Positions 1-64,000 of a stretch of 64,000 nucleotides of DNA are shown here, one piece after another. The DNA is from Bacilli bacterium (GTDB taxonomy: Bacteria; Bacillota_I; Bacilli_A; RF39; UBA660): contig JAFSVF010000015.1 in the NCBI GenBank assembly GCA_017450205.1, forward strand, positions 34,106 through 98,105. The letters are read 5' to 3'. Positions within the stretch are counted from its first letter, which is position 1. The number at the start of each line of letters is the position of its first letter. The notes beneath the pieces were generated by a model. It searched no databases. It worked only from the letters and a program-made list of their open reading frames with translations, and was not told where the DNA came from. Made by a program: the position numbers and the translations under genes.

Positions 1-200
1 TCAATAAATATAACTATTTCAAGTACACCCTCAATATGCTTTGTAATATTATTTACATTATATGAAGCAATTAAAGCAATTGCGACAATTACTAATGTAA
101 TAGCAATACAAGAAATAGATGCAATTGATAAAGAAAAATTTCTAAATACACTTTTAAATGCATCTTTAATTCCTTTTCCTATTATTCTAATTATCTTCAT
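1..200 (-). CDS. ftsX: Cell-division ABC transporter permease FtsX, N-terminal part (gene runs off the left edge of the window)
   Basis: ATG at 198-200 (minus) overlaps the ftsE stop by 14 nt. My translation is MKIIRIIGKGIKDAFKSVFRNFSLSIASISCIAITLVIVAIALIASYNVNNITKHIEGVLEIVIFI: basic N-terminus, TM1, then the start of the extracellular loop, as in FtsX. Gene order is ftsE-ftsX. Confidence 0.7.
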   Translation of the reverse strand, partial: MKIIRIIGKGIKDAFKSVFRNFSLSIASISCIAITLVIVAIALIASYNVNNITKHIEGVLEIVIFI

Positions 201-900
201 TTTCTATGTATCCTCCAGCTTCTTTATCTGATATTAATACACCATCATGTAAACAAATAACTCTCTTTTTCATTCTATTAACTATTTCTTTATCATGAGT
301 TGCCATTATTATTGTTGAACCTAATTCTTGATTAATCTTTTCAATAAAATCCATAACTTCTCTTGAAAGCTTAGGATCCAAGTCTCCGGTAGGTTCATCA
401 CAAATAATTAACTTTGGTTCATTAACAATTGCTCTTGCAAGACCAACTCTTTGTTGTTCTCCACCAGATAATTCATTTGGAAATGAATGCATTCTTTCTT
501 TTAAACCGACTCTTTCTAAAGCAGTTAATACTTTTTCTCTTATTTCTCCTCTAGACATACCATATGTTTCAAGTGGATAAGCAACATTTTCATATACAGT
601 TAACTTAGGTAATAATTTAAAGTCTTGAAATACTACTCCAATTTTTCTTCTTAATTTATATACATTACCATTTCTTAACTTAGAAACATTAACTCCACCT
701 ACTAAAACTTCTCCTCTATTAGGACGTTCTTCTCTATATAGAAGTTTAGTTAAAGTAGATTTACCTGAACCTGATTGTCCAATAATGAATACAAATTCAC
801 CTTTTTTTATAGTTAGGTTTAAATCAGCTAATGCTGAAACACCATTTTTATATACTTTATATACGTTTTTAAATTCAATAAAATCCATATTATTTATCAC
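187..900 (-). CDS. ftsE: Cell-division ABC transporter ATP-binding protein FtsE
   Basis: 237 aa. Walker A GQSGSGKST, ABC signature LSGGEQQR, Walker B LIICDEPTGDLD, H-loop ATHD. Followed directly by ftsX. Confidence 0.95.
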   Translation of the reverse strand: MINNMDFIEFKNVYKVYKNGVSALADLNLTIKKGEFVFIIGQSGSGKSTLTKLLYREERPNRGEVLVGGVNVSKLRNGNVYKLRRKIGVVFQDFKLLPKLTVYENVAYPLETYGMSRGEIREKVLTALERVGLKERMHSFPNELSGGEQQRVGLARAIVNEPKLIICDEPTGDLDPKLSREVMDFIEKINQELGSTIIMATHDKEIVNRMKKRVICLHDGVLISDKEAGGYIENEDN

Positions 901-950
901 CTTTACTTATGTAAGTATATCATAAACAAGCCTAAACCTCTATAAATTAG

Positions 951-980
951 AAAAAAGAAGAATTAAAATATAATTCTTCT
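951..980 (-). terminator. Rho-independent terminator after rmuC
   Basis: Hairpin agaagaatta (956-965) pairs with taattcttct (971-980). The A-run 951-955 on plus gives a U-run on the minus-strand RNA, directly after the rmuC stop at 981. Confidence 0.55.
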
Positions 981-2063
981 TTACATATTTTCATCATTAT
1001 AATCAAGTGCTTTAACATCAGCATTACTAATTTTTTCAAAACGATTAGTAATCTTTTCTGTAGTAGTATTAATCTCTTTGACTTCTCTAGATACAGAATC
1101 AATACTATTATTTAACTTAGCCCATCTTTCTTTATAACGTTTAAACTCAATACCAAGTTTATTCAATTCTTCATGAATAACTTCAGTATATTTATTTCTT
1201 TCAATATTCTTAAGAATCATACCAATTGTAGAAAGTGTAGCCATTAATGTAGTTGGACCACAAATCCACACATTTTTAGTATAAGCATACTTAAGTAAAT
1301 CTTCATGATATGCATTTAACTCAGCAAATACAGCTTCAGCTGGTAAAAACATAATAGCTTGTTTAGAAGTTTCACCTTCAATAATATACTTAGAACTTAT
1401 TGCATCTATATGCTTTTTAACATCTTGTTTAAATTTTCTAAAAGCTTCTTCTCTTAAAGATTTATCTAAACTTCTATCAGTCATTCTCTCATAATTTTCT
1501 AAAGGAAACTTAGAATCAATTGCAATCGTACCTAAAGGTTCAGGTGCATAAAGAATAGAATCCGCAATTGATCCATTACTCATCTTATGTTGTAAATCAT
1601 ATATTTCTTTCTTTTCACCAAAAATTGAAGTAAGAATATAATTTAAGTTTATTTCACCAAAAGTACCTCTAGTCTTTTTATCAGTTAATACACTTTGAAG
1701 GCTAATAATATCTTTAGATAAAAGATCAATATTCTTTTGAGCTTCATCAATCTTAGATAAACGTTCTAAGATATTAGCAAAAGTCTTATTAGTTTTTTCT
1801 AAAGATACATCTAATCTTTGATTAACTTTTTCATTTATAACATCTAATCTATTTTCAATTCTATCACTTATCTTATCAAAATCATTTGATAAACTTTTTG
1901 AAAAGTCATATTTAAAACTACCAATTTCTTTAGTTATATCTCTACGTAATTCCATAATATCTTTTAAGATATCATTATTATTTTGTTTTCTAGTTAAAAG
2001 AATAATATTTAATATAATTACAATAGATGTAAGTATTATAAGAACAATTAATAATGTATTCAT
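981..2063 (-). CDS. rmuC: DNA recombination protein RmuC
   Basis: 360 aa. N-terminal TM helix, long coiled coil, C-terminal RmuC-type domain (GTIAIDSKFPLENY, AIMFLPAEAVF, CGPTTLMATL). Confidence 0.8.
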   Translation of the reverse strand: MNTLLIVLIILTSIVIILNIILLTRKQNNNDILKDIMELRRDITKEIGSFKYDFSKSLSNDFDKISDRIENRLDVINEKVNQRLDVSLEKTNKTFANILERLSKIDEAQKNIDLLSKDIISLQSVLTDKKTRGTFGEINLNYILTSIFGEKKEIYDLQHKMSNGSIADSILYAPEPLGTIAIDSKFPLENYERMTDRSLDKSLREEAFRKFKQDVKKHIDAISSKYIIEGETSKQAIMFLPAEAVFAELNAYHEDLLKYAYTKNVWICGPTTLMATLSTIGMILKNIERNKYTEVIHEELNKLGIEFKRYKERWAKLNNSIDSVSREVKEINTTTEKITNRFEKISNADVKALDYNDENM

Positions 2064-2072
2064 AAATTCCTC

Positions 2073-2657
2073 CTATATATATTTCTTAGTTATCTTATTA
2101 GCAATTAAACTTAATACATAAGCACCAATAAATGCTACTATTATTTTTACAATTGCTATTGGATCATGAAACACATCTTTAACATTAGTACCCACAAATA
2201 CAATAAAATAAATCATACAAAATTTACCAATTATCATACTTGCTAAATACTTTTTAAAATTCATATTAGAAAGTCCAGAACCAATATTTATTACAAAAGA
2301 TGGTGTAAATGGACAAGCAATTATTAAAGATAATCCAGATAAACTAATCTTATTTAATCCCTTACTTAGCGATTTAACAATTTTATATTTAGGATGCTTA
2401 TCTAAATATAAAAATACTTTTTCTTTAAATACTTTTCTTGATAACATAAATACAAAAATACCACCAAGAATAGTTGCAACTGAACTTAATATAAAACCTA
2501 AAAGTGTTCCAAAAATAGTAATATTAACAATTACAAAAGCAATTAATGGTAATACTGGAAAAATAGCCTCAACAATAATTAAAAGAACACTAACAATTCC
2601 GCCAATTAGTCCAAGAGAATATATAAAATTAATAATATCATTAATTATCACTTCCAT
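2073..2657 (-). CDS. TVP38/TMEM64 (DedA/SNARE-associated) family membrane protein
   Basis: 194 aa, 5-6 hydrophobic helices, with family-like segments FPVLPLIAF and CPFTPSFVINIGSGLS. Confidence 0.65.
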   Translation of the reverse strand: MEVIINDIINFIYSLGLIGGIVSVLLIIVEAIFPVLPLIAFVIVNITIFGTLLGFILSSVATILGGIFVFMLSRKVFKEKVFLYLDKHPKYKIVKSLSKGLNKISLSGLSLIIACPFTPSFVINIGSGLSNMNFKKYLASMIIGKFCMIYFIVFVGTNVKDVFHDPIAIVKIIVAFIGAYVLSLIANKITKKYI

Positions 2658-2683
2658 ATTTCATCACTCTATAATTATAACAT

Positions 2684-2712
2684 AAAAAAGATGAAGAATT
2701 TTATTCTTCATC
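2684..2712 (-). terminator. Rho-independent terminator overlapping the end of the coupling-protein gene
   Basis: Stem gatgaagaa (2690-2698) pairs with ttcttcatc (2704-2712), 5-nt loop. The A-run 2684-2689 on plus gives a U-run on the RNA. Confidence 0.5.
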
Positions 2713-5181
2713 AAAGAAATCGTCAAAGAACTCATCATCAGAAACATAATTATAAGGGTTTTCCTTAGGTTTAACAGGTGTTTCTGCTGGTTTAGATTCA
2801 CTTACTGGTTTTACAGTAGTTGATTCTACTTTGTTCATTGAATCAATTGTCATTTGTTTAGTCGGATCAATTATACCAGTTAATGGTTTATTAATAATTG
2901 GTTCACTTGGGAACTCAGGAGCCTTAGTTGTTTCATCAATTGGATTAGTAACCATTGGTTTTGGTTCAGGTTCACTAGATCCAGAACTTGCACTAGCTAA
3001 AATATCACTAAATGAAGCAACGTTTGATGGAGGTAACTTCTTATCATCCGGTGTTTCTAAATCATCTTTTGGAACAGATGGTAAATCTTTAGCACCAGCA
3101 TTATCAATTGTTGGATTAAGTTTATTTGATTCTTTTGCACGATTTTCAGCTTCTTCTTCAGCCTCAAGTTCAGCAATTTTAGCATCAATCTTCTTCATTA
3201 ATTCTTCAATATTTATTCCTTGAGGTCTAGGAGGTTGTGGTCTTGCATCTCTTTGTCCTCTTAGCATATCTTCAAACGATGATGGACCTGATGATTGTGG
3301 TCTTGATTGAGGCATTCCTCCCATACCACCAGGTATTCCAGAAGACATTCCACCACCAGGGAAAGCGCCACCCATTAATTGAGCAAATGGATTACTTCCA
3401 CCCATTTGGCCAAGAGGCATTCCACCTGGACCTTTAGGACCCATCTTATTATTAATTTTAGATTTCATTCTTAAATTAACAAACTCTTTAATTTGGAAAA
3501 CTTGAATTGGTCTCTTTTCTCTTGTAAAGAATTCAGCCTCTTCGTATTTTTCATCACCCCAATCAATATTAAATGCTTGTTTAAATTTAGTTTTAAACGG
3601 ATGCATTCTTGATCTTAAAACGATAACTTCATTCATTTGTAATTTTTGTAAATCTGCAACAGTAATTAATGGATGAGATTCACTCTTATCATCCTTTTTA
3701 CTCTTAACTTCACCACATAATTTAGAAATTTCTTCTAGAGCTGAAAGTTCAGTTGTTAAAAGATAAATTAAGTTACCACAGTTTGAACGAATTGTTTCAG
3801 CATCATCTTTACCATATACATCATTTAATTGAGCAAAGTTTTGAATAATAAATGTAAATCTAATTTGTCTTGAACGTGCAGCAGTAACCATTGTTGTAAC
3901 GTCTTTAAGCGCAGGCATGTTAGCAAACTCATCTAGTAAGAAGTTTGTTCTGACTGGAAGTGGTCCACCATTTGCTTGAGCAACATCAATTAAAGTTTCA
4001 TAAGCTTGTTTAATAAAAATTGTAGCAAGTGCATGATATGTTGTTTTTTCATCATGAATTATGATAAATACTGCTGTAGGTTTCTTACCAATATCAGCCA
4101 TATCAAAGTCACTATAAGATAACATTTCTGATAAGTTTTCACGAGATGCGAATACACGAATCTTTTGACGGAATGTAGAAAGAATACCACCTTTAGTTTC
4201 AGTTGGAGAATTTATTGTATTTGAAGCAAATACGTAAGCAGAAGATTCTTCACCTTTCATATTAAAGTATTCTTTAATATAGTTAGAACCAGCTCCAAAT
4301 TTATCTTCACCAACAGTAGTCATTACATTAATTGAACTAATATTACATTCTTCTTCTTTTGCATCTTGCATTAAACCAAGAGCACAACCAGAGAAATAGT
4401 CTCCAGCACTATCTTGCCAGAATGGATCTTGGGCATCTTTATCTTTAACGATATTTTTACCAATATCATCTACTAATTCAATTGCTTTATCTACATTACC
4501 TTCTTTATATAATCTATAAGGTAAAGATAATGGATTCCATGAATTACCTTGTCCAGGTTCACGGAAATTTAAAACTACTATATCATAACCTCTAGCCTTT
4601 AAGTGATTAGTATGTCTTTTATATAATTCACCCTTAGGGTCAGTCATAATCATAGATTCTTTATGTTTCATTAAACTATATATTAATGGATCAATAACAG
4701 CAGATGTTTTACCTGAACCAGTAATACCAATTACTAGTGTATGGTTTTCACTATTATCTACCCACATATTTTTACCATCATTAATTAAAACTGCACCAGC
4801 AGCAGGAGCATCAGGATCTTTAACTCCAACTTCAACAATTTTAAAGCCTTTTTTCATTTCTTTTTCTTTTAACCATCTAGAATATCCTTTTGATTCTTTT
4901 TCACCAAAAGATAAACCAAAACCTGATTCGGACTCAAAGATTTTAGATTCTACAGAGGCAAAAATAAATATTTCAATACCAAAGAAAATCATTAAAGTAA
5001 ATAAAATATGTGATAATTCAAAACCTGATAAAAAGTTTATAGTTGCTCCTTCTTCATTTATTAAACTAAAAATATTAGCTACAGTTAATGAACTTAGAAA
5101 AAGCAATACAATACTAAAAGCTATAAATTTAGCAAAATCGGCACCTCTTACTCTGAATTTCACAATATCTCCTTCTTTCAT
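2701..5181 (-). CDS. Type IV secretion coupling protein (VirD4/TraG/TcpA-like ATPase) with a long disordered C-terminal tail
   Basis: 826 aa. N-terminal TM helices, Walker A VIGITGSGKTSAV, Walker B NFLLDEFANMP, then ~250 aa of low complexity. The ATG at 5181 has no SD. The GTG at 5163 is preceded by GAAGGAG and is an alternative start. Confidence 0.85.
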   Translation of the reverse strand: MKEGDIVKFRVRGADFAKFIAFSIVLLFLSSLTVANIFSLINEEGATINFLSGFELSHILFTLMIFFGIEIFIFASVESKIFESESGFGLSFGEKESKGYSRWLKEKEMKKGFKIVEVGVKDPDAPAAGAVLINDGKNMWVDNSENHTLVIGITGSGKTSAVIDPLIYSLMKHKESMIMTDPKGELYKRHTNHLKARGYDIVVLNFREPGQGNSWNPLSLPYRLYKEGNVDKAIELVDDIGKNIVKDKDAQDPFWQDSAGDYFSGCALGLMQDAKEEECNISSINVMTTVGEDKFGAGSNYIKEYFNMKGEESSAYVFASNTINSPTETKGGILSTFRQKIRVFASRENLSEMLSYSDFDMADIGKKPTAVFIIIHDEKTTYHALATIFIKQAYETLIDVAQANGGPLPVRTNFLLDEFANMPALKDVTTMVTAARSRQIRFTFIIQNFAQLNDVYGKDDAETIRSNCGNLIYLLTTELSALEEISKLCGEVKSKKDDKSESHPLITVADLQKLQMNEVIVLRSRMHPFKTKFKQAFNIDWGDEKYEEAEFFTREKRPIQVFQIKEFVNLRMKSKINNKMGPKGPGGMPLGQMGGSNPFAQLMGGAFPGGGMSSGIPGGMGGMPQSRPQSSGPSSFEDMLRGQRDARPQPPRPQGINIEELMKKIDAKIAELEAEEEAENRAKESNKLNPTIDNAGAKDLPSVPKDDLETPDDKKLPPSNVASFSDILASASSGSSEPEPKPMVTNPIDETTKAPEFPSEPIINKPLTGIIDPTKQMTIDSMNKVESTTVKPVSESKPAETPVKPKENPYNYVSDDEFFDDFFDEE

Positions 5182-5258
5182 GTCATAGTATAATATAAAT
5201 AATATAAATTATCTATAATTAAATACACTTTTGATGCAAACTTTCATTTGCATTCACT

Positions 5259-5289
5259 ACTATACACCTCCATTTAACTGGAGAGTCAA
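5259..5289 (-). promoter_or_regulatory. MerR-type promoter/operator upstream of the coupling-protein gene
   Basis: The minus strand reads TTGACT (5289-5284), a 19-nt spacer CTCCAGTTAAATGGAGGTG, then TATAGT (5264-5259). The spacer holds a 15/16 palindrome CTCCAGTT/AAATGGAG. It is nearly identical to the promoter at 45652-45682. Confidence 0.5.
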
Positions 5290-5300
5290 ATAATTTTTCT

Positions 5301-5840
5301 TTAATACATTTTAGAAGCTCTTAAAGCTTTTATTAAAAATATCAATACTACTATTACTAAAATAATAACAACTAAGGCAACAATCATATATGATATCAAT
5401 TTTTTTGTTTCCTTATTTTCATTATTTTCTTCTTGTTCTTCTTCATCATTATTAATAACAGTTGTTACAGTCGTAGTAGTTAGAGAAGTATCAAATACAC
5501 TAAATTTAACTACTACTAAATCTTTACTAGTTGTTTTAGAACAATCAATTCTATATCTTCCAACACTGTCAGCTACACCATTTACATCAACTGTTCCATA
5601 TATAAAATTAACTTCATCATCATTAGGAAAATCACTAACTCTTAATTTAAAATCGTTACTTTTATTTAAAGTATATTCTTCGAATCCAGATTCTGATGTA
5701 GATGAATCAAATACAACTGTTAAAGAAGTTATATTATCTTTAATACGAGAATCAATCATAGCACTCATACTAACAGTTTTAGCAAAAGTACAAGCAGGAA
5801 ATAAGAAAAATAAACTAATAAAAATAATAATCTTTTTCAT
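5301..5840 (-). CDS. Surface-exposed type I membrane protein of unknown function (last gene of the T4SS channel operon)
   Basis: 179 aa. Signal peptide (FPACTFA then K), Thr-rich and acidic stalk, C-terminal TM anchor with a basic tail. Confidence 0.45.
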   Translation of the reverse strand: MKKIIIFISLFFLFPACTFAKTVSMSAMIDSRIKDNITSLTVVFDSSTSESGFEEYTLNKSNDFKLRVSDFPNDDEVNFIYGTVDVNGVADSVGRYRIDCSKTTSKDLVVVKFSVFDTSLTTTTVTTVINNDEEEQEENNENKETKKLISYMIVALVVIILVIVVLIFLIKALRASKMY

Positions 5841-5852
5841 ATATTTTCCTTT

Positions 5853-7160
5853 CTAAATTCCTTTATAAGAATAAAATCTCATATATACGTTTTTACTAGA
5901 ATAACTACTTACGATTATACCAGTTTTCTTACTACTTGCATGTACCCAAGTATTATTTCCTAAATATATTGCAGTATGTCCTTCACCATTTGCTCTTCTA
6001 ACTCCAACATCTCCCGGAGTCATTGTATCAAAAGTTCTAGAATCGAACCAATTACCACTATTACTATAAATAGTAGCAGTCGTACCAAAACCTGGATTAG
6101 AACCTAAACCTGTCCAGTATGCCCAGTTAACAAAAGAAGAACAGTCAAGACCAGTTGCAGGAATACCAGATAAACCAGGTCCTGTTGCATGACTACCATA
6201 TGTATATGGTAATCCAACAGCAGATAAAGCAGTCAAAATTATAGTACGTCTTGTTTGAGATAATACATTCCATCCAGGAATATTACTTGTAATCTTATCA
6301 ATCTCTTCTTGTGTTAATCTATGTCCACTAAATATTGGTGTACCACCACCACCAGGATTGTCATTATCGTCATCATCTTCATCATCTGTAGTTTCCCACT
6401 CATAATTATAAGTGTTCTCATAAATTTGATTTGAAGATGTATCATTTTCATCACTAATTGATGAAGAAACAACAAGTAAAAGCATAACTACAAAAATAAG
6501 GAAAAAAGAAGAAAACATTGCACCTATAATAATTCTATTTCTTAGTTTTTTCCTTCCCTCATTTACTTGTTTTAATCCTTCAGAGGCATCTGATAAGTTT
6601 CCATTCTTTAAACCTGATAAAGCTTTTGTACCACCTTCAATTGCATCATCTACTCCAACCTTTTCAAGTTCATCAGCAACCTTTTTAACAGCATCTCCTG
6701 CTACTCCTGAATTTTCAACAGTATTACTTACAACACCAACAAGTTTTTGACCTACTCGTGATTTTTCAATATTATCAGCAGCTTCAAGACCTTTAGTTCC
6801 TCCAAAATAAGCACCAGCTACTCTACCAACATTATTTGTAAGTCTAGCAACAGAATCCTGTTTAACTTTTCCATCTTCTCCAATTTCCATACCAGGAGCA
6901 ATTTTATCCCCAGGTTTATATCCAGGAACTTCATTTCCATTTTCATCAACTTGTGGCTCACCAGCTACTTGTTGACCAACTTGTGGTTGACCATCAGTAA
7001 TACCTAACTTGTCACTAACACTATCAATTGCATTTACTCCTTGATTGATAGCTTCAAGTTTAGGATTTCCACCACCAGATGGAGTTATACCTCCAACTGG
7101 ATTATTTTGTTGAGGTAATGTACTATTACCTGTAACTTGTGGAGTCTCATTCATAATCAT
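5853..7160 (-). CDS. Membrane-anchored NlpC/P60 peptidoglycan hydrolase (T4SS-associated)
   Basis: 435 aa. ~210-aa Gly/Val/Gln-rich N-domain, one TM helix, C-terminal NlpC/P60 motifs (GLPYTYG, GLDCSSFVNWAY, GHTAIYLG, VHASS). Confidence 0.8.
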   Translation of the reverse strand: MIMNETPQVTGNSTLPQQNNPVGGITPSGGGNPKLEAINQGVNAIDSVSDKLGITDGQPQVGQQVAGEPQVDENGNEVPGYKPGDKIAPGMEIGEDGKVKQDSVARLTNNVGRVAGAYFGGTKGLEAADNIEKSRVGQKLVGVVSNTVENSGVAGDAVKKVADELEKVGVDDAIEGGTKALSGLKNGNLSDASEGLKQVNEGRKKLRNRIIIGAMFSSFFLIFVVMLLLVVSSSISDENDTSSNQIYENTYNYEWETTDDEDDDDNDNPGGGGTPIFSGHRLTQEEIDKITSNIPGWNVLSQTRRTIILTALSAVGLPYTYGSHATGPGLSGIPATGLDCSSFVNWAYWTGLGSNPGFGTTATIYSNSGNWFDSRTFDTMTPGDVGVRRANGEGHTAIYLGNNTWVHASSKKTGIIVSSYSSKNVYMRFYSYKGI

Positions 7161-7173
7161 TACCTCCCTTTCT

Positions 7174-7701
7174 TTAAATTTGTCCCATAAAAGTTATTCT
7201 ATAATCATTTATACCATTTGCTACTAATTTAAATTCTATTCCTTCATTAGTAAGAATAACTATTATATTTCTATCAACTTTATAAGATTCAACCGTACTT
7301 TTTAAAACTTTCGAAGATCTTAATTTAGTTAACATATTTATTGCATCTTCTCTAGAAGTATATTTATTCTTCATTTTATTATCCATTAAATCATATAATT
7401 TCCCAGGATCTTTATCCCACATTTCAACTAATTTTTTTAAATAGAATTCCGCTAAATCTTGATCACTTTTTTCTATAATTTTATATTCATTAGCTTCATA
7501 TGTTTTTATAATATCAGGTGCTTGATCTAATGGTCCATTTTCTAATTCCGTTGAATTAATTCTTGCATTTCTAATACTATTATAAATAATTAATGATAAA
7601 AAACCAAAAACTACAACAAAGAATACTAAAAACAAAAGTGCATTTTCTTTAAAAAACTCTTTTAATCCATTATTTTCCATTAGCCACCTCACTGTATTCA
7701 T
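7174..7701 (-). CDS. N-anchored small protein, unknown function (candidate VirB8/TcpC-like scaffold by position only)
   Basis: 175 aa in the track. The likely start is Met8 at 7680, preceded by GAGGTG. Single N-terminal TM helix, then a ~130-aa soluble domain. Confidence 0.4.
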   Translation of the reverse strand: MNTVRWLMENNGLKEFFKENALLFLVFFVVVFGFLSLIIYNSIRNARINSTELENGPLDQAPDIIKTYEANEYKIIEKSDQDLAEFYLKKLVEMWDKDPGKLYDLMDNKMKNKYTSREDAINMLTKLRSSKVLKSTVESYKVDRNIIVILTNEGIEFKLVANGINDYRITFMGQI

Positions 7702-8230
7702 TTTCTACGATTGGTCTAATACTAAAATGGAATGTATTTCCATCTAAAATAACTTTTAAATATTCATTTTTATAAAATTCACCTGTTAAAGAATTTATTA
7801 ATTTTCCATCAACATAAAATGTCATAATTCCTTTATTAGATTTTACATACATTTTATTTGGTTGGAAAGATAACAAACTATCACTAACATACAAATAATT
7901 TTTAATATTACTTGAATTAATATTATTTTTATTAACATATTCTTCATCCAATATTTTAATAGCCGAATCATAATCTTTCATATTAACAAATGAATAAAAT
8001 TTTTCAATCGCAGTTGAAACAGTAGAATATCTACTAAAATCATCAACAATTTTATAACTTGCTTCACTAGAAGAATTCTTATCAAAAAGCTTTCTTAATC
8101 CATTAGACATTGGAAAAAAGAAATTAACAATTATTATTAAACCAATAATTACTAATAATCCAATTCCCCAATATGTTAATACTTTTTTTTCTTGTTTTGT
8201 AATACCTAATTTACTAGCCATAAATATCAC
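7670..8230 (-). CDS. N-anchored small protein, unknown function (candidate VirB8/TcpC-like scaffold by position only)
   Basis: 186 aa. N-terminal TM helix (LLVIIGLIIIVNFFF), then a soluble domain. No motif recognised. Confidence 0.4.
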   Translation of the reverse strand: MIFMASKLGITKQEKKVLTYWGIGLLVIIGLIIIVNFFFPMSNGLRKLFDKNSSSEASYKIVDDFSRYSTVSTAIEKFYSFVNMKDYDSAIKILDEEYVNKNNINSSNIKNYLYVSDSLLSFQPNKMYVKSNKGIMTFYVDGKLINSLTGEFYKNEYLKVILDGNTFHFSIRPIVENEYSEVANGK

Positions 8231-10585
8231 CTATAATCCCCAAATATTATATCTCCATTTAGACATACTACTTATATTATATAAACCATATGCTTCTTGA
8301 TCCTCAGCATTTGTTTTCATACATGAAGAACCACTACAACCTCCACTATTAGCATTATTGCACGCTCCTTCAACAGAAGAAACTCTTGATGTATTTGAAT
8401 AATATTGTTTTATATATGGGAAATAATAACATCCACCACTACTAGAAGATCCTTTTTCCCAATAATCACCAATATATGCATAATGTCCAATAGTAAATAC
8501 TTCCAAAGCACTTTCATATTTCTTAACTATACCTAAATTAGATAAACCTACAATTCCAGTTTCTAAAGATGAATACCTAGAACAAGCTTTTAATCCACCT
8601 TTATTTGTACATCCAATTCCCCAATAATTTTTATTAGAAGAATCAGCATTATTAGGTGAAAAACCTTCTACAATTGCTCTTACTACTGTAAACTCAGGAT
8701 TTAAACCACTTGCTTTAGACTTATCATAAATAAGACCAGCTTGATCAGCAAAATAACCAAGTCTCTTAGAATTACATGTATTCTTATTACAATATCCAAC
8801 TAACCCTGATATAAATTCTTCTCTAGTTAAAGAAGTAGTTCTCATAGAGAAATCTCCACCAACAAATCCACTTGGTCTAGGATCAGTTCTTTTTAATATA
8901 GAAAGTGGATCGATAGCATTATCAACACTATTACCATCTTGTCTTATTTCAAAATGCAAAGCAGCAGTATTAGTTCTACCAGTTTTACCAACTTTACCAA
9001 TTAATTGACCTCTTTGAACAGTAGTACCAACAGTAACACTAGAATCAATCGAACTTAATAATCCATAAACTGTATAATTACCATCAGAATGACTCAAAAT
9101 AATCATATTTCCATATCCATCATTACAATCAGTATCACCGACAGTACAACTATCATAAGTTAAAACTACTTCACCTTTTTCAACAGCTATAACATTAGTA
9201 GTTCCTTCTGTACCTGCAATATCTATACCATAATGGAATTCTTTTTCATTAGTAACAGGATTTGTTCTATCACCATAATTACTAATTACATTAGTACTAG
9301 ATGGTGCACCATCAGCATAAGTTACACCATTTCTCTCTTCTGTAGTATCACTACCAATTGGCCAATAATAAGCCTTTCTATCTTGCATAGGATTTCCAGG
9401 AATTAACTCACTTGAAGGAGTATAATCACCATAAGAAATACCTATTCCTAAACTGTCTAATATTTCTAATATATTTTTTATAATTTTTAATCTATCTTCT
9501 TTAATATAATCCATATATTTAAGATATTCTTCATCACCTTTGGCTTCAAGTGAATTATCACATACTTGTGACTTTAAGCAATCAGTATTACTATAACTTA
9601 AAACATCTTGGAAAAAATATTGTAAGTTTGCTTTTCCATCAAAATATGCATTTTCTTTAAGAAAATCAAAATACATTTCATAACTTACTCTAGGATCTTC
9701 ATTATAAACATAACCTACATCTTCGTATTTACCAGTATCTTTCCAAGCCATACACTCATCATAATGTTCATCTTCATCTTCAAATCCTAAAAATAATACA
9801 CTAGTAAATATACCTAAGATTTCATCATGTTTCATTCTACTTACAAAGTATTTCCAAAATCCCATTTCATAATTTTGAATATCAGCACATATTTCAGAAC
9901 CAAATGGAACATCATAAATAGTAGCATCCCCTTCACACCATTTTTCAAACGAACCATCTTTTCTTGTTGTAGATTGAACTTCACCAGTTTTACCATAACA
10001 TGTAGTCGTGTAAGCAACAGCGTTTCTAATAAGAACCTTTAATGTATCTCTTTCTTCAGAATAATAGTCAGCAAAATCCTTAGTATAAGTTGGTTCTACT
10101 GTTTCATCAGAGCCATCAGAATTATCACTATTAAAGCCCCAAAATGGAGATGGCCAATTTTTATAAAAATCACTTGAATTATTGTTATTATTTTGAATAT
10201 ATGGAGAATTACCAGTTGTAGGTGTTGCAAATTGTCCAAAAAATACTGTCCATAAAATTACTTGATCATTGATATCTAAACCTTTATTTTGATATTTAGT
10301 TAATAACTTATAAAGTTTTTTATAGAAACTTTCTAATGTATCACTTAAAGTTTCAACACACTCATCTACTTTATCTTGTCCTTGTTCATTATAAGAATTC
10401 TTACAATATTCAGTCCAATTCTCTAAATTAGCTTCTTTTAACTTTTCAAAATCAAAAGTTGAATAATCTTTTGTAGCAGCATATACAGGTTCAGTATACA
10501 TATTAATTACTATAACTGAAAAAAGTGCTATTACTAAAACCCCTTTTAATAATAGCATTAAACTTTCTTTAGTTACTTTTTTCAT
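8231..10585 (-). CDS. Secreted bifunctional cell-wall hydrolase: M23 peptidase plus glucosaminidase/lysozyme-like C-domain
   Basis: 784 aa. N-terminal signal/TM. M23 motifs HYGIDIAG, GYGNMIILSH, TGRTNTAALHFEIR. C-terminal segment GLNPEFTVVRAIVEGFSP...NYWGIGC. Confidence 0.8.
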   Translation of the reverse strand: MKKVTKESLMLLLKGVLVIALFSVIVINMYTEPVYAATKDYSTFDFEKLKEANLENWTEYCKNSYNEQGQDKVDECVETLSDTLESFYKKLYKLLTKYQNKGLDINDQVILWTVFFGQFATPTTGNSPYIQNNNNNSSDFYKNWPSPFWGFNSDNSDGSDETVEPTYTKDFADYYSEERDTLKVLIRNAVAYTTTCYGKTGEVQSTTRKDGSFEKWCEGDATIYDVPFGSEICADIQNYEMGFWKYFVSRMKHDEILGIFTSVLFLGFEDEDEHYDECMAWKDTGKYEDVGYVYNEDPRVSYEMYFDFLKENAYFDGKANLQYFFQDVLSYSNTDCLKSQVCDNSLEAKGDEEYLKYMDYIKEDRLKIIKNILEILDSLGIGISYGDYTPSSELIPGNPMQDRKAYYWPIGSDTTEERNGVTYADGAPSSTNVISNYGDRTNPVTNEKEFHYGIDIAGTEGTTNVIAVEKGEVVLTYDSCTVGDTDCNDGYGNMIILSHSDGNYTVYGLLSSIDSSVTVGTTVQRGQLIGKVGKTGRTNTAALHFEIRQDGNSVDNAIDPLSILKRTDPRPSGFVGGDFSMRTTSLTREEFISGLVGYCNKNTCNSKRLGYFADQAGLIYDKSKASGLNPEFTVVRAIVEGFSPNNADSSNKNYWGIGCTNKGGLKACSRYSSLETGIVGLSNLGIVKKYESALEVFTIGHYAYIGDYWEKGSSSSGGCYYFPYIKQYYSNTSRVSSVEGACNNANSGGCSGSSCMKTNAEDQEAYGLYNISSMSKWRYNIWGL

Positions 10586-10602
10586 AATATCACCGCCTAA
10601 TC

Positions 10603-12396
10603 TTATAGGCCGCCGCCTCCACCAAATGAATCTAATTCATCTTGTGTTAACACAACGTCTATTATCATTCTTCTCGAACCACATACAAATAATCCTCTAC
10701 CTTGTGGATAAGTTTTAATACTTTCCTTTTCAGCATCATTTAAATCTATTAACTTAGATAAATCTTCAACAGCTTGTTTCTTAAGACCCATAACTAAGTA
10801 GTAAGAAGCATTATCAAAGATTGCCTTACCTTGAGTAATTACTTGAGGGGAAGCAAAGTCTGTAGGTTGTTGAGTAATAATTATTGTACCAGTATTATAC
10901 TTTCTAGCACGTCTTTGCATTTGAGCTAAATACTCAGCACCTAGTTCATTATTACTTGATAATAATACATGAGCTTCATCAACATACATTATTGAATTAA
11001 CTCTTTTATCCAAACTTAATGACCATGCATATTTTAAAATATTAAAGAATAAAGCATTTCTTGTATTTGAATCACCATTCATTAAGTTTTTAATACTGAA
11101 AACTATAAATTTAGAATCAGAAGCTATTGTAGTATGACCATTAAAATAATAACGAGCTTCGTTAATAAATGGTCTAACTCTTAACTCTAATCTTTCCATA
11201 ACATCTCTTTCACGAGTTGCTTCTGGCATAGAAATAAGTTTTCCTTTAACAGTTGTATATACATCATCAAATGTTGGGAAGTTTTCAGTTTTAACTTTTG
11301 TAAAATCAGTATCATAATCTATACCAAATCTTTTATAAGTTTCTTGTAAAACTTCAGAAAACATTTGTAAAACATCATCTTCAATATCTGGAATATAATA
11401 TTTCATAAATGCTCTAACTGATTGAAGCGCAGAAGTAAGAATTGAAGTACCACTCTTAGAATCCATATCTCCTTCTTCAGTATCAGCAACAATTTCAAGT
11501 GGATTAATCATACCATATGATCCACCTTTTCCTAAATCAACAAATGAACCACCAAATGCTTTAGCCATTGATTCAAGTTCACCTTCAGGATCTATACAAA
11601 TAATTTGATAATTATTTCTAATGTGACCTCTTAATAACAACTTAGCAGTTGTTGATTTACCTGAACCAGATGTACCTAAAATTATAATATTAGCATTATT
11701 TCTATTTTGTTCTTTTTTAGTTTGATATAAAAATTGGTTAAATAATACTACACCACCTGAAGAATCCATTCCAAGTAAAGTACCCTTACCAGTATCTTTA
11801 ATAGAATCAAATACGAAAGGATACATTGCAGCCATTGTTGGCGCAGGAATTGGAACACCTATTCTTTCCTCTATATCTTGTTTAGGGAAAATAGGAATCA
11901 TTGATTTTAAAACCTTTTCTTGTTCAAACATTAAAGGAATTGCTCTCATTTGAAGAGAAATTAAATAATTTCTAATTTGTACTTTTCTATTATCTAATTC
12001 TTCTTGAGAATCAGCTACAATCATAATATGTAATTGAAAATCAAATACTTTAGATTGACTAGAAGCTAACATAGAAACGAAATTATCTAATGATTCATAA
12101 TCATTTCTTATTCTCTCTTTAAATGTTAAATCGTTTTCTTTTTGATACTCTTCTTTTAATTCAGCTACCTCTTTATTAATAGCTTTTTGCATTATTGCAA
12201 GTTCAATTGGAATATGTTTAACAACAACTTTAGCTCCAGGAATAGAAGATATATTACTTAAGTATCCTGGTCCTATAACTTGAGGAAACTCTACTACTGT
12301 ATAAATAGTTGCAAATTTATCACCTATGTTAAATTGAGTAGTTTTAAAATTTAATCCTTTAGGTGCTATTTCACTTTTTAATGTACTCTTTGCCAT
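10603..12396 (-). CDS. VirB4-like T4SS ATPase, central and C-terminal part
   Basis: 597 aa. Walker A GTSGSGKSTTAKLLL, DPEGE, Walker B MYVDEAHVLL. Resembles Gram-positive VirB4 (TcpF/PrgJ/Tn916 Orf16 type) lacking its N-domain. Confidence 0.85.
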   Translation of the reverse strand: MAKSTLKSEIAPKGLNFKTTQFNIGDKFATIYTVVEFPQVIGPGYLSNISSIPGAKVVVKHIPIELAIMQKAINKEVAELKEEYQKENDLTFKERIRNDYESLDNFVSMLASSQSKVFDFQLHIMIVADSQEELDNRKVQIRNYLISLQMRAIPLMFEQEKVLKSMIPIFPKQDIEERIGVPIPAPTMAAMYPFVFDSIKDTGKGTLLGMDSSGGVVLFNQFLYQTKKEQNRNNANIIILGTSGSGKSTTAKLLLRGHIRNNYQIICIDPEGELESMAKAFGGSFVDLGKGGSYGMINPLEIVADTEEGDMDSKSGTSILTSALQSVRAFMKYYIPDIEDDVLQMFSEVLQETYKRFGIDYDTDFTKVKTENFPTFDDVYTTVKGKLISMPEATRERDVMERLELRVRPFINEARYYFNGHTTIASDSKFIVFSIKNLMNGDSNTRNALFFNILKYAWSLSLDKRVNSIMYVDEAHVLLSSNNELGAEYLAQMQRRARKYNTGTIIITQQPTDFASPQVITQGKAIFDNASYYLVMGLKKQAVEDLSKLIDLNDAEKESIKTYPQGRGLFVCGSRRMIIDVVLTQDELDSFGGGGGL

Positions 12397-13037
12397 TAAC
12401 TCATCACCGTTCCAAACTCTGTTTTTATGCCATCATTGAAGAAACTATCAAGAATAACTCTTGCATCATCATCTGTAATTTGACGACTATTTAATTGAGC
12501 TTGTGCAAGCCCAGAAATCATATTTGCAACTCTTTTTTGTAATTGTTCAATATTTTTTGTAGGTCCTTTAATTAATATGAAGAATTCAGTATCAACAGAA
12601 TTATATGTAGGACCACTAAATTGTTCACATTTTCTTATATCTTGTTGTATTAACTTTCTAATTTGAGTATCGTTTGCTTCATTATACATGATTTCAAGTT
12701 CTGATTTAAATAAATTAATATCTACAGGTCTATCACAACAAATTAACCAAAACTCATCATGTAAAGTATTATAAAAATCCATTAAAGCATTGATTACATA
12801 AGCTTGATTTTGAGTATCAGTAATAAAAATATTTTTAGGTTCAATACGAACACCAGTTATATATTGTTCGCCACCCATTAAACCTTCACCTTTTACTTTA
12901 ATATACCCATTCTTAATATCAATTATAGGTAACCAATCTTCCGTATATTTAGCACTATTGTTCTTTGTCTTCGCCACGTAGCATACACCAACCTCTCCAT
13001 CTATATTTTCTTTGACTAGTAAAATATGTATAAACAT
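12396..13037 (-). CDS. VirB4 N-terminal domain encoded as a separate ORF
   Basis: TEDWLPIIDIKNGYIKVKG...YITGVRIEPKNIF resembles the N-domain of Gram-positive VirB4. Its TAA stop overlaps the ATG of 10603-12396 (TAATG). The start is uncertain: ATG 13037 has no SD and overlaps the upstream ORF by 83 nt, and GTG 12977 is possible. Confidence 0.55.
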   Translation of the reverse strand: MFIHILLVKENIDGEVGVCYVAKTKNNSAKYTEDWLPIIDIKNGYIKVKGEGLMGGEQYITGVRIEPKNIFITDTQNQAYVINALMDFYNTLHDEFWLICCDRPVDINLFKSELEIMYNEANDTQIRKLIQQDIRKCEQFSGPTYNSVDTEFFILIKGPTKNIEQLQKRVANMISGLAQAQLNSRQITDDDARVILDSFFNDGIKTEFGTVMS

Positions 13038-13275
13038 TTACTGTAAAAGTCCAAAAATTTCTATGATTTGGAACAGGAGACAACATTACTACAGAAATTA
13101 GTAGTGGTGCCAATCCAACCAAAACTTGAGCAGGAGTATCAGTCCCAAGAGCTGCAATCAAAATTGCAGTAAGTGATCCACCTATAACAAATATAATAAT
13201 ATCAACTGGTTTAAATAAACCAAATATCAACATAGATCTTTTTGTATTTGCCGGAATTAAATATCTATTATTCAT
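12955..13275 (-). CDS. PrgI/TcpE/VirB3-like small two-TM T4SS protein
   Basis: 106 aa. SD AGGAGA. Two TM helices followed by a basic tail (YFTSQRKYRW). Size, topology and position before VirB4 fit this role. Confidence 0.5.
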   Translation of the reverse strand: MNNRYLIPANTKRSMLIFGLFKPVDIIIFVIGGSLTAILIAALGTDTPAQVLVGLAPLLISVVMLSPVPNHRNFWTFTVNVYTYFTSQRKYRWRGWCMLRGEDKEQ

Positions 13276-13305
13276 AATTCCATCTCCTTTTTATTCTAAT
13301 ATACA

Positions 13306-15879
13306 TTACTTATCCTTTGGACCACTGCCAAGGTTATTAACACTTCTATTAGCAAAGTAACTAACTTTAGTACCTTCAAGACCACCTTTAATATTACTAA
13401 TGCTTTCTCCTACAGTCTTTTCAGCTTTTGAAAGACTATGAACGTATTTTGCAACTCCAAGTCTAAGTTTCTTTTGATCATCTTCACTTAGTGTCGCTAG
13501 TTTTGCATTATAAACATCACCAAATTTTCTATCTCCCATCAATTCTAAAATTTTATTATAATCATCACTCGCAGGATCAACACCATTATTTAAATCTTTC
13601 AATAAATCTCGAACCTCAGTAAATTCCCTTGATTCAAATGCAGTCTTTGAAGCACTTTTAATAGTTTCCTCTAATTGAGGATATGATCTAATAGTATCTG
13701 CGTATTGTGCATTTAAATTTCTATTAGAATTTGCTATATTCATAATATCTTCAACACCAGTTGTCTCAAATGATTTAGCTATAGCATTAATTTCTGCTTT
13801 ATTAACATAATCTTTACTAATTTTTTTAACATGTTCTTCAAGCTTTCTTTCAGCTTCTGCTCTATTAGTTACATGATCAATACCAATTTCTTGAGAAATA
13901 TCTCTACCTTTCCAAGAAGCACTATAACCAATTAAATTATTATGATCATCAAATACTTCTTTTAAGGAAGCAGCAGCATTTCTATCCCATACCGCAACAT
14001 CAGCTTTGGCAGCCTTACTTGCAGAATCACTTCTTTGTAAAATACCATTTGATGTAGTTTGATAACTAGTACCAGCAGCATAAAGAATAGAATCTTCAAC
14101 TCCAACAAGACTACCTTGCATAGCAGATGTAAATTCTCCTAATCTACCTTCTGTTAAATTGTTAAAGAATGCTCTCTTATCCTCTCTCCATTCATTAGCT
14201 CGAGTATCTCTAGTCATTTTATCATTAATTGCTCGTTCATTCGATTGTCTCATAGCTTGTGTTAACGAACCTTTACCAAGTCCTTTTTCAAAACCAGTTT
14301 TTGTACCAATTTGTAAACCTCTAGCACCTGCTAAGAAACTATCTAATCTTCCGCCACCTTTATTTTTAACAGCATTCATAGCAGACTTAGCACCAAGTAA
14401 ACCACCAGCAACCGCTCCAATTGGTTTAGTAACAGTACCAATTGCTTTTTTCTCAGCATCAACTGCATCTTTAACTTTAGTAAATGATCTCGTAGGATTT
14501 AAATCGATACCACTTAATAATCCACCAGCATTTTTTGCTAAATCCTTTAACATATCTGGAATTTCTTTTCCAGCTCTTAAAAGACCAATAACTAACGCAA
14601 AATAAGTAACTGCCTTTAACATAAAGTTATGAGATTCATCTTCAGCACTAACATTTTCAAAAATACCAAATAGTGCATCAAAAATTGAAGGCAATAGCTT
14701 AATCATTAAAGCAATAAATGCAATAACAAAAACTCTCACAAAAATATCAATGTATGTTTTTATATACTTTTCTCTCCAAGAAGTATATAATTTTTCATTT
14801 TTAGGAATAGTTCCTAATAGAATTGGAACAGGAGCAATCATTTGTAAAAATGCAAGTTTGAATGCCCTTACAGCAACATCTAAAGTATAAGCAACAATAA
14901 AGAATAAAATAACAATACCACCCAAAGGTGCAAAGAAATAATATTCCATATTATTTTCTTGATAAATCTCATCAATTAAAGTTAAATGAGAAGCAAGTTG
15001 ATGTGCTTTATTTCTATAACCTACTTTACTCTCGGAATAATTTGTTATAGAAGAAACCTCATTAGGTTTAACATCTTGTACTTTACCTTCAGGCAATCCT
15101 CCTTGATACAAATACCAATAATAATATTCACAAGTAGTTACACTATTATTCGCATCATGCATCCACTCAATTATGCCACCAATAACAGCACCTAAACCAG
15201 GATTTCCAAGCGCCATTCCAATAGCAAGTCCAACTCCCGCTCCAGTCAAAGTCCTTGCAATGGAATCTTGTGAAATATTTCCTCCCACATAATTCGCACA
15301 AGCATCAGATGATGACTTAAGTGAACCATCTGTATTATAAAAATCAGTAAATTCTGTTCCTATTGGGTGGAATACAGAAATATAAAGCATTGACGCCATT
15401 GTATTTCCACCTTCAATAACACTATCAGATTGACTAGCATTCTCACCCAGAACTATATTCCAAATTAAATTATCACTAACTAAAACATGATATTGAATTA
15501 AAGATAAATAATGGAAAACTAAAGGTGCAATAATAGTCAAAATTATACCTTTAACAACATTTGTAACAAGTTTTCTCGATTCTTTTACACCCTTATCCGG
15601 ATCTATAACAAAAAGAATTATTTGATAAGCAAGAATAAACATTATTATTATACCAATAACACTATAAATTCTCTTAGAAAAAGCTTGATAAACTTCCATA
15701 GCACCTTCAGTGCCACTTGTATATCCACCAAAAAGATCAAGTGTACCTAAAATTAAAAAAACTTTATATGCAAATCCGATAAGAGAATAAACTACATTAT
15801 CTATAACAAAAATAAAAAATCTATAAATTGAATCCCAAAAGAAATTTTGTATCCAATCTGTAATTGCTAGAAGAATCAT
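13306..15879 (-). CDS. VirB6/TcpH-like polytopic T4SS channel protein
   Basis: 857 aa. About 8 hydrophobic helices in the first ~450 aa, then a ~400-aa hydrophilic Gly/Ala/Lys-rich domain. First gene of the block. Called from topology and position, not from a motif. Confidence 0.55.
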   Translation of the reverse strand: MILLAITDWIQNFFWDSIYRFFIFVIDNVVYSLIGFAYKVFLILGTLDLFGGYTSGTEGAMEVYQAFSKRIYSVIGIIIMFILAYQIILFVIDPDKGVKESRKLVTNVVKGIILTIIAPLVFHYLSLIQYHVLVSDNLIWNIVLGENASQSDSVIEGGNTMASMLYISVFHPIGTEFTDFYNTDGSLKSSSDACANYVGGNISQDSIARTLTGAGVGLAIGMALGNPGLGAVIGGIIEWMHDANNSVTTCEYYYWYLYQGGLPEGKVQDVKPNEVSSITNYSESKVGYRNKAHQLASHLTLIDEIYQENNMEYYFFAPLGGIVILFFIVAYTLDVAVRAFKLAFLQMIAPVPILLGTIPKNEKLYTSWREKYIKTYIDIFVRVFVIAFIALMIKLLPSIFDALFGIFENVSAEDESHNFMLKAVTYFALVIGLLRAGKEIPDMLKDLAKNAGGLLSGIDLNPTRSFTKVKDAVDAEKKAIGTVTKPIGAVAGGLLGAKSAMNAVKNKGGGRLDSFLAGARGLQIGTKTGFEKGLGKGSLTQAMRQSNERAINDKMTRDTRANEWREDKRAFFNNLTEGRLGEFTSAMQGSLVGVEDSILYAAGTSYQTTSNGILQRSDSASKAAKADVAVWDRNAAASLKEVFDDHNNLIGYSASWKGRDISQEIGIDHVTNRAEAERKLEEHVKKISKDYVNKAEINAIAKSFETTGVEDIMNIANSNRNLNAQYADTIRSYPQLEETIKSASKTAFESREFTEVRDLLKDLNNGVDPASDDYNKILELMGDRKFGDVYNAKLATLSEDDQKKLRLGVAKYVHSLSKAEKTVGESISNIKGGLEGTKVSYFANRSVNNLGSGPKDK

Positions 15880-15915
15880 ATTTTACCCTCTTTCTGTAAA
15901 ATTTCTCTCTCTTTA

Positions 15916-15944
15916 ATTATAATTTATACAAAAAAAATAATCAA
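15916..15944 (-). promoter_or_regulatory. Candidate sigma-A promoter of the T4SS channel operon
   Basis: Minus strand: TTGATT (15944-15939), 17 nt, TATAAT (15921-15916). It lies ~37 nt upstream of the ATG at 15879, which has SD AGAGGG. Confidence 0.35.
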
Positions 15945-15957
15945 TTAAATAAACTGA

Positions 15958-16761
15958 TTATTTCATTAATTTAAGAACTTTTTTGTAGATTTCTTCACTT
16001 ATTTCATTAGGTGTTTTAATATTTTCTCTAGAAACTTCATTTAATTTATTTTCAACACATTCAATTGTATCAAAATTATATTTTTTTACTAATTCTAAAT
16101 ATGCTTTTTCACAATTTTCTAAATAAGCTACATCTTTTTCATTTTCATCTAATCTTTCTTCTCTTTTTGCTTTCAAAAGATTTATGTATGGAGTTGGCAT
16201 ATGTAAAAATAATTTAATTTCACTATCTGGTAATTCTAACTTTTTAACTTCTAAATCATATAACCATTCATACATTTCTTTTCTTTCATTTTCACTATTT
16301 AATTTACCACCTTGATGTGCCATATTAGAATAAAAATATCTATCTAAAACTAAGTTAGTTCCTTGATTTAACTTTTTATTAATATAATCTAAATTATAAA
16401 GTCTATCAGCAGCATAATATAAAGACGCTACTTTAGCACTTACATTAGGTGCACTTTCAGGAAACCATCCCTTGCTCAAGTTTTCACCTAGTTCATATAA
16501 AACTTTATCAATTACATTTGGATCAATATCACTTAATTTATTTTTTAAACTTTCACTTTCATTTTCAACAAGTTCATGTGCTAAATAAGATTTACCTAAA
16601 AAAGATAATCCAACAATCTTGCCACTTGGAGAACTATAATTCGGAAAAGAAAAATATTCGCATTTTATATTATTTTTATTTAACTTTTCAATAAGTAATT
16701 TGCTTTGTGTTTCTTTACCTGAACAATCAGTTCCTTCGATAACTATAAGTTTCCCTTTCAT
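15958..16761 (-). CDS. tmk: Thymidylate kinase with an internal insertion
   Basis: 267 aa. P-loop EGTDCSGKETQ and DRYFYSNMAHQG motif, separated by ~45-50 more residues than in canonical ~210-aa Tmk. Confidence 0.75.
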   Translation of the reverse strand: MKGKLIVIEGTDCSGKETQSKLLIEKLNKNNIKCEYFSFPNYSSPSGKIVGLSFLGKSYLAHELVENESESLKNKLSDIDPNVIDKVLYELGENLSKGWFPESAPNVSAKVASLYYAADRLYNLDYINKKLNQGTNLVLDRYFYSNMAHQGGKLNSENERKEMYEWLYDLEVKKLELPDSEIKLFLHMPTPYINLLKAKREERLDENEKDVAYLENCEKAYLELVKKYNFDTIECVENKLNEVSRENIKTPNEISEEIYKKVLKLMK

Positions 16762-17339
16762 TATTTAACCCTCTTTCTAATTTTTATACCCTTTTTAGCT
16801 AAGCATTTTCTACATAAAGATGTATAATTACCATCACCAACTAAAACATCACTATCTTTAACACCTTCATAATATGTATAAATAGATGGTTTATTACATT
16901 CAACACAAAAGCCTTTAATTACTTCAACATTTTCTGATACAGCCATAATATTAGGCATTAGTCCAAATGGTTTTTGTTCACTAGTCATATTTAAACCACC
17001 AATATAAAAATCAATATCATAATTAACACTTAAATCTGTTAAAACATCAACACTACCCTTTAAAAATTGTGCTTCATCAATAAAAATAGTACTTACATGC
17101 TTACCATTTTTTTCTCTATCTTCAATATAATCATAAATTTCTTCTAAGTATTCAATATAATAAGCAGGAATAGTTAAATCACTATTTTTTGATTTAATAT
17201 AATTTTCATCTCTAGTATCATTTTTAGGTTTAAAAGCCATAACAATATCTTTATTCCAAATCTTACTATATATATTTATTAACGAGTCACTTTTGCCCGA
17301 AAACATAGGACCCACATATGTATTTATCATCATAACCAC
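16761..17339 (-). CDS. tdk: Thymidine kinase
   Basis: 192 aa. P-loop GPMFSGKS, FIDEAQF, C-terminal zinc ribbon CVEC...CRKC. 1-nt overlap with tmk. Confidence 0.9.
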   Translation of the reverse strand: MVMMINTYVGPMFSGKSDSLINIYSKIWNKDIVMAFKPKNDTRDENYIKSKNSDLTIPAYYIEYLEEIYDYIEDREKNGKHVSTIFIDEAQFLKGSVDVLTDLSVNYDIDFYIGGLNMTSEQKPFGLMPNIMAVSENVEVIKGFCVECNKPSIYTYYEGVKDSDVLVGDGNYTSLCRKCLAKKGIKIRKRVK

Positions 17340-17405
17340 CCTAATAGTAATTATATCAAATAATTCTTCTTTTAAAAGAAAAAAGATGCTTTAGAGCATC
17401 TATTT

Positions 17406-18014
17406 TTATCCAATTATAATCTTTGTTGTTTTGTCAAATAATTTTACTTCAACTTGGTTTCCAACAGCATATACATCAATTGTTTCAAGTCCTTCAAATT
17501 TTTGAGGTGCAGCACTTACATCAGTTAAATCAATTGAGAATAATACTCCAGCTTCACTTAATGCAAATAAATAGAATTTATCACTACTTTCAACAGCAAA
17601 AACATCAACAAATACACCACCAGTAAATTTAAATCCTTTAAAGTTAGATCCTGGAATTTCTTCAATATTCTTAGTATCATCAGTTGAAACAAAATATAAT
17701 GAATCATCTTCTCCTAAAACTACCGAAACATAATTAATAATTTGTCCACTCTTAGCTTGACTTTTCAATGGAATAGTTTTAGATCCAACATCCTTTTTTG
17801 TTTTTTGTAAATATTCTTGATAACTTCCTTCTTTAGTAGTAACAAGACCAGGATTATTATCAAGTGGTTGAACATCTGGAGTTCTACTTTGAATCCAAAA
17901 AACAATCCCACCAGCAATAACCGCAAGTACAATAATAACTATTAGAATTACAATTATTGAATCAACTTGTTCATTTTTAGACTTCTTACTTACTTTCTTT
18001 TTAGTTTCTGCCAT
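17406..18014 (-). CDS. N-anchored protein of unknown function
   Basis: 202 aa. Basic N-terminus, one TM helix, beta-rich extracytoplasmic domain. No motif recognised. Confidence 0.4.
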   Translation of the reverse strand: MAETKKKVSKKSKNEQVDSIIVILIVIIVLAVIAGGIVFWIQSRTPDVQPLDNNPGLVTTKEGSYQEYLQKTKKDVGSKTIPLKSQAKSGQIINYVSVVLGEDDSLYFVSTDDTKNIEEIPGSNFKGFKFTGGVFVDVFAVESSDKFYLFALSEAGVLFSIDLTDVSAAPQKFEGLETIDVYAVGNQVEVKLFDKTTKIIIG

Positions 18015-18100
18015 ATAAACAACCTCCTACTTAACAAAAGTATAACACTTAAAAATATAAAAAAAAACACTTATAAAAGCGTTTTTTAATTAAATTATAA

Positions 18101-18646
18101 TTATTTGCTTAAAGCTTCTACTAATTCAGCTTTTTTCATATTAGCTGCATCTTTAATTCCATTAGCTTCAGCCATTTCTCTTAATTCAGCAACTTTTAAT
18201 GAATTTAAATCAGTATTTTCTGCTACAGTTTCAGTTTCAGCAGCTTTAACTGCTTTATTAGCTTTTTCAACTTTAGTTTGAGCAACTTTACCATTTAAAG
18301 CATCTTTAGCAATATTTACATAAGAAGTAAATAATTTAGCATTATCGATAGCTACTTCAGAAAGCATCTTTCTATTGATAATAACACCAGCTTTAGTTAA
18401 ACCATTGATAAATCTTGAGTAAGAAATATCATTCATTCTACAAGCAGCATTAATTCTTGTAATCCATAATTTTCTGAAGTTTCTCTTATTCATCTTTCTG
18501 TCTCTATAAGCATAATGTCCTGAATGCATTAATTGTTCTTGAGCAGTTTTGAATAATCTGTGTTTAGAACCAAAATAACCTTTAGCTCTTTTTAATACTT
18601 TTCTACGTCTATTCTTTGCAACGTTTCCGCCTTTAACTCTTGTCAT
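18101..18646 (-). CDS. rplT: 50S ribosomal protein L20 with a ~60-aa C-terminal extension
   Basis: The first ~118 aa are canonical L20 ([43 protein letters not shown]). The extra tail ends in [35 protein letters not shown]. Confidence 0.95.
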
Positions 18647-18665
18647 TTATTTCACCCTTAATAGA

Positions 18666-18860
18666 TTAGATAACTTTCTTAAGTCTCTTTGCTATTCCTT
18701 TCGCTAATTGTCCTTTATTTCTTCTTTGTCTTACTTGTTTAGAAGAATCCTTTGCAGTTTTATGAGTACTACCACTCTTCATGTAAGTTAATTTTCCACT
18801 TTTATGTTTCTTTAAAACTTTTTTAGTTGCACTATGAGTTTTTTGTTTAATTTTTGCCAT
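18666..18860 (-). CDS. rpmI: 50S ribosomal protein L35
   Basis: 64 aa, Lys/Arg-rich, MAKIKQKTHSATKKVLK. Sits between infC and rplT. Confidence 0.95.
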   Translation of the reverse strand: MAKIKQKTHSATKKVLKKHKSGKLTYMKSGSTHKTAKDSSKQVRQRRNKGQLAKGIAKRLKKVI

Positions 18861-18874
18861 ATTCTTTATCCTCC

Positions 18875-19429
18875 TTAATTATTTTTTGGTGCTAATAACA
18901 TAGTCATATTTCTACCATCTAGTTTAGGTTTAGATTCAACTGTTGATACTTCAGATAACGTATCAGCAAATCTATTAAGTACTTCTTCACCAATTTCAGT
19001 ATGAGCCATTTCTCTACCTCTAAAACGAATAGATACTTTGATCTTGTGACCCTTTTCTAAATAGTCACGAGCATTTTTAGCTTTAGTATTAAAGTCACCA
19101 ATATCAATCTTAGCTGATAATCTATATTCCTTTAATTCTTTAATAGCTGCATTTTGTTTCTTTAACGCTTCTTTTTGTTTTTTGTTCTTTTCATATTTGA
19201 ATCTATTGTAGTCCATTATTTTAGCAACTGGTCTTTCATTTCCTGGATTCATTAAAACTAAGTCTAAACCTGCAGCATTTGCAATTTGTTTTGCAAAATC
19301 TAATGGTTTAGTACCCATTTGTTCTCCATTAGGACCAATAAGCATTACTTCTGGAACTCTTATAGAATCGTTAATTGGTAAATCGTTATCTTTTTTATTA
19401 TTGAAATTTGCTATGTTAAACACCTCCAC
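18875..19429 (-). CDS. infC: Translation initiation factor IF-3
   Basis: IRVPEVMLIGPNGEQMG and IKVSIRFRGREMAH are typical of IF3. The track start GTG at 19429 lies inside the SD GGAGGTG. An in-frame ATA at 19414 sits 8 nt after GGAGG and is the more likely start. Confidence 0.9.
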   Translation of the reverse strand: MEVFNIANFNNKKDNDLPINDSIRVPEVMLIGPNGEQMGTKPLDFAKQIANAAGLDLVLMNPGNERPVAKIMDYNRFKYEKNKKQKEALKKQNAAIKELKEYRLSAKIDIGDFNTKAKNARDYLEKGHKIKVSIRFRGREMAHTEIGEEVLNRFADTLSEVSTVESKPKLDGRNMTMLLAPKNN

Positions 19430-19597
19430 TTTAATTTAACTTAACATAATAAAAAGTGAATACAACGTATCCACTTTAAAACCATTATAAAAAATTTTAT
19501 AAACTACATTTATCAAATTATTTTATTGGCATTTACCCAGCATTATTCACGGCTCGGGTGGATGTGGATACATCTCTTTCCTTTTTAGAACAATTTG
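19430..19597 (-). promoter_or_regulatory. infC-rpmI-rplT leader with alternative helices (L20-leader-like attenuator)
   Basis: ~160-nt 5' UTR. RNA segment GUAUCCAC (19571-19564) can pair with GUGGAUAC (19474-19467), extendable to ~11 bp with wobbles. The same GUGGAUAC also forms the terminator stem. Confidence 0.45.
19451..19474 (-). terminator. Attenuator terminator in the infC leader
   Basis: The RNA reads GUGGAUAC-GUU-GUAUUCAC followed by UUUUU. On plus: gtgaatac 19456-19463, loop 19464-19466, gtatccac 19467-19474, A-run 19451-19455. It lies ~25 nt upstream of the infC SD. Confidence 0.5.
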
Positions 19598-19625
19598 ATT
19601 ATATCATTTTTAAACGGTTTGTCAA
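19598..19625 (-). promoter_or_regulatory. Sigma-A promoter of the infC operon
   Basis: Minus strand: TTGACA (19625-19620), 16 nt, extended -10 TGATATAAT (TATAAT = 19603-19598). Confidence 0.55.
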
Positions 19626-19635
19626 CTAAAATATG

Positions 19636-19836
19636 TTATTTTCTTATAACTTTTACTAATCCAGCTTCAATTTCTTCTAAAGCTCTACCAATTTCTTTTT
19701 TACAAACATATTCATTTTGTTTCTTTTGTAAATATCCATTTTCAATTATTTGTTTACTTCTTTGAGAAACAGCATGAATTAAAATATATTTTGAATCAAT
19801 AGTTTTTAGTATTTTATCAACTGATGGATAAATCAT
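19636..19836 (-). CDS. rpoZ: DNA-directed RNA polymerase subunit omega
   Basis: 66 aa. MIYPSVDKILKTIDSKYILIHAVSQRSKQI...IGRALEEIEAGLV closely parallels Firmicute RpoZ as I recall it from B. subtilis. Confidence 0.8.
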   Translation of the reverse strand: MIYPSVDKILKTIDSKYILIHAVSQRSKQIIENGYLQKKQNEYVCKKEIGRALEEIEAGLVKVIRK

Positions 19837-19900
19837 TATTAATCACTCCCTACATTATTAATATACTATAATCTATTTTTATTCAAAAGTTTTTTGACAA

Positions 19901-20335
19901 TTATTTTACACGTCTTTTTTTATTTACTTTTTTTATTACTTTCTTTTCCTTAAATGTCTTAATAAACATAAGTATTATAGAAAGAATAATAAATGCTATT
20001 CCAATGCCAAAAAAGAATAAAAGTATAAATGCTTGTTCATATATAAATGACCTCTTAGGATCATCTACTTTATAGTAAACAGTAGTTCTGTCCCCTTGTT
20101 TTAGTCCTGAGTCAATAAAATGAATTTTACTAGTAAATGTAGCATCATCAGTAGAATAACTTATAGTCGTAGTTCCTTTATCTAAATCAACTTCTTCAAC
20201 TGTACCATATACAGGAACACTCTTTAAATATATTTCATAATATGTATATCCATACATACCAAAAGATAAAGTAAACATAAATCCAATAATTAAGGATGCT
20301 ACTATCGCATATCTTAAAGTTAAATTTTGAATCAT
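19901..20335 (-). CDS. DUF3592-like membrane protein
   Basis: 144 aa. TM, beta-rich domain, TM. YGTVEEV...TTVYYKVDDPKRS pattern. Confidence 0.5.
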   Translation of the reverse strand: MIQNLTLRYAIVASLIIGFMFTLSFGMYGYTYYEIYLKSVPVYGTVEEVDLDKGTTTISYSTDDATFTSKIHFIDSGLKQGDRTTVYYKVDDPKRSFIYEQAFILLFFFGIGIAFIILSIILMFIKTFKEKKVIKKVNKKRRVK

Positions 20336-20665
20336 TTAAATCACTTCAATTTCTATTGCAACTACTCCATATTTAATTGTATCTTCAAATGAATAATACT
20401 TTCTCATATCAGATGGACTTGCTACATCTTCTTCTTCATAACCTAAAGATATTTTATCATGATGTTTATATAATTCTTCAAAATTTTTATAAATATGTAA
20501 CTTTTTAACTTTTACATCTAATTTTTCATTAGTTTTTCTATTATCAAATGTAATAATATCTCCAACTTTTAATTCTCTTCTTTTTTCATCATTTAGTCTA
20601 ACTTCAATTGTTTTTGTTCCATTTTTAATTTTTTCGAAATAATAATTATCTAAATGCATTCTCAT
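20336..20665 (-). CDS. ASCH domain protein
   Basis: 109 aa. Beta-barrel-like pattern FEKIKNGTKTIEVRLND...VGDIITF. Size and pattern of ASCH/YqfB-like proteins. 4-nt overlap with cmk. Confidence 0.6.
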   Translation of the reverse strand: MRMHLDNYYFEKIKNGTKTIEVRLNDEKRRELKVGDIITFDNRKTNEKLDVKVKKLHIYKNFEELYKHHDKISLGYEEEDVASPSDMRKYYSFEDTIKYGVVAIEIEVI

Positions 20666-21249
20666 TTGTTTTCTCCTATTATATTAATAATTTCTTCTAC
20701 TATTTCGTCTATTGTTTTATTATCAGTATTAATTTCAATTAGTTTATTACCTTTTCTAATATTGCCAAGTAAATCCCATTTATCACGAGATGCTACTTCT
20801 TCTTTAGTTGAGTGCATTCTTTTCATTCTCTCATCTTCGGATGCAGTTAAATAAAAAGAATAATCAGCATTACTAAATCTTACATTAACATCTCTACCAT
20901 CTATAATAGTTCTCTCAGTCATCATATCTCTTTCTATTTTATCTACTATATCTTGTATTTCTTTAATATTAGCTATCTTAGCAGATAAAACATTATTATC
21001 TGGAGTCTTTAGAAAAGAAGTAATATCTTCATTATTTAAATAAACTTTGCTACCAACCCTTTTTATCTTTAAATCGTTTAATTTACTATAATCAATTGAA
21101 TCTTCATCAATATTATTTTTTCTAATAAAATATGCAATTGATCTAAAATAATCTCCACTAGATATACTGGTTAAATTAAGTCTACTCGCAAGTTCTAAAG
21201 CTACACTACTTTTACCAGTTCCGCTTAAACCATCTAAAGTTATTAACAT
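20662..21249 (-). CDS. cmk: Cytidylate kinase
   Basis: 195 aa. ITLDGLSGTGKSSVALELASRL...SSGDYFRSIAY parallels the Cmk N-terminus (IDGPxxxGKST...GxxYR). Confidence 0.7.
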   Translation of the reverse strand: MLITLDGLSGTGKSSVALELASRLNLTSISSGDYFRSIAYFIRKNNIDEDSIDYSKLNDLKIKRVGSKVYLNNEDITSFLKTPDNNVLSAKIANIKEIQDIVDKIERDMMTERTIIDGRDVNVRFSNADYSFYLTASEDERMKRMHSTKEEVASRDKWDLLGNIRKGNKLIEINTDNKTIDEIVEEIINIIGENK

Positions 21250-21382
21250 AAAACACCATCCTTTAATTGATTATAACACTAAATAAAAAAAGTTAACAAT
21301 AATGTTAACTTTTAGATAATAGCTATCACATATAAAACAAATAAATATAATATAAATATAATATTAACTTTTTTAAGTTTCA

Positions 21383-22096
21383 TTATGATACCAACTTTCC
21401 AACTATAACTAAGAATTTGTGTTTATATTTAGAATATTTTTTTAATGTTGAACAAGTTTGTAGAATAATAATATCATCTTCTTTATCTATTTCTACTCCT
21501 GTATCATAAAAAGACTTATTCTTTAACTTAGTAATATGTTTAAACCATTCATTTTCATTTTTAAAATTTAAATTATAATAATCAAAATCTTCATATTCAA
21601 CATATACAGAAAATATTTCATATTTTTTAGTAGTATCTTCTAAAGTTAAAGTTAAATACTTATGTTCATCATAATAATCTTTCTCATAATAATTTTCTAA
21701 TATTTTAAAAGGCATTTCTTTATATTGAGAATTATGTCCAAATATAAGAGTTTTCTTTGTATTATTTAAATCAATTCTATAATCAACAAATGGAGTACCT
21801 AATCCATCTCTTTTTTTATCTACATTTCTATATAAATAATATTTATTATCATTTGCTTGAACTACCATTGAATTATAATCACTATTATCAATAGAAAGTA
21901 CTGCTTTAATATCATTGTTATTATATTCATTCTTTAATTCTTCAATAACATTAATTGTAGGTTCATCTACATTAGCAATTATATTTTCAGCAATGTAATA
22001 TGTTCTTGATGTAGGAGTCCATACTTTTGGAACTAAATAAATATTAAGAAATACTACTATTACAAGTAATATAAAAGTAAGTAATCTCTTTTTCAT
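21383..22096 (-). CDS. Class B sortase
   Basis: 237 aa. N-terminal TM. DNKYYLYRNVDKKRDGLGTPFVDYR, catalytic His in TLIFGHNS, catalytic Cys in IIILQTCS. Confidence 0.7.
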   Translation of the reverse strand: MKKRLLTFILLVIVVFLNIYLVPKVWTPTSRTYYIAENIIANVDEPTINVIEELKNEYNNNDIKAVLSIDNSDYNSMVVQANDNKYYLYRNVDKKRDGLGTPFVDYRIDLNNTKKTLIFGHNSQYKEMPFKILENYYEKDYYDEHKYLTLTLEDTTKKYEIFSVYVEYEDFDYYNLNFKNENEWFKHITKLKNKSFYDTGVEIDKEDDIIILQTCSTLKKYSKYKHKFLVIVGKLVS

Positions 22097-22188
22097 AACT
22101 TTCCCCCGCTTAATTGCGGTTTATTCTATTACTTTTAATAAAATAAGTCAAATTAAAAGAGACAATAAAGTCTCTTCAATATAAATTA

Positions 22189-24066
22189 TTAAGCTTTATA
22201 AGTAAAATATCCAGTTTCATAATTTGCATACGAGCCACTAGAATTACCATAAGAATATTTTAAACCATTACCACCAACTAATGAGTCTAAACCTCCATTA
22301 AACAAATAAGTATCACTAATCATAGATGAGCTAAATTTTGTATTTTCATTTGCATATATAGTTTTCAACTTACCACAACTTTGAAAAATACTTGAAGAAC
22401 TTGTAACAGAAGAAAAATCAACATTTCTAATATCAGCAACTTCCAAATTATCGCTATTATAAATAAACTTTCTAACCGTTTTTACACCAGTAAGATTAAC
22501 ACCGGATAAATCAATATTCTTTAGATTATTACATTCATATATAAAACCACTAATCTCATTACAATTAGATAAATTAAAATTATTTAAGATTAGTTCTCCT
22601 ACACCACTCCAAGCAAATAATTCATATCCATAATATCTACTTTTATCTTCTCCAATATGAGACAAATCCCAATTAGATAAATCAATCTTATTAATTACAC
22701 TGTATCTAGCTAATCCCTTAGCAGAACTAACTTTAGAAGTATTCCATTTATTTAGAATTAATTCATTAGTATTAAGATAACCAAATATTTCTACCATATC
22801 AGTAACATTAGAAACATCCCATTCACTAATGTTTAATGATGGAATAACTGCCTGATAAAAAACACTTTGTAAACTAACAACTTTACTTACATCCCAATTA
22901 TTTAAGTCAAGGTTTGCATTTGTAGTTTTTAAATCATAAAAAGCAGATTTCATACCATATGTATTAATATCATCACTTGTAGGAGTAATAACAAATTTTG
23001 TATTATCCATTTTTAAAGTATTAATAGTAGAACTTTGAAATAAATATAACATATTACTGATGTTTAAAGCTTTCCAATTATTTAAATTCAAACTATTAAA
23101 TGATGAAGCAGCAAATGCACCTTCCATATTAGAAACTTTCGAAACATTCGCATTACTCAAATTTATATCTTCATTAAATCTTCTTCCACCAAAAGCTCTA
23201 GATAAATTTGTAACATTACTAAAATCTAATTTAGAATAATCAAAACCAACCATAGGTAACCCATAGAACATATAATAACTATTATTATTCATAACATAAC
23301 TATTTGCATCAGTATAAAAATACATTTTTAAATTGTCTTGATCAACCCAAGCATACATTTTATGTTCTGAATCATCGGTAGATAAAAGAGTTGCATCATC
23401 AGGTACATTAGAATCATTCATAACAACACTAAATTGTTTTTTACAATCAGATAACCAACGTACACCAGGACACATTAAATTAGCTAATTTAGATTGAAAA
23501 CTTTCACCACTAATTAAATAAGTTGGAATCTTATTATTTACATTAGGAATATTAGTATCAGCTATATTGCAAGTTGAACAAGAAGATAAATTACATAATT
23601 CTTCAACTGTTAGTTTTGATTCATTATCGTTATTTCTTTTAGTAACATAGTCTTCCATCTTCAAAGAAGAATCACTATAATGGAATCCAATTAAAACGTA
23701 ATCATTATTAAATAAAGTAATATATATATCATTTTTTAAAGGATTAATAAGAACCCATCCATCAAAATCACCTGTATCAGCAATATTTAATTCAGTTTTT
23801 ATATTATAAACATAACAAGATGAAAGATTCTTACTTCCGTTAATTTGATCTTCCGCAAATTGTTTTTGAGCAACACCCGCACTTTTATCAACATATTCAT
23901 AAAAAGTCTTTCTTCTAGTAGATTCAAGTGTTGATAATACTGCAGGTATAGCAATCAACATAATTATTGCTAGTATCACAATAACAGCGAGTAACTCAAC
24001 TAAAGTAAATCCTTTTTTAAACTTTTTTAAAATACTATTTTTTAAATTAGCTATTAATTTTATCAT
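22189..24066 (-). CDS. Type IV pilin-like protein fused to a DUF285/BspA-type leucine-rich-repeat head
   Basis: Start moved to ATG 24066 (SD AGGTGA), because the 22 extra codons of the track ORF run through the upstream terminator. KKFKKG|FTLVELLAVIVILAIIMLIAIPA is a prepilin signal with Glu+5. The C-terminal ~400 aa are ~25-aa repeats (LDLNNWDVSKVVSLQSVF, LNISEWDVSNVTDMVEIF, IDLSNWDLSHIG). Confidence 0.75.
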   Translation of the reverse strand: MIKLIANLKNSILKKFKKGFTLVELLAVIVILAIIMLIAIPAVLSTLESTRRKTFYEYVDKSAGVAQKQFAEDQINGSKNLSSCYVYNIKTELNIADTGDFDGWVLINPLKNDIYITLFNNDYVLIGFHYSDSSLKMEDYVTKRNNDNESKLTVEELCNLSSCSTCNIADTNIPNVNNKIPTYLISGESFQSKLANLMCPGVRWLSDCKKQFSVVMNDSNVPDDATLLSTDDSEHKMYAWVDQDNLKMYFYTDANSYVMNNNSYYMFYGLPMVGFDYSKLDFSNVTNLSRAFGGRRFNEDINLSNANVSKVSNMEGAFAASSFNSLNLNNWKALNISNMLYLFQSSTINTLKMDNTKFVITPTSDDINTYGMKSAFYDLKTTNANLDLNNWDVSKVVSLQSVFYQAVIPSLNISEWDVSNVTDMVEIFGYLNTNELILNKWNTSKVSSAKGLARYSVINKIDLSNWDLSHIGEDKSRYYGYELFAWSGVGELILNNFNLSNCNEISGFIYECNNLKNIDLSGVNLTGVKTVRKFIYNSDNLEVADIRNVDFSSVTSSSSIFQSCGKLKTIYANENTKFSSSMISDTYLFNGGLDSLVGGNGLKYSYGNSSGSYANYETGYFTYKA

Positions 24067-24123
24067 GGTATCACCTATAATAAAGTATAAATTAAAAACT
24101 AATATATTAAAAGATAAGTAAAT

Positions 24124-24150
24124 AAAAAACATCTCATAATATATGAGATG
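24124..24150 (-). terminator. Rho-independent terminator after the BI-1 family gene
   Basis: Hairpin catctcata/tatgagatg (24130-24150). The A-run 24124-24129 on plus gives a U-run on the RNA. Confidence 0.6.
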
Positions 24151-24162
24151 CTTTTAAAATAA

Positions 24163-24807
24163 TTAATCTCTTCTTTTACCAAATATTTGAAGTAATCTAA
24201 TAAATAGATTAATAAAATCTAAATATAATTGGAAAGCACAATAAATAGAAGCTTTTTCTTCTCCAACACTCATAGCCATTGGTTCAACAATCTTTAAGTC
24301 ATAAATTATATATCCTAAGAATATAACAATAGCAACACAAGATATCATTAAATCTAAGTTTTCTGAATGTATAAATAAAAAGTTAATTATTGGAAGTAAT
24401 ATAACTCCAAGTAATGCTATAAATAGAATAGTACCTAACTTAGTAACATCTACATCTAAGAACTTTCCTAAGAAAGCAATAATTCCAAATACACATGCAG
24501 ATACTAAGAATATAAATAAAACACTACTTAATTCAAATACAACTAATAAGAATGCAACATCAATACCAGTTATAACTGAATATCCTAAATATAATGCAAT
24601 ACAAGATGAATAACTCAACTTTCTAATTGCAGCACTTAATCCAATACATATACCAAGTTGAATAATAATTGGTAAATATAATCCTAATGGATTAGATACT
24701 AAAACTTTTAATATACTAGGAGTTGATGCGATTACAAATCCAGTAACAAAAGTAACTAATAATCCAATTGCTAACCATTTAAATGTGTCCGAATATAATT
24801 TTTTCAT
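24163..24807 (-). CDS. Bax inhibitor-1/YccA family membrane protein
   Basis: 214 aa, 7 TM helices. C-terminal signature AFQLYLDFINLFIRLLQIFG. Confidence 0.85.
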   Translation of the reverse strand: MKKLYSDTFKWLAIGLLVTFVTGFVIASTPSILKVLVSNPLGLYLPIIIQLGICIGLSAAIRKLSYSSCIALYLGYSVITGIDVAFLLVVFELSSVLFIFLVSACVFGIIAFLGKFLDVDVTKLGTILFIALLGVILLPIINFLFIHSENLDLMISCVAIVIFLGYIIYDLKIVEPMAMSVGEEKASIYCAFQLYLDFINLFIRLLQIFGKRRD

Positions 24808-24812
24808 TTAAC

Positions 24813-25124
24813 CTACCTTTTCTTTCTCTTTAATTTTTTGACTTCATTATTATTTTTAATTGTTCTTCTTACAAATGATTCACTATCTTCAGATACAAGA
24901 AATGGATCAATATGAACATCGTAATTCATATTGTATCTATTATAAGCTTCTCCTTCATAATGATCATTATATTCACTAACTACAGATACCTCTTCAACAT
25001 CATCTTTAAAACTATTTTTATAATCAATATGATCTGCAGTCATTAATAAAGCAACAGTTAAAAGTACTAATTCGAAGTCTTTATTATATCTCTTTGATTT
25101 TTTTATCTTTCTTATATTTTCCAT
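24813..25124 (-). CDS. Small hypothetical protein
   Basis: 103 aa. Basic ends and one weak hydrophobic segment (FELVLLTVALLMTA). No motif recognised. Confidence 0.3.
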   Translation of the reverse strand: MENIRKIKKSKRYNKDFELVLLTVALLMTADHIDYKNSFKDDVEEVSVVSEYNDHYEGEAYNRYNMNYDVHIDPFLVSEDSESFVRRTIKNNNEVKKLKRKKR

Positions 25125-25177
25125 TCAAAATCCTCCCTTAATAATTATAACAAATTATTAAGGAAACTTTAATGGTT

Positions 25178-25909
25178 TTACATACTAATTAGCTTTTTAT
25201 TAACAAATTCATAAGCTTTTTCAGTACATTTACTTGGATTTTTATACATATAATATAATGTTTCAGCAAAGAATTCTTGTTCATCTCTAACACATGATGA
25301 ATTAGTAATTCTTGATTTAAATAAATCTACTTCTTCTTTATATATATTTTTAAAAGCAATTGAATTACTACTAAAATTATATGTATAATCAATAAAATGT
25401 CCAAACTCATGAATAGTAGATTCTCTAATACAAGATTCTTTAGCAGATATTAAAATAGTTTTATCTCTATAAATAGTTACTCCTTGCACACTAGAATACT
25501 GACCATTAAATACAGTCTTAGCAATATTTTCATTAGTTACATATATATGCCATCCTGAATTAACAAACTTATTTAATACATTACTAGGTAACTTATTTAA
25601 TTCTTTATTTAAAAGACTTAAATAATAACTATCTACATTTCCTTTTATTTCACCAATACCTGGTGTAATACTTTTCTTTGTTGTAGTAGTTGTTACAGTT
25701 GTAGTAGCTACACTTGTAGTTGTAGTTGTTTCACTTGTAATTATTTCACTAGTAGTTTTTCTAACTTCAACTGTAGTATCACTTAAATCTACATATGCAA
25801 GTAACTCTTCTTCTTTTATTTCAGGTTTCATAAAACTTAAAGAAGCAACAAATGCACTAATTATTAAAATCGAAAATATAGCCCTTCTTATTACAACTTT
25901 CATAACCAA
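25178..25909 (-). CDS. Membrane-anchored putative zinc metalloprotease (HExxH)
   Basis: 243 aa. N-terminal TM, Thr-rich linker (TTTTTSVATTTVTTTTTKK), C-terminal domain with HEFGH. Possibly the anthrax-LF-like (ATLF) family. Confidence 0.45.
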   Translation of the reverse strand: MVMKVVIRRAIFSILIISAFVASLSFMKPEIKEEELLAYVDLSDTTVEVRKTTSEIITSETTTTTSVATTTVTTTTTKKSITPGIGEIKGNVDSYYLSLLNKELNKLPSNVLNKFVNSGWHIYVTNENIAKTVFNGQYSSVQGVTIYRDKTILISAKESCIRESTIHEFGHFIDYTYNFSSNSIAFKNIYKEEVDLFKSRITNSSCVRDEQEFFAETLYYMYKNPSKCTEKAYEFVNKKLISM

Positions 25910-26105
25910 CTTCCCCTTAGTAGTAACCTATTCTAGCATTTTTTTTAAGAAAGTCAAAAACAATTATTTTTCTAAAACTTTATTTTTTAAAAGAATTGTG
26001 GTATAGTCTTACCGAAGAAACCGAAAGGAGTGATATATTTTATGGAATTAGACCCGAATTATTTACAGAATTTATTTTTAAAAAATATCACTTTTGGAGG
26101 TTTAT

Positions 26106-27440
26106 ATGGAAGAAAAAATTAGAAATCTTTTAGATTCTAAAAACTATAAAGTACTTAAAGTTGAATTATCTGAAATAAATAACTCTGATATTGCTGAAAT
26201 CTTTAGTGAATTTGAAACTAAAGAAATTGTATCTCTTTTTAGACTATTAAAGAAAGACGATGCAGTTGAAGTATTTGCACTTCTAGACCCAAGTATTTCA
26301 ACAGATGTATTAAATTATTTAACAGATAAAGAAGCTGTAACATTAATTGAAGAAATGGCATCAGATGATGCTGCGGACGTTTTGGAAGAAATGCCTGCTA
26401 ATATTGTAGACAAACTATTAAAGAAATGTAGCCCAGATACAAGAAAAGATATCAATAAACTACTTAATTATAAAGAAGATTCAGCTGGTTCCTTAATGAC
26501 AGTTGAATATGCTGAGCTTAAAAATGACATTACAGTAGATACTGCAATTAAATCACTAAAAAAACGCGTAGATGATTACGAAACAATTGATAATGTATTT
26601 ATTGTAGATAATCAAAGAAGATTACTTGGTTATGTTGAACTTAAAGATTTACTATTTGCTGATAGAGATCAAAGTATAAATTCAATTACTCAAGAAATTG
26701 AAACTTACGCCATTACATCAATGGACCAAGAAGAAGTTGCTAATACATTTAAAAAATACGATATTAATGTCATGCCTGTTGTTGATTTAGAAAAAAGACT
26801 AGTTGGTATCATTACTATCGATGACGTTGTCGATGTATTAGAAGAAGAAGCAACTGAAGATATCAAAAAAATGGCTGCTATCATCCCTATTGATAAGCCA
26901 TATGATAAGATTTCAACATTTGAAATCTTTAAATCAAGAATTCCTTGGTTATTACTTTTAATGGTTTCTGCAACATTCACTGGTGGAATAATTCAATCCT
27001 TTGAAGATAAACTTGCAGCTTGTGCAGTATTAACAGCATTTATTCCAATGATTATGGATACAGGTGGTAATGCTGGAGGACAAGCATCAGTTTCAATTAT
27101 ACGTGCTTTATCATTAAATCAAATAGAATTTAAAGATATATTTAAAGTTATATTTAAAGAATTTAGAGTTGCAATACTTTGTTCAATAGTATTAGCAGTA
27201 TGTAATTTTGTTAAATTATTATTAATAGATAAAGTAACTGTTTTAGTAGCCACAGCTGTATGTATTACACTTGCTATTACAGTTATTATTGCTAAATTTG
27301 TAGGTTCTATCCTACCAATGGGCGCAAAAAAACTAGGTTTCGACCCAGCAGTTATGGCAAGTCCATTTATTACAACAATCGTAGATGCACTTGCATTACT
27401 TGTATACTTTAAAGTAGCAGTATCTATTTTAGGATTATAA
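26106..27440 (+). CDS. mgtE: Magnesium transporter MgtE
   Basis: N-domain, two CBS-like repeats, TM domain with IPMIMDTGGNAGGQ. Start moved from the track TTG at 26094 to ATG 26106 (SD GGAGG 26096-26100). Confidence 0.9.
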   Translation: MEEKIRNLLDSKNYKVLKVELSEINNSDIAEIFSEFETKEIVSLFRLLKKDDAVEVFALLDPSISTDVLNYLTDKEAVTLIEEMASDDAADVLEEMPANIVDKLLKKCSPDTRKDINKLLNYKEDSAGSLMTVEYAELKNDITVDTAIKSLKKRVDDYETIDNVFIVDNQRRLLGYVELKDLLFADRDQSINSITQEIETYAITSMDQEEVANTFKKYDINVMPVVDLEKRLVGIITIDDVVDVLEEEATEDIKKMAAIIPIDKPYDKISTFEIFKSRIPWLLLLMVSATFTGGIIQSFEDKLAACAVLTAFIPMIMDTGGNAGGQASVSIIRALSLNQIEFKDIFKVIFKEFRVAILCSIVLAVCNFVKLLLIDKVTVLVATAVCITLAITVIIAKFVGSILPMGAKKLGFDPAVMASPFITTIVDALALLVYFKVAVSILGL

Positions 27441-27452
27441 AAAAACTGATAA

Positions 27453-28151
27453 CTATTTGTTACCAGTTTTTTCATGTATCATTCTTGCTAAATAAATAAA
27501 AGGTGTATCAAATATTGCAAGCACAAGTCCTAAAATAAATGTCGAAATTATTACATTAATAAGTGTATTTATTTCAAATATTCCTCCAAATGCAAATATA
27601 TTAAAAAGAATTGCATTTAATAGTTGTGAGCATATTGTAGAGCCATTATTTCTAACCCACAAATATTTTCTTTTATCTTTATTTTTTTTACTAGTAAAAT
27701 CCCAGATTTTATGATACATAAAAATATCAAAAAATTGAACAATAATATATGCAAGTAAAGAAGATATACATATTCTTGGTACATTAGATACAACTATTTT
27801 TAGTGCCTCACTAATAGTATCATTACTACTAGGAACAAAAATAACAGCTATATTTGTAATTACTATCATACAAATAGAAGCAAATACTCCAATATGAACA
27901 CAAGTCTTACTATCCTCTTTAGAAAAACATTCACTCATTATATCCGTTGCTAAAAATGTTGATGAAAATAATACATTACCTAAAGTCATTTCAACACCAA
28001 AAGCATATATTAACTTATTAACTTCTAAATTAGCAAATATAGTTCCAATTATAATCCAAACAAATAACCCTACTTTACCAAATCTCTTAAAAGATACTAA
28101 CAATAACCCATAATATAATACTATTGTTAATATTAATAACAAACTATTCAT
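27453..28151 (-). CDS. YhhQ/DUF165 (VUT) family transporter, putative queuosine-precursor transporter
   Basis: 232 aa, polytopic. FLATDIMSECFSKEDSK parallels the family motif (D-I-x-x-E-x-x-G). Overlaps the yolD-like gene by 8 nt. Confidence 0.65.
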   Translation of the reverse strand: MNSLLLILTIVLYYGLLLVSFKRFGKVGLFVWIIIGTIFANLEVNKLIYAFGVEMTLGNVLFSSTFLATDIMSECFSKEDSKTCVHIGVFASICMIVITNIAVIFVPSSNDTISEALKIVVSNVPRICISSLLAYIIVQFFDIFMYHKIWDFTSKKNKDKRKYLWVRNNGSTICSQLLNAILFNIFAFGGIFEINTLINVIISTFILGLVLAIFDTPFIYLARMIHEKTGNK

Positions 28152-28560
28152 AATTGTCCCTCACTATTTCAATTCTATAAATATCATCTATTGCTATTCT
28201 AACTCCATCAATATTAATTTGCCTTTTATATTTATCTATCTTTTTAACAATCCCTTCAAGAGTTAAATATTTACCACCACTCTTTTTTTCATCTTTTAGA
28301 AAATAAGTTACATGTACTTTTACATTTTCACTATTACTTATTTCTACTAAACAATCATTTATATTAAGCATTTCTTCTTCAGTTAATTCATGTTTCTTAT
28401 TAGTAAGTCTTCCTGTTTCATAAACTTGATCTTCATAACCAGTAAGAGCAGCAAAAGGTGCAAATTGAGCAGAACGTGCATAAATAGACATTCTAACATG
28501 ATGCTTAGGTTCAGGATGTTCTAAATTAATAATATCTTCATAATTATCCACGATGACCAC
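28144..28560 (-). CDS. YolD-like protein
   Basis: 138 aa. ARSAQFAPFAALTGYE motif typical of YolD-like partners of Y-family polymerases. Overlaps the polymerase gene. Confidence 0.65.
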   Translation of the reverse strand: MVIVDNYEDIINLEHPEPKHHVRMSIYARSAQFAPFAALTGYEDQVYETGRLTNKKHELTEEEMLNINDCLVEISNSENVKVHVTYFLKDEKKSGGKYLTLEGIVKKIDKYKRQINIDGVRIAIDDIYRIEIVRDNYE

Positions 28561-30046
28561 CTACTTGTCCATTTCTATCAATCATAGTTCCACCCTCTTC
28601 AAAGTTCATTCCTTTTAATATTGCATTCTTACCATACTTACTCTTTATTTCTACGATTGTTTTTTGAAGTTCTTTATCTTTTTCTTCTCTTTTACGTTTT
28701 TCTTTTCTTTTTCTTTCTTCCTCTTCAAAATTAGAAGTCAAAGATATTTGTTCAAAGTGAATTGGTTCAATATTCTTAGATTCTTCAACTAAATTACAAG
28801 CACATATATTTATTCTTCTAACTAATAATAACGGATTAGCAATTCTATTAAATAAATCCATTATATAATCACAAAGAATCGAAGAAGTATTAGTTTTGTG
28901 ATCAATATGTATTGTTCCATGTGAATGTTTAGGAATCATTCTTCCATAAAAGTCTTTTACAACCGGTCCATTATAATTCTTATATATTTTAGGATTAGTT
29001 AAATTATCTATATCGTATCCAATTGTTAAAGTTAATTCACTTGTAATTAATCCTTTTTCAGTTAAATCACAAGCAAGTGAATCCATCATTTCTCTAACAA
29101 TAAGTCTTGCTTTTGAATAAGTATAAGGGCAATGTAAAACTTGTCCAGAAGATAAACTATTTGTAGTTGGAGTATATGACTTAACATCTTTAATAGTACA
29201 AGGTTCATAACCCCAAGCATGATCTATTATTAACTCAGCATTAACACCAAATAACTTATATAAAAAATCTTCATTATTAAGAGACATTCTAGCAACATCA
29301 CCTAAAGAATGCATTCCATTTAATTCTAACTTTCTTGCAATACCTCCACCTATTCTCCATATATCAGTCATAGGTCTATGATTCCATAAATATTTCCTAA
29401 AACTTAACTCATCAAGTTCAGCTATTCTAACTCCATACTCATCAGCTTCAGTATGTTTAGCTACAACATCCATTGCCACTTTAGCTAAAAACATATTAGT
29501 ACCTATTCCAGCAGTTGCTGTTATACCAGTAGTTTTTAATACGTCTTGAATAATCATTGTAGTTAATTCTTTAGGAGTCTTTTTATATAATTTCAAATAA
29601 TTAGTTATATCACAAAATACTTCATCTATTGAATAAACATATATATCATCTTTAGATAAGTATTTTAAATATACTTTATATATATTAGTACTATAAACCA
29701 TATACTTTCTCATTTGAGGAGGTGCAGTTATATAATCCAATTTTAAATTCTTATTACTTTTAAGTTCACTATCTAAATAAGAACTTCCTTCAAACTTACT
29801 TTTATCAGTTTTTAAAAGTCTTTCACTATTAATTTGTTTAGTTTTTTCAACCACTTCAAAAAGTCTTGCTCTACCAGGAATACCATATTGTTTTAAACTT
29901 GGTGATACTGCTAAACAAATTGTTTTTTCTGTTCTCGAAGCATCAGCAACAACTAAATTAGTATTAAGTGGATCAAGACCTCTTTCTCTACATTCAACAG
30001 AGGCATAAAAACTTTTCAAATCTATACACATATATATTCTATTCAT
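28544..30046 (-). CDS. Y-family (translesion) DNA polymerase, UmuC/UvrX type
   Basis: 500 aa. MCIDLKSFYASVECRERGLDP, SIDEVF catalytic segment, HhH-like region. Lys/Glu-rich insert near the C-terminus. Confidence 0.85.
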   Translation of the reverse strand: MNRIYMCIDLKSFYASVECRERGLDPLNTNLVVADASRTEKTICLAVSPSLKQYGIPGRARLFEVVEKTKQINSERLLKTDKSKFEGSSYLDSELKSNKNLKLDYITAPPQMRKYMVYSTNIYKVYLKYLSKDDIYVYSIDEVFCDITNYLKLYKKTPKELTTMIIQDVLKTTGITATAGIGTNMFLAKVAMDVVAKHTEADEYGVRIAELDELSFRKYLWNHRPMTDIWRIGGGIARKLELNGMHSLGDVARMSLNNEDFLYKLFGVNAELIIDHAWGYEPCTIKDVKSYTPTTNSLSSGQVLHCPYTYSKARLIVREMMDSLACDLTEKGLITSELTLTIGYDIDNLTNPKIYKNYNGPVVKDFYGRMIPKHSHGTIHIDHKTNTSSILCDYIMDLFNRIANPLLLVRRINICACNLVEESKNIEPIHFEQISLTSNFEEEERKRKEKRKREEKDKELQKTIVEIKSKYGKNAILKGMNFEEGGTMIDRNGQVGGHRG

Positions 30047-30064
30047 TCTTTACCTCCTTAAAAT

Positions 30065-30093
30065 ATTTTATCAAACATTTGTTCTTTTCTCAA
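30065..30093 (-). promoter_or_regulatory. Candidate SOS-regulated promoter with a LexA (Cheo) box in the spacer
   Basis: Minus strand: TTGAGA (30093-30088), 17 nt, TAAAAT (30070-30065). The spacer contains AGAACAAATGTTTG (30085-30072), compared with the Firmicute consensus CGAACnnnnGTTCG. Confidence 0.4.
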
Positions 30094-30169
30094 TTATAAA
30101 TGTAAATATATCTTATAATTATTTATTTAAATTTTTCTTTTGATATAATTAAATTAAGGTAGTGAGTTT

Positions 30170-31126
30170 ATGATTATATTATTACAAATTGTACTCATAT
30201 GTGTAGGTTTCTTTCTACTCTGTAAGGGTGCAGATTTACTTGTTGATGGTGCATCATCACTTGCACTAAATTTTAAATTACCGAAACTATTAATAGGTTT
30301 AACAATTGTTGCTTTTGGTACTTCTCTACCAGAACTAGCAGTAGCCTTTAAATCTATTTATGAAGGTTCCCCTGATATAGCTTTTGGTAATACAATTGGT
30401 AGTGGTATAACAAATATACTTTTAATACTTGGTATATCAGCTATAATAAGACCAATAAAAATAAAAGAAAAAACAATATATGCTGAACTTCCAATAATGT
30501 TACTAATTACATTAACATTTACTACTCTACTATGTGATATATTCTTACAAAATAATAATATAAATATTTTTTCTAGATCAGATGCAATTGTAATAATACT
30601 TACATTTGGTGTATTTATAAATTACCTATTAAGAGAATCTATTAAAAAGAAAGAAAAAATAAAAGAAAAACCGGATTATAAAATAAGTACTTCATTCATA
30701 TTAATGATTATTGGTTTAATTTCACTTGTAGTAGGAAGTGACTTAGTAGTAGATTCAGTTGAATATATTGGTAATATGTTTAACATAAGTGAAAGAATAA
30801 TATCTTTAACAGTTGTTACTTTTGGAACTTCTCTACCAGAAATGATAACAGCAATTGTAGCATCTCGTAAAAATGAATCAGAACTTATCTTAGGTAATAT
30901 CCTAGGTAGTAATATATTTAATATATGTGTAGTAATTGGATTTCCTATTCTATTATATGGAAATGTACCAAATATAACAGTTAACCTACTAGATATAGTA
31001 ATGGATATATTAACAGCTTTCTTATTATTCATATTCTGTTACTTTGATAGAGTTATATCAAAAGTTAATGGTTATATAATGGTATTCTTGTTCTTTGTAT
31101 ATTACACAATTATTTTATTCATATAA
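30170..31126 (+). CDS. Ca2+/Na+ antiporter (CaCA family, YrbG-like)
   Basis: 318 aa, 10 TM helices. Duplicated alpha-repeats GTSLPELAVAF and GTSLPEMITAI, plus GNILGSNIFNI. Confidence 0.85.
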   Translation: MIILLQIVLICVGFFLLCKGADLLVDGASSLALNFKLPKLLIGLTIVAFGTSLPELAVAFKSIYEGSPDIAFGNTIGSGITNILLILGISAIIRPIKIKEKTIYAELPIMLLITLTFTTLLCDIFLQNNNINIFSRSDAIVIILTFGVFINYLLRESIKKKEKIKEKPDYKISTSFILMIIGLISLVVGSDLVVDSVEYIGNMFNISERIISLTVVTFGTSLPEMITAIVASRKNESELILGNILGSNIFNICVVIGFPILLYGNVPNITVNLLDIVMDILTAFLLFIFCYFDRVISKVNGYIMVFLFFVYYTIILFI

Positions 31127-31150
31127 AAACCAGTTTATAAAACTGGTTTT
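31126..31150. terminator. Bidirectional terminator between the convergent antiporter and gpmI genes
   Basis: Hairpin aaaccagtt (31127-31135) pairs with aactggttt (31141-31149). Flanked by A- and T-runs. Confidence 0.6.
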
Positions 31151-32714
31151 ATTTTTGAATATATATCATAGATTCTTTCCAAACTGGATTTGATTCAACT
31201 CCTAGTAAATCAGTAATTGTACTAGCTAAATTAGCAAGTCCAAAGTCTCCATTCTTAAATTTAATATTATCTATATCTTTACCATAAATAATAAATGGTA
31301 CAGGATTAGTAGTATGACTAGTTTTAACATTACCTTTTTCATCTATCATTTCTTCAGCATTTCCATGGTCTGCAAGAACTAAAAGAATTGAATTAGTTTC
31401 ATCTACTGCTTTCATTATTTTTCCAATATTTTCATCTACTGCTTCCATAGACTTAACTGTAGCTTCATAATTTCCAGTATGACCTACCATATCCCCATTA
31501 GGGAAATTACATCTTAAAAATTTATATTTATTTGATTTTATTGCATCTATAAATTTATCTGTTATTTCATATGACTTCATAGCAGGAGCTTGATCAAAAG
31601 GAATAATATCAGAATCAACTTTTTCATAAGTTTCAAGTTCCTCACTAAATTTATCTATCTTATTACCATTCCAAAAATATGTAACATGACCAAACTTTTG
31701 TGTTTCTGAAACTGCATATTCATTTATACCATTCTTAACTAATTCTTCAGTTAAAGTATTAGTTATATTTGGAGGTAAAGTTAAATAATTCTTTGGTATT
31801 TCAAGTTCAGAATCATATTGAAGCATACCAGCATAATAAACTTTAGGTACTCTTACTCTATCAAATGCACTAAATTCCTTTTCAGTAAATGCTCTGGATA
31901 TTTCTATTGCTCTATCTCCCCTAAAGTTAAAGAAAATAACTGAATCATTATCTTCAATAGTTCCATTACTATTTTCAATAACAAATGGATTTAAATATTG
32001 ATCTATAATATCAGGATTTTCCTTTCTATCAGTTTCAATAGCAACACGTGCACTAATAAATTTTCTTCCTTCTCCTAATACATGAGTATGCCATCCTCTT
32101 TCAACCATACTCCAATCAGCTTCATATCTATCCATAGTGATGTTCATTCTTCCACCACCACTTACAATACGTCCATTAAATGTATCATCATTTAATTCTT
32201 TTAACTTATTTTCTAACATATCAACATAAGTTAAAGCAGATGTTTTAGGAACATCTCTACCATCTAGTAAAATATGAACACATACATCTTTAACATTAGC
32301 TTTTTTAGCTTCTTCAAGCATCTTTAATAAATGATTAATATGTGAATGAACTCCACCATCAGATAAAAGTCCAATAAAATGCATCTTATTATTTTTACAA
32401 TATTCACATGCATCAATCCATGTTTTACCTTCAAAAAGTGTTCCATCATTAATAGCATCATTCACAAGTTTAGCTCCTTGTGAATATATTTGACCACATC
32501 CCATTGCATTATGACCAACTTCACTATTACCCATATCTTCATCACTAGGTAAACCTACATAAGTACCATGTGCATGAATCGCAATTGAATTACTCATTAT
32601 TTTATCTAAATTTGGTGTATAAGCATTTTTAAATGCATTACCATTAACTTTATTTGTTAAACCTACACCATCCATTATTGCTAATACTATTTGTCTATCC
32701 ATTATCATCACCAT
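31149..32714 (-). CDS. gpmI: 2,3-bisphosphoglycerate-independent phosphoglycerate mutase
   Basis: 521 aa in the track (likely start Met5 at 32702). iPGM motifs MGNSEVGH, LLDGRDV, LADHGNAE, TSHT. Confidence 0.9.
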   Translation of the reverse strand: MVMIMDRQIVLAIMDGVGLTNKVNGNAFKNAYTPNLDKIMSNSIAIHAHGTYVGLPSDEDMGNSEVGHNAMGCGQIYSQGAKLVNDAINDGTLFEGKTWIDACEYCKNNKMHFIGLLSDGGVHSHINHLLKMLEEAKKANVKDVCVHILLDGRDVPKTSALTYVDMLENKLKELNDDTFNGRIVSGGGRMNITMDRYEADWSMVERGWHTHVLGEGRKFISARVAIETDRKENPDIIDQYLNPFVIENSNGTIEDNDSVIFFNFRGDRAIEISRAFTEKEFSAFDRVRVPKVYYAGMLQYDSELEIPKNYLTLPPNITNTLTEELVKNGINEYAVSETQKFGHVTYFWNGNKIDKFSEELETYEKVDSDIIPFDQAPAMKSYEITDKFIDAIKSNKYKFLRCNFPNGDMVGHTGNYEATVKSMEAVDENIGKIMKAVDETNSILLVLADHGNAEEMIDEKGNVKTSHTTNPVPFIIYGKDIDNIKFKNGDFGLANLASTITDLLGVESNPVWKESMIYIQK

Positions 32715-32793
32715 ATAAATTATAACATATAAAAGATATTCAAAGATTTTTTGTCATAAATATTTACATAAAAAAAGACTTATAAAAGTCTAA

Positions 32794-33450
32794 TTAGTTA
32801 TCAAATGTATCTAAATTTTCATAATCTTTAACTTTTTTAATTATAAATATAATTAAAGGAGTTAATACTATTTCAAATACTACTTTAAATATAAATGAAG
32901 AAATCATTACTTCTATCAAAGCATTGTTAGATATAGTTCCATACATAGCAAGTGGAAAGAATATAAGGCAATCTAATCCTTCACCAACTATCGTAGAAAA
33001 AATTGTTCTAAAAAATAAATACTTACCTTTCATAACAACTTTCAATTTAGATAACACTAATGCATTTGCAAGTGTTCCAACTGAAAATGCTAAAAATGCA
33101 GCAACTAATATTCTAGGAGTATTACCTAAAATATGAACTAAATCACTTTGATATTGAAATTCACTAGATCCTGGAAGTGCAATTGTAATTGCAAAAAATA
33201 TAACTATTATTAAATTACATAAGAAACTCATCCAAGTAGAAAACTTAGCTTTTTTATAACCATATACTTCAGTTAATATATCACCAATTATATAAGTAAC
33301 CGGATAAACTAAATTAGATGCTGCAAATACAAGACCAAAAATTGAAAGTGTTTTAACAACTATAATATTTGATGCAAGTACACAAGCAACATTTATTAAT
33401 ACTAAAATGATATATAAACCTGAATAAGTTACTCTATTCTTTTTTCCCAT
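32794..33450 (-). CDS. YhhQ/DUF165 (VUT) family transporter, putative queuosine-precursor transporter (second paralog)
   Basis: 218 aa, polytopic. YPVTYIIGDILTEVYGYKKAK matches the family motif well. Confidence 0.75.
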   Translation of the reverse strand: MGKKNRVTYSGLYIILVLINVACVLASNIIVVKTLSIFGLVFAASNLVYPVTYIIGDILTEVYGYKKAKFSTWMSFLCNLIIVIFFAITIALPGSSEFQYQSDLVHILGNTPRILVAAFLAFSVGTLANALVLSKLKVVMKGKYLFFRTIFSTIVGEGLDCLIFFPLAMYGTISNNALIEVMISSFIFKVVFEIVLTPLIIFIIKKVKDYENLDTFDN

Positions 33451-33513
33451 ATCATTACCTCACCTTACTAATTTATTTTAACATAAAAAAAGACTAAATA
33501 ATCTTTGTTTACA

Positions 33514-33969
33514 TTATTTAATCTCATATTTTGAGTTTTTAATAACATCATTAAAATTATCTATAACTTTTTGAATATCATCTTTCATAATATTACACTC
33601 AGCTAATTTATAAGCTTTATCTTCATTATCAGATTCACAAGTATACTCATAACTCTCTAAATCATATGTAGAATTAAAAGTATCATTAATTATTTTATAA
33701 TCATATGTTATCTTTTTATCTTTCCAATTATAAATCATTGACCCGTTTTGTAATGAAGTATATTCTGTATTAACTTTTAATTCAGTATTATCAATATCAT
33801 ATATAGTTGTAGTCTTAATAGAATCTGTTTCGTTACTATCTTTAACACATACATTCTTCATACATTCAAATCCATCATTTTTTAAGTAAACAACTAACTT
33901 ATTCTCCTCGCTACAACCAGTAATAAGAAATAAAGAAAATATTAAAACTAAAATCTTAGTATTCTTCAT
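33514..33969 (-). CDS. Lipoprotein of unknown function
   Basis: 151 aa. Signal peptide with lipobox LITG|C. Confidence 0.55.
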   Translation of the reverse strand: MKNTKILVLIFSLFLITGCSEENKLVVYLKNDGFECMKNVCVKDSNETDSIKTTTIYDIDNTELKVNTEYTSLQNGSMIYNWKDKKITYDYKIINDTFNSTYDLESYEYTCESDNEDKAYKLAECNIMKDDIQKVIDNFNDVIKNSKYEIK

Positions 33970-34696
33970 AATTTACAACACTCCAATTCTTAATATTAAT
34001 TGGTGAAAGCATAGTATTACAATAAGAACATTTACCTCTACCAAAGAAATCAACAGGAGCTCCACAATTTGGACAATTAATCTTTAATAAATCAAAGTTT
34101 TCTGGAATCTTATCTTCATCATAAATATAAACATATTCTAATTTATATCTAGTCTCTTTTCTAACATCAGTAAACTTCTTTTCTTTTTCATCATTAGAAT
34201 CATAATAATAACTTAAAGATGCAACAACAGTTATTTTAGCAGCTCCACCTTTATTAGAATATTCACTAATAGCACATTTATTAAATCTAACATTAATAAA
34301 ACTTACATTCTTATCTAGTTCATTTAAATTTTTAATTTCATCTTCAACTTTAGGTCTAATAAATTTAAGATTTTTATCTTTAATAAGTGATGAATCTTTA
34401 CTTTCAATAGCATCTAAAATTTCATTAATATAGTTTTTTGTTTGAGTAAATATTTGTTCTTGATTAAATGATGGAAAATCATTAGCTATTAAAGGAACTA
34501 ATAATTTAGTCATATCACTTAAGTTTTTAGGTCTAGAGTATATTTCTTTTTCTGTAGTACTTTGCTTTTTAATTTCTTCAATTAATTCTTTTATAGAACT
34601 AAATCCTAAAGCACTAACAAACTTATTTATTCCACTAAATAAACATAGTAATAATACAATTAAAATAACAAGTAATGTTAAAATAACATAAATCAT
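33956..34696 (-). CDS. N-anchored protein with a C-terminal zinc ribbon (possibly Tim44-like)
   Basis: 246 aa. N-terminal TM helix, soluble domain, CPNC...CSYC ribbon. Confidence 0.4.
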   Translation of the reverse strand: MIYVILTLLVILIVLLLCLFSGINKFVSALGFSSIKELIEEIKKQSTTEKEIYSRPKNLSDMTKLLVPLIANDFPSFNQEQIFTQTKNYINEILDAIESKDSSLIKDKNLKFIRPKVEDEIKNLNELDKNVSFINVRFNKCAISEYSNKGGAAKITVVASLSYYYDSNDEKEKKFTDVRKETRYKLEYVYIYDEDKIPENFDLLKINCPNCGAPVDFFGRGKCSYCNTMLSPINIKNWSVVNYEEY

Positions 34697-34699
34697 ATA

Positions 34700-35458
34700 T
34701 TACTCCATTTCTAAATCTAGTTCTATTGGACAGTGATCACTTCCCATTACATCATCTAATATTTTAGAACTATTAACTTTACTTATATAATCTTTAGATA
34801 TAAGAAAATAATCTAATCTCCAACCGGAATTATTTTCTCTAGCATGTCCCATATAACTCCACCAAGTATATTTATTTTTTTCTTCTGGATTAAAGTATCT
34901 CCAAGTATCAATTAAACCTGATTCTAAAAGAACAGTAAACTTATCTCTTTCTTCATATGTAAATCCTGCTTTACCAACATTAGCTCTAGCATTTTTAATA
35001 TCATTTTCAGTATGAGCAACATTAAAGTCACCACAAATAACTACTGGTTTCTTTTCTTCAAGTTTCTTAACATAAGCTTTAAAATCATCTTCCCAAGTCA
35101 TTCTATAATCTAAACGAGATAAATCTCTTTTAGCATTAGGTACATATAAATTAATTAAATAAAAATCTTTAAATTCTAAATTTATAATTCTTCCTTCATT
35201 ATCATGTTCTTGAATACCCATTCCATATGTAACATTTAAAGGTTTAATTCTTGTAAAAACTAAAGTTCCAGAATATCCTTTCTTTTCGGCAGGATTTAAA
35301 TATATTTCATATCCTTCTTTAGAGTAATCTAATTGTTCTTTTAATACTTTAGCTTCTTGTAAGCAATAAACATCAGCATTTTCTTTATCAAAGAATTCAT
35401 CAAAGCCTTTATTTAGTACTGCTCTAAAACCAGCTACATTCCAAGAAATTATTTTCAT
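34700..35458 (-). CDS. xth: Exodeoxyribonuclease III
   Basis: 252 aa. MKIISWNVAG, CLQE, GDFNVAH, SDHCPIELD. Confidence 0.9.
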   Translation of the reverse strand: MKIISWNVAGFRAVLNKGFDEFFDKENADVYCLQEAKVLKEQLDYSKEGYEIYLNPAEKKGYSGTLVFTRIKPLNVTYGMGIQEHDNEGRIINLEFKDFYLINLYVPNAKRDLSRLDYRMTWEDDFKAYVKKLEEKKPVVICGDFNVAHTENDIKNARANVGKAGFTYEERDKFTVLLESGLIDTWRYFNPEEKNKYTWWSYMGHARENNSGWRLDYFLISKDYISKVNSSKILDDVMGSDHCPIELDLEME

Positions 35459-35466
35459 ATTATCAC

Positions 35467-36426
35467 CTAATCCTTATAAACTGAATCAAAACCGAAATAA
35501 CTTTCCATTGTAATCCAATTACCATTATTATAAAGTTTTTCAGCAAGTTCACTACCTACATATCTAAAATGCCATGATTCATATTTATAACCAGTTTCAT
35601 TAGTTTTACCATTTACATATCTTAAAATAAAACCAAATCTCCAAGCATTATCACTTAACCATTTAGCTTCAGGAGTATTATTAAAGTCACTTGTAATACA
35701 AGGTTTACCTTTAGCACATACATCAAATGCCAATCCAGTTTGGTGTTCACTAAACCCTGGTCTTGCAGAATAAGTATCAGCAGCACTCTTACCATCTCTA
35801 GCTACATAATTATTATAAAGTTTCTTTTGAGTTTCATAAGATCTAAATTGTGATTGTCCCCACATATTATATCCTTTTTCATTTTTAGCTGCTTGATACA
35901 TCTTACTAGCTGCAGCTTCAACTGTCGAATCTAACTTACCTGGATTAAAACTTTCAGGTAATCCATAAGTCTTATTGGCAATCATATATCCATCAATATA
36001 AGTTATTCCATTCTTTTCTTGAATAGAATATCCTTTTGATGTTTTACCTTTATCAATTGCACCACTTAAATCATAACTTATCTTTTTATATGTTCCATTA
36101 CTTTGACTTTTTGTTGTTGTCGATTTAGTGGTAACAGTTGTAGTTTCTTCCGTAGTAGTTTCTTCCATAGTAGTTACCTCACTTGTCTCTTCACTTACAC
36201 TTGAAGGAGTTGTTGTTGTATTATTAGTATTTGCTTTAGTTTTACTAGAAATAATACCAATACCATTTATAAATACTGTAATAATAAGTAAAAATAAAAC
36301 TACTTTAAAATACTTATTACTTTTTCTTTTTTTCTTTTTATTTTTTGAAAACATTAAAAAATATACAAATGTATAAATAATCCATAAACATAAAATAACA
36401 ATATTATATATTTTCATTCTACTCAC
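35467..36426 (-). CDS. Membrane-anchored D-alanyl-D-alanine carboxypeptidase (peptidase M15B/VanY)
   Basis: 319 aa. TM, Thr/Glu-rich linker. Motifs FRSYETQ, GFSEHQTGLAFD, ESWHFRYVG. Confidence 0.8.
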   Translation of the reverse strand: MSRMKIYNIVILCLWIIYTFVYFLMFSKNKKKKRKSNKYFKVVLFLLIITVFINGIGIISSKTKANTNNTTTTPSSVSEETSEVTTMEETTTEETTTVTTKSTTTKSQSNGTYKKISYDLSGAIDKGKTSKGYSIQEKNGITYIDGYMIANKTYGLPESFNPGKLDSTVEAAASKMYQAAKNEKGYNMWGQSQFRSYETQKKLYNNYVARDGKSAADTYSARPGFSEHQTGLAFDVCAKGKPCITSDFNNTPEAKWLSDNAWRFGFILRYVNGKTNETGYKYESWHFRYVGSELAEKLYNNGNWITMESYFGFDSVYKD

Positions 36427-37162
36427 TCCTTACTGATGCACCTGTTTTATAATTAATATCTATACCATCCTGAATATTATAAAGAAACACATTATAACAT
36501 AGTGCATTACATTTATCTTCAACAGAAGATATTTCCATTTGAACTCCTTTAGCAACTAAATTATCTTCATCATATATAGGAGTTACTCTATATAAAACAT
36601 GGTTATTAGTTTTCTTAATATAATCAGCAGTTAAATCTTCATAATAAAGCATTGTTGTTGCATTCATATATCTAGTACAAGTAATTAAATTCTTATCATT
36701 ATCATTTTCTCCAGTTAATTGATATCCAATTAAATGACATCTATTATAAAGATACTTACCAGGCACATTATCATATTTAACTGATTGCCATCCACTTGGT
36801 TTTACATTAGAAATACTACCTCTTTTTTCAGTAGGCATTAAATCTACTCCAATATTTGCATAAGCAACTCCACATCTTCCAAGTGAATCAAGTGAACTAT
36901 ATATTTCAAAGCTTTCAGTATTATAATCAATATCACTAAATTCAGGTTTATTAAAATTAATCTCAATTACAGCATTGCCATTATAATCAGGTATTTCGCT
37001 TTTATTTATACTTACATTTGTAGTAGTACTAGTAGTAGTTACACTTGTAGAAGTTTCTTCCTCATACCCATATGTTTTATCATTTTGAATATATAAAATA
37101 ACTACAATTACTAAAATTATACATAAAACAAAAATTATTATATTTAAACTTTTATTCTTCAT
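36419..37162 (-). CDS. Membrane-anchored DNA/RNA non-specific endonuclease
   Basis: 247 aa. TM, Thr/Ser linker. GRCGVAYANIG and NRCHLIGYQLTGENDNDKNLITCTRYMN resemble Firmicute secreted/DNA-entry nucleases. Confidence 0.65.
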   Translation of the reverse strand: MKNKSLNIIIFVLCIILVIVVILYIQNDKTYGYEEETSTSVTTTSTTTNVSINKSEIPDYNGNAVIEINFNKPEFSDIDYNTESFEIYSSLDSLGRCGVAYANIGVDLMPTEKRGSISNVKPSGWQSVKYDNVPGKYLYNRCHLIGYQLTGENDNDKNLITCTRYMNATTMLYYEDLTADYIKKTNNHVLYRVTPIYDEDNLVAKGVQMEISSVEDKCNALCYNVFLYNIQDGIDINYKTGASVRSE

Positions 37163-37220
37163 AATCCATCATATATATTATAAAACAAAAAAAGTAAAAC
37201 TATTAGACTTTTTTACAGTT

Positions 37221-39362
37221 TTACTTATTTGAATCAAAACTAATACCTGGTTGAACATTACCTTGAATATTAGTTGTATTTTTATTTATTTCTTCTTTAT
37301 TAGTAGTTTCTACATTAATCTTTGTATCTTCAGGAACTTTTTCCTCGCTTGAATTATTACTAATAGGAATTGCTGGAGTATCATCAATCGTAGGTGTTTT
37401 AATATTAACTACTGGCGCAAGTGACTCTACTAATTTTTCATCAACTTTATCAGGTATACCTTCATCTACTTTTTCAATTACTTCTTGTTTAACATTATTT
37501 CTAATTTCTTTATAGTTCCAAACAATTTCATTTAATTTATTAACAATTTGTTCTTTACTAAAGGGTTTAATTAAGAAACCAGAAAATCCTGCATTTAAAC
37601 AAGTAGATTCTACGTCTTCTTCAACTGCAGTAAATGCAATAACTGGAGTTTTAAAACCTCTTATTTTCTTTAATTCATCTAATGTTTTAAATCCATCCAT
37701 GTTAGGCATTTTTAAATCCAAGAAAATAATATCATAATTCTTTCTCTTAGCAGCTTCAATACATTCTCTACCTGAAATACATGTATCAATTTGAACAGAT
37801 TCTCCTTTTAAATGAGAACTAGCTATTCTCAAATTAATTTGTGAATCATCACATAATAAAACTTGTTTTAAAGCAGCTACTGATGCTTCAATATCTCCAG
37901 ATTCGATTTGTTCAATTCTATATTCCATTTCAACTTGTTTAGGATTAATCATCATACTTATTGTTTGAGGAATTTCTACTTCAAATATAGAACCTACTCC
38001 ATAAGTACTTTTAACTCTAATTGATCCATTAAGAAGTTGAACTAATCTCTTAGTAATTGCAAGTCCTAAACCAGAACCTTCAATTGTAGAATTAATCTCT
38101 GTATCAAGTCTTTCAAATTTATTAAATAATTTATTATAATCACTAGTCTTAATACCTTTACCAGTATCTTTAACTTGAATTATTAATCTAGAAACAAAAC
38201 CTTCATTCTTTGCAAAAAGATTTATTTCTACACTACCTTCATCAGTATACTTAATAGCATTACTTAAAAGATTATTAATAATTTGTTTAATATGAATTTT
38301 ATCTCCTACTAATTCATAAGGAACATCAGATGAAATATTAGATTTTAATTGAATATTTTTAGCACCAACTCTAACTTTATTCATCTTTAAAAGTTCAGTA
38401 ACAATCTCAGTTGGAAAATAATTCATATTTTGAATTTCCATCTTATTAGATTCAATTTTGTTGATATCTAGTATGTTACCAACAATTTCAAGTAATGTTT
38501 GAGAAGCATAACTAATATCTTTTAAATCTTCTCTAACTGAATCATTAATATCATCTCTTTCAGAAATAAGTTCAGATAAACCTACAATAGCATTCAAAGG
38601 CGTTCTTATTTCATGTGACATACTTGATAAAAAATCAGCTTTTGCACGTGTTGCTTTTTCAGTTTCTTGTTTAGCAGCACTTAACTCAGTAATTATTTTT
38701 AAATCTTGATTCTCAATAGTATTAGTCATTATTACTACTATGATAGATAATACTTGAGAGACAACAATAAACTCCGGACTAATAACAGTCTTTCTTAATA
38801 AAGCACCAATAAAGAATAAAAACTCAAAAACAATTAATGGTGTAAGTTTTCTTATATCATTTTTCTTATTTAAGAAAATGTTAATATCTAGATAAATTAA
38901 ATAGAAAGAAACAATTACATCTATTAAAATTATTCTTGCACTTGAATCATATGGAAGAATTAATCCATCAACAAATTTAGCAGGAATAAGAACAAATATA
39001 ATTGCAATAACTAAAATATAACAAACAACTGAAACTGTTTGTATAATTATCTTTTTTTGATTATTACCTTTATCCTCTTTAGGAGAAACTATTCCTAAAT
39101 AATAAATAGAAAAAATCGTAGTCCATATAATTAAAAAAGTATCAAATATATTATGTATAATTAATCCTAAAGTAGTAATAGTATCTTTAGAAATAACAGT
39201 ATAATTAAAAAATTCTAGAATTGTACATACTTGAGTAAGAATTAAAAGAATAGATAAATAAATATTCTCCTTATCCATTACTTTCTTTTTAGAGAAGTAT
39301 AGTACTGAAATAATAAAAATATAAATGAAATTAATTAATAATATTGCAGTTATTATTTTCAT
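37221..39362 (-). CDS. Hybrid sensor histidine kinase with a polytopic N-terminal sensor
   Basis: 713 aa. ~7 TM helices, HisKA (MSHEIRTPLNAIVG), HATPase_c (NLLSNAIKYT, DTGKGI, GSGLGLAI), receiver (DIIFLDLKMPNMDG, LIKPF), ~100-aa low-complexity tail. Confidence 0.85.
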   Translation of the reverse strand: MKIITAILLINFIYIFIISVLYFSKKKVMDKENIYLSILLILTQVCTILEFFNYTVISKDTITTLGLIIHNIFDTFLIIWTTIFSIYYLGIVSPKEDKGNNQKKIIIQTVSVVCYILVIAIIFVLIPAKFVDGLILPYDSSARIILIDVIVSFYLIYLDINIFLNKKNDIRKLTPLIVFEFLFFIGALLRKTVISPEFIVVSQVLSIIVVIMTNTIENQDLKIITELSAAKQETEKATRAKADFLSSMSHEIRTPLNAIVGLSELISERDDINDSVREDLKDISYASQTLLEIVGNILDINKIESNKMEIQNMNYFPTEIVTELLKMNKVRVGAKNIQLKSNISSDVPYELVGDKIHIKQIINNLLSNAIKYTDEGSVEINLFAKNEGFVSRLIIQVKDTGKGIKTSDYNKLFNKFERLDTEINSTIEGSGLGLAITKRLVQLLNGSIRVKSTYGVGSIFEVEIPQTISMMINPKQVEMEYRIEQIESGDIEASVAALKQVLLCDDSQINLRIASSHLKGESVQIDTCISGRECIEAAKRKNYDIIFLDLKMPNMDGFKTLDELKKIRGFKTPVIAFTAVEEDVESTCLNAGFSGFLIKPFSKEQIVNKLNEIVWNYKEIRNNVKQEVIEKVDEGIPDKVDEKLVESLAPVVNIKTPTIDDTPAIPISNNSSEEKVPEDTKINVETTNKEEINKNTTNIQGNVQPGISFDSNK

Positions 39363-39434
39363 TCAGTACCCTTCTTTACTCTTATATATTCTACTTATTT
39401 TATTATACTTAAATTAAAAAAAATACTCAATACA

Positions 39435-39463
39435 AGAAAAAAGAATAACTATTAGTTATTCTT
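39435..39463 (-). terminator. Rho-independent terminator after pilin-like gene A
   Basis: Hairpin aagaataact (39441-39450) pairs with agttattctt (39454-39463). A U-rich run follows on the RNA. Confidence 0.55.
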
Positions 39464-39467
39464 AAAT

Positions 39468-40421
39468 TTAATCCTCATAAACACCGTCTTCAGGTAGGCC
39501 TCCACCTTGAATTCCACCATAATAAAAAGCAGGTTTATTTTCAGATCCAAGTACAACTCTATAACCACAACCTATATCTGAATAACCTAAACGCGATCCA
39601 TTAGTCATAAGAGAAAAATGAGTATAAAGTTCACTTAGTTGTGAGAATTCAAAATCTGCAGAAGCTGTACAACATTCAATTGATTTAGCAGCAGCACAAG
39701 CACTTTCACTAAATTCTCTAGCATGACCAGTACAATAACTTGTTTCACGTGAACCATCGTTATTTGAAGTAAATGTATCATAATTATAAGTTCCCTCAGT
39801 AGAATAACAATCAATTAATTTACCATTCTCATATACTCCAACCCAATCATTTGAGCCCCACTTCTCACCTGTTAAAAGTTTCTTTTCAATTGGTGTACTA
39901 CTTTCTGGATTTTCTATTAATGTAGCTGTTTTTTTCTCATATTTTTCTATAGGTGTAGAATTTTCTTTAACCACTGAATAAACGTCACATTTAGCAACAC
40001 TTAAAAGATTAATATCTGATAAGTAATCTCCATCAACATAATTTTTAATTTCAACAGTTTCTAATTTATTGCCATCAACACCATAAATCATATAATCATT
40101 GTCTTTAAGAGTAACATATATTTTAGGATCATTATTTGTCATTTTTACAATAACATATCCTTCATAATTTCCCGTACTTGAAAAACCTAAATCTTTCTTT
40201 ATATCATATAAAACGCAAGCGCCTGGATTACTAGTCAATTGATCTTCTAAATACTGTTTTTCTGCCCCAGTACTTACTTTCATTGCATATTCGCTAAATG
40301 ATTTTCTTCTTGCACTAGTCATGGTTTCTAGTACAGCTGGAATAGCTATTATCATTATTATTGCTAATATTACTATTACTGCAAGTAATTCTACTAATGT
40401 AAAACCTTTATTTTTTTTCAT
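39468..40421 (-). CDS. Type IV pilin-like protein A with a Cys-rich C-terminal head
   Basis: Start moved to ATG 40421 (SD GGTGA). MKKNKG|FTLVELLAVIVILAIIMIIAIPA is a prepilin signal with Glu+5. The C-terminal ~110 aa hold a conserved Cys framework and end in VYED. Confidence 0.75.
   Translation of the reverse strand: MKKNKGFTLVELLAVIVILAIIMIIAIPAVLETMTSARRKSFSEYAMKVSTGAEKQYLEDQLTSNPGACVLYDIKKDLGFSSTGNYEGYVIVKMTNNDPKIYVTLKDNDYMIYGVDGNKLETVEIKNYVDGDYLSDINLLSVAKCDVYSVVKENSTPIEKYEKKTATLIENPESSTPIEKKLLTGEKWGSNDWVGVYENGKLIDCYSTEGTYNYDTFTSNNDGSRETSYCTGHAREFSESACAAAKSIECCTASADFEFSQLSELYTHFSLMTNGSRLGYSDIGCGYRVVLGSENKPAFYYGGIQGGGLPEDGVYED
39819..40406. repeat. 588-bp direct repeat, copy A (5' module of the pilin-like genes)
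   Basis: Aligns base-for-base with 42332-42919. I count about 25 mismatches by eye. Confidence 0.9.
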
Positions 40422-40501
40422 TATCGTCACCATATAAATTATACTATATATATTTATAGTTTGTAAACAAATTAAAAAACAAAAAAGAGCTATAACTCTT
40501 T

Positions 40502-41170
40502 TTATATTTTTCTAATAACATTTTTATATACTTTAATATTTTTATTATTAGTTACATCATGTGTTTCATAAGTCTCATCTTCATTAACTTTTTTTCCACT
40601 TATTGAAGGAAGCTTTAATTCACTTTTTAAAACATTATCAAGCATAAATATATTCTTATCATCTTTCATAACTGAAAGATCATAAATAAGATTCTTTAAT
40701 TCTTCAATTCTAAATTTCATCATTACTTCTTCTTTAGTAGCTTCTAAATGATGATAATAAACTGAATAATTATGATGATATTCTTCTTCTAACTCATCTA
40801 GTTCATTAGATAAGTTGAAAATATCTTTTAATAAAGTAGTTCTATCATAATAAGATACTTTTATATTATCATCAAATATCATATTAACTATTTCCCATTC
40901 GTTATTATTTCCTACTTCGATTGAAAATCTATCATATCTATAAACCTTCATTTTAGTATTTTCTGGTAGATTATCTCCTATTGCATTTATAGCTTTAACT
41001 GATAAATTATATTTAATAATTTCTCTTTCTAAAGGAGTTAATTCTAATTCATTTAAATAATCAATATTACTAAAAGGACTTCTTTTTAAATAAATTAGTT
41101 CTTTCAAATAATCTTTAATATCTCCATTATATTTTTCTTCTTTTAATCTATCTAATAATTCTCTTTTCAT
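40502..41170 (-). CDS. Hypothetical cytoplasmic protein (orphan)
   Basis: 222 aa, Lys/Glu/Asn-rich, no signal peptide or TM helix, no motif recognised. ATGA overlap with the upstream ORF. Confidence 0.5.
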   Translation of the reverse strand: MKRELLDRLKEEKYNGDIKDYLKELIYLKRSPFSNIDYLNELELTPLEREIIKYNLSVKAINAIGDNLPENTKMKVYRYDRFSIEVGNNNEWEIVNMIFDDNIKVSYYDRTTLLKDIFNLSNELDELEEEYHHNYSVYYHHLEATKEEVMMKFRIEELKNLIYDLSVMKDDKNIFMLDNVLKSELKLPSISGKKVNEDETYETHDVTNNKNIKVYKNVIRKI

Positions 41171-41916
41171 ACTAATCTTTTCTTTTTTATGTCTTCATTA
41201 ATATCAGACATAAGTTTATCTCCTATATAATATTTTCCATTTTTAATACTATTAGAATATAAATATAATTGTCTATTTAAGCCACCATATTCATTATTCT
41301 TAAATCTTATATATTCTATTAAAAAATTTCTTAAAGATTTATAACAAGTAAGTGATCTAGAAATATGTCTTAATTCTTTTTCCTTTTCACTAACATTAAA
41401 TCTTTTATAATCATTTTTTACTTTTACAATATGAGTAGCAATATCATTTGGCATTAAAGATCTTACACTTATCATTTCATATGCTGGAAGTGCACCATCA
41501 ATAAAACCTCTAATTACATCATCAAGCATCTCATTTATATATTCTTCAAATTCACTAGTTCTTGCTAACTCAAGTCTACATGTTTTATCACTTTTTTTAG
41601 TATCAACTCTTTCAATTCTTTCATCAATATATTTACTAAATTCATCTAAATACTTTTCACTTTTACTTTTAGTTTCATTAATAAATGGTCTATAAATGTA
41701 TCCTTTACCAGTTGAAGTTGTTTCCAAAATAAAATTATTACCTCTTAAGACTTTACAATTTATATTCTTAATATATTTTTTAAATTCATCTTGATTCATA
41801 TTAAAAGTAATCTTATCTATCTTAGAAATATCATCATATTCAAAATTAGAATATTCATCTGTATATAAAATTTGTTCTTTATTTTTTGTTAAATTAACTA
41901 AATAATCTTTACCCAC
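41167..41916 (-). CDS. Hypothetical cytoplasmic protein (orphan)
   Basis: 249 aa, no signal peptide or TM helix, no motif recognised. TGA stop inside the ATGA overlap. Confidence 0.5.
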   Translation of the reverse strand: MGKDYLVNLTKNKEQILYTDEYSNFEYDDISKIDKITFNMNQDEFKKYIKNINCKVLRGNNFILETTSTGKGYIYRPFINETKSKSEKYLDEFSKYIDERIERVDTKKSDKTCRLELARTSEFEEYINEMLDDVIRGFIDGALPAYEMISVRSLMPNDIATHIVKVKNDYKRFNVSEKEKELRHISRSLTCYKSLRNFLIEYIRFKNNEYGGLNRQLYLYSNSIKNGKYYIGDKLMSDINEDIKKKRLV

Positions 41917-41961
41917 AATCTCACCTAACTTTTTATTATTATATCATTAACAAAAATAAAA

Positions 41962-41988
41962 AAAAGAATTATTTAAAATAATTCTTTT
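41962..41988 (-). terminator. Rho-independent terminator after pilin-like gene B
   Basis: Stem aaaagaatta (41962-41971) pairs with taattctttt (41979-41988). A long U-run follows on the RNA (A-run 41952-41961 on plus). Confidence 0.55.
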
Positions 41989-42958
41989 AGTCTTCATAAA
42001 CTTCTGTTTCTTTTAGCCCTCCACCACCTGGAAGTCCTAAGCCTCTAGGAATAAAATCACCACCATTAATTGAAAACCATGTAATTCCGCATGAAGATTT
42101 ATATTTACTATTATTAGTTATGCTGAAATTATAATGATAAGTTTGACTTGATAAATTTCCAGTATATTCAGTAGATGCAGTACAACAAGAAATTGATTGA
42201 TGTGCTTTACACTCATCACTATTTGTAGATTCATATCCTTGACCAACACAATAACTTGTTTCTAAACTACCATCATTTAAACTATTTCCATCTTTATCAA
42301 AGTTACCTGTGCTATTATAGCATCCAATCATTTTACCATTCTCATATACTCCAACCCAATCATTTGAGCCTTTTTTCTCACCTGTTAAAAGTTTCTTTTC
42401 AATTGGTGTACTACTTTCTGGATTTTCTATTAATGTAGCTGTTTTTTTCTCATATTTTTCTATAGTTGTAGAATTTTCTTTAACTACTGAATAAACTTCA
42501 CATTTAGCAACACTTAAAAGATTAATATCTGATAAGTAATCTCCATCAACATAATTTTTAATTTCAACAGTTTCTAATTTATTTCCGTCAACACCATAAA
42601 TCATATAATCATTGTCTTTAAGAGTAACATATATTTTAGGATCATTATTTGTCATTTTTACAATAACATATCCTTCATAATTTCCTGTACTTGAAAAACC
42701 TAAGTCTTTCTTTATATCATATAAAACACAAGTACCAGGATTACTAGTCAATTGATCCTCCAAGTATTGTTTTTCAGCACCAGTACTTACTTTCATAGCA
42801 TATTCACTAAATGATTTTCTTCTTGCACTAGTCATAGTTTCTAGTACAGCAGGAATAGCTATTATCATTATTATTGCTAATATTACTATTACTGCAAGTA
42901 ATTCTACTAATGTAAAACCATTATTAGTTATATTATTATTTATATTATTATTTTTCAT
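41987..42958 (-). CDS. Type IV pilin-like protein B with a divergent Cys-rich C-terminal head
   Basis: Start moved to ATG 42958 (SD AAGGAG). MKNNNINNNITNNG|FTLVELL is a prepilin signal. The first ~205 mature residues are nearly identical to protein A, then the sequence diverges. Ends in VYED. Confidence 0.75.
   Translation of the reverse strand: MKNNNINNNITNNGFTLVELLAVIVILAIIMIIAIPAVLETMTSARRKSFSEYAMKVSTGAEKQYLEDQLTSNPGTCVLYDIKKDLGFSSTGNYEGYVIVKMTNNDPKIYVTLKDNDYMIYGVDGNKLETVEIKNYVDGDYLSDINLLSVAKCEVYSVVKENSTTIEKYEKKTATLIENPESSTPIEKKLLTGEKKGSNDWVGVYENGKMIGCYNSTGNFDKDGNSLNDGSLETSYCVGQGYESTNSDECKAHQSISCCTASTEYTGNLSSQTYHYNFSITNNSKYKSSCGITWFSINGGDFIPRGLGLPGGGGLKETEVYED
42332..42919. repeat. 588-bp direct repeat, copy B (5' module of the pilin-like genes)
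   Basis: Aligns with 39819-40406 at roughly 96% identity by eye. Confidence 0.9.
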
Positions 42959-43316
42959 ATTTTTCTCCTTCATATTCTTTTTTTATCCATTCAACTAATA
43001 AATTAGTTATGAATACACATTCTTTATCTGTTAATTCTCTTCCCATAGGGATTCTATGCCATTTATTTAAACAAGACCTACAACAACAAGCACAAGCATG
43101 CATAGCAATAAATGAAGGATGACCTTTCATTGGAGTTTGTCTACCATCATTCTTAGGATATGCAGGTTTTAACTTTTGATACACAAAATCATTCGTATGT
43201 CTTATAACTGTATCTAATCCTTTATCATCAATATATTTAATCATGTATTTTCTTAAATGAAATGATGATCTAAATTTAGACTTAGATAACTTATTTAAAA
43301 TTTCACTATTATCCAT
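42948..43316 (-). CDS. DUF4186 family protein
   Basis: 122 aa. GHPSFIAMHACACCCRSCLNKWHRIP matches the characteristic Cys-rich core of DUF4186. Confidence 0.7.
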   Translation of the reverse strand: MDNSEILNKLSKSKFRSSFHLRKYMIKYIDDKGLDTVIRHTNDFVYQKLKPAYPKNDGRQTPMKGHPSFIAMHACACCCRSCLNKWHRIPMGRELTDKECVFITNLLVEWIKKEYEGEKYEK

Positions 43317-43707
43317 TATTAATTAATTTTTTTACCTTTGCTTCATAATCATTAGTTCTTAAAGGTTCGATATTTTTAACTTGTTCTCTATTAATTAATG
43401 AATCAGGAATAGCAAGTTGATTTGCAGTTCTTAATCTAATATTCCCATCATCATTCATTACATAATAGAAACCTAAACCTCTAAATTCATCATAATCATT
43501 TGGAAATACAAATTGAACTAAATTTTCTGGTTCAATATCATCAAAACAATACATATTTCCTTCATCTAAATAAAAATGTAAATACTTCTTTTTTAAATCA
43601 TAAATATGTGTAGAAATTTCTTCATTTGTTTCATAATGATAACCTTTTAATTTATTTTTATTTAAATCTTGTAATTCTTTATTTGAACAATATCTATATG
43701 CAATCAT
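43309..43707 (-). CDS. Hypothetical protein
   Basis: 132 aa, no motif recognised. Overlaps the DUF4186 gene by 8 nt. Confidence 0.4.
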   Translation of the reverse strand: MIAYRYCSNKELQDLNKNKLKGYHYETNEEISTHIYDLKKKYLHFYLDEGNMYCFDDIEPENLVQFVFPNDYDEFRGLGFYYVMNDDGNIRLRTANQLAIPDSLINREQVKNIEPLRTNDYEAKVKKLINNG

Positions 43708-43709
43708 AA

Positions 43710-45152
43710 TTATTTTTGACTTAAAATTCTAGCAAGTTTAACTCCGGAAGCTGATGCCATCATTAATCCTGTTGTAAGTCCTCCTCCATCTCCAATTGAA
43801 TATAACCCCTTAATATTAGTTTCAAATCTATTATTTAATTCTATTTCATTACTATAGAATTTTATTTCTGGTCCATATAATAAATTATCATCATTTGCAA
43901 AACCAGGAACTACTTTATCAATAGCATTTATAAAAGTTAATATATCAGTCATAGTTCTATAACCTAAACTATAAGTTAAATCTCCAGCAACTGCATCTTT
44001 AAGTGTAGGTACAACTGAATTCTTATCTAAAAATTCTTGATAAGATCTTCCACCTCTTCTTATATCACCTAATCTTTGAACCATTACATGTCCTGCTGCT
44101 AAAGCATTTAAGTTTCTAGCAACATTCTCACCAAACTCAATTGGTTTATCAAATGGTGTAGTAAAATGATGAGTTACTAATATTGCAAGATTTGTATTAG
44201 TACTCTTCTTTTCTTTATAAGAATGCCCATTAACTAAAGTAAGACCATTATCATATACTTCAGCACTTACAAATCCACTTGGATTTTGACAGAAAGTTCT
44301 TACTTTATCTTCATATGGTTTAAGTCTACCAATAAACTTACCTTCATACATATATTTATTAATATCCTTCATAACTTCATCAGGAAGTTCATAACGAATA
44401 CCAATATCTACTGAACCAATCTTAGTATTAATATCATGTTCTTTACATATGTCACTTAACCAAGAAGCACCTTTTCTACCAACGGCCAAAACTACTTCTT
44501 TACCCATAATTTCTTTTGTTTCAGTTTCATTATTAGGTTTAATAACTACACCTTTAACTTTACCATCTTCAATAATCAAGTTTTTTACTTCAGTCTCATA
44601 CATCATATCAATACCATTTTCTTCTAAATAGTCTTGAATCTTAGTATATAAAATATGAGCTTTTTCAGTACCTAAATGTCTAATTGGGCAAGAAACTAAA
44701 CCTAAGTTTTCTTTAGCAGCTTTTTCTTGAAGTTCTTTTATTTCTTTTTGATATTCTAATCCTTCAAGATGAGTATCAGCACCAAAATCTAAATAAACAT
44801 TATCAGTATATACAAGTAAATCTTTAATTTCTTCTTCACTCATATATTCTTTAATATATCCTCCTCCATTACCACCTAAATACATATCATTAGAATTACC
44901 TAATGAAGACATATGATATGAAAGAAGCTTACCATCACTAAAAGCACCTGCTCCGGAAAAACCACATGTTATATTACAAAATGGTTTACATTTCATGCAT
45001 TTTCCAATTTTTTCAATCGGACAACTTCTTTTTTTAATATTTTTTCCTTGATCTATAAGTAAAACTTTTTTATTAGTTTTTAATTGAATAAGTTCATATG
45101 CTAAAAATGCAGCACTTGGGCCCATTCCTACCACAATTAAATCATAGTCCAT
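43710..45152 (-). CDS. FAD-dependent oxidoreductase (COG2509-type)
   Basis: Start moved to ATG 45152 (SD GGAGGA). DYDLIVVGMGPSAAF dinucleotide-binding fold, Cys-rich CPIEKIGKCMKCKPFCNITCGFSGAGAFSDGKL, C-terminal GDGGG. Confidence 0.75.
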   Translation of the reverse strand: MDYDLIVVGMGPSAAFLAYELIQLKTNKKVLLIDQGKNIKKRSCPIEKIGKCMKCKPFCNITCGFSGAGAFSDGKLLSYHMSSLGNSNDMYLGGNGGGYIKEYMSEEEIKDLLVYTDNVYLDFGADTHLEGLEYQKEIKELQEKAAKENLGLVSCPIRHLGTEKAHILYTKIQDYLEENGIDMMYETEVKNLIIEDGKVKGVVIKPNNETETKEIMGKEVVLAVGRKGASWLSDICKEHDINTKIGSVDIGIRYELPDEVMKDINKYMYEGKFIGRLKPYEDKVRTFCQNPSGFVSAEVYDNGLTLVNGHSYKEKKSTNTNLAILVTHHFTTPFDKPIEFGENVARNLNALAAGHVMVQRLGDIRRGGRSYQEFLDKNSVVPTLKDAVAGDLTYSLGYRTMTDILTFINAIDKVVPGFANDDNLLYGPEIKFYSNEIELNNRFETNIKGLYSIGDGGGLTTGLMMASASGVKLARILSQK

Positions 45153-45187
45153 ATTACATCCTCCACCATACAAAAAAATTATAACAT

Positions 45188-45213
45188 AAAAAAAAGATTA
45201 CTTAGTAATCTTT
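45188..45213 (-). terminator. Rho-independent terminator after the MerR gene
   Basis: Stem aaagattac (45193-45201) pairs with gtaatcttt (45205-45213). A U-run follows on the RNA (A-run 45188-45192 on plus). Confidence 0.55.
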
Positions 45214-45630
45214 TTAATGATGAACTGGTGTATTATTTACTTTTCTTTTAACTTTAATACTTTTATTATCTAATGCATATTCATCAGATACTTCTTCGAT
45301 TCCTAAATTTTGTGATTGACTATCTAAAAAATCGAGAACTTCAACTTGTTGCATAACATCTTGAACATGTCTTAATAATTCACTCTTTTTATTTCTAATA
45401 ACACTAGTATTAAAATTTCCCCAGTTTTGACTAATTTCTTCTAATGAGAATGAACAACTCTTTAATGTTTTAATTAATTCTACATCATCTAATTGTTTAT
45501 CCGAGTAATATCTATATTTTGTAAATGGATCAACTTTAACTGGTTTTAATAAACCTATTTCATCATAATATCTAAGAGTTTTAACATTTAAACCACAAAA
45601 AGTAGCAAATTCTCCAATACTATATAACAT
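45214..45630 (-). CDS. MerR family transcriptional regulator (short, no obvious ligand domain)
   Basis: 138 aa. YSIGEFATFCGLNVKTLRYYDEIGLLKP winged-HTH followed by a coiled coil. Monocistronic, lying between its own promoter and terminator. Confidence 0.85.
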   Translation of the reverse strand: MLYSIGEFATFCGLNVKTLRYYDEIGLLKPVKVDPFTKYRYYSDKQLDDVELIKTLKSCSFSLEEISQNWGNFNTSVIRNKKSELLRHVQDVMQQVEVLDFLDSQSQNLGIEEVSDEYALDNKSIKVKRKVNNTPVHH

Positions 45631-45651
45631 AATTATCTCTCCTTTGCAGAT

Positions 45652-45682
45652 ATCATAACACTCCAGTTAACTGGAGAGTCAA
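45652..45682 (-). promoter_or_regulatory. MerR-type autoregulated promoter with a perfect 16-bp palindromic operator
   Basis: The minus strand reads TTGACT (45682-45677), a 19-nt spacer CTCCAGTTAACTGGAGTGT, then TATGAT (45657-45652). The palindrome CTCCAGTTAACTGGAG is at 45661-45676. Confidence 0.6.
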
Positions 45683-45683
45683 A

Positions 45684-46670
45684 CTATTTTATAAAATTTT
45701 TTACTAATTTAAATTCTTCTCCTAATTGAACATTTTTATTATCTTTATAATATTGTCTTAAAAAGTATGCTTTATCTAAATCATTATCAAATATTTGATC
45801 AACAAAATTAAGTGCACCTTCTTCATCAATTTTATCATATCCAGTATAATTATATACTTCATCTAATCTATTAATACGCTTATTAATATAGTCTTCATCT
45901 AAATCTCTATTACAAGCATCTAATAAATGAAGAAACATATTTACATTATTTTGCCAAATAACAGGTTCGAAAGTACCATTAGGAAGTCTATACTCAATAG
46001 TGTTCTTCTTAACTCTACTTTCTAAATCAAACATTTTAACATTTTTAAAATTAAATGATTGAAACTTTTCTTTTATTCCTAAGAAATATAATACAGATGC
46101 TAAACAAGAATCATATTCACTATTATATTTATACTCATAATATAAATCTAATGCAATTGGATAAGCCATTAAATCTATTCCATCTCTTAGTCTATTATAT
46201 TCTCCACTAGAAAATCTAAAAATAATATTTTCATAGGCCATAATTAGTTTCCCGAGGTTCTTCCATGCTCTAGTATTATATCCTAACATATCAGCACCAG
46301 CATGTACATGTGCTCCAGTTAACTCATCATCTTTAGCACCAGCAATACTTAAAAATGAACACACTTCATTTAAATATTCCCAAGAGTTTTCATTATTGTG
46401 TAATATTGGTGAAACTACTTCACCACCTTCTGCAAGTGATCTTTCAGGAACTACTTTCCACTCAGGACTTACAATATATAGAAAACTATTAACCATCTCC
46501 ATAGGAAAACCATCAAATTCAATTTCGACACCAAATTGTAATCTCTCATCAAGTTTTAATTTATTTCTATAAGAAAGTTTATAGTCATTAAGTAATTCTT
46601 TAAGTTCTCTTAAACTCTTACTATTTAATTTTCTAAACTGAGTATTATTTGTTAATTCAAACGTACCCAT
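45684..46670 (-). CDS. Putative amidoligase (Amidoligase_2/GS-like family)
   Basis: 328 aa. FGVEIEFDG, GGEVVSPIL and GAHVHAGADM fit the conserved acidic/His motifs of that family as I recall them. Confidence 0.5.
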   Translation of the reverse strand: MGTFELTNNTQFRKLNSKSLRELKELLNDYKLSYRNKLKLDERLQFGVEIEFDGFPMEMVNSFLYIVSPEWKVVPERSLAEGGEVVSPILHNNENSWEYLNEVCSFLSIAGAKDDELTGAHVHAGADMLGYNTRAWKNLGKLIMAYENIIFRFSSGEYNRLRDGIDLMAYPIALDLYYEYKYNSEYDSCLASVLYFLGIKEKFQSFNFKNVKMFDLESRVKKNTIEYRLPNGTFEPVIWQNNVNMFLHLLDACNRDLDEDYINKRINRLDEVYNYTGYDKIDEEGALNFVDQIFDNDLDKAYFLRQYYKDNKNVQLGEEFKLVKNFIK

Positions 46671-46725
46671 AACTTATCTCCCCTACTTGTGCTATATTGT
46701 ACAACAAAAAAAAGTAATAAGCAAA

Positions 46726-47382
46726 TTACTTACTTACTACTTTAATAGTTCCACTTTTCTTAGTTTCCGTTAAATCTATAATTTCAGATATTGCTTTATC
46801 AAGTGGTACAAAATCAATTAATTCTTTTATATCAGGATCAAAATTATTCATTTTAGTATCTAACCATCCAAAACAAATAGCATTAATTTTTAAATTTTTA
46901 TACTTATCAGCATACATTTTAGTAATTAAATTTAAACTTATCTTTGAACAATCATATTCACTTGATTGTTCATCGTAAGAATCAATTGCATTATCGCTAG
47001 ATATATTAATAATTGATCCTTCATGCATTAAAGGTGCAAAATATCTAATAAGCATAAAAGGAGCTATCAAATTAACTTTATAAACATCTATAAATGATTT
47101 AAAAGATTTATCTTCAAGTGGAGAATTAATTTCAATTCCAGCATTATTAATTAAACAATTAATATTATACTCTTTTAAATCTAAATACATTTTATGAATA
47201 GATTCTTCACTACTTAAGTCACATTTATAAATAATAGACTTCTCTGGATATAACTTATGTAATTCACTTACTTCATTAGAATTATTATTATAATGAAGTA
47301 TTACGAAATTATTTTCTTCTAATAATTTTTTTGCAAGTTTAATGCCTAACCCGCTTGAAGCACCAGTTAATAAAACATTCAT
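46726..47382 (-). CDS. Short-chain dehydrogenase/reductase
   Basis: 218 aa. TGASSGLG, NNAG, YDCSK (YxxxK). Confidence 0.85.
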   Translation of the reverse strand: MNVLLTGASSGLGIKLAKKLLEENNFVILHYNNNSNEVSELHKLYPEKSIIYKCDLSSEESIHKMYLDLKEYNINCLINNAGIEINSPLEDKSFKSFIDVYKVNLIAPFMLIRYFAPLMHEGSIINISSDNAIDSYDEQSSEYDCSKISLNLITKMYADKYKNLKINAICFGWLDTKMNNFDPDIKELIDFVPLDKAISEIIDLTETKKSGTIKVVSK

Positions 47383-47422
47383 AATTTCACTCCTTATTTA
47401 AAAAAACTCGTAAATACGAGTT

Positions 47423-47980
47423 TTATATTTCACTTCCACAATTAGCGCAGAATTTTTCTCCTTCTTTTACTTTGTTACCACAGTTCTTACAAAAATGTAC
47501 TGGACCATTGTTGTTACTTGATGAAAAACCATTAGCAACTGTTGATTTTACATTATCAACTGATGAATCACTAAAGAATCCGTGTTTACTATAATTTCCA
47601 TTATCATATTTGTATTTACCAAATCCAAATATAAATACAAATATACCAAAGAAAATAGTACCAATTATTTGCATATCTTTTTCTTTAGTAAATCTTCTAC
47701 AAACAGAATATGAAATATTAATTGAAGCTAACATTGCAACTATCCAGCCAAAAAAAGGAAGAATAGAAGCAAATAACATAATAAACCACATTACATCAAG
47801 TTTAGCAACTTCTACAGTTAATACATATGCATTATATACCGGAATTAAAATCTTCCATCCTGCAACTCCTGCTTTTTCAAATAATTTATAACCAGCAATA
47901 ATTGCAGCTACTCCAATAGCTAAACCTACTAGTGCAAAAACTAAAAAGAATGAAGCAAAAACTAAAGCAATACTTTCCAT
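47423..47980 (-). CDS. Membrane protein with a C-terminal double zinc ribbon (DUF5684-like)
   Basis: 185 aa, 4 TM helices. GWKILIPVYNAYV motif, C-terminal CKNCGNKV...CANCG. Confidence 0.5.
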   Translation of the reverse strand: MESIALVFASFFLVFALVGLAIGVAAIIAGYKLFEKAGVAGWKILIPVYNAYVLTVEVAKLDVMWFIMLFASILPFFGWIVAMLASINISYSVCRRFTKEKDMQIIGTIFFGIFVFIFGFGKYKYDNGNYSKHGFFSDSSVDNVKSTVANGFSSSNNNGPVHFCKNCGNKVKEGEKFCANCGSEI

Positions 47981-48016
47981 AATAAATTCCTCCTGTAATT
48001 AGAATATCATATCTAA

Positions 48017-48499
48017 CTATTTTTTAACAATATTTGTTGGTTTTTTTTTCTTAACTTTTATTAAAGGGATTGCCCTTTCAATTTCATTATTTAAATACAT
48101 AACTTCATTTAAATATAATTCTTTTCTTTTATTATCAAAAAATTCATCGTCTTCTTGAATAAGATTTTTTAAAAATTCATAATCATCTTTATCATAATCT
48201 TTAACAAATTCTTTAATTGAATTTGCTCTTAAAGAATCTCTAAATTTTAATAAAGTTTCTTTTCTTATTTTTTGTTCAATTAAAAATGGAGCTAAAGTAA
48301 ATAGAAAATAATTTTCAAAGAAAAGCATATTTAAAATTATACCAACATCTTTTGGTTTTTCTTTACTTAAAGACTCATAAATACCTTGAGAGTTTAAATT
48401 ATTTTTAATTATTTCATTTGCTTTATTAAATAAAACTTGAATTTGCTCTTCATCCATAATATAACTTAACGCATTATAAAAATCTCTCTTATTATTCAT
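48017..48499 (-). CDS. Hypothetical protein
   Basis: 160 aa, helical, basic C-terminus. No motif recognised. Confidence 0.4.
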   Translation of the reverse strand: MNNKRDFYNALSYIMDEEQIQVLFNKANEIIKNNLNSQGIYESLSKEKPKDVGIILNMLFFENYFLFTLAPFLIEQKIRKETLLKFRDSLRANSIKEFVKDYDKDDYEFLKNLIQEDDEFFDNKRKELYLNEVMYLNNEIERAIPLIKVKKKKPTNIVKK

Positions 48500-48996
48500 A
48501 TATTTACCTCTTCCAAAACTATCCCATCTAAATCTTTAATATATATTTTATCACTAATTATCATATATGAGTGTTTAAAATCTCTTGGTAAACTAATTGA
48601 TCCAGGATTAATTACAGGAATACCATCAAATTCTTTAACTCCAGATATATGAGTATGACCTGCAATTATAAAATCTATATTAGTATAATCATAAGAATAC
48701 AATAAATGACCATGAGTAAAGAAAAAGTTTTTATTATTAATTCTTTCAATATAATAATCATTTAACTTAAAATCTAATAGCTTTTCTACATAATAAGTAT
48801 CATTATTACCTTTAATACCTATTATCTTATCTTTATATAAATTAAGTAATTCTGATAAATAATAATCATCACTAGTATTACTTAATATATCACCTAATAA
48901 AACAATCTTATCAGGTAATTCTAGTTTTACTAAACGTTCAAATTCACTTATATATGATTTAACTCCATGTAAATCTGATACAACTAAATACTTCAT
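48496..48996 (-). CDS. YfcE-type metallophosphoesterase
   Basis: 166 aa. VVSDLHG, GDIL, GNND, THGH, GHTH. Confidence 0.8.
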   Translation of the reverse strand: MKYLVVSDLHGVKSYISEFERLVKLELPDKIVLLGDILSNTSDDYYLSELLNLYKDKIIGIKGNNDTYYVEKLLDFKLNDYYIERINNKNFFFTHGHLLYSYDYTNIDFIIAGHTHISGVKEFDGIPVINPGSISLPRDFKHSYMIISDKIYIKDLDGIVLEEVNI

Positions 48997-49100
48997 ATTA
49001 TTACCTCTAAAATAATTTTAACATATTTTTTTATTTTCGACATAAAGTCTAAAAAAAGGATTAATGAATATGCAAAAATACTAATCAGAAAGGAGGAAAA

Positions 49101-50519
49101 ATGAAGAAAATCATATTATTAATATTTTCACTAACTATTATTCTACTATCAATTCAAGTAGTTAAAGCTGAAAGTGTAACAAGAGTTATGAACGATTACT
49201 ATTATTTAAGAACTCATCCAGATGGTACGAGATTCTCGGATAGAGATTATACCTATTATATTAATGGTAAAGTAGTCTATTGTATTGAACCAGGAGTTAG
49301 ATTAGGAAGTGACTATAGTGTACTTGATAACTATAATATTCCATATGAAAATAAATTAAGAATTCTTCTAGCTGCTCAAGGTGGATACTTGCATAACAAT
49401 CATAATGATTTTAGATTTGCTATTGCAACTCAAAGTATCATATGGCAAGAAATACTAGGGACTGAAACAATTTATTCAACTGAACTTTGGGGAAAAGGAG
49501 AAATTCTAGATCTTACCTACTTTAAAAGTGTAATTTATGGTTATATTGAAAACAAAATAAAACAACCAAATCTAATAAACCTTAATGACATAATTGTAGG
49601 TAACCCTACTAAATTTAATGATAAAAATGGATCACTAGGAAATTATGATATAAGTATATTTACGCCACATCTAATATATCAATCATTAGAAAAAACTTTT
49701 GATGAATTTGGTTATCATACAATTAAACTAGATAGAAAACCTGAATATAATTATAATTATAAAATATATGGAGACTCTAACCATCAACACTTACTAATGC
49801 CTGGTGATATACCTGAATTAAATTATTCAAAAGAAATATATGTTAACCCTATTACATATAATTTTAAAATAATAGATTCAGAAACCAAAAACGAAGTTGA
49901 TGGAGTTACTTTAAAAGTAAATGATACAATCATAAGTAATAAAGATTCATATATTCTTTATTATAATGAACCATTAAACGTTAATATAGAATCCGTTCCA
50001 GATGGATATAATTTAAATGAAAGTATTGAAACTTATAAAATCTACAATGAATTAAATCATACCATAGTTCTTTCCATTGACCCTATCTATAATGATTATA
50101 TAATTAATAAAACTTATGATGATATATACCCTGAAGAAAATGCCATATTCGAACTTATAAATGATAAAAATAATAATCTTCAAGGAGTATATACTACTAA
50201 TTCAGATGGTAAATTTAACTTACATCTTAAATATGGTAATTATACACTTAATCAACTAAAAGGAATTGATGGTTATAAACTTATTTCATACAAAATTAAT
50301 AATTCAAAGCCTAATTCACAAAATACATTCACAATAAACCTTAACGACGAAAAAATAATAAACGAAGAGAAAATATCTAATAATAATGATCAAGTATACA
50401 TTATTGATGATTCATTCGCCCAATATCTTGTTTCAACTGGTAATAAAATACCAATAATAATCTTATTACTAATATTTCCATTAATATGTTTACTAACAAA
50501 AAAGATAATTGTTATTTAG
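49101..50519 (+). CDS. Thioester-domain (TED) surface adhesin with SpaA/CnaB-like stalk domains and an LVSTG sorting signal
   Basis: 472 aa. Signal peptide. Cys motif VVYCIEPG and Gln motif AIATQSIIW (TQxxIW). Stalk repeats (FKIIDSETKNEVDGV, GNYTLNQLKGIDGYKL). C-terminus is LVSTG, a hydrophobic helix, then KK. Confidence 0.75.
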   Translation: MKKIILLIFSLTIILLSIQVVKAESVTRVMNDYYYLRTHPDGTRFSDRDYTYYINGKVVYCIEPGVRLGSDYSVLDNYNIPYENKLRILLAAQGGYLHNNHNDFRFAIATQSIIWQEILGTETIYSTELWGKGEILDLTYFKSVIYGYIENKIKQPNLINLNDIIVGNPTKFNDKNGSLGNYDISIFTPHLIYQSLEKTFDEFGYHTIKLDRKPEYNYNYKIYGDSNHQHLLMPGDIPELNYSKEIYVNPITYNFKIIDSETKNEVDGVTLKVNDTIISNKDSYILYYNEPLNVNIESVPDGYNLNESIETYKIYNELNHTIVLSIDPIYNDYIINKTYDDIYPEENAIFELINDKNNNLQGVYTTNSDGKFNLHLKYGNYTLNQLKGIDGYKLISYKINNSKPNSQNTFTINLNDEKIINEEKISNNNDQVYIIDDSFAQYLVSTGNKIPIIILLLIFPLICLLTKKIIVI

Positions 50520-51030
50520 CAATTATCTTTTCATTTGTTTTAATTTTATTTACAAATTCATTTAATGATAAACCATCAGTGAATTCATCTATTTCATATA
50601 CATGAATTAAATTTCTATCTAAATTTTCTATTTTATACATTCTAGGATATCTTTTAATAACAGCATCAATTAGTTCATCAAGTGAACTAAACTTAATTTG
50701 ATCATTAACCCAAGAAGCTTCTACCCAGTAATAATTACTATCATCATTTACAACAGTAAATGTGTGTTTAGCAAGCTTATTAGGATCATCATAATTAATC
50801 ATAAATGATCTAGGATTACATCCTTTATTTTTTAATAAATAAGCTGCATACTTAGCACTTTCAAAACAAGTACCTACTTTATATTCTTCAATTTGTTTTA
50901 TGGTCATTATTCTATAAAACTCTTTAAAATAGTTTTGCTTTGATTTAAAGTGTTTAACTCCATTTGGTTCAACCCATCCATATGAAATTTCTTTCATTTG
51001 ATTTAATACATCATTAACTATATTTTCCAA
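50512..51030 (-). CDS. Hypothetical protein, possibly a transglutaminase/papain-like fold
   Basis: 172 aa. VGTCFESAKYAAYLL, KHTFTVV and WVEASW suggest a Cys-His-acid arrangement. The evidence is weak. Confidence 0.3.
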   Translation of the reverse strand: MENIVNDVLNQMKEISYGWVEPNGVKHFKSKQNYFKEFYRIMTIKQIEEYKVGTCFESAKYAAYLLKNKGCNPRSFMINYDDPNKLAKHTFTVVNDDSNYYWVEASWVNDQIKFSSLDELIDAVIKRYPRMYKIENLDRNLIHVYEIDEFTDGLSLNEFVNKIKTNEKIIAK

Positions 51031-51038
51031 TATATCAC

Positions 51039-52916
51039 CTATTTCGATAATTTTTCACAAATTAAATTTGTAATTTCAGTAGGATTATCAATTGGTAATC
51101 CTTCAATTAATCTTGCTTGAGCATAAAGAATCTTAGTGTAATCTTTAAGTGCTTCTTTATCAGTATCATATAATTCTTTAATCTTTTTAGCAATATCATG
51201 TGATTCATTAATTTCAAGCACTTTTTTAGCATCAATATGTTCATCTGTAGGCATAGCATTAATTACTTTTTCCATTTCAATCGAAATATCACCTTCACTA
51301 GTTAAGCATACTGGATGATTTTTAAGTTTATTAGTAAATTTAACTGAAGAAACATCACTTAATGAATCAGCCATAAGTTTAAACATATCGCTTGCTTCTT
51401 CATTCTTTTTCTTTAACTCTTCTTTTTCTTCTTCACTTGATAAATCAACTTTATCACTAGTAATATTAAGAACCTTTAATCCATCATACTCACGAATTGT
51501 TTGCATAACAAATTCATCCATATAATTAGTACAGAATAATACTTCGATATCTTTATCTTTAAACTCTTCTACGATTGGTAATTTAGAAATCTTTTCAACA
51601 GATTCACCACATACATAGTAAATATTCTTTTGATCTTTATCTTTTACTCTATCAGCATACTCCTTTAAAGTAATAAACTTTTTATCTTTACTAGATTCAT
51701 AAACAAGTAAATCTTGTAATTCATCTTTTTTCATACCAAAGTCATTATAAATATTAAATTTAATATTCATACCAAAGTTCTTAAAGAATTTAACGTATTC
51801 ATCTCTATCATCATTTTGAAGAGCAAGTAATTCCTTTTTAATTTTAGATTCAATATTTTTAGCAATTACTTTTAAACTTCTATCTTGTTGTAACATTTCT
51901 CTTGAAATATTAAGTGATAAATCAGGAGTATCTACAACACCTTTAACAAATGAATAATAATCAGGTAAAAGATCTTTACACTTATCCATTATAAGTACAC
52001 CATTAGAATAAAGTTTTAATCCTTTTTCATAATCTTTAGTATAAAAATCATATGGTGTATTGCTTGGTATAAACAGTAATGAATTAAATGATACTAAACC
52101 TTCAGCAGAAGTATGAATTACTCTTTGAGGGTTTTCAAAATCATTAAATTTATCTTTATAGAAATTATTATAATCATCATCTTTAATAGAAGACTTACTC
52201 TTTTTCCATAAAGGTATCATATCATTTAATGTTTCTATTTCAGTATGTTCATCATATTCTTTTTTAGTCTCGTTCCAATCTCTCTTAACCATACTCATCT
52301 TAATTGGATAAGTAATATAGTTCGAATACATTTTAACTAATCTAGCAATAGTGTCTTGATTTAAGAAATCATCATAATGTTCATCTTCAGTATTTTCTTT
52401 TAATGTAATAATAATATCTGTACCATTAGTAGCTTTTTCTGCCTTTTCTATTGAGTATCCATCAATACCTTCAGATACCCATTTATTAGCTTCATCGCTA
52501 CCATACTTTTTAGATATAACTTCAACTTTAGAAGCTACCATAATTGCTGAATAGAAACCAACACCAAATTGACCAATAATATCAATATTCTTCTTATGCT
52601 CATTATTTTCTTTAAAGTCTAGTGAACCACTTTTAGCAATAGTACCTAAGTTAGTTTCTAACTCATCTTTAGTCATACCAATACCATTATCACTAATAGT
52701 AATAGTTCTTTCATTAACATCAGTTTTGATATTAATAAAATAATCTTTCTTCTTTAAAAGAATTGATTCATCAGTAAGTGAATTATAATATAATTTATCA
52801 ATTGCATCACTTGCATTAGAAATAATTTCTCTTAAGAAAATATCCTTATTTGTATAAATTGAGTTTATCATTAAATCCATTAATTTTTTGGATTCAGCTT
52901 TGAATTGTTTTTTCAT
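51039..52916 (-). CDS. htpG: Molecular chaperone HtpG (Hsp90)
   Basis: 625 aa. EIISNASDAIDKL, DNGIGM, IGQFGVGFYS. Confidence 0.95.
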   Translation of the reverse strand: MKKQFKAESKKLMDLMINSIYTNKDIFLREIISNASDAIDKLYYNSLTDESILLKKKDYFINIKTDVNERTITISDNGIGMTKDELETNLGTIAKSGSLDFKENNEHKKNIDIIGQFGVGFYSAIMVASKVEVISKKYGSDEANKWVSEGIDGYSIEKAEKATNGTDIIITLKENTEDEHYDDFLNQDTIARLVKMYSNYITYPIKMSMVKRDWNETKKEYDEHTEIETLNDMIPLWKKSKSSIKDDDYNNFYKDKFNDFENPQRVIHTSAEGLVSFNSLLFIPSNTPYDFYTKDYEKGLKLYSNGVLIMDKCKDLLPDYYSFVKGVVDTPDLSLNISREMLQQDRSLKVIAKNIESKIKKELLALQNDDRDEYVKFFKNFGMNIKFNIYNDFGMKKDELQDLLVYESSKDKKFITLKEYADRVKDKDQKNIYYVCGESVEKISKLPIVEEFKDKDIEVLFCTNYMDEFVMQTIREYDGLKVLNITSDKVDLSSEEEKEELKKKNEEASDMFKLMADSLSDVSSVKFTNKLKNHPVCLTSEGDISIEMEKVINAMPTDEHIDAKKVLEINESHDIAKKIKELYDTDKEALKDYTKILYAQARLIEGLPIDNPTEITNLICEKLSK

Positions 52917-52960
52917 TTTGTATCCTCCTTATGTCTACATTTCCAATTATAGCACTTGTA

Positions 52961-52987
52961 TTAGCACTGTCAATAGGTAAGTGCTAA
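52961..52987. promoter_or_regulatory. CIRCE element (HrcA operator) overlapping the htpG promoter
   Basis: TTAGCACTG-N9-AAGTGCTAA matches the consensus TTAGCACTC-N9-GAGTGCTAA at 16/18 positions. The minus-strand promoter is TTGACA (52973-52968), 16 nt, TATAAT (52951-52946). Confidence 0.65.
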
Positions 52988-53022
52988 TTAATACAATTAA
53001 AAAAGATGAGTAAATACTCATC

Positions 53023-53274
53023 TTAAAATGAATCGATATTAACAGTTACTCTCTTAATACCCATATTGTAAGCAGCAGCTTGAACTAAAACACGAATTGC
53101 CTTAGCCATTTTTCCACCCTTACCAATTACTGAACCCATTTCATCTTCAGGAACCATAATTTCAAGTTGAATAATACCTTCATCTCCTAGAAATTCTTGA
53201 ACTTTTACAAGTTCTGGATCACTAACTAAAGATTTAACTAAATTTTCAGTAAAAGTTACTAATTGTTCATGCAT
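53023..53274 (-). CDS. KH-domain RNA-binding protein (YlqC-like)
   Basis: 83 aa. IGKGGKMAKAIR. Directly downstream of rpsP. Confidence 0.85.
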   Translation of the reverse strand: MHEQLVTFTENLVKSLVSDPELVKVQEFLGDEGIIQLEIMVPEDEMGSVIGKGGKMAKAIRVLVQAAAYNMGIKRVTVNIDSF

Positions 53275-53277
53275 ATA

Positions 53278-53604
53278 CTAAGCCTCTTTCTTAGTAGTTT
53301 TCTTAGTTGAAGCTTTCTTAGTTGTTTTAGCTACTTTAGTTGTTTTTGATGATTTGTACTTAGCCCAAACACCAGTTTGAGTTAAAATGCTTTTTACTGT
53401 ATCAGTAGGTTGAGCTCCATTGTTTAACCAAGTGATAATTTCTTCTTCTTTAACAGAATATTTATTATCAGCTAGTAATGGATTGTAAGTACCAACAGTA
53501 GCAATGAATCTTCCGTCTCTTGGACTTCTTGAATCAGCAACTATAATTCTATAGAAAGGTTTTTGTTTAGAACCCATTCTTTTTAATCTTAATTTAACAG
53601 CCAT
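53278..53604 (-). CDS. rpsP: 30S ribosomal protein S16 with a Lys/Thr-rich C-terminal tail
   Basis: Start moved to ATG 53604 (SD AGGAGG). [33 protein letters not shown]. Tail [27 protein letters not shown]. Confidence 0.95.
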
Positions 53605-53682
53605 GTCTATGCCTCCTTTTTCTTTATGACCTAATAATAACATACTAAAAAAAGTAAGTCAACTATTTTTGGTTGACTTACT

Positions 53683-55221
53683 TTACTTTTTCCTTGTAGT
53701 ACTACTTGTAGTCGTAGTAGTCTCAGTATTTTCTAAAAGATTTGATTTATCATTATAAATATTTTGAATAGCAATTTTTATACTATTAATAGAGTCTTCA
53801 TTAGGAACTACAACAGATGCTTTAGCATTACCAAGTGAATAACATGGTTTTACTTGAGATACTCCATCTGCAGAAATACTAGTAAAATTCCATTCTGTAT
53901 TCTTAGATAATTGTTTCTTAGCAAAACTAATCATAGTATCACCACTCATATTAGTTATTACATTACCAATTAATGAATTAATAATATTATTATATCCTTT
54001 TAATATCGCAGGACTCATTGCCTTCTTCATTATTGCTTCTAAGATATCCATTTGATTTTCACCGCGAGACATATCACCCTTAGCTAGAGTCTTTCTATGT
54101 CTAGCATAAGCAAGTGCTTGTTCTCCATTAAGTTTTTGTTTACCTTTCTTTAAACAAATTTGATTATCAAAATTTCTCTTACTATCTTGTTCACAAAATG
54201 ATTTAGAAACATCAACTTCAATTCCACCTAAAGCATTAATAATCTTCATAAATGAAGTAAAGTTAATTCTTACATAATAATCTATATCTACATCATATAA
54301 GTTTTCTAAAGTACCAATACTTTCTTCAAGTCCATATATACCTGAATGAGTTAGTTTATCACTTTTATTAGATGTTTTAAGAGGAACATAATAGTCTCTA
54401 GGAGTATTAACCATAAGAACTTGATGAGTCTTAGGATTTATACTAAGTAAAATATTAACATCAGTTCTAGCTTTAGATCCAACTTTACCAGAAGTATCAA
54501 TACCACTTATATAAACAGTAAATGTATCCTTAGTAACATCTTTATTACTAGTTTCTGCTTTTACATAATTAACAATGTCAAATGAATATATTAATTTTAA
54601 ATTATTATAATTCTCTTCATATTCTTCTTTAACTATATCTTCATATGATTTACTCATAAATATCGCATCTGTCTTAGATTCACTTATATAAGTAATTAAA
54701 TCTTCGAGATTATCTTTAGAATCTAATGTATATTCTAAATTAACATCTTTATCAAACTTATCTAAAGCTGTCTGATTATCTTTTTCATTTTCCATATGAA
54801 GGTAAGTTATCGTCTTACCACTTAAATCTTTTATATCATCATAATGTGAGTTTACATTAACATATACTCCATAAGTTTCTACCCTATAACCAGTATCAGT
54901 AATCTTATTTAATAAATCAAAAGCTTTCGTACCATATATACAAAATAATGATTCTACTATCATTACAATAATAGTTAAAATCATAAATATATTTTTAATC
55001 CAATGTCTTAATTTACTATTAACAACTAAAAGAATAATAACTGTATATACAATACTAACTAATATAAAAGGAATTAATTGATATAAAGTAAATACTTCTT
55101 TAATAATTGTATAACCAAAAGTAAATACTGTTAAAACTATAAATAAAAATACCATTATTTTATAAATAATAGGATTCAAATGTCTTTTAACCTTTTTCTT
55201 TTTCTTAGGTTTGTTATTCAT
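53683..55221 (-). CDS. LytR-CpsA-Psr (LCP) family cell-envelope phosphotransferase
   Basis: Start moved to ATG 55221 (SD GAGGTG). N-terminal TM helices. LSINPKTHQVLMVNTPRDYYV, INALGGIEVDV, GEQALAYARHR. Thr-rich C-terminus. Confidence 0.85.
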   Translation of the reverse strand: MNNKPKKKKKVKRHLNPIIYKIMVFLFIVLTVFTFGYTIIKEVFTLYQLIPFILVSIVYTVIILLVVNSKLRHWIKNIFMILTIIVMIVESLFCIYGTKAFDLLNKITDTGYRVETYGVYVNVNSHYDDIKDLSGKTITYLHMENEKDNQTALDKFDKDVNLEYTLDSKDNLEDLITYISESKTDAIFMSKSYEDIVKEEYEENYNNLKLIYSFDIVNYVKAETSNKDVTKDTFTVYISGIDTSGKVGSKARTDVNILLSINPKTHQVLMVNTPRDYYVPLKTSNKSDKLTHSGIYGLEESIGTLENLYDVDIDYYVRINFTSFMKIINALGGIEVDVSKSFCEQDSKRNFDNQICLKKGKQKLNGEQALAYARHRKTLAKGDMSRGENQMDILEAIMKKAMSPAILKGYNNIINSLIGNVITNMSGDTMISFAKKQLSKNTEWNFTSISADGVSQVKPCYSLGNAKASVVVPNEDSINSIKIAIQNIYNDKSNLLENTETTTTTSSTTRKK

Positions 55222-55297
55222 AAAAAACACCTCATCAATTAATTCTATCACATTAAGAAAAATAAAAAAAAGTTATGTGTAAACATAACTTCTTCTT

Positions 55298-57895
55298 TTA
55301 CATATTATTTTGTTTATTATATTCAATTCTATTTCTAATTCCTTTAAATATTTCACTAATAAATATAATTACTAAAGAAAGAACAAATAAACTAATAATC
55401 TCTTTAGGTGCTAAGAAAGTAACTTTAAACATCTTAGCAAGGAATGGTACATTAGTAATTAATAATTCAAGTAATATAGAAGATATAATTGTAAATACAA
55501 CTAATGGATTATCAAAGATATTAATTTTTAAAATACTATTCTTTTCAGATTTACAATTTAATACATGAACATTTTGAATGAATACCATTAGCATTACAAC
55601 AGCACTTCTAGCTTTTAAAATATCCATATCAATACTATTTAAATAGAACCATAAAGCATTAACAGTCATACTAATTGCAAGCCCATAAACTAATACTTCT
55701 ATAAACATTTCTTTATCAAATAAACTTTCTTTAGTACTTCTAGGTTTATCATCCATTATATTATTTAAACTTCTTTCAAATGAAAGTGCTATATCTTGAA
55801 GTCCATCAGTTACTAGATTTAACCATAAAAGTTGAATAGCAAGTAAAGGTATTTCTAAAACAGCTACAATTGATGATAAGAAGAATACAATCTCAGATAA
55901 TCCACATGATATTAAGAATAATGTAATCTTTCTTATATTAGCATAAGCTACTCTACCTTCTTTAATACCATTAACAATTGAAGTAAAATCATCATCTACT
56001 ATAATCATACTTGCGGTATCTTTAGCAACATCAGTACCACTACCCATAGATATACCAATATTAGCAGCTTTAATAGCAGGAGCATCATTTACTCCATCTC
56101 CAGTAACTGCAACAAACTCACCTTGTCTTTTTAAACTTTCAACTATATTTAATTTATCAGTTGGAGTAACTCTTGAAAAAACTCTCTTAGTTTTAACAAC
56201 ATCATCAAAGTATTTTTCACCTAACTTAAATGCTTCTTCAAGTTCAAGACCAGTAATAACTTCATCTCTTGATTTACAAATATTTAATGAACTTGCAATT
56301 GAATAACTAGTATTAGGATGATCTCCAGTAATCATAAGCACTTTAATACCAGCTCTTAAACATTCATTAATTGAATATTTAGCTTCTTCTCTAACTGGAT
56401 CAATAAAACCAACCATACCAATAAAATCTAACTTTTCAATTGAATCAACACTATCTACTTTTCCATCACAAACAGCAATAACTCTATAACCATCATTAGT
56501 TAAGTAATCATTTTGTTCAATTAACTTTTTACTCTTCTTAGAAAATTCCATCATCTTTTCTAAAGATCCTTTAGCAGTACATCTAAGTTCACCATTTTCT
56601 CTATAAAAGATTGCCGAATATTGATTTTCAGATTCATATGGAATTACTTTTTCAATTTTAATATCAAGTTTTGCATCTATCTTTTCTCTTAATACAAGGA
56701 ATGCAATATCAATTGAATCTCCTTGAAATGTAACATTTTTTTTAAAAGTAGCTTCATTATTATAAGAACATAATGCAACTAATCTTTCTACTTCATCATA
56801 TTTTTTAGAAAATGCATTAGTAATAGTACCTTCTACATCATAACCAGTACCACTTATTTCAAATTCTTCCCCACTAGGTAAAATAATCTTTTTAGCAGTT
56901 TGTTCATTAACAGTTAAAGTACCAGTTTTATCACTAGCTATAACTGTACAACTACCAAGTGATTCTACTGAATTAAGTTTTTTAACTATAACATTTTCTT
57001 TAGACATTCTTCTACTAGCAATTGTTAAAGCCATTGTTTGAGCAAGTGCTAATCCTTCAGGTAAAGCTGAAACAGATAAAGCAATAACTGAAAGTATTAT
57101 ATCTTTAGGATCTTCTCCTTTTAAGAAAAGTATTGCAGTAGTAATAACAGCAATTACTAAAATAATAATACTAATTTGTTTAGAAAACTTTTCCATTCTT
57201 ATTGTTAAAGGAGACTTTTCTTCTTCAGTTTCTTCAACCTTTTTAGCAATCGCGCCAAGTTCAGTTTCAAGTGAAGTAGCAGTAACAACAACAGTAGCTC
57301 TACCAGACATTACAGAAGTACCAGCATAAACCATATTATGTCTCTCAGCAAGTACAGCTTTTTCTTCAATTAATTTATTATTCTTTTCAACAGATAAAGA
57401 TTCACCAGTTAAACTCGATTCATTAACAAGTAAATTTGATGATTCTACTACTCTTGCATCAGCAGTAATTCTTACTCCACTTTCAAGATATACAATATCA
57501 CCAACTACTAAATCTTCTGAATTAATTTCTATCTTTTTACCATCTCTTAAAACTAAAGCTTTAGTAATAATCATCTTTTGTAATGCATCAGCAGCATCAA
57601 TTGCTTTTGATTCTTCAACTACACCAATAATTACGTCTACTATTACAATACCTAAAATAACACATGCATCTAAACTTTCTCCAATTAAAAAAGAAAATAA
57701 TGCAGTTAATAATAAAATAATAGTTAAAGCAGCAGTTAATTCTTCAAAAATCATTTTAAATATACTTTTTCTCTTTTTAAAAGTTAATACATTTTTACCA
57801 TTTTCTTGAAGTCTATTATTAGCTTCCCTTGATGTTAAACCTTTTTCACTAGATTTTACTAATTCAAATATTTCTTTTAACTCTTTATTATACAT
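55298..57895 (-). CDS. P-type cation-transporting ATPase (type IIA, Ca2+-pump-like)
   Basis: 865 aa. TGES, DKTGTLT, MITGDH, TGDGVNDAPA. About 10 TM helices. Confidence 0.9.
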   Translation of the reverse strand: MYNKELKEIFELVKSSEKGLTSREANNRLQENGKNVLTFKKRKSIFKMIFEELTAALTIILLLTALFSFLIGESLDACVILGIVIVDVIIGVVEESKAIDAADALQKMIITKALVLRDGKKIEINSEDLVVGDIVYLESGVRITADARVVESSNLLVNESSLTGESLSVEKNNKLIEEKAVLAERHNMVYAGTSVMSGRATVVVTATSLETELGAIAKKVEETEEEKSPLTIRMEKFSKQISIIILVIAVITTAILFLKGEDPKDIILSVIALSVSALPEGLALAQTMALTIASRRMSKENVIVKKLNSVESLGSCTVIASDKTGTLTVNEQTAKKIILPSGEEFEISGTGYDVEGTITNAFSKKYDEVERLVALCSYNNEATFKKNVTFQGDSIDIAFLVLREKIDAKLDIKIEKVIPYESENQYSAIFYRENGELRCTAKGSLEKMMEFSKKSKKLIEQNDYLTNDGYRVIAVCDGKVDSVDSIEKLDFIGMVGFIDPVREEAKYSINECLRAGIKVLMITGDHPNTSYSIASSLNICKSRDEVITGLELEEAFKLGEKYFDDVVKTKRVFSRVTPTDKLNIVESLKRQGEFVAVTGDGVNDAPAIKAANIGISMGSGTDVAKDTASMIIVDDDFTSIVNGIKEGRVAYANIRKITLFLISCGLSEIVFFLSSIVAVLEIPLLAIQLLWLNLVTDGLQDIALSFERSLNNIMDDKPRSTKESLFDKEMFIEVLVYGLAISMTVNALWFYLNSIDMDILKARSAVVMLMVFIQNVHVLNCKSEKNSILKINIFDNPLVVFTIISSILLELLITNVPFLAKMFKVTFLAPKEIISLFVLSLVIIFISEIFKGIRNRIEYNKQNNM

Positions 57896-57960
57896 AACAT
57901 CACCATAATAATTATATACATAAATATTAAAAAAATCACTTCATTAGAAGTGATTTTATA

Positions 57961-59040
57961 TTAAATATTATCTCTATCTCTTAAGAATGGTGGAATATCA
58001 TATTCATCATCAATTACACTCATTGGTTTTACTGGTTGAACAGTTTCTTCAACTTGGTAACTTGAAGTTTGAGGTTCCATTGTTCCTAAGTTATCTTCAT
58101 ATCCAGTTGCAATAACTGTAACAATAACTTCATCATTTAGTGATTCATTAATTACAGCACCAAATATAATATTAATATCAGTTGAAGCAGCTTCTCTTAC
58201 AACTTCAGCAGCATCTTCAGCTTCAAATAATGTAAGTGTTTTACCACCAGTTACATTAATAATTGCATCAGTAGCACCTACAATTGAAGTTTCAAGAAGT
58301 GGACTTGATACTGCTTGTTGAGCTGCTTTAATAGCTCTATCTTCACCAGTTCCAAGACCAATACCAATTAACGCATTTCCACGTTTTTCCATAATTGCTC
58401 TAACATCTGCAAAGTCTAGGTTTACTAAACCTGATACAGCAATAAGGTCTGAAATTGATTGAACACCTCTATGTAATACATTATCTACTTCACTAAATGC
58501 ATCTAACATAGGTGTAGATTTATCAATAATATCTCTTAATCTATCATTTGGAATAACAATTAAAGTATCAACATGTTTTCTTAATTCATCAACACCGATA
58601 ATTGCTTGTTCCATTCTTCTTTTACCTTCGAATTTAAATGGTTTAGTAACAATACCAACTGTTAAAGCTCCAATATCTTGTGCAATTTCTGCAATAATTG
58701 GAGAAGCACCAGTTCCAGTACCTCCACCCATACCACAAGTAACGAAGATCATATCAGCTCCATCTAAAGCTGCTCTAATTTCATCTTTAGATTCTTCAGC
58801 TGCTTCTCTTCCTATTTCTGGGTTAGCTCCTGCTCCAAGTCCATTAGTAAGTTTTTCACCAATTTGTAGTTTAACTTGTGCTGGAGAAGCATCTAATACT
58901 TGTTTATCAGTATTTGCAACGATAAATTCAACACCCTTAACTCCTGCTTTAATCATTCTGTTAACAGCATTACATCCACCGCCACCAACACCAATAACTT
59001 TAATCTTAGCGATTTGATTCATTTCTAATCCGTTATTCAT
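57961..59040 (-). CDS. ftsZ: Cell division protein FtsZ
   Basis: [20 protein letters not shown]-terminal peptide DIPPFLR. Confidence 0.97.
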
Positions 59041-59051
59041 AATTTCACTCC

Positions 59052-60293
59052 TTAATTATCAAAGAAAATTCCAAATACTTTTCCTAGTACAGAATCCCCT
59101 AAATTAATTCTTTTTTCGCCTCCACCACAAATAATGTCAATTTCATCTTGAGTAAATGTTGAAAAATCCCTATCTCTTAACTTAAGTTTATAATCAAAAA
59201 ACTTAATCATACCGATAGCTGTGGCGTATTCATTACTACGTGCACCTATAACCATTATCTTTCCAGCATTTGCTTTGGTTCCAAATACACTTTCTACTTC
59301 TAAAGGAAAGTCACGAGTTTCACTCAATCCTCCACTTATAATTATATAACTAATTTCTTTCTTTGTTAAGTAGTTAATTTCGTTTTTGGCCATGTTTAAA
59401 ATCTCTCTTAAACGGCTCATAACTACTTCAGTTAGTTCTTTTTGATTAATTGTAATCTTTTGACCTAAAGTATTAACTAAAGTTTGTTTTTCAGATTCTC
59501 TTGCATTCTTCTTATTAGCAAGTGCTAACTTTTTCTTTAAATCACTAGCTTGTTCAGGTGTAACTTTATAAATAAATGAAATATCATTATCTACATTCTT
59601 TCCACCAACACCAATTACTAAGTTATTAACAATAATACCTTTATTAAATACAGATATCTTTGTAGTATCATATCCAATATCTATAACAATACCAGTTTCA
59701 GTATCAGTAGAAACATTTTTATGTGCCCAGTAAGTACCAATACTTGGTATCATTACATCAACAACTTCTACTCCAACCTTTTCTAAACATTTAGCAGTTG
59801 TATAAATTTCTCTTTTAGGTACTGATACTATTACACTCTTAACAGATAACTTAGAACCCTTCATTTCTTTAGGATTTCCTACCTTAACTCCATCCACCTT
59901 AAATGATATTGGAACAACAGTAACTAAATCATTACCTTTATGAATATTATCACCAACTGATTGTTTTAATACTCTAGTAATATCACCAACTGAAATTTCT
60001 TTATCATCACTTGTAATAGTAATTGATCCTTCACCAACTTTAAAATCAGCTGAATCCTCGTTTACTGTAACAAGTGCTTTAGATATTTTGGCGCCTAACA
60101 TTTCTTCTGCTTTCTTAAGAAGCTTTTTTAAAGCATAACCTGTTTCTTCAGGTTCACAAATTGCACCTTTTTTAACACCACGAGATTCTTCACTTAATGC
60201 ACATAGAATATTAAGTCTCTCACCTAATATCTCAGCAACAACAAGTTTAATTTTTTCTCCACCAATATCAATTGATGCAATAATTTCTCTCAT
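59052..60293 (-). CDS. ftsA: Cell division protein FtsA
   Basis: 413 aa. Actin-like ATPase ([27 protein letters not shown]). Directly upstream of ftsZ. Confidence 0.9.
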
Positions 60294-60404
60294 GTCTAAG
60301 CACCTTCCATATCTTTACGTAATTATACTATAATATTCCTTAAAATAAAAGATAAACTCAATGTATTTGGGTTATGTATACAACGTATACGTGTTATAAT
60401 GTAA

Positions 60405-61757
60405 ATGGTGAATGTTATGAAAAATAGTTTAGCTATTATACTAAATAAAACAATTAGTTTAGGTTGTAAAATATTAAAACCTATTTTAAAGAAAGATGGT
60501 TCAGTTACTCCAGGGTACTATGCATCTAAATTAAATAAGAATATACTTGATGAATTAGAATATCCAAACTTAAGAATTGGTGTTACTGGTTCTTCAGGAA
60601 AAGGAACAACTACTAAGTTAATTGCACATGTTCTAAAGGAAAATGGATATAAAGTAGTATGGAATGAAAATGGTTCTAACCTATTTAATGCAGCAGCTAC
60701 TCTTCTTTTAAACAACTCAGGAACATTTAATAAAAGAATTAAAGCAGATGTTGTTTTAATGGAACTAGATGAAAGTTATGTTAATAAAGTATTTCATAAA
60801 AATAAATTAACTCATTTAGTAATTACTAATTTAACTAGAGATCAAGTAGCTAGAAATGGTTCTCCTGAAGTAGTATATAAAAAAATACTTAATGCTCTAG
60901 ATGGTGAAACTGAACTTATCATTAATGGAGATGATATTTTAGTTAATAAATTTTCTCTAGATCATAAAGGAAAGCTAGTTAAATATGGAATTGGTAAAAC
61001 AAAGAATGATACTAAAGAACCTACTATCCCAGTAGATGGAGTTTATTGTCCAAAGTGTCATAGTAAAATTAAATATAATTACTATCACTATGGTCATTTA
61101 GGAGATTATAAATGTCCTAAGTGTTCTTTTGAAAGAGGACCTATCAAATATGAAACAACTAATGTTAATTTACTTTCAAGAACTATTAAAATAAACAATA
61201 ATAAAGTAAATATTAATTCAAGTTTTATGTTTAGTGCTTATGCTTTTACAGCAGCCTATTCTCTACTTAAAGAACTAGGACTTACTGATACACAAATAAT
61301 AAATTCATTTAATACTTATTCATCTAAACTTGAAGAATTTCCATATTTAGGTAAAAGAAGAATTGAAATGTTAGATTCTAAACACGAAAATAACTTAAGT
61401 TATGAATCTAGTCTTTCCTATATTAAAGAAATGCCAGGAGATAAAACAGTTATAATTGGATTTGATAATGTATCAAGAAGATATAACTTTAATGATTTAT
61501 CTTGGTTATATGATATAAACTTTAGTGTTCTAAATGATAAATCAATTGATAAAATATATATAATTGGTAAATTTAAATATGATGTATATTCATGTTTAAT
61601 TCATAATAAAGTTAATAAAAAGAAAATAATTCTTGTAGATGATTATAAAAATAATCTACTTAAGAAAATTAAAAATAATTCTAAAGGTAATATTTATTCA
61701 ATGGTATTTGTTGATACAATGGAACCTATTCTTAAATCACTTAAGGAGGTTAAATAA
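60405..61757 (+). CDS. murT: Lipid II isoglutaminyl synthase subunit MurT
   Basis: 450 aa. Mur-ligase P-loop GVTGSSGKGTT, four-Cys ribbon CPKC...CPKC, C-terminal DUF1727-like part. 1-nt overlap with gatD. Confidence 0.85.
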   Translation: MVNVMKNSLAIILNKTISLGCKILKPILKKDGSVTPGYYASKLNKNILDELEYPNLRIGVTGSSGKGTTTKLIAHVLKENGYKVVWNENGSNLFNAAATLLLNNSGTFNKRIKADVVLMELDESYVNKVFHKNKLTHLVITNLTRDQVARNGSPEVVYKKILNALDGETELIINGDDILVNKFSLDHKGKLVKYGIGKTKNDTKEPTIPVDGVYCPKCHSKIKYNYYHYGHLGDYKCPKCSFERGPIKYETTNVNLLSRTIKINNNKVNINSSFMFSAYAFTAAYSLLKELGLTDTQIINSFNTYSSKLEEFPYLGKRRIEMLDSKHENNLSYESSLSYIKEMPGDKTVIIGFDNVSRRYNFNDLSWLYDINFSVLNDKSIDKIYIIGKFKYDVYSCLIHNKVNKKKIILVDDYKNNLLKKIKNNSKGNIYSMVFVDTMEPILKSLKEVK

Positions 61758-62416
61758 TGAAATCAATTAAAATATTACACCTTTACTATGATCTAATGAA
61801 TCTATCTGGTGAAGATGGAAACATGGTAGCTATCAAAGACTTTCTTGATAATGAAGGATGTAAATATCAAATAGATAAATTATCTTTAAATGATAAAATA
61901 GATTTTAATAAATATAGTTTTATATATATCGGCGATGGTTCAAGAGAAGCTCAAGAACTAGCAAGACAAGATATTTTAAAATATAAATATCAATTAAAAA
62001 AAGTATTTAAAGATAAACTTATCTTAGCAACTGGTAACTCATTTGAACTATTCGGTTCATCAATAGATAATAAAGAATGTCTTAATCTATTACCATTTAA
62101 AACTTTATATTTAAAAGACTATGTTGTAGAAGAAAAAATCGTAGATACAGACTTTTTTAATAAACCAGTAATTGCTTTTGTTAATAGAAATAGTGAAGCT
62201 AAAATAAAAAGTAATTACTTCTTAAATAAAGATGGTATACATACAGATAACTTCTATGGAACTTACTTTTTAGGTCCACTTCTAATAAGAAACCCTTATT
62301 TATTAAATAGATTTATGGAACTTCTATTTAAAAAGAATGATATGAAAATTACAAGTGACTATAAAAATGTAGATATCCTAGCATATAATGAATATTTAAA
62401 AAATTATAAAAAATAA
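61757..62416 (+). CDS. gatD: GatD-like (CobQ-type glutamine amidotransferase) partner of MurT, apparently lacking the catalytic Cys and His
   Basis: 219 aa. IKILHLYYDLMNLSGEDGNMVAI and FIYIGDGSRE parallel GatD. The expected CGG-Y-Q-x-LG is GNSFELFG and the expected GTYLHGP is GTYFLGP. Confidence 0.65.
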   Translation: MKSIKILHLYYDLMNLSGEDGNMVAIKDFLDNEGCKYQIDKLSLNDKIDFNKYSFIYIGDGSREAQELARQDILKYKYQLKKVFKDKLILATGNSFELFGSSIDNKECLNLLPFKTLYLKDYVVEEKIVDTDFFNKPVIAFVNRNSEAKIKSNYFLNKDGIHTDNFYGTYFLGPLLIRNPYLLNRFMELLFKKNDMKITSDYKNVDILAYNEYLKNYKK

Positions 62417-62440
62417 GAACTTCAATTGAAGTTCTTTTTT
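62416..62440. terminator. Bidirectional terminator between the convergent gatD and lemA genes
   Basis: Perfect hairpin agaacttcaattgaagttct (62416-62435) followed by a T-run. Confidence 0.65.
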
Positions 62441-62939
62441 AATCTATTCCCCTAAAGAATATCCAAGGAGTAATACTATTAACCTTAGCTATTAAACTTG
62501 TTGGAAACATCTTAACCAAATTATTAATTTTAAGAATAGTATCATTATATTCTTTTCTTAAAACTTCGATTCTATTAAAAGAATCATTAAAAGCTTTATT
62601 CCATTCTTCGTTATTTAATTTAGCAAGAATCATATCAATAACTTTATTAATATCATAATATGAATTAATAACATCCTCAGTACTTACTTTAGTTTGATAA
62701 CTTTGAGTAAGAGCAGCAACTTGTTGTTTAGTTCGATCATCTAAATATTGACTTGCTACATCATTTAATTGTCCTAAAAGATTAATTCTTATATTGATCT
62801 CTTTTATTATATTAGCCCAAGTATTAGTTGCCTTATTTTTATTTATCATAAGTTTATTATAAGAATTACAATAAATAAAAGTTAATAAAGAAACTACTAA
62901 AGCAATTACAACTATATTAATTATAATTTCCATAATCAC
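62439..62939 (-). CDS. lemA: LemA family protein
   Basis: 166 aa. N-terminal TM. YNKLMINKNKATNTWANIIKEINIRINLLGQL pattern of LemA. Confidence 0.75.
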   Translation of the reverse strand: MIMEIIINIVVIALVVSLLTFIYCNSYNKLMINKNKATNTWANIIKEINIRINLLGQLNDVASQYLDDRTKQQVAALTQSYQTKVSTEDVINSYYDINKVIDMILAKLNNEEWNKAFNDSFNRIEVLRKEYNDTILKINNLVKMFPTSLIAKVNSITPWIFFRGID

Positions 62940-62940
62940 A

Positions 62941-63147
62941 CTACCTTACTGGATCATATCCACCCTTAGAGAATGGATTACACCTTAATATTCTTTTTAT
63001 TCCCATAAATGTACCCTTTAATGCACCATACTTTATAATAGCTTGCTTAGTATATTCAGAACATGTTGGAGTAAACTTACAAACACTATGTGTACTAAGT
63101 GGTGCTTTTTGATAAATTTCAATTAATTTAATTAGTATCTTTTTCAT
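62941..63147 (-). CDS. yidD: Membrane protein insertion efficiency factor YidD
   Basis: 68 aa. [28 protein letters not shown]. Confidence 0.9.
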
Positions 63148-63928
63148 TCTTTTTCTTCTTCTCTTTATAATCTAATGTTTTTGAATCATTATTCTCTTCA
63201 TTTAGCATCTTTATATGAGTTTTTAATAACATATCATGTAATCCTTTACCATCTTCTCTAAAGACCACAATTGCATACATAAATACTAAATAAAATGATG
63301 ATACTCCAGTTATATAATTATAAACGTTCGAATAATTCTTAAAGCTTAATGTTAAAGCTAGGATTGAATTAATTATTGAAAAACAAATTGTAGAAGTAAA
63401 TAAACTTCTAATTAAGAAAGTATTTAAACTAGGTAATTTATCCTTCTCATCAACAACAAATAGTTTAAATATCTTTTTACCTAAAGTTTGTCCTTTTAAT
63501 ACAAATTGAAGAACTCCAAAATATAAAATAGTAATTACTAATTCTAATATAAATCTTCCTAAATTAAGTTTATTTGCTTTATAATCAGATTCCCTAGCAT
63601 AATCCTTTGTATAATCAAATAACTCTTCATTTAATTTTTCTTTTTCAACTTCTTCATTTAAATGTTTTTCTACTACTAAAGAAAGATTTGGATACTTATT
63701 CTTAATTTCATTAAATTCATCTTCATTAATAATCTTATCTTCTAAATATTTATCATTGCTTTTAGTAATTTCAATATATTCATTAACTACATCAGTATAA
63801 CTTTTATTTAACTCTTTAATTTTCTTATCATTAAAGAAAGGAATAGTACTTACAACCAATGTTAAAATAAGTCCTAATAAAAGAACATCTATTAAATAAG
63901 CAAACGTTCTAAAGAATACTTTTTTCAT
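63128..63928 (-). CDS. RDD family membrane protein
   Basis: 266 aa. N-terminal [11 protein letters not shown], Lys/Glu-rich insert, C-terminal [13 protein letters not shown]. Confidence 0.6.
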
Positions 63929-64000
63929 TCTATCACCTGTTTAAATTATACAATTATTTTGAAACAATTGAAATATTAAAGTTTTTATTGTATTATGTTT

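Follow-up and report, generated by a model that had tools for sequence, protein, structure and literature searches.

Genes and genomic setting

The window (the whole stretch of 64,000 nucleotides that we analysed, 64 kb) has a G+C content of 23–31% and carries nearly all of its genes on the minus strand. It is core-chromosomal DNA from an uncultured representative of the Bacilli and contains ftsZ, ftsA, murT, rpsP, htpG, infC, rplT, tdk, tmk, cmk, a phosphoglycerate mutase gene and dinB-like genes; no tRNA gene was detected in the window. Among named relatives, the MAGs ‘Bacilli bacterium’ and ‘Erysipelotrichales bacterium’ come closest. Identical proteins are encoded on contigs of metagenome sets, and the labels of these sets seem to point to ruminant gut studies.

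We have identified a T4SS gene cluster, which together with its coupling-protein gene occupies positions 2701–15879. Its main features are as follows:

2701–5163, minus strand: gene of the VirD4/TraG-type coupling protein (T4CP), 820 aa, with a GTG start at 5163 and the SD sequence AAGGAG at 5174–5169
2712–2690, minus strand: terminator after the T4CP gene
5301–15879, minus strand: rest of the T4SS cluster
15944–15916, minus strand: own promoter of the channel-gene cluster, TTGATT-17-TATAAT

The product of the first gene belongs to the T4CP class by its T4SS-DNA_transf/TrwB ATPase domain (profile matches to PF02534 at 1.3e-56, PF10412 and PF12696), by a Walker A motif, GITGSGKTS, and by two hydrophobic N-terminal segments in the translation. 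We place its start at GTG 5163 because the 820-aa product is on record in exactly this form, on 14 contigs, and is preceded by AAGGAG, whereas the product of an alternative start at ATG 5181 had no record in the look-up.

The remainder of the cluster encodes an 857-aa VirB6-like/MMCAP2_0566-like protein, a 106-aa ORF, a TraC-like protein, a VirB4-like ATPase, an M23 hydrolase, two small ORFs, an NlpC/P60 hydrolase and a 179-aa membrane protein. The 857-aa membrane protein is weakly similar to a Mycoplasma conjugal-transfer family.

Core genes flank the cluster on both sides, namely tmk, tdk, rplT and infC upstream and dedA, rmuC and ftsE/ftsEX downstream. For comparison we collected 80 metagenomic loci with T4CP orthologs (48–81% identity) and four more by exact-protein look-up; the synteny T4CP-dedA-rmuC(-ftsE) is kept in at least 26 of these 84 loci. 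An origin from a plasmid or ICE was considered and rejected: megablast of positions 2600–7200 gave no match to plasmids, and the ORFs scanned (the 647-aa ORF at 22189–24132 was left out) contain no relaxase, integrase, recombinase or replicon gene. With core genes on its flanks, a conserved synteny and neither relaxase nor integrase among these ORFs, the T4SS is therefore not that of a plasmid or a typical ICE, and the cluster appears to be vertically inherited.

Two MerR-type promoters 40 kb apart

Between the T4CP gene and the gene upstream of it lies a promoter, here called P1, of which a near-copy is found 40 kb away, in front of a gene for a MerR-family protein:

5259–5289, minus strand: P1, MerR-type promoter 5' of the T4CP gene, read directly as TTGACT-CTCCAGTTAAATGGAG-GTG-TATAGT; -35 hexamer TTGACT at 5289–5284, 19-nt spacer at 5283–5265, -10 hexamer TATAGT at 5264–5259
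5268–5283, no strand assigned: operator dyad of P1, CTCCAGTTAAATGGAG, one substitution away from a perfect palindrome
45652–45682, minus strand: merR promoter, TTGACT-CTCCAGTTAACTGGAG-TGT-TATGAT, with a 19-nt spacer that includes a TGn extended -10

Spacers of 19 bp are used inefficiently by sigma-A RNA polymerase. At both sites the -35 and -10 hexamers are separated by exactly this distance (19–20 bp being the spacing of MerR-type promoters), and at both sites a dyad fills spacer positions 1–16, with its centre TT|AA at about -24/-23, on A:T pairs. The dyad CTCCAGTTAACTGGAG of the merR promoter, at 45676–45661, is a perfect palindrome; that of P1 agrees with a perfect palindrome at 15 of 16 positions, and 14 of its 16 positions are self-complementary. 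The two promoters have 17 consecutive bases in common (TTTGACTCTCCAGTTAA), and the operator core is CAGTTAACTG. An earlier note on this DNA had reported both promoter sequences, their 19-nt spacers, the common 17-mer and the palindromes that abut the -35 hexamers, and on the minus strand all of them read letter for letter as given there. Its comparison with textbook MerR promoter architecture is likewise borne out by the canonical geometry of the two sites. In known systems, the hexamers are realigned by a MerR dimer that sits on the spacer dyad and, at the central A:T pairs near -24, both kinks the DNA and under-twists it (PMC7722741, PMC8113463, PMC1526738). The kink made by BmrR lies at the operator centre, at -24, over A:T pairs of a sigma-A promoter with a 19-bp spacer (PMC7722741), and the operator of MerR is a 7-4-7 dyad within a 19-bp spacer (PMC1526738).

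The window is rich in A+T and promoter-like hexamers are common in such a genome (105 were found, against 128 in shuffles), so that a chance match, or else a dispersed, MITE-like repeat of no regulatory meaning, had to be considered. We regard this as hardly credible, and it was rejected on several counts. A 22-mer search allowing up to three mismatches returned only P1 and the merR promoter in the 64-kb window, where 0.00 matches were expected from 100 shuffles; the 16-mer dyad has two matches against 0.05 expected; and among the five matches to TTGAC[ATC]-N19-TANNNT, a dyad spacer is present in these two promoters only. The DNA flanking the two copies is unrelated, which leaves no repeat unit. 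Throughout the DNA fetched from relatives, the operator (up to three mismatches) occurs 5' of merR orthologs and T4CP orthologs with just two exceptions, which are 3-mismatch sequences in the loci L099 and L151, both without the TTGAC -35 hexamer. No further operator copies were found inside the loci L158 or L076. Since both copies are also conserved at their positions (see below), the view that the motif is not a dispersed repeat is upheld.

The MerR protein

The gene behind the second promoter and the element that follows it are:

45214–45630, minus strand: merR, 138 aa, with a winged HTH, a long alpha5 helix and a disordered tail
45188–45213, minus strand: A+T-rich hairpin AAAGATTA-CTAAG-TAATCTTT with a T-run after merR, read from the sequence

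A six-frame search with the family HMM identified merR as the only MerR-family gene in the window. Its HTH scores 57.7 bits against PF13411 (cut-off 21.6; 1e-15) and 46 bits against PF00376 (cut-off 28.2). The winged HTH is N-terminal and of MerR type, with PDB matches to BmrR, EcmrR, MerR, MtaN and CueR, the nearest solved relative being BmrR (E = 1e-15, residues 2–69). In the AF2 model (pLDDT 85) the elements follow one another as beta1, alpha1-alpha2, wing, alpha3-alpha4 and alpha5. Helix alpha5 is predicted to span 30 residues (75–104, pLDDT >90) and superposes on MtaN and on the N-terminal domain of BmrR, the coiled-coil dimer being putative; the tail, residues 105–138, is predicted to be disordered (pLDDT <65). 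Foldseek matched the model to the N-terminal domains of BmrR and EcmrR, to MtaN (1r8d) and HiNmlR, and to the entries 2vz4 and 4wls.

Alignments of 15 and of 25 homologs show that the HTH and wing (VKTLRYYD...Y-RYY) and an FSLEE motif are invariant. The tail varies and is rich in Lys, and the invariant columns include neither Cys nor His. The protein falls far below every cut-off of the NCBIfam equivalogs CueR, ZntR, MerR, NmlR and SoxR. NmlR-type proteins use a conserved Cys, unlike the family of the window MerR, and the NmlR score is 30.6 bits against a cut-off of 175, hence the 138-aa protein is not NmlR. It has no C-terminal ligand-binding domain and no conserved sensing Cys or His. Judging from the profile matches, the alignments and the predicted fold, it is a bona fide MerR-family member of a minimal, sensor-less kind. 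The ‘effector-responsive’ switch that had been proposed for this locus finds no support in a protein built in this way.

The hairpin at 45188–45213 is too A+T-rich to pass the terminator scanner, whose rule demands at least three G-C pairs. Given this hairpin with its T-run and the fact that the next gene has its own promoter, TGTTATAAT, merR appears to be monocistronic behind its MerR-type promoter.

A tblastn search of 72,556 plasmids gave no close homolog of the MerR protein, all matches having <50% identity. Its relatives in IMG/VR are only 35–40% identical and were uninformative, and no exact copy of the 22-mer occurs in IMG/VR.

Conservation of the merR promoter

The earlier note took one copy of the motif for the MerR gene's own promoter, and in orthologs it is indeed conserved at that place:

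L150, MerR 88% identical: operator identical to that in the window
L151, MerR 66% identical: operator identical to that in the window
L152, MerR 72% identical: TTGACC-CTCCTATTAACTGGAG-TGT-TATTAT
L153, MerR 72% identical: TTGACC-CTCCAGTTAACTGGAA-TGT-TATTAT
L158, MerR 53% identical: TTGACT-CTCCAGCTAACTGTAA-TGT-TATACT
L076, MerR 37% identical: TTGACT-TGGCAGTCAACTGCTC-TGT-TAATAT

The spacer measures 19 nt in all of these loci, while the surrounding intergenic DNA has diverged. The pattern TTGAC..C..AACTG..TGTTA is invariant at merR in seven lineages; the promoter as a whole is conserved down to 66% protein identity and recognisable down to 37%. By this comparison, autoregulation through a 19-bp-spacer promoter is a trait of this MerR family.

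Promoters and leader of the T4CP gene

The other copy, P1, is placed and oriented for the VirD4-like gene, as had been claimed. With the T4CP start at GTG 5163, the leader from P1 is about 89 nt long and contains two further elements:

5187–5215, minus strand: P2, proximal ordinary promoter of the T4CP gene, -35-like TAGATA at 5215–5210, 17-nt spacer, -10 hexamer TATACT at 5192–5187
5234–5253, minus strand: inverted repeat ATGCAAA-N6-TTTGCAT, in the variable linker between P1 and P2

P2 thus lies between P1 and the T4CP gene. In an alignment of ten lineages (T4CP 56–100% identity) its elements TATAGA and TTATAMT are invariant and their spacing is fixed; the consensus TATAGA(A/T)A...TTATAMT, equivalent to TAGAWA-17-TATAMT, lies 20–45 nt 5' of the start codon in every one of them. 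In relatives without P1, no promoter-like element other than P2 is present. From this distribution, P2 is best described as an ancient promoter of the T4CP gene's own and P1 as an addition in one clade. Besides, the terminator scan found no terminator between the gene of the 179-aa protein and the T4CP gene. The presence of P2 and the lack of an upstream terminator mean that the T4CP gene is not exclusively under a MerR switch. The idea that it had simply been uncoupled from the channel operon and handed over to such a switch therefore needs correction.

A second palindrome in a 5' UTR of about 80 nt was also part of the earlier description. The palindrome is there, at 5234–5253, but its sequence is not conserved, and the leader is somewhat longer (about 89 nt) and contains P2. 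At the same place in the linker, the locus L154 has a different inverted repeat, AAACAT-N4-ATGTTT, and L156, L071 and L155 have none. As no T-run follows, the repeat is not a terminator. An RNA element in the leader was considered and dismissed, there being no Rfam match in the window and the leader folding no better than shuffles (z = -1.1, not significant). A 14-codon ORF from ATG 5253, the predicted P1 start site, was dropped as well, because it is not conserved in L154.

An element of the form TTGAC-19 nt-TATNNT immediately follows the end of the preceding gene, at its stop codon, in five lineages, the window included (T4CP 69–100% identity). In relatives it reads:

L154/L070, T4CP 92% identical: TTGACT-TTCCAGTTAACTGGAG-ATG-TATATT
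L155, T4CP 87% identical: TTGACT-ATTCAGTTAACTAGAG-GGT-TATAAT
L156/L072, T4CP 81% identical: TTGACA-TTACATCTAGGTGGAATGT-TATATT
L071, T4CP 69% identical: TTGACA-CTCCACTAAACAGTAATGT-TATTAT

In the window, L154 and L155 the operator comes close to the consensus; agreement falls to 9 of 16 positions in L156/L072 and to 11 of 16 in L071, and in these loci MerR control may be decaying or retargeted. P1 is absent from L157 (T4CP 72%) and from all more distant T4CP orthologs; this absence, along with the fact that P2 could suffice for expression, was counted against activation of the T4CP gene by MerR.

These data also bear on the question of whether P1 still matters. It could be an evolutionary relic of an ancestral merR-T4CP cassette, such as the one in the sister cluster described below, that contributes little while expression comes from P2 and read-through. 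The invariance of P2 in ten lineages, its position as sole promoter in most relatives, the degenerate operators of L156/L072 and L071 and the very existence of that cassette are all in keeping with a relic. We nevertheless consider it unlikely, because the hexamers and the exact 19-nt spacing of P1 survive in all five lineages while the adjacent downstream linker to P2 is riddled with indels. Moreover, the P1 operator of the window is 15/16 identical to the merR copy despite unrelated flanks. The lineage L155 no longer has P2; its only promoter is P1, which has a consensus TATAAT as -10 hexamer and lies 25 nt 5' of the ATG.

A merR-T4CP pair in a sister cluster

The strongest support for a link between MerR and the T4CP gene comes from another T4SS cluster. 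A look-up of a MerR homolog with 53% identity (P0142), which is present on 14 contigs, yielded three loci, L158–L160. In these, TTGACT-CTCCAGCTAACTGTAATGT-TATACT drives merR, and 15 nt after merR follows the gene of a 332-aa T4CP-like ATPase, 32% identical to the T4CP of the window. Next come genes for a VirB6-like protein (TrbL_4), a 101-aa ORF, a TraC-like protein, VirB4 (63% identical to the VirB4 of the window) and an M23 hydrolase, which is the gene order of the window's T4SS cluster. A regulator of this family and an operator of this type are thus tied to a T4CP gene in cis in L158–L160 and, in the window, in trans over a distance of 40 kb.

Against plasmids (tblastn), the T4CP-like protein of L158 gave distant matches only. 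Near T4CP orthologs, one single MerR paralog was found, in L076, 9 kb downstream and with its own variant operator.

Because the operator is conserved at merR, the 19-nt spacing is kept at the T4CP gene in five lineages and a sister operon has both genes linked in cis, the comparison with relatives suggests that MerR controls the T4CP gene. As judged from comparison, the MerR-type regulon is real and probably functional.

The same operator in cyanobacteria

We scanned one genome per GTDB species for the exact 22-mer TTGACTCTCCAGTTAAMTGGAG and obtained 45 loci, all of them in genomes of cyanobacteria (45 genomes). There the 22-mer precedes genes of 137-aa Cys-containing MerR proteins, HMA-domain ATPases of the P1B type, small HMA chaperones and DUF305 proteins; judging from these neighbours, the set is a typical metal regulon. 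A TAnnnT hexamer is present at 20-nt spacing at 27 of the 46 cyanobacterial sites. As the 22-mer heads MerR metal regulons in cyanobacteria, the sequence represents a working type of MerR operator-promoter. These regulons have no bearing on metals in the window organism. Like other metal regulons of the family (ZntR, CueR), the cyanobacterial ones are under MerR proteins, and those share with the window the identical 22-mer and a similar recognition helix, KT[LI]RYY[DE]E[LI]GLL, but differ from the window MerR by metal-binding Cys motifs and an overall identity of only 28%. One operator sequence is therefore common to MerR subfamilies that are this distant, in Cyanobacteria and Bacilli.

That a cyanobacterial MerR with 28% identity uses the same operator, together with the similarity of recognition helices across MerR subfamilies and the coverage of 64 kb of the genome, leads to another explanation, in which one operator, or both, would be recognised by some other member of the MerR family whose gene lies outside the window, and the T4CP gene would not be regulated by the 138-aa protein. 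We judge this very unlikely: the operator is found in the 138-aa protein's own promoter in every ortholog examined, in the sister cluster a homolog and a T4CP-like gene stand together behind an operator of this type, and the 138-aa protein is the only MerR of the window.

Proposed mechanism

The reading that we favour, and hold to be reasonably probable, is that MerR activates its own promoter and P1 of the T4CP gene, where it would boost the supply of T4CP over the level provided by P2 and read-through. A homodimer of the 138-aa protein would bind the CTCCAGTTAAMTGGAG dyad in the over-long 19-bp spacers of two sigma-A promoters. Like BmrR, MtaN and CueR, it would kink the DNA and reduce its twist at the TT|AA step in the middle of the dyad, and the two hexamers, -35 and -10, could then be used. 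Its first target would be monocistronic merR itself, which would amount to positive autoregulation, and its second P1, some 89 nt 5' of the T4CP gene of a chromosomal T4SS. The basal supply of T4CP would come from P2 and, possibly, from read-through out of the channel genes. With P1 lying atop P2 and such read-through, MerR would therefore boost, and not solely determine, the supply of the substrate-recruiting ATPase. In a MerR without a sensor, it is then most likely the protein's own level (a feedback switch) or a partner or modification that sets the output.

Binding at both sites might also have the opposite effect at the T4CP gene, where MerR would mainly repress or act as a roadblock, either damping read-through or holding P1 shut. 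Classical MerR proteins repress when unliganded, the repressor form of CueR (4wls) is among the fold matches, and the 138-aa protein has no sensor domain by which it could switch to an activator form; P1, directly behind the stop codon of the upstream gene, also stands in the path of read-through. We consider repression distinctly unlikely all the same. MtaN is a constitutive activator, and sensor-less modules such as this one take the activating, DNA-distorting form; its structure, 1r8d, is the best small structural match of our model (TMt 0.82). Good -35 and -10 hexamers, conserved at 19 nt, are not needed for repression alone, and in L155 and L158 the MerR-type promoter is the only one for the downstream genes. 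For these reasons we infer activation as the direction of the effect.

Activation could be taken a step further. A sensor-less, self-activating MerR would form a positive-feedback and possibly bistable switch, of which the T4CP gene would be the only other output. With the channel being made from an ordinary promoter, secretion or transfer of DNA would then be licensed in each cell by the dose of T4CP, and the pairing of MerR with T4CP would be ancestral, in cis or in trans depending on the cluster. This extended version is speculative and we think it rather improbable.

Relation to known systems

BmrR with its promoter Pbmr, the multidrug-responsive system of Bacillus subtilis, is close to the window system in several respects. 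Its HTH is the closest one, it is among the top Foldseek matches (33–38% identity), and its promoter resembles those of the window in being of sigma-A type, in its spacer of 19 bp and in a dyad whose centre falls on A:T pairs at about -24. The outer half-site of the window operator, GAC-CTCC, presumably resembles the bmr operator as well. In contrast to BmrR, the window MerR lacks a GyrI-like ligand-binding domain, its target is a T4SS coupling ATPase and not an efflux pump, and its gene is monocistronic and 40 kb away from the second target.

For the lack of a sensor there are parallels. MtaN, the N-terminal module of B. subtilis Mta, combines, as does our model, a winged HTH with the alpha5 coiled coil (rmsd 1.8 A over 103 columns), and HiNmlR, another fold match, is deposited in the PDB as ‘MerR family regulator lacking the sensor domain’. 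Neither of these MerR proteins has a sensor, yet both distort promoters with a 19-bp spacer; MtaN is an artificial truncation. TipAL activates its own 19-bp-spacer promoter, ptipA, and the fold of the TipA N-terminal domain (2vz4) matches our model, but the window MerR lacks the C-terminal domain with which TipA senses thiopeptides.

T4SS and conjugation in Gram-positive bacteria are known to be controlled mostly by plasmid- or ICE-encoded repressors and by peptide signalling. MerR-like DNA-binding proteins tied to the expression of T4SS genes have been described, namely TraN of pIP501 and TraR and Tra20 of pNP40 (PMC6158623; PMC8194271). Unlike the window MerR, these are element-encoded and act at the main promoter of the operon or in the oriT region; TraN, which Tra20 resembles, represses that main promoter. 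In the literature searched, we found no description of any of the three as activator of a T4CP-dedicated 19-bp-spacer promoter, no paper that connects a MerR 19-bp-spacer promoter with the control of conjugation or of a T4CP, and none on T4SS in RF39-like Bacilli. What is new here is the class of target, a T4CP gene under a MerR-type promoter, the kinds of promoter and protein being known already.

A chromosomal MerR spacer-distortion promoter aimed at the coupling ATPase would represent a new regulatory input at the step of substrate selection. The host group consists of abundant, widespread and uncultured gut and rumen Bacilli, in which DNA transfer, DNA uptake and protein delivery are candidate roles for the T4SS. 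Tests in vitro or in B. subtilis would need only the two short operators and the 138-aa protein, and no culture of the host.

The Mycoplasma ICE (MICE) offers a further comparison for the cluster itself. The window cluster differs from it by its M23 and NlpC/P60 hydrolases and its core-genome synteny, and no DDE recombinase, relaxase or integrase was found. It resembles MICE in its minimal, Gram-positive-type gene set and in NCBIfam matches to Mbov_0397 VirB4, MMCAP2_0566 and Mbov_0396, all of which score below the curated cut-offs.

Chromosomal type IV secretion cluster and its coupling protein

The T4SS cluster of the window spans 13 kb (2701-15879), has no relaxase and is surrounded by core genes. 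Relatives are encoded on more than 500 metagenomic stretches, and among 84 loci of relatives the T4CP-dedA-rmuC(-ftsE) synteny is preserved in at least 26, with identity of the VirD4-like coupling protein (T4CP) falling to about 50%. This T4SS of gut and rumen Bacilli is chromosomal and appears to be vertically inherited. Similarity of Mycoplasma ICE proteins to the T4SS proteins of the window is weak, as judged with NCBIfam models.

The features of the coupling-protein gene considered here are:
2701-5163, minus strand, gene for the 820-aa T4CP
2701-3450, C-terminal third of T4CP
5187-5215, proximal ordinary promoter (P2)
5210-5217, P2 -35 region
5209-5253, 14-codon ORF
5259-5289, MerR-type promoter (P1)

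The C-terminal third of T4CP is a tail of variable length, some 250 aa here, with a high content of Pro, Gly and Ser. A conserved acidic-aromatic motif, ...DDEFFDDFFDEE, closes the tail; D810, F816 and F817 are invariant in it (alignment A1), and it may serve for docking. In one metagenome contig (L065, 10678-13189) the T4CP gene is broken into ORFs of 304 and 519 aa, reflecting either an assembly error or a strain whose coupling protein is disrupted.

Upstream of the gene, the P2 -35 region reads TATAGA(A/T)A and is invariant across ten lineages (alignment A3 of T4CP upstream regions). It is unlike TTGACA and is conserved more tightly than is usual for an ordinary -35 hexamer; it could be a site for an alternative sigma or another factor. 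The 14-codon ORF, MQMKVCIKSVFNYR, begins at the base where the P1 transcript is expected to start and would be leaderless. It is probably fortuitous, since it is not conserved in L154, a locus of a relative.

The merR locus and a sister secretion cluster

The gene for the 138-aa MerR (45214-45630, minus strand) lies within the order amidoligase_2, merR, FAD-dependent protein (PF21688), 132-aa ORF and DUF4186 (43710-46670). Orthologous loci keep the order from amidoligase_2 to DUF4186 as far as L151, where MerR identity is 66%, and in all orthologous loci with this gene order the amidoligase stop codon adjoins the merR promoter.

Three loci with a 53%-identical MerR (L158-L160) carry a sister T4SS cluster (L158, 9950-20384; gene content covered as far as the M23 gene), placed in L158 3' of tilS-ftsH and a KilA-N gene. 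At its head, behind a MerR-type promoter, is an operon of merR and a T4CP-like ATPase, the latter short (332 aa) and soluble, without a membrane anchor.

The shared operator in Cyanobacteria

The exact 22-mer TTGACTCTCCAGTTAAMTGGAG was found in 45 cyanobacterial genomes, including Nostoc, Calothrix and Anabaena, with several copies plasmid-borne. Downstream are genes for a 137-aa MerR with Cys, P1B-ATPases with an HMA domain, 65-aa HMA chaperones, DUF305 proteins and a conserved protein of 101-136 aa; 27 of the 46 sites show a 20-nt spacing to a TAnnnT hexamer. By appearance, these genes make up one coherent MerR regulon that responds to metals; its operator is also that of the Bacilli MerR, an unrelated protein (28% identical).

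Other genes in the window and in locus L056

N-terminal methylation motifs resembling those of type IV pilins occur in several large proteins (among 22189-24132, 39468-40433 and 41987-42973, and L056 20158-22463); in one of 647 aa the repeats appear, by eye, leucine-rich. Genes for a sortase, for a protein with a SpaA domain and for a secreted non-specific endonuclease lie near the T4SS as well. Together, the pilin-like, sortase, SpaA and endonuclease genes around the T4SS are a surface and DNA-handling set. A 243-aa protein (25178-25909), encoded between core genes on one side and mgtE on the other, matches the anthrax lethal factor N/C-terminal domain family (PF07737, E = 1.3e-10).

Follow-up and report, generated by a model that had tools for sequence, protein, structure and literature searches.

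A GatD homologue without glutaminase residues is retained beside an intact MurT ligase in a family of uncultured gut Bacilli

By alignment, the GatD homologue encoded in the window analysed here (the whole stretch of DNA, 64,000 nucleotides in length, from a gut bacterium with a small genome) has lost its glutaminase site, and comparison with its relatives indicates that this loss is a trait of a clade and not a one-off. Since this subunit lacks the glutaminase residues but has been preserved across hundreds of related species, nitrogen would have to reach MurT by another route, most likely as free ammonia. The model favored here, to which we give an even chance of being correct, proposes that the glutaminase-dead GatD is retained as a partner that an active MurT ligase cannot do without and that lipid II is amidated from free ammonia. 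Glutamine hydrolysis would then no longer be the nitrogen source for MurT, its place most likely being taken by ammonia or ammonium, and the product would be D-iso-glutamine.

The two genes lie on the forward strand in the same murT-gatD layout as the glutamine-hydrolyzing lipid II isoglutaminyl synthases of S. aureus, S. pneumoniae and S. pyogenes (PDB 6gs2, 6h5e, 6fqb and 9sq9). The first, murT (60405..61757), encodes a Mur-ligase-type subunit of 450 aa with intact catalytic residues and the Pfam domains MurT_C and Mur_ligase_M, and the second (61757..62416) encodes the 219-aa GatD homologue without glutaminase residues, hereafter the variant GatD. The last A of the murT stop codon TAA (61755-61757) is the first base of the gatD ATG (61757-61759), so that an intact murT overlaps gatD by 1 nt, as the first-pass annotation had described; its open reading frames match those found here, and every string that it quoted is present. 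A strong Shine-Dalgarno sequence for gatD, AAGGAGG, is located within the 3' end of murT (61743..61749, forward strand), and a predicted hairpin terminator acting in both directions (62415..62436) would close the two-gene operon. Among relatives, murT is directly upstream of the variant gatD at 103 of 103 loci, and in one case (P0192) the two form a natural MurT-GatD fusion of 793 aa. In the window, ftsA and ftsZ adjoin the pair. Flanking-gene analysis of 80 loci returned ftsA, ftsQ, murB and murG as recurring neighbors and no strictly conserved third gene, the commonest neighbor, FtsA, occurring at 16 of the 80.

When searched with phmmer against PDB chains, the variant GatD matched the GatD of S. 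pyogenes (9sq9_C, E 1.7e-15), S. pneumoniae (6fqb_E, E 1.1e-13) and S. aureus (5n9m_A/6gs2_A, E ~2e-11). In the HMMER alignments, LATGNSFELFG pairs with LAICGGFQLLG and LTICGGYQFLG, which places Gly93 at the nucleophile Cys (S. aureus C94), and GTYFLGP pairs with GSYFHGP and GTYLHGP, which places Leu172 at the catalytic His (S. aureus H189) and keeps the adjoining Gly-Pro. When aligned by MAFFT with canonical GatDs belonging to the same class, the protein showed identical catalytic columns. The replacement of Cys by Gly and of His by Leu, which had been proposed from an alignment made by eye, is therefore borne out against solved GatD structures, and no Cys or His of the protein falls at either catalytic position. 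The former nucleophile elbow, Thr92-Gly93-Asn94 (62030..62038, forward strand), is all but invariant in 205 distinct relatives (Thr 205/205, Gly 205/205, Asn 204/205), and the position of Leu172 (62270..62272, forward strand) is occupied by Leu in 129, Ile in 58, Phe in 6, Ser in 5, Val in 4 and Thr in 3 of the 205, and by His in none. The variant GatD contains two Cys (35 and 108) and two His (8 and 162), all outside the catalytic columns; these were rejected as alternative catalytic residues, as Cys35 and Cys108 are unconserved and His8 and His162 are common to canonical GatD. Two further differences from known GatDs are the loss of the second Gly from the GGG oxyanion strand and the presence of Glu for the Gln of CGGYQ. 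The Arg that sequesters glutamine (S. aureus R128) is also gone in this lineage, being Tyr in the variant GatD and its nearest relatives (..KDYVVEE..), and is retained in many other clade members.

It is very unlikely that the variant GatD still hydrolyzes glutamine or another amide through Thr92, Ser95 or an unaligned Cys, or that a glutaminase in trans supplies MurT. Thr92 and Ser/Ala95 do flank the old nucleophile position, and the Asp of MurT that completes the triad is kept (see below). However, a His or other general base is present at the triad position in 0 of 205 sequences, Ala occupies position 95 in 80 of the 205, neither Cys of the protein is conserved, the S. aureus C94S protein is inactive (PMC6113224), and no second GatD-like gene or class-I GATase domain was found in this genome. 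The earlier proposal that the glutaminase half of the synthase is inactive thus holds for the site itself, from which, besides Cys and His, the Gln-binding Arg has disappeared in this lineage, in a protein that is under purifying selection beside an intact murT.

Chance or sequencing error can be excluded because the same substitutions are present in every close and distant ortholog examined. Among the best 150 representatives of 50%-identity clusters, taken from clusters of 1.84 billion proteins, the Cys column holds Gly in 144, Cys together with His in 3, Ser in 1 and a gap in 2. The family comprises 406 clusters (50% identity, E<=1e-30), and motif scans detected the variant form in at least 585 species genomes. 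The survey of relatives turned what could have been taken for the peculiarity of one genome into an old, widespread family with paralogs and fused forms. Full-text literature searches returned no description of a glutaminase-dead GatD, and a Bulleidia paper refers to the phylogeny of MurT and leaves GatD unmentioned.

The variant GatD is nevertheless maintained under purifying selection. Over 11 pairs, the dN/dS ratio of gatD (0.08-0.34) is close to that of murT (0.06-0.23), and it is well below 1 in all 11. The AlphaFold2 model (pLDDT 93.3) confidently predicts a class-I GATase fold with the additional GatD-specific C-terminal helix (residues 204-218), as in known GatDs, and the nine best PDB matches of this model in Foldseek are all GatD chains (TM 0.79-0.86, E ~1e-18), HisH and PdxT ranking next (E ~1e-9). 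At the level of profiles both proteins are unlike the known synthase, scoring far under the NCBI equivalog cut-offs (67.4 bits against 400 for GatD, NF045636; 186 bits against 800 for MurT), and the variant GatD matched no Pfam family, GATase_3 included, at E<=0.01. As in known GatDs, contact residues are conserved on both subunits. Those by which S. aureus GatD touches MurT, namely G21, A25, G190, P191 and K195 (PMC6113224), correspond to Gly21 (203/205), Ala25 (182/205), Gly173 (205/205), Pro174 (205/205) and Arg178 (200/205), and the last three belong to a loop, Gly173-Pro174-...-Arg178-Asn179-Pro180 (62273..62296, forward strand; Asn 205/205, Pro180 203/205), whose counterpart in S. aureus is packed against MurT in the complex (PMC6113224). 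Conservation, adjacency and the natural fusion are the grounds on which the two proteins are argued to bind each other.

These data bear on a further scenario, in which the operon is a functionless and decaying relic in a lineage that is losing peptidoglycan. MurC-F, Ddl and MurI are indeed lacking from the genus; models of Mur_ligase_M, Mur_ligase_C (E<=1) and MurE revealed no hidden Mur ligase in the organism's own genome, and phmmer --max searches of all ORFs of at least 80 aa using MurT, a MurE from the same genus and a MurF-like protein as queries recovered MurT itself only. In addition, stop-interrupted copies exist in three relatives, and roughly six in ten of the order's genomes have no GatD-like gene (124/201). 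However, decay is difficult to reconcile with the low dN/dS ratios, with intact reading frames whose motifs are invariant at merely 35-45% identity, with the intact catalytic residues of MurT, or with the intact MurA, MurB, MraY, MurG and two PBPs of the same genome, and we consider this scenario extremely improbable.

The ligase residues of MurT are all retained. Its phmmer match is S. aureus MurT (7q8e_A/6gs2_B, E 1e-48), and it possesses the P-loop TGSSGKGT (residues 61-68; 60585..60608, forward strand), the Mg-binding acidic residues, the MurT_C domain, an Asp reaching into GatD and the Cys4 zinc-ribbon insertion CPKC...CPKC (residues 215-240; 61047..61124, forward strand), a ribbon also known from the MurT proteins of S. 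aureus and S. pneumoniae (PMC6113224, PMC6085368). Across 91 clade members and the 5 canonical MurTs of the same class used for comparison, G62, G65, K66, N87, E120, D122, E123, R145, D146, Q147 and R150 are conserved, as are C215, C218, C237, N329 and the invariant S366, W367 and D370. Pfam matches and conserved residues thus agree with the first-pass annotation on the P-loop, the ribbon and the C-terminal domain. The triad Asp, whose presence it had left to be checked, is kept: Asp364 (61494..61496, forward strand) lies in a D-x-S-W-I/L-Y/W-D context, aligns in HMMER with D349 of S. aureus MurT, which completes the GatD triad, and is represented by Asp in 81 of the 91 clade members and by Glu in the other 10.

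Two changes are peculiar to the clade. Ser357-Arg358-Arg359-Tyr360 (61473..61484, forward strand; Ser 91/91, Arg 89/91, Arg/Lys 91/91, Tyr 90/91) replaces the acidic DNAAD or D-G-x-D stretch just before the triad Asp, of which the DNAAD motif is discussed in PMC6113224, and Glu328 (61386..61388, forward strand; Glu 91/91) replaces the Lys of the K-N-P loop found in 4 of the 5 canonical MurTs. The clade accordingly reads D-N-V-S-R-R-Y...N-D and K-x-E-N-x at these two places. On the GatD side, the near-invariance of Thr92-Gly93-Asn94 is far above the average column, the mean top-residue frequency being 0.61; position 95 is Ser or Ala, and position 97 is mostly Glu. The elbow pattern and the adjacent change in MurT point, as judged from conservation, to a site that has been remodeled rather than merely tolerated. 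The suggestion that GatD serves solely as a structural partner goes further than these data: the invariant elbow and the concerted change in MurT exceed the needs of a passive scaffold and in this respect count against the model favored here.

That an ammonia-dependent synthase is feasible is suggested by work on S. aureus. The GatD C94G mutation, a Cys-to-Gly exchange identical to the natural one, abolished glutamine-dependent amidation there, and the C94G/MurT complex amidated lipid II with NH3/NH4Cl at pH 8.5 and not at pH 7.5; MurT without GatD was inactive with any donor (PMC3266927, Munch et al. 2012). That ammonia was used at pH 8.5 only counts against the model, since an ammonia enzyme working at neutral pH would need adaptations. 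The pocket formed by Thr92-Gly93-Asn94, Ser/Ala95 and the mostly Glu residue at 97 may be where NH4+/NH3 enters or binds; facing Asp364 and the new Ser-Arg-Arg-Tyr motif of MurT, the remodeled pocket would feed the old ammonia path and permit use of ammonia at neutral pH. Ammonia and ammonium are abundant in the gut. The laboratory mutant retains its His and an otherwise unaltered pocket, whereas in the natural family the elbow as a whole has been rebuilt together with the facing MurT segment, and this state has been held across hundreds of species. A parallel may be drawn with CPS1 of ureotelic vertebrates; in the human enzyme a glutaminase-like domain is still present in inactive form (Cys to Ser), and ammonia is taken from outside (PMC4655335). 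Both would be ammonia-dependent synthetases in which the catalytic Cys has been replaced. However, CPS1 is an unrelated synthetase with a fused domain in which Cys has become Ser and the His is retained, and the parallel is an analogy of principle and not a homology of system.

The nitrogen economy of the organism lends the ammonia-dependent model less comfort. No ammonium transporter was found in the 92%-complete genome, which counts against this model. Glutamine scarcity as a driver is weakened as well: GlnA was not found in the genome, but it does encode a glutamine-dependent amidotransferase of the AsnB type whose N-terminal Cys is intact, so that glutamine is evidently available and its shortage offers no simple rationale, a further point against the model. 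In addition, the two or three operons of this kind that some relatives carry, sometimes clustered with an ATP-grasp ligase, fit a diversified ligation chemistry better than one amidation. The absence of MurC-F, Ddl and MurI from the genus counts against the model as well, since it bears on the origin and even the structure of the substrate of MurT.

An alternate scenario, which we regard as possible though on balance unlikely, holds that MurT and the variant GatD do not amidate but ligate an amino acid, a diamine or a bridge peptide to the alpha-carboxyl of D-iso-Glu, for example to build the interpeptide bridge of a B-type peptidoglycan or to add glycine, D-Ala-amide or polyamine substituents, with the remodeled interface helping to bind or position the amine. 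The old active site has after all been re-fixed rather than degraded, and MurT has been altered in concert nearby, with a basic motif for an acidic stretch and Glu for Lys. Paralogous MurT-GatD pairs reach up to three per genome, as in three genomes of the set, one of which carries a tandem ATP-grasp-MurT-GatD-MurT'-GatD' cluster; such paralogs, however, could simply amidate other carboxylates. Erysipelothrix, a relative within the Bacilli, has a B-type murein cross-linked through the D-Glu alpha-carboxyl, which may be counted in favor of this scenario, and we know of no ligase for that cross-link. A literature search for B-type peptidoglycan in connection with MurT gave irrelevant word matches only. 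One difficulty is that of access, as in the solved complexes the GatD pocket is joined to the acyl-phosphate site of MurT, which the amine must reach, by a merely ammonia-sized path (PMC6085368). Given such a path, the changes in GatD need not concern donor binding.

Further support for a new nucleophile may come from a 'sugar-transfer associated' ATP-grasp ligase (PF14397) that co-occurs with GatD-like genes: among 201 genomes of the order, 62 have both, 15 only the GatD-like gene, 4 only the ATP-grasp gene and 120 neither, and the two lie within about 3.2 kb of each other in 10 genomes. However, this co-occurrence is confounded by shared ancestry, and in the present genome the ATP-grasp gene is near murA, not murT. 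It is conceivable, if rather doubtful, that MurT and the variant GatD are not an amidase at all and work with the ATP-grasp ligase, both perhaps taking part in an unconventional building or completion of stem peptides on salvaged or lipid-linked precursors in a genus that has MurA, MurB, MraY, MurG and PBPs and lacks MurC-F, Ddl and MurI. That same absence is a point in favor of the new nucleophile.

MurT/GatD is regarded as an amidotransferase that uses glutamine and, in staphylococci, streptococci and mycobacteria, as a target for drugs. The present data describe a large family, occurring naturally in uncultured Bacilli of the gut, that appears to have dropped the glutaminase chemistry and kept both proteins, for which the automatic label 'CobQ-like glutamine amidotransferase' would misstate the chemistry of GatD. 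If so, the formation of iso-Gln, or of some other modification at this carboxylate, does not have to be coupled to glutamine, and should the new-nucleophile scenario prove true, it would identify the kind of enzyme, long missing, by which the alpha-carboxyl of D-Glu is substituted. The variant GatD thus provides a natural test of the roles that GatD may play beyond the making of ammonia, whether as a scaffold, an allosteric switch or the entrance of a channel.

The gatD* gene (61757-62416, + strand, a 219-aa ORF) begins within the stop codon of murT (60405-61757, + strand, 450 aa), the last base of the murT TAA being the first base of its ATG, with an AAGGAGG ribosome-binding site 8 nt 5' of the start and a hairpin terminator 3' of the gene (62415-62436). 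Its product matched no Pfam family at E<=0.01 and reached 67 bits with the NCBIfam GatD equivalog model against a cut-off of 400. A phmmer search of all PDB chains nevertheless returned exclusively GatD proteins (S. pyogenes 9sq9_C, 1.7e-15; S. pneumoniae 6fqb_E, 1.1e-13; S. aureus 5n9m_A/6gs2_A, ~2e-11). Because these alignments pair LATGNSFELFG with LAICGGFQLLG or LTICGGYQFLG, and GTYFLGP with GSYFHGP or GTYLHGP, Gly93 replaces the nucleophile Cys and Leu172 the catalytic His. The first-pass annotation had reached both substitutions by eye, and the alignments confirm it; the S. aureus GatD strings that it quoted match the PDB sequences. The only cysteines (35 and 108) and histidines (8 and 162) of the protein all lie outside the catalytic positions; the former are not conserved in relatives, and the latter are common to canonical GatD.

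The dead site proved to be a family trait. A GatD-like gene is present in 23 of 41 related genomes; within the family and order of the window, Gly fills the Cys column in all 18 GatD sequences, and every one that reaches the His column has a hydrophobic residue there. Five GatDs belonging to other families in the class have the canonical CGGYQ and HG[PS]. Among the best 120 of 1044 matches in a collection of 5.8 billion proteins (42-98% identity), T-G-N is universal and the His column lacks His throughout, one sequence ending before it. When this best-match set was pooled with 80 loci from species-representative genomes, giving 205 distinct sequences, Gly occupied the Cys column in 205/205 and His the His column in none (L129, I58, F6, S5, V4, T3). 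Around it, Thr92 is present in 205/205, Asn94 in 204/205, Ser (125) or Ala (80) at position 95 and Glu97 in 173, while the commonest residue per column averages a frequency of only 0.61. Run against 1.84 billion cluster representatives, a profile matched 3168 proteins at E<=1e-3, with 1663 of them passing <=1e-10 and 406 passing <=1e-30; the best 150 have Gly (144), Cys (3), Ser (1) or a gap (2) at the Cys column, and all three Cys-bearing proteins also have the His. A motif scan of one genome per species confirmed the dead form in at least 585 relatives. By record title the carriers are gut MAGs under the labels uncultured Bacilli, Tenericutes and Mycoplasmatota, besides 'Firmicutes bacterium CAG:582' and 'Candidatus Coprovivens', the latter placed by NCBI in Bacilli incertae sedis; the group corresponds to the GTDB order RF39. 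Evenly sampled, that order shows a GatD-like gene in 77 of 201 genomes. Sixteen regions fetched for the weaker matches contained 17 such genes, of which 16, each with its own murT, are further dead variants (elbow x-G-N/T/M/S; L/I/E/T/V/Q/A at the His column). The exception, from genome G073 of the same family, is canonical (LICGGFQLFG, GTYLHGP) and may represent retention or re-acquisition. In an unrooted tree of 45 sequences, which leaves out most of the 205, the canonical proteins including that of G073 form one clade (SH-aLRT 100) with all dead forms opposite, a topology compatible with a single old loss of the active site. The literature found by full-text searches contains no description of a dead GatD.

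Loss of the active site has not made gatD* a pseudogene. For gatD*, dN/dS over 11 pairs spans 0.08-0.34, and for murT 0.06-0.23. The AlphaFold2 model (23-row alignment, pLDDT 93.3) finds GatD chains as its top nine PDB matches (TM 0.79-0.86), matches to HisH and PdxT being nine orders of magnitude weaker, and it includes the C-terminal helix, described in the structural work cited as GatD-specific and packing on MurT (PMC6113224). The MurT-contact residues listed in the same source correspond to G21, A25, G173, P174 and R178 of gatD*, kept in 203, 182, 205, 205 and 200 of the 205 sequences, respectively. murT lies immediately 5' of gatD* in 103/103 loci, a count that includes duplicates of the same genomes from two tools. 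Among the cluster representatives, natural single-chain MurT-GatD fusions exist in dead (P0192, 793 aa; ATGNAHE/TYMTGP) and canonical (P0227, 726 aa; CGGYQ/HGP) form. The earlier proposal of a pseudo-glutaminase kept with MurT is thus well supported by the Gly93/Leu172 alignments, the family-wide loss, purifying dN/dS and the retained contacts. GatD-like genes broken by TAA stops occur in three genomes (G025, G132, G157), which points either to sporadic decay of the gene in certain lineages or to errors of assembly.

As to how the pair may work, experiments on S. aureus offer a direct precedent: in GatD C94G the amidation of lipid II from glutamine is abolished, that from NH3/NH4Cl stays intact at pH 8.5, ammonia-dependent activity is absent at pH 7.5, and MurT without GatD is inactive with any donor (PMC3266927). 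C94A, H189A and R128A each kill the glutaminase (PMC5871853), and GatD C94S and MurT D349N show no activity or a severe loss of it (PMC6113224). Because the natural gatD* combines three of these lesions, it is very unlikely to act as a glutaminase. In the simplest model, MurT would be ammonia-dependent and require GatD* as a partner. Since the catalytic Cys of GatD sits in a strained backbone conformation (PMC5871853), Gly fits that position comfortably; however, the invariant neighbours of Gly93 suggest something beyond mere tolerance. The remodelled pocket (Thr-Gly-Asn-Ser/Ala...Glu, facing Asp364 and SRRY of MurT) could serve as an entry site for NH4+/NH3 and so overcome the pH limit of the laboratory mutant. 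An analogy is human CPS1, which takes up external ammonia and has a glutaminase-like domain that is inactive, its Cys being changed to Ser (PMC4655335).

MurT itself has changed with its partner. In a comparison of 91 partners of dead GatDs with a small set of five canonical MurTs of the same class, the P-loop (G62, G65, K66), N87, E120, D122, E123, R145-D146-Q147, R150, the ribbon cysteines, N329, S366-W367 and D370 are conserved. The Asp that completes the S. aureus triad (D349), singled out in the first-pass annotation, is present as D364, a column that reads Asp 81 times and Glu 10 times among the 91. Clade-specific changes are concentrated next to it: in place of the acidic D-G-x-D/DNAAD-type stretch, clade MurTs have S357 (91/91), R358 (89), R359 (81, plus 10 Lys) and Y360 (90), and the Lys of the canonical K-N-P loop is Glu328 in 91/91.

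In the window's genome (G000, with the window at C8:34106-98105; 1.41 Mb, 28 contigs, 92% complete), GlnA, any class-I GATase domain and an ammonium transporter were not found, and GlmS had no match above cut-off. A glutamine-hydrolysing AsnB with its N-terminal Cys intact (G000:C28:139970-141850, locus L112:1279-3156; TIGR01536, 522 bits) may act as an Asn synthetase or may amidate peptidoglycan at mDAP or D-Asp. MurT is the sole Mur-type ligase found; MurC, MurD, MurE and MurF were not found in this 92% complete assembly, nor were Ddl and MurI, and the same was mostly true of the 11 congeners (G001-G011). MurA, MurB, MraY, MurG, one class A and one class B PBP, two VanY/LdcB carboxypeptidases, sortase B and an LCP transferase are intact and above cut-offs. 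Genus-wide, Ddl occurs in 0/12 genomes and MurI in 1/12; MurT is the only Mur_ligase_M match in 7/12, G007 has none, and 4/12 retain only an mDAP-type MurE, two of them (G006, G010) with an extra divergent Mur-ligase-like gene and one (G005; 6 contigs, 96% completeness) with MurE and MurT only. Dead GatD is older than this loss: GatD* stands alongside 5-7 Mur_ligase_M matches and Ddl in G012, G017, G018 and G023. A 2024 survey describes RF39 and neighbours as having incomplete peptidoglycan pathways and possibly scavenging muropeptides; neither MurT nor GatD is mentioned in it (PMC10868615). The division cluster (G000:C28:36697-40570, locus L124) reads mraZ-mraW-(97 aa)-PBP, the PBP bearing a PASTA domain, and continues, in the usual place of murE, mraY and murD, with ORFs without family match; mraY and murG lie on other contigs. 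Elsewhere in the window, a mycoplasma-type integrative conjugative element (2701-15879, - strand) encodes a VirD4-like CD1115 protein (2701-5181), a protein with a peptidoglycan metallopeptidase domain (8231-10585), a Mbov_0397-family VirB4 divided between two ORFs (10603-12396, 12396-13037) and a member of the MMCAP2_0566 family (13306-15879). Ribosomal protein L20 (18101-18646, - strand) has a C-terminal extension, and the protein matches the NCBIfam 'sunset domain variant'; its homologue at a related locus has a Rho_N domain.

A bolder reading, for which the co-changed MurT, paralogous murT-gatD* operons and a linked ATP-grasp ligase leave room, is that the GatD*-MurT family may join a moiety other than ammonia to the alpha-carboxyl of D-Glu. 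Two or three such operons, every GatD dead, occur in G050, G069 and G215 (loci L134-L138), and in G215 (contig C2) tandem operons follow an ATP-grasp gene in one run, ATP-grasp-MurT-GatD*-MurT'-GatD*'. The ligase of the window's genome, a PF14397 'sugar-transfer associated ATP-grasp' (G000:C16:1272-2282, locus L120:1269-2282, - strand; E 4.5e-49), lies two genes away from murA; C28:76055-76996 carries a second paralogue. The distribution of the ATP-grasp tracks that of dead GatD: it occurs in 18 of 41 relatives (12/12 genus genomes plus G012, G017, G018, G019, G022 and G023), in the same genera that bear GatD*. No GatD* was found in G007 (87% complete), and G025, with its broken GatD* copy, lacks the ATP-grasp. 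In the 201-genome sample, 62 genomes have both, 15 GatD-like only, 4 ATP-grasp only and 120 neither (thresholds 1e-3 and 1e-20), the genomes being related, so that these counts are no statistical test. The two lie within ~3.2 kb in 10 genomes, and the recurrent operon neighbours across 80 loci are ftsA (16), queH (13), integrase (12), ftsQ (11), murB (10) and murG (9). For GatD* itself, an only structural role, with ammonia as the donor to MurT, is our best guess.
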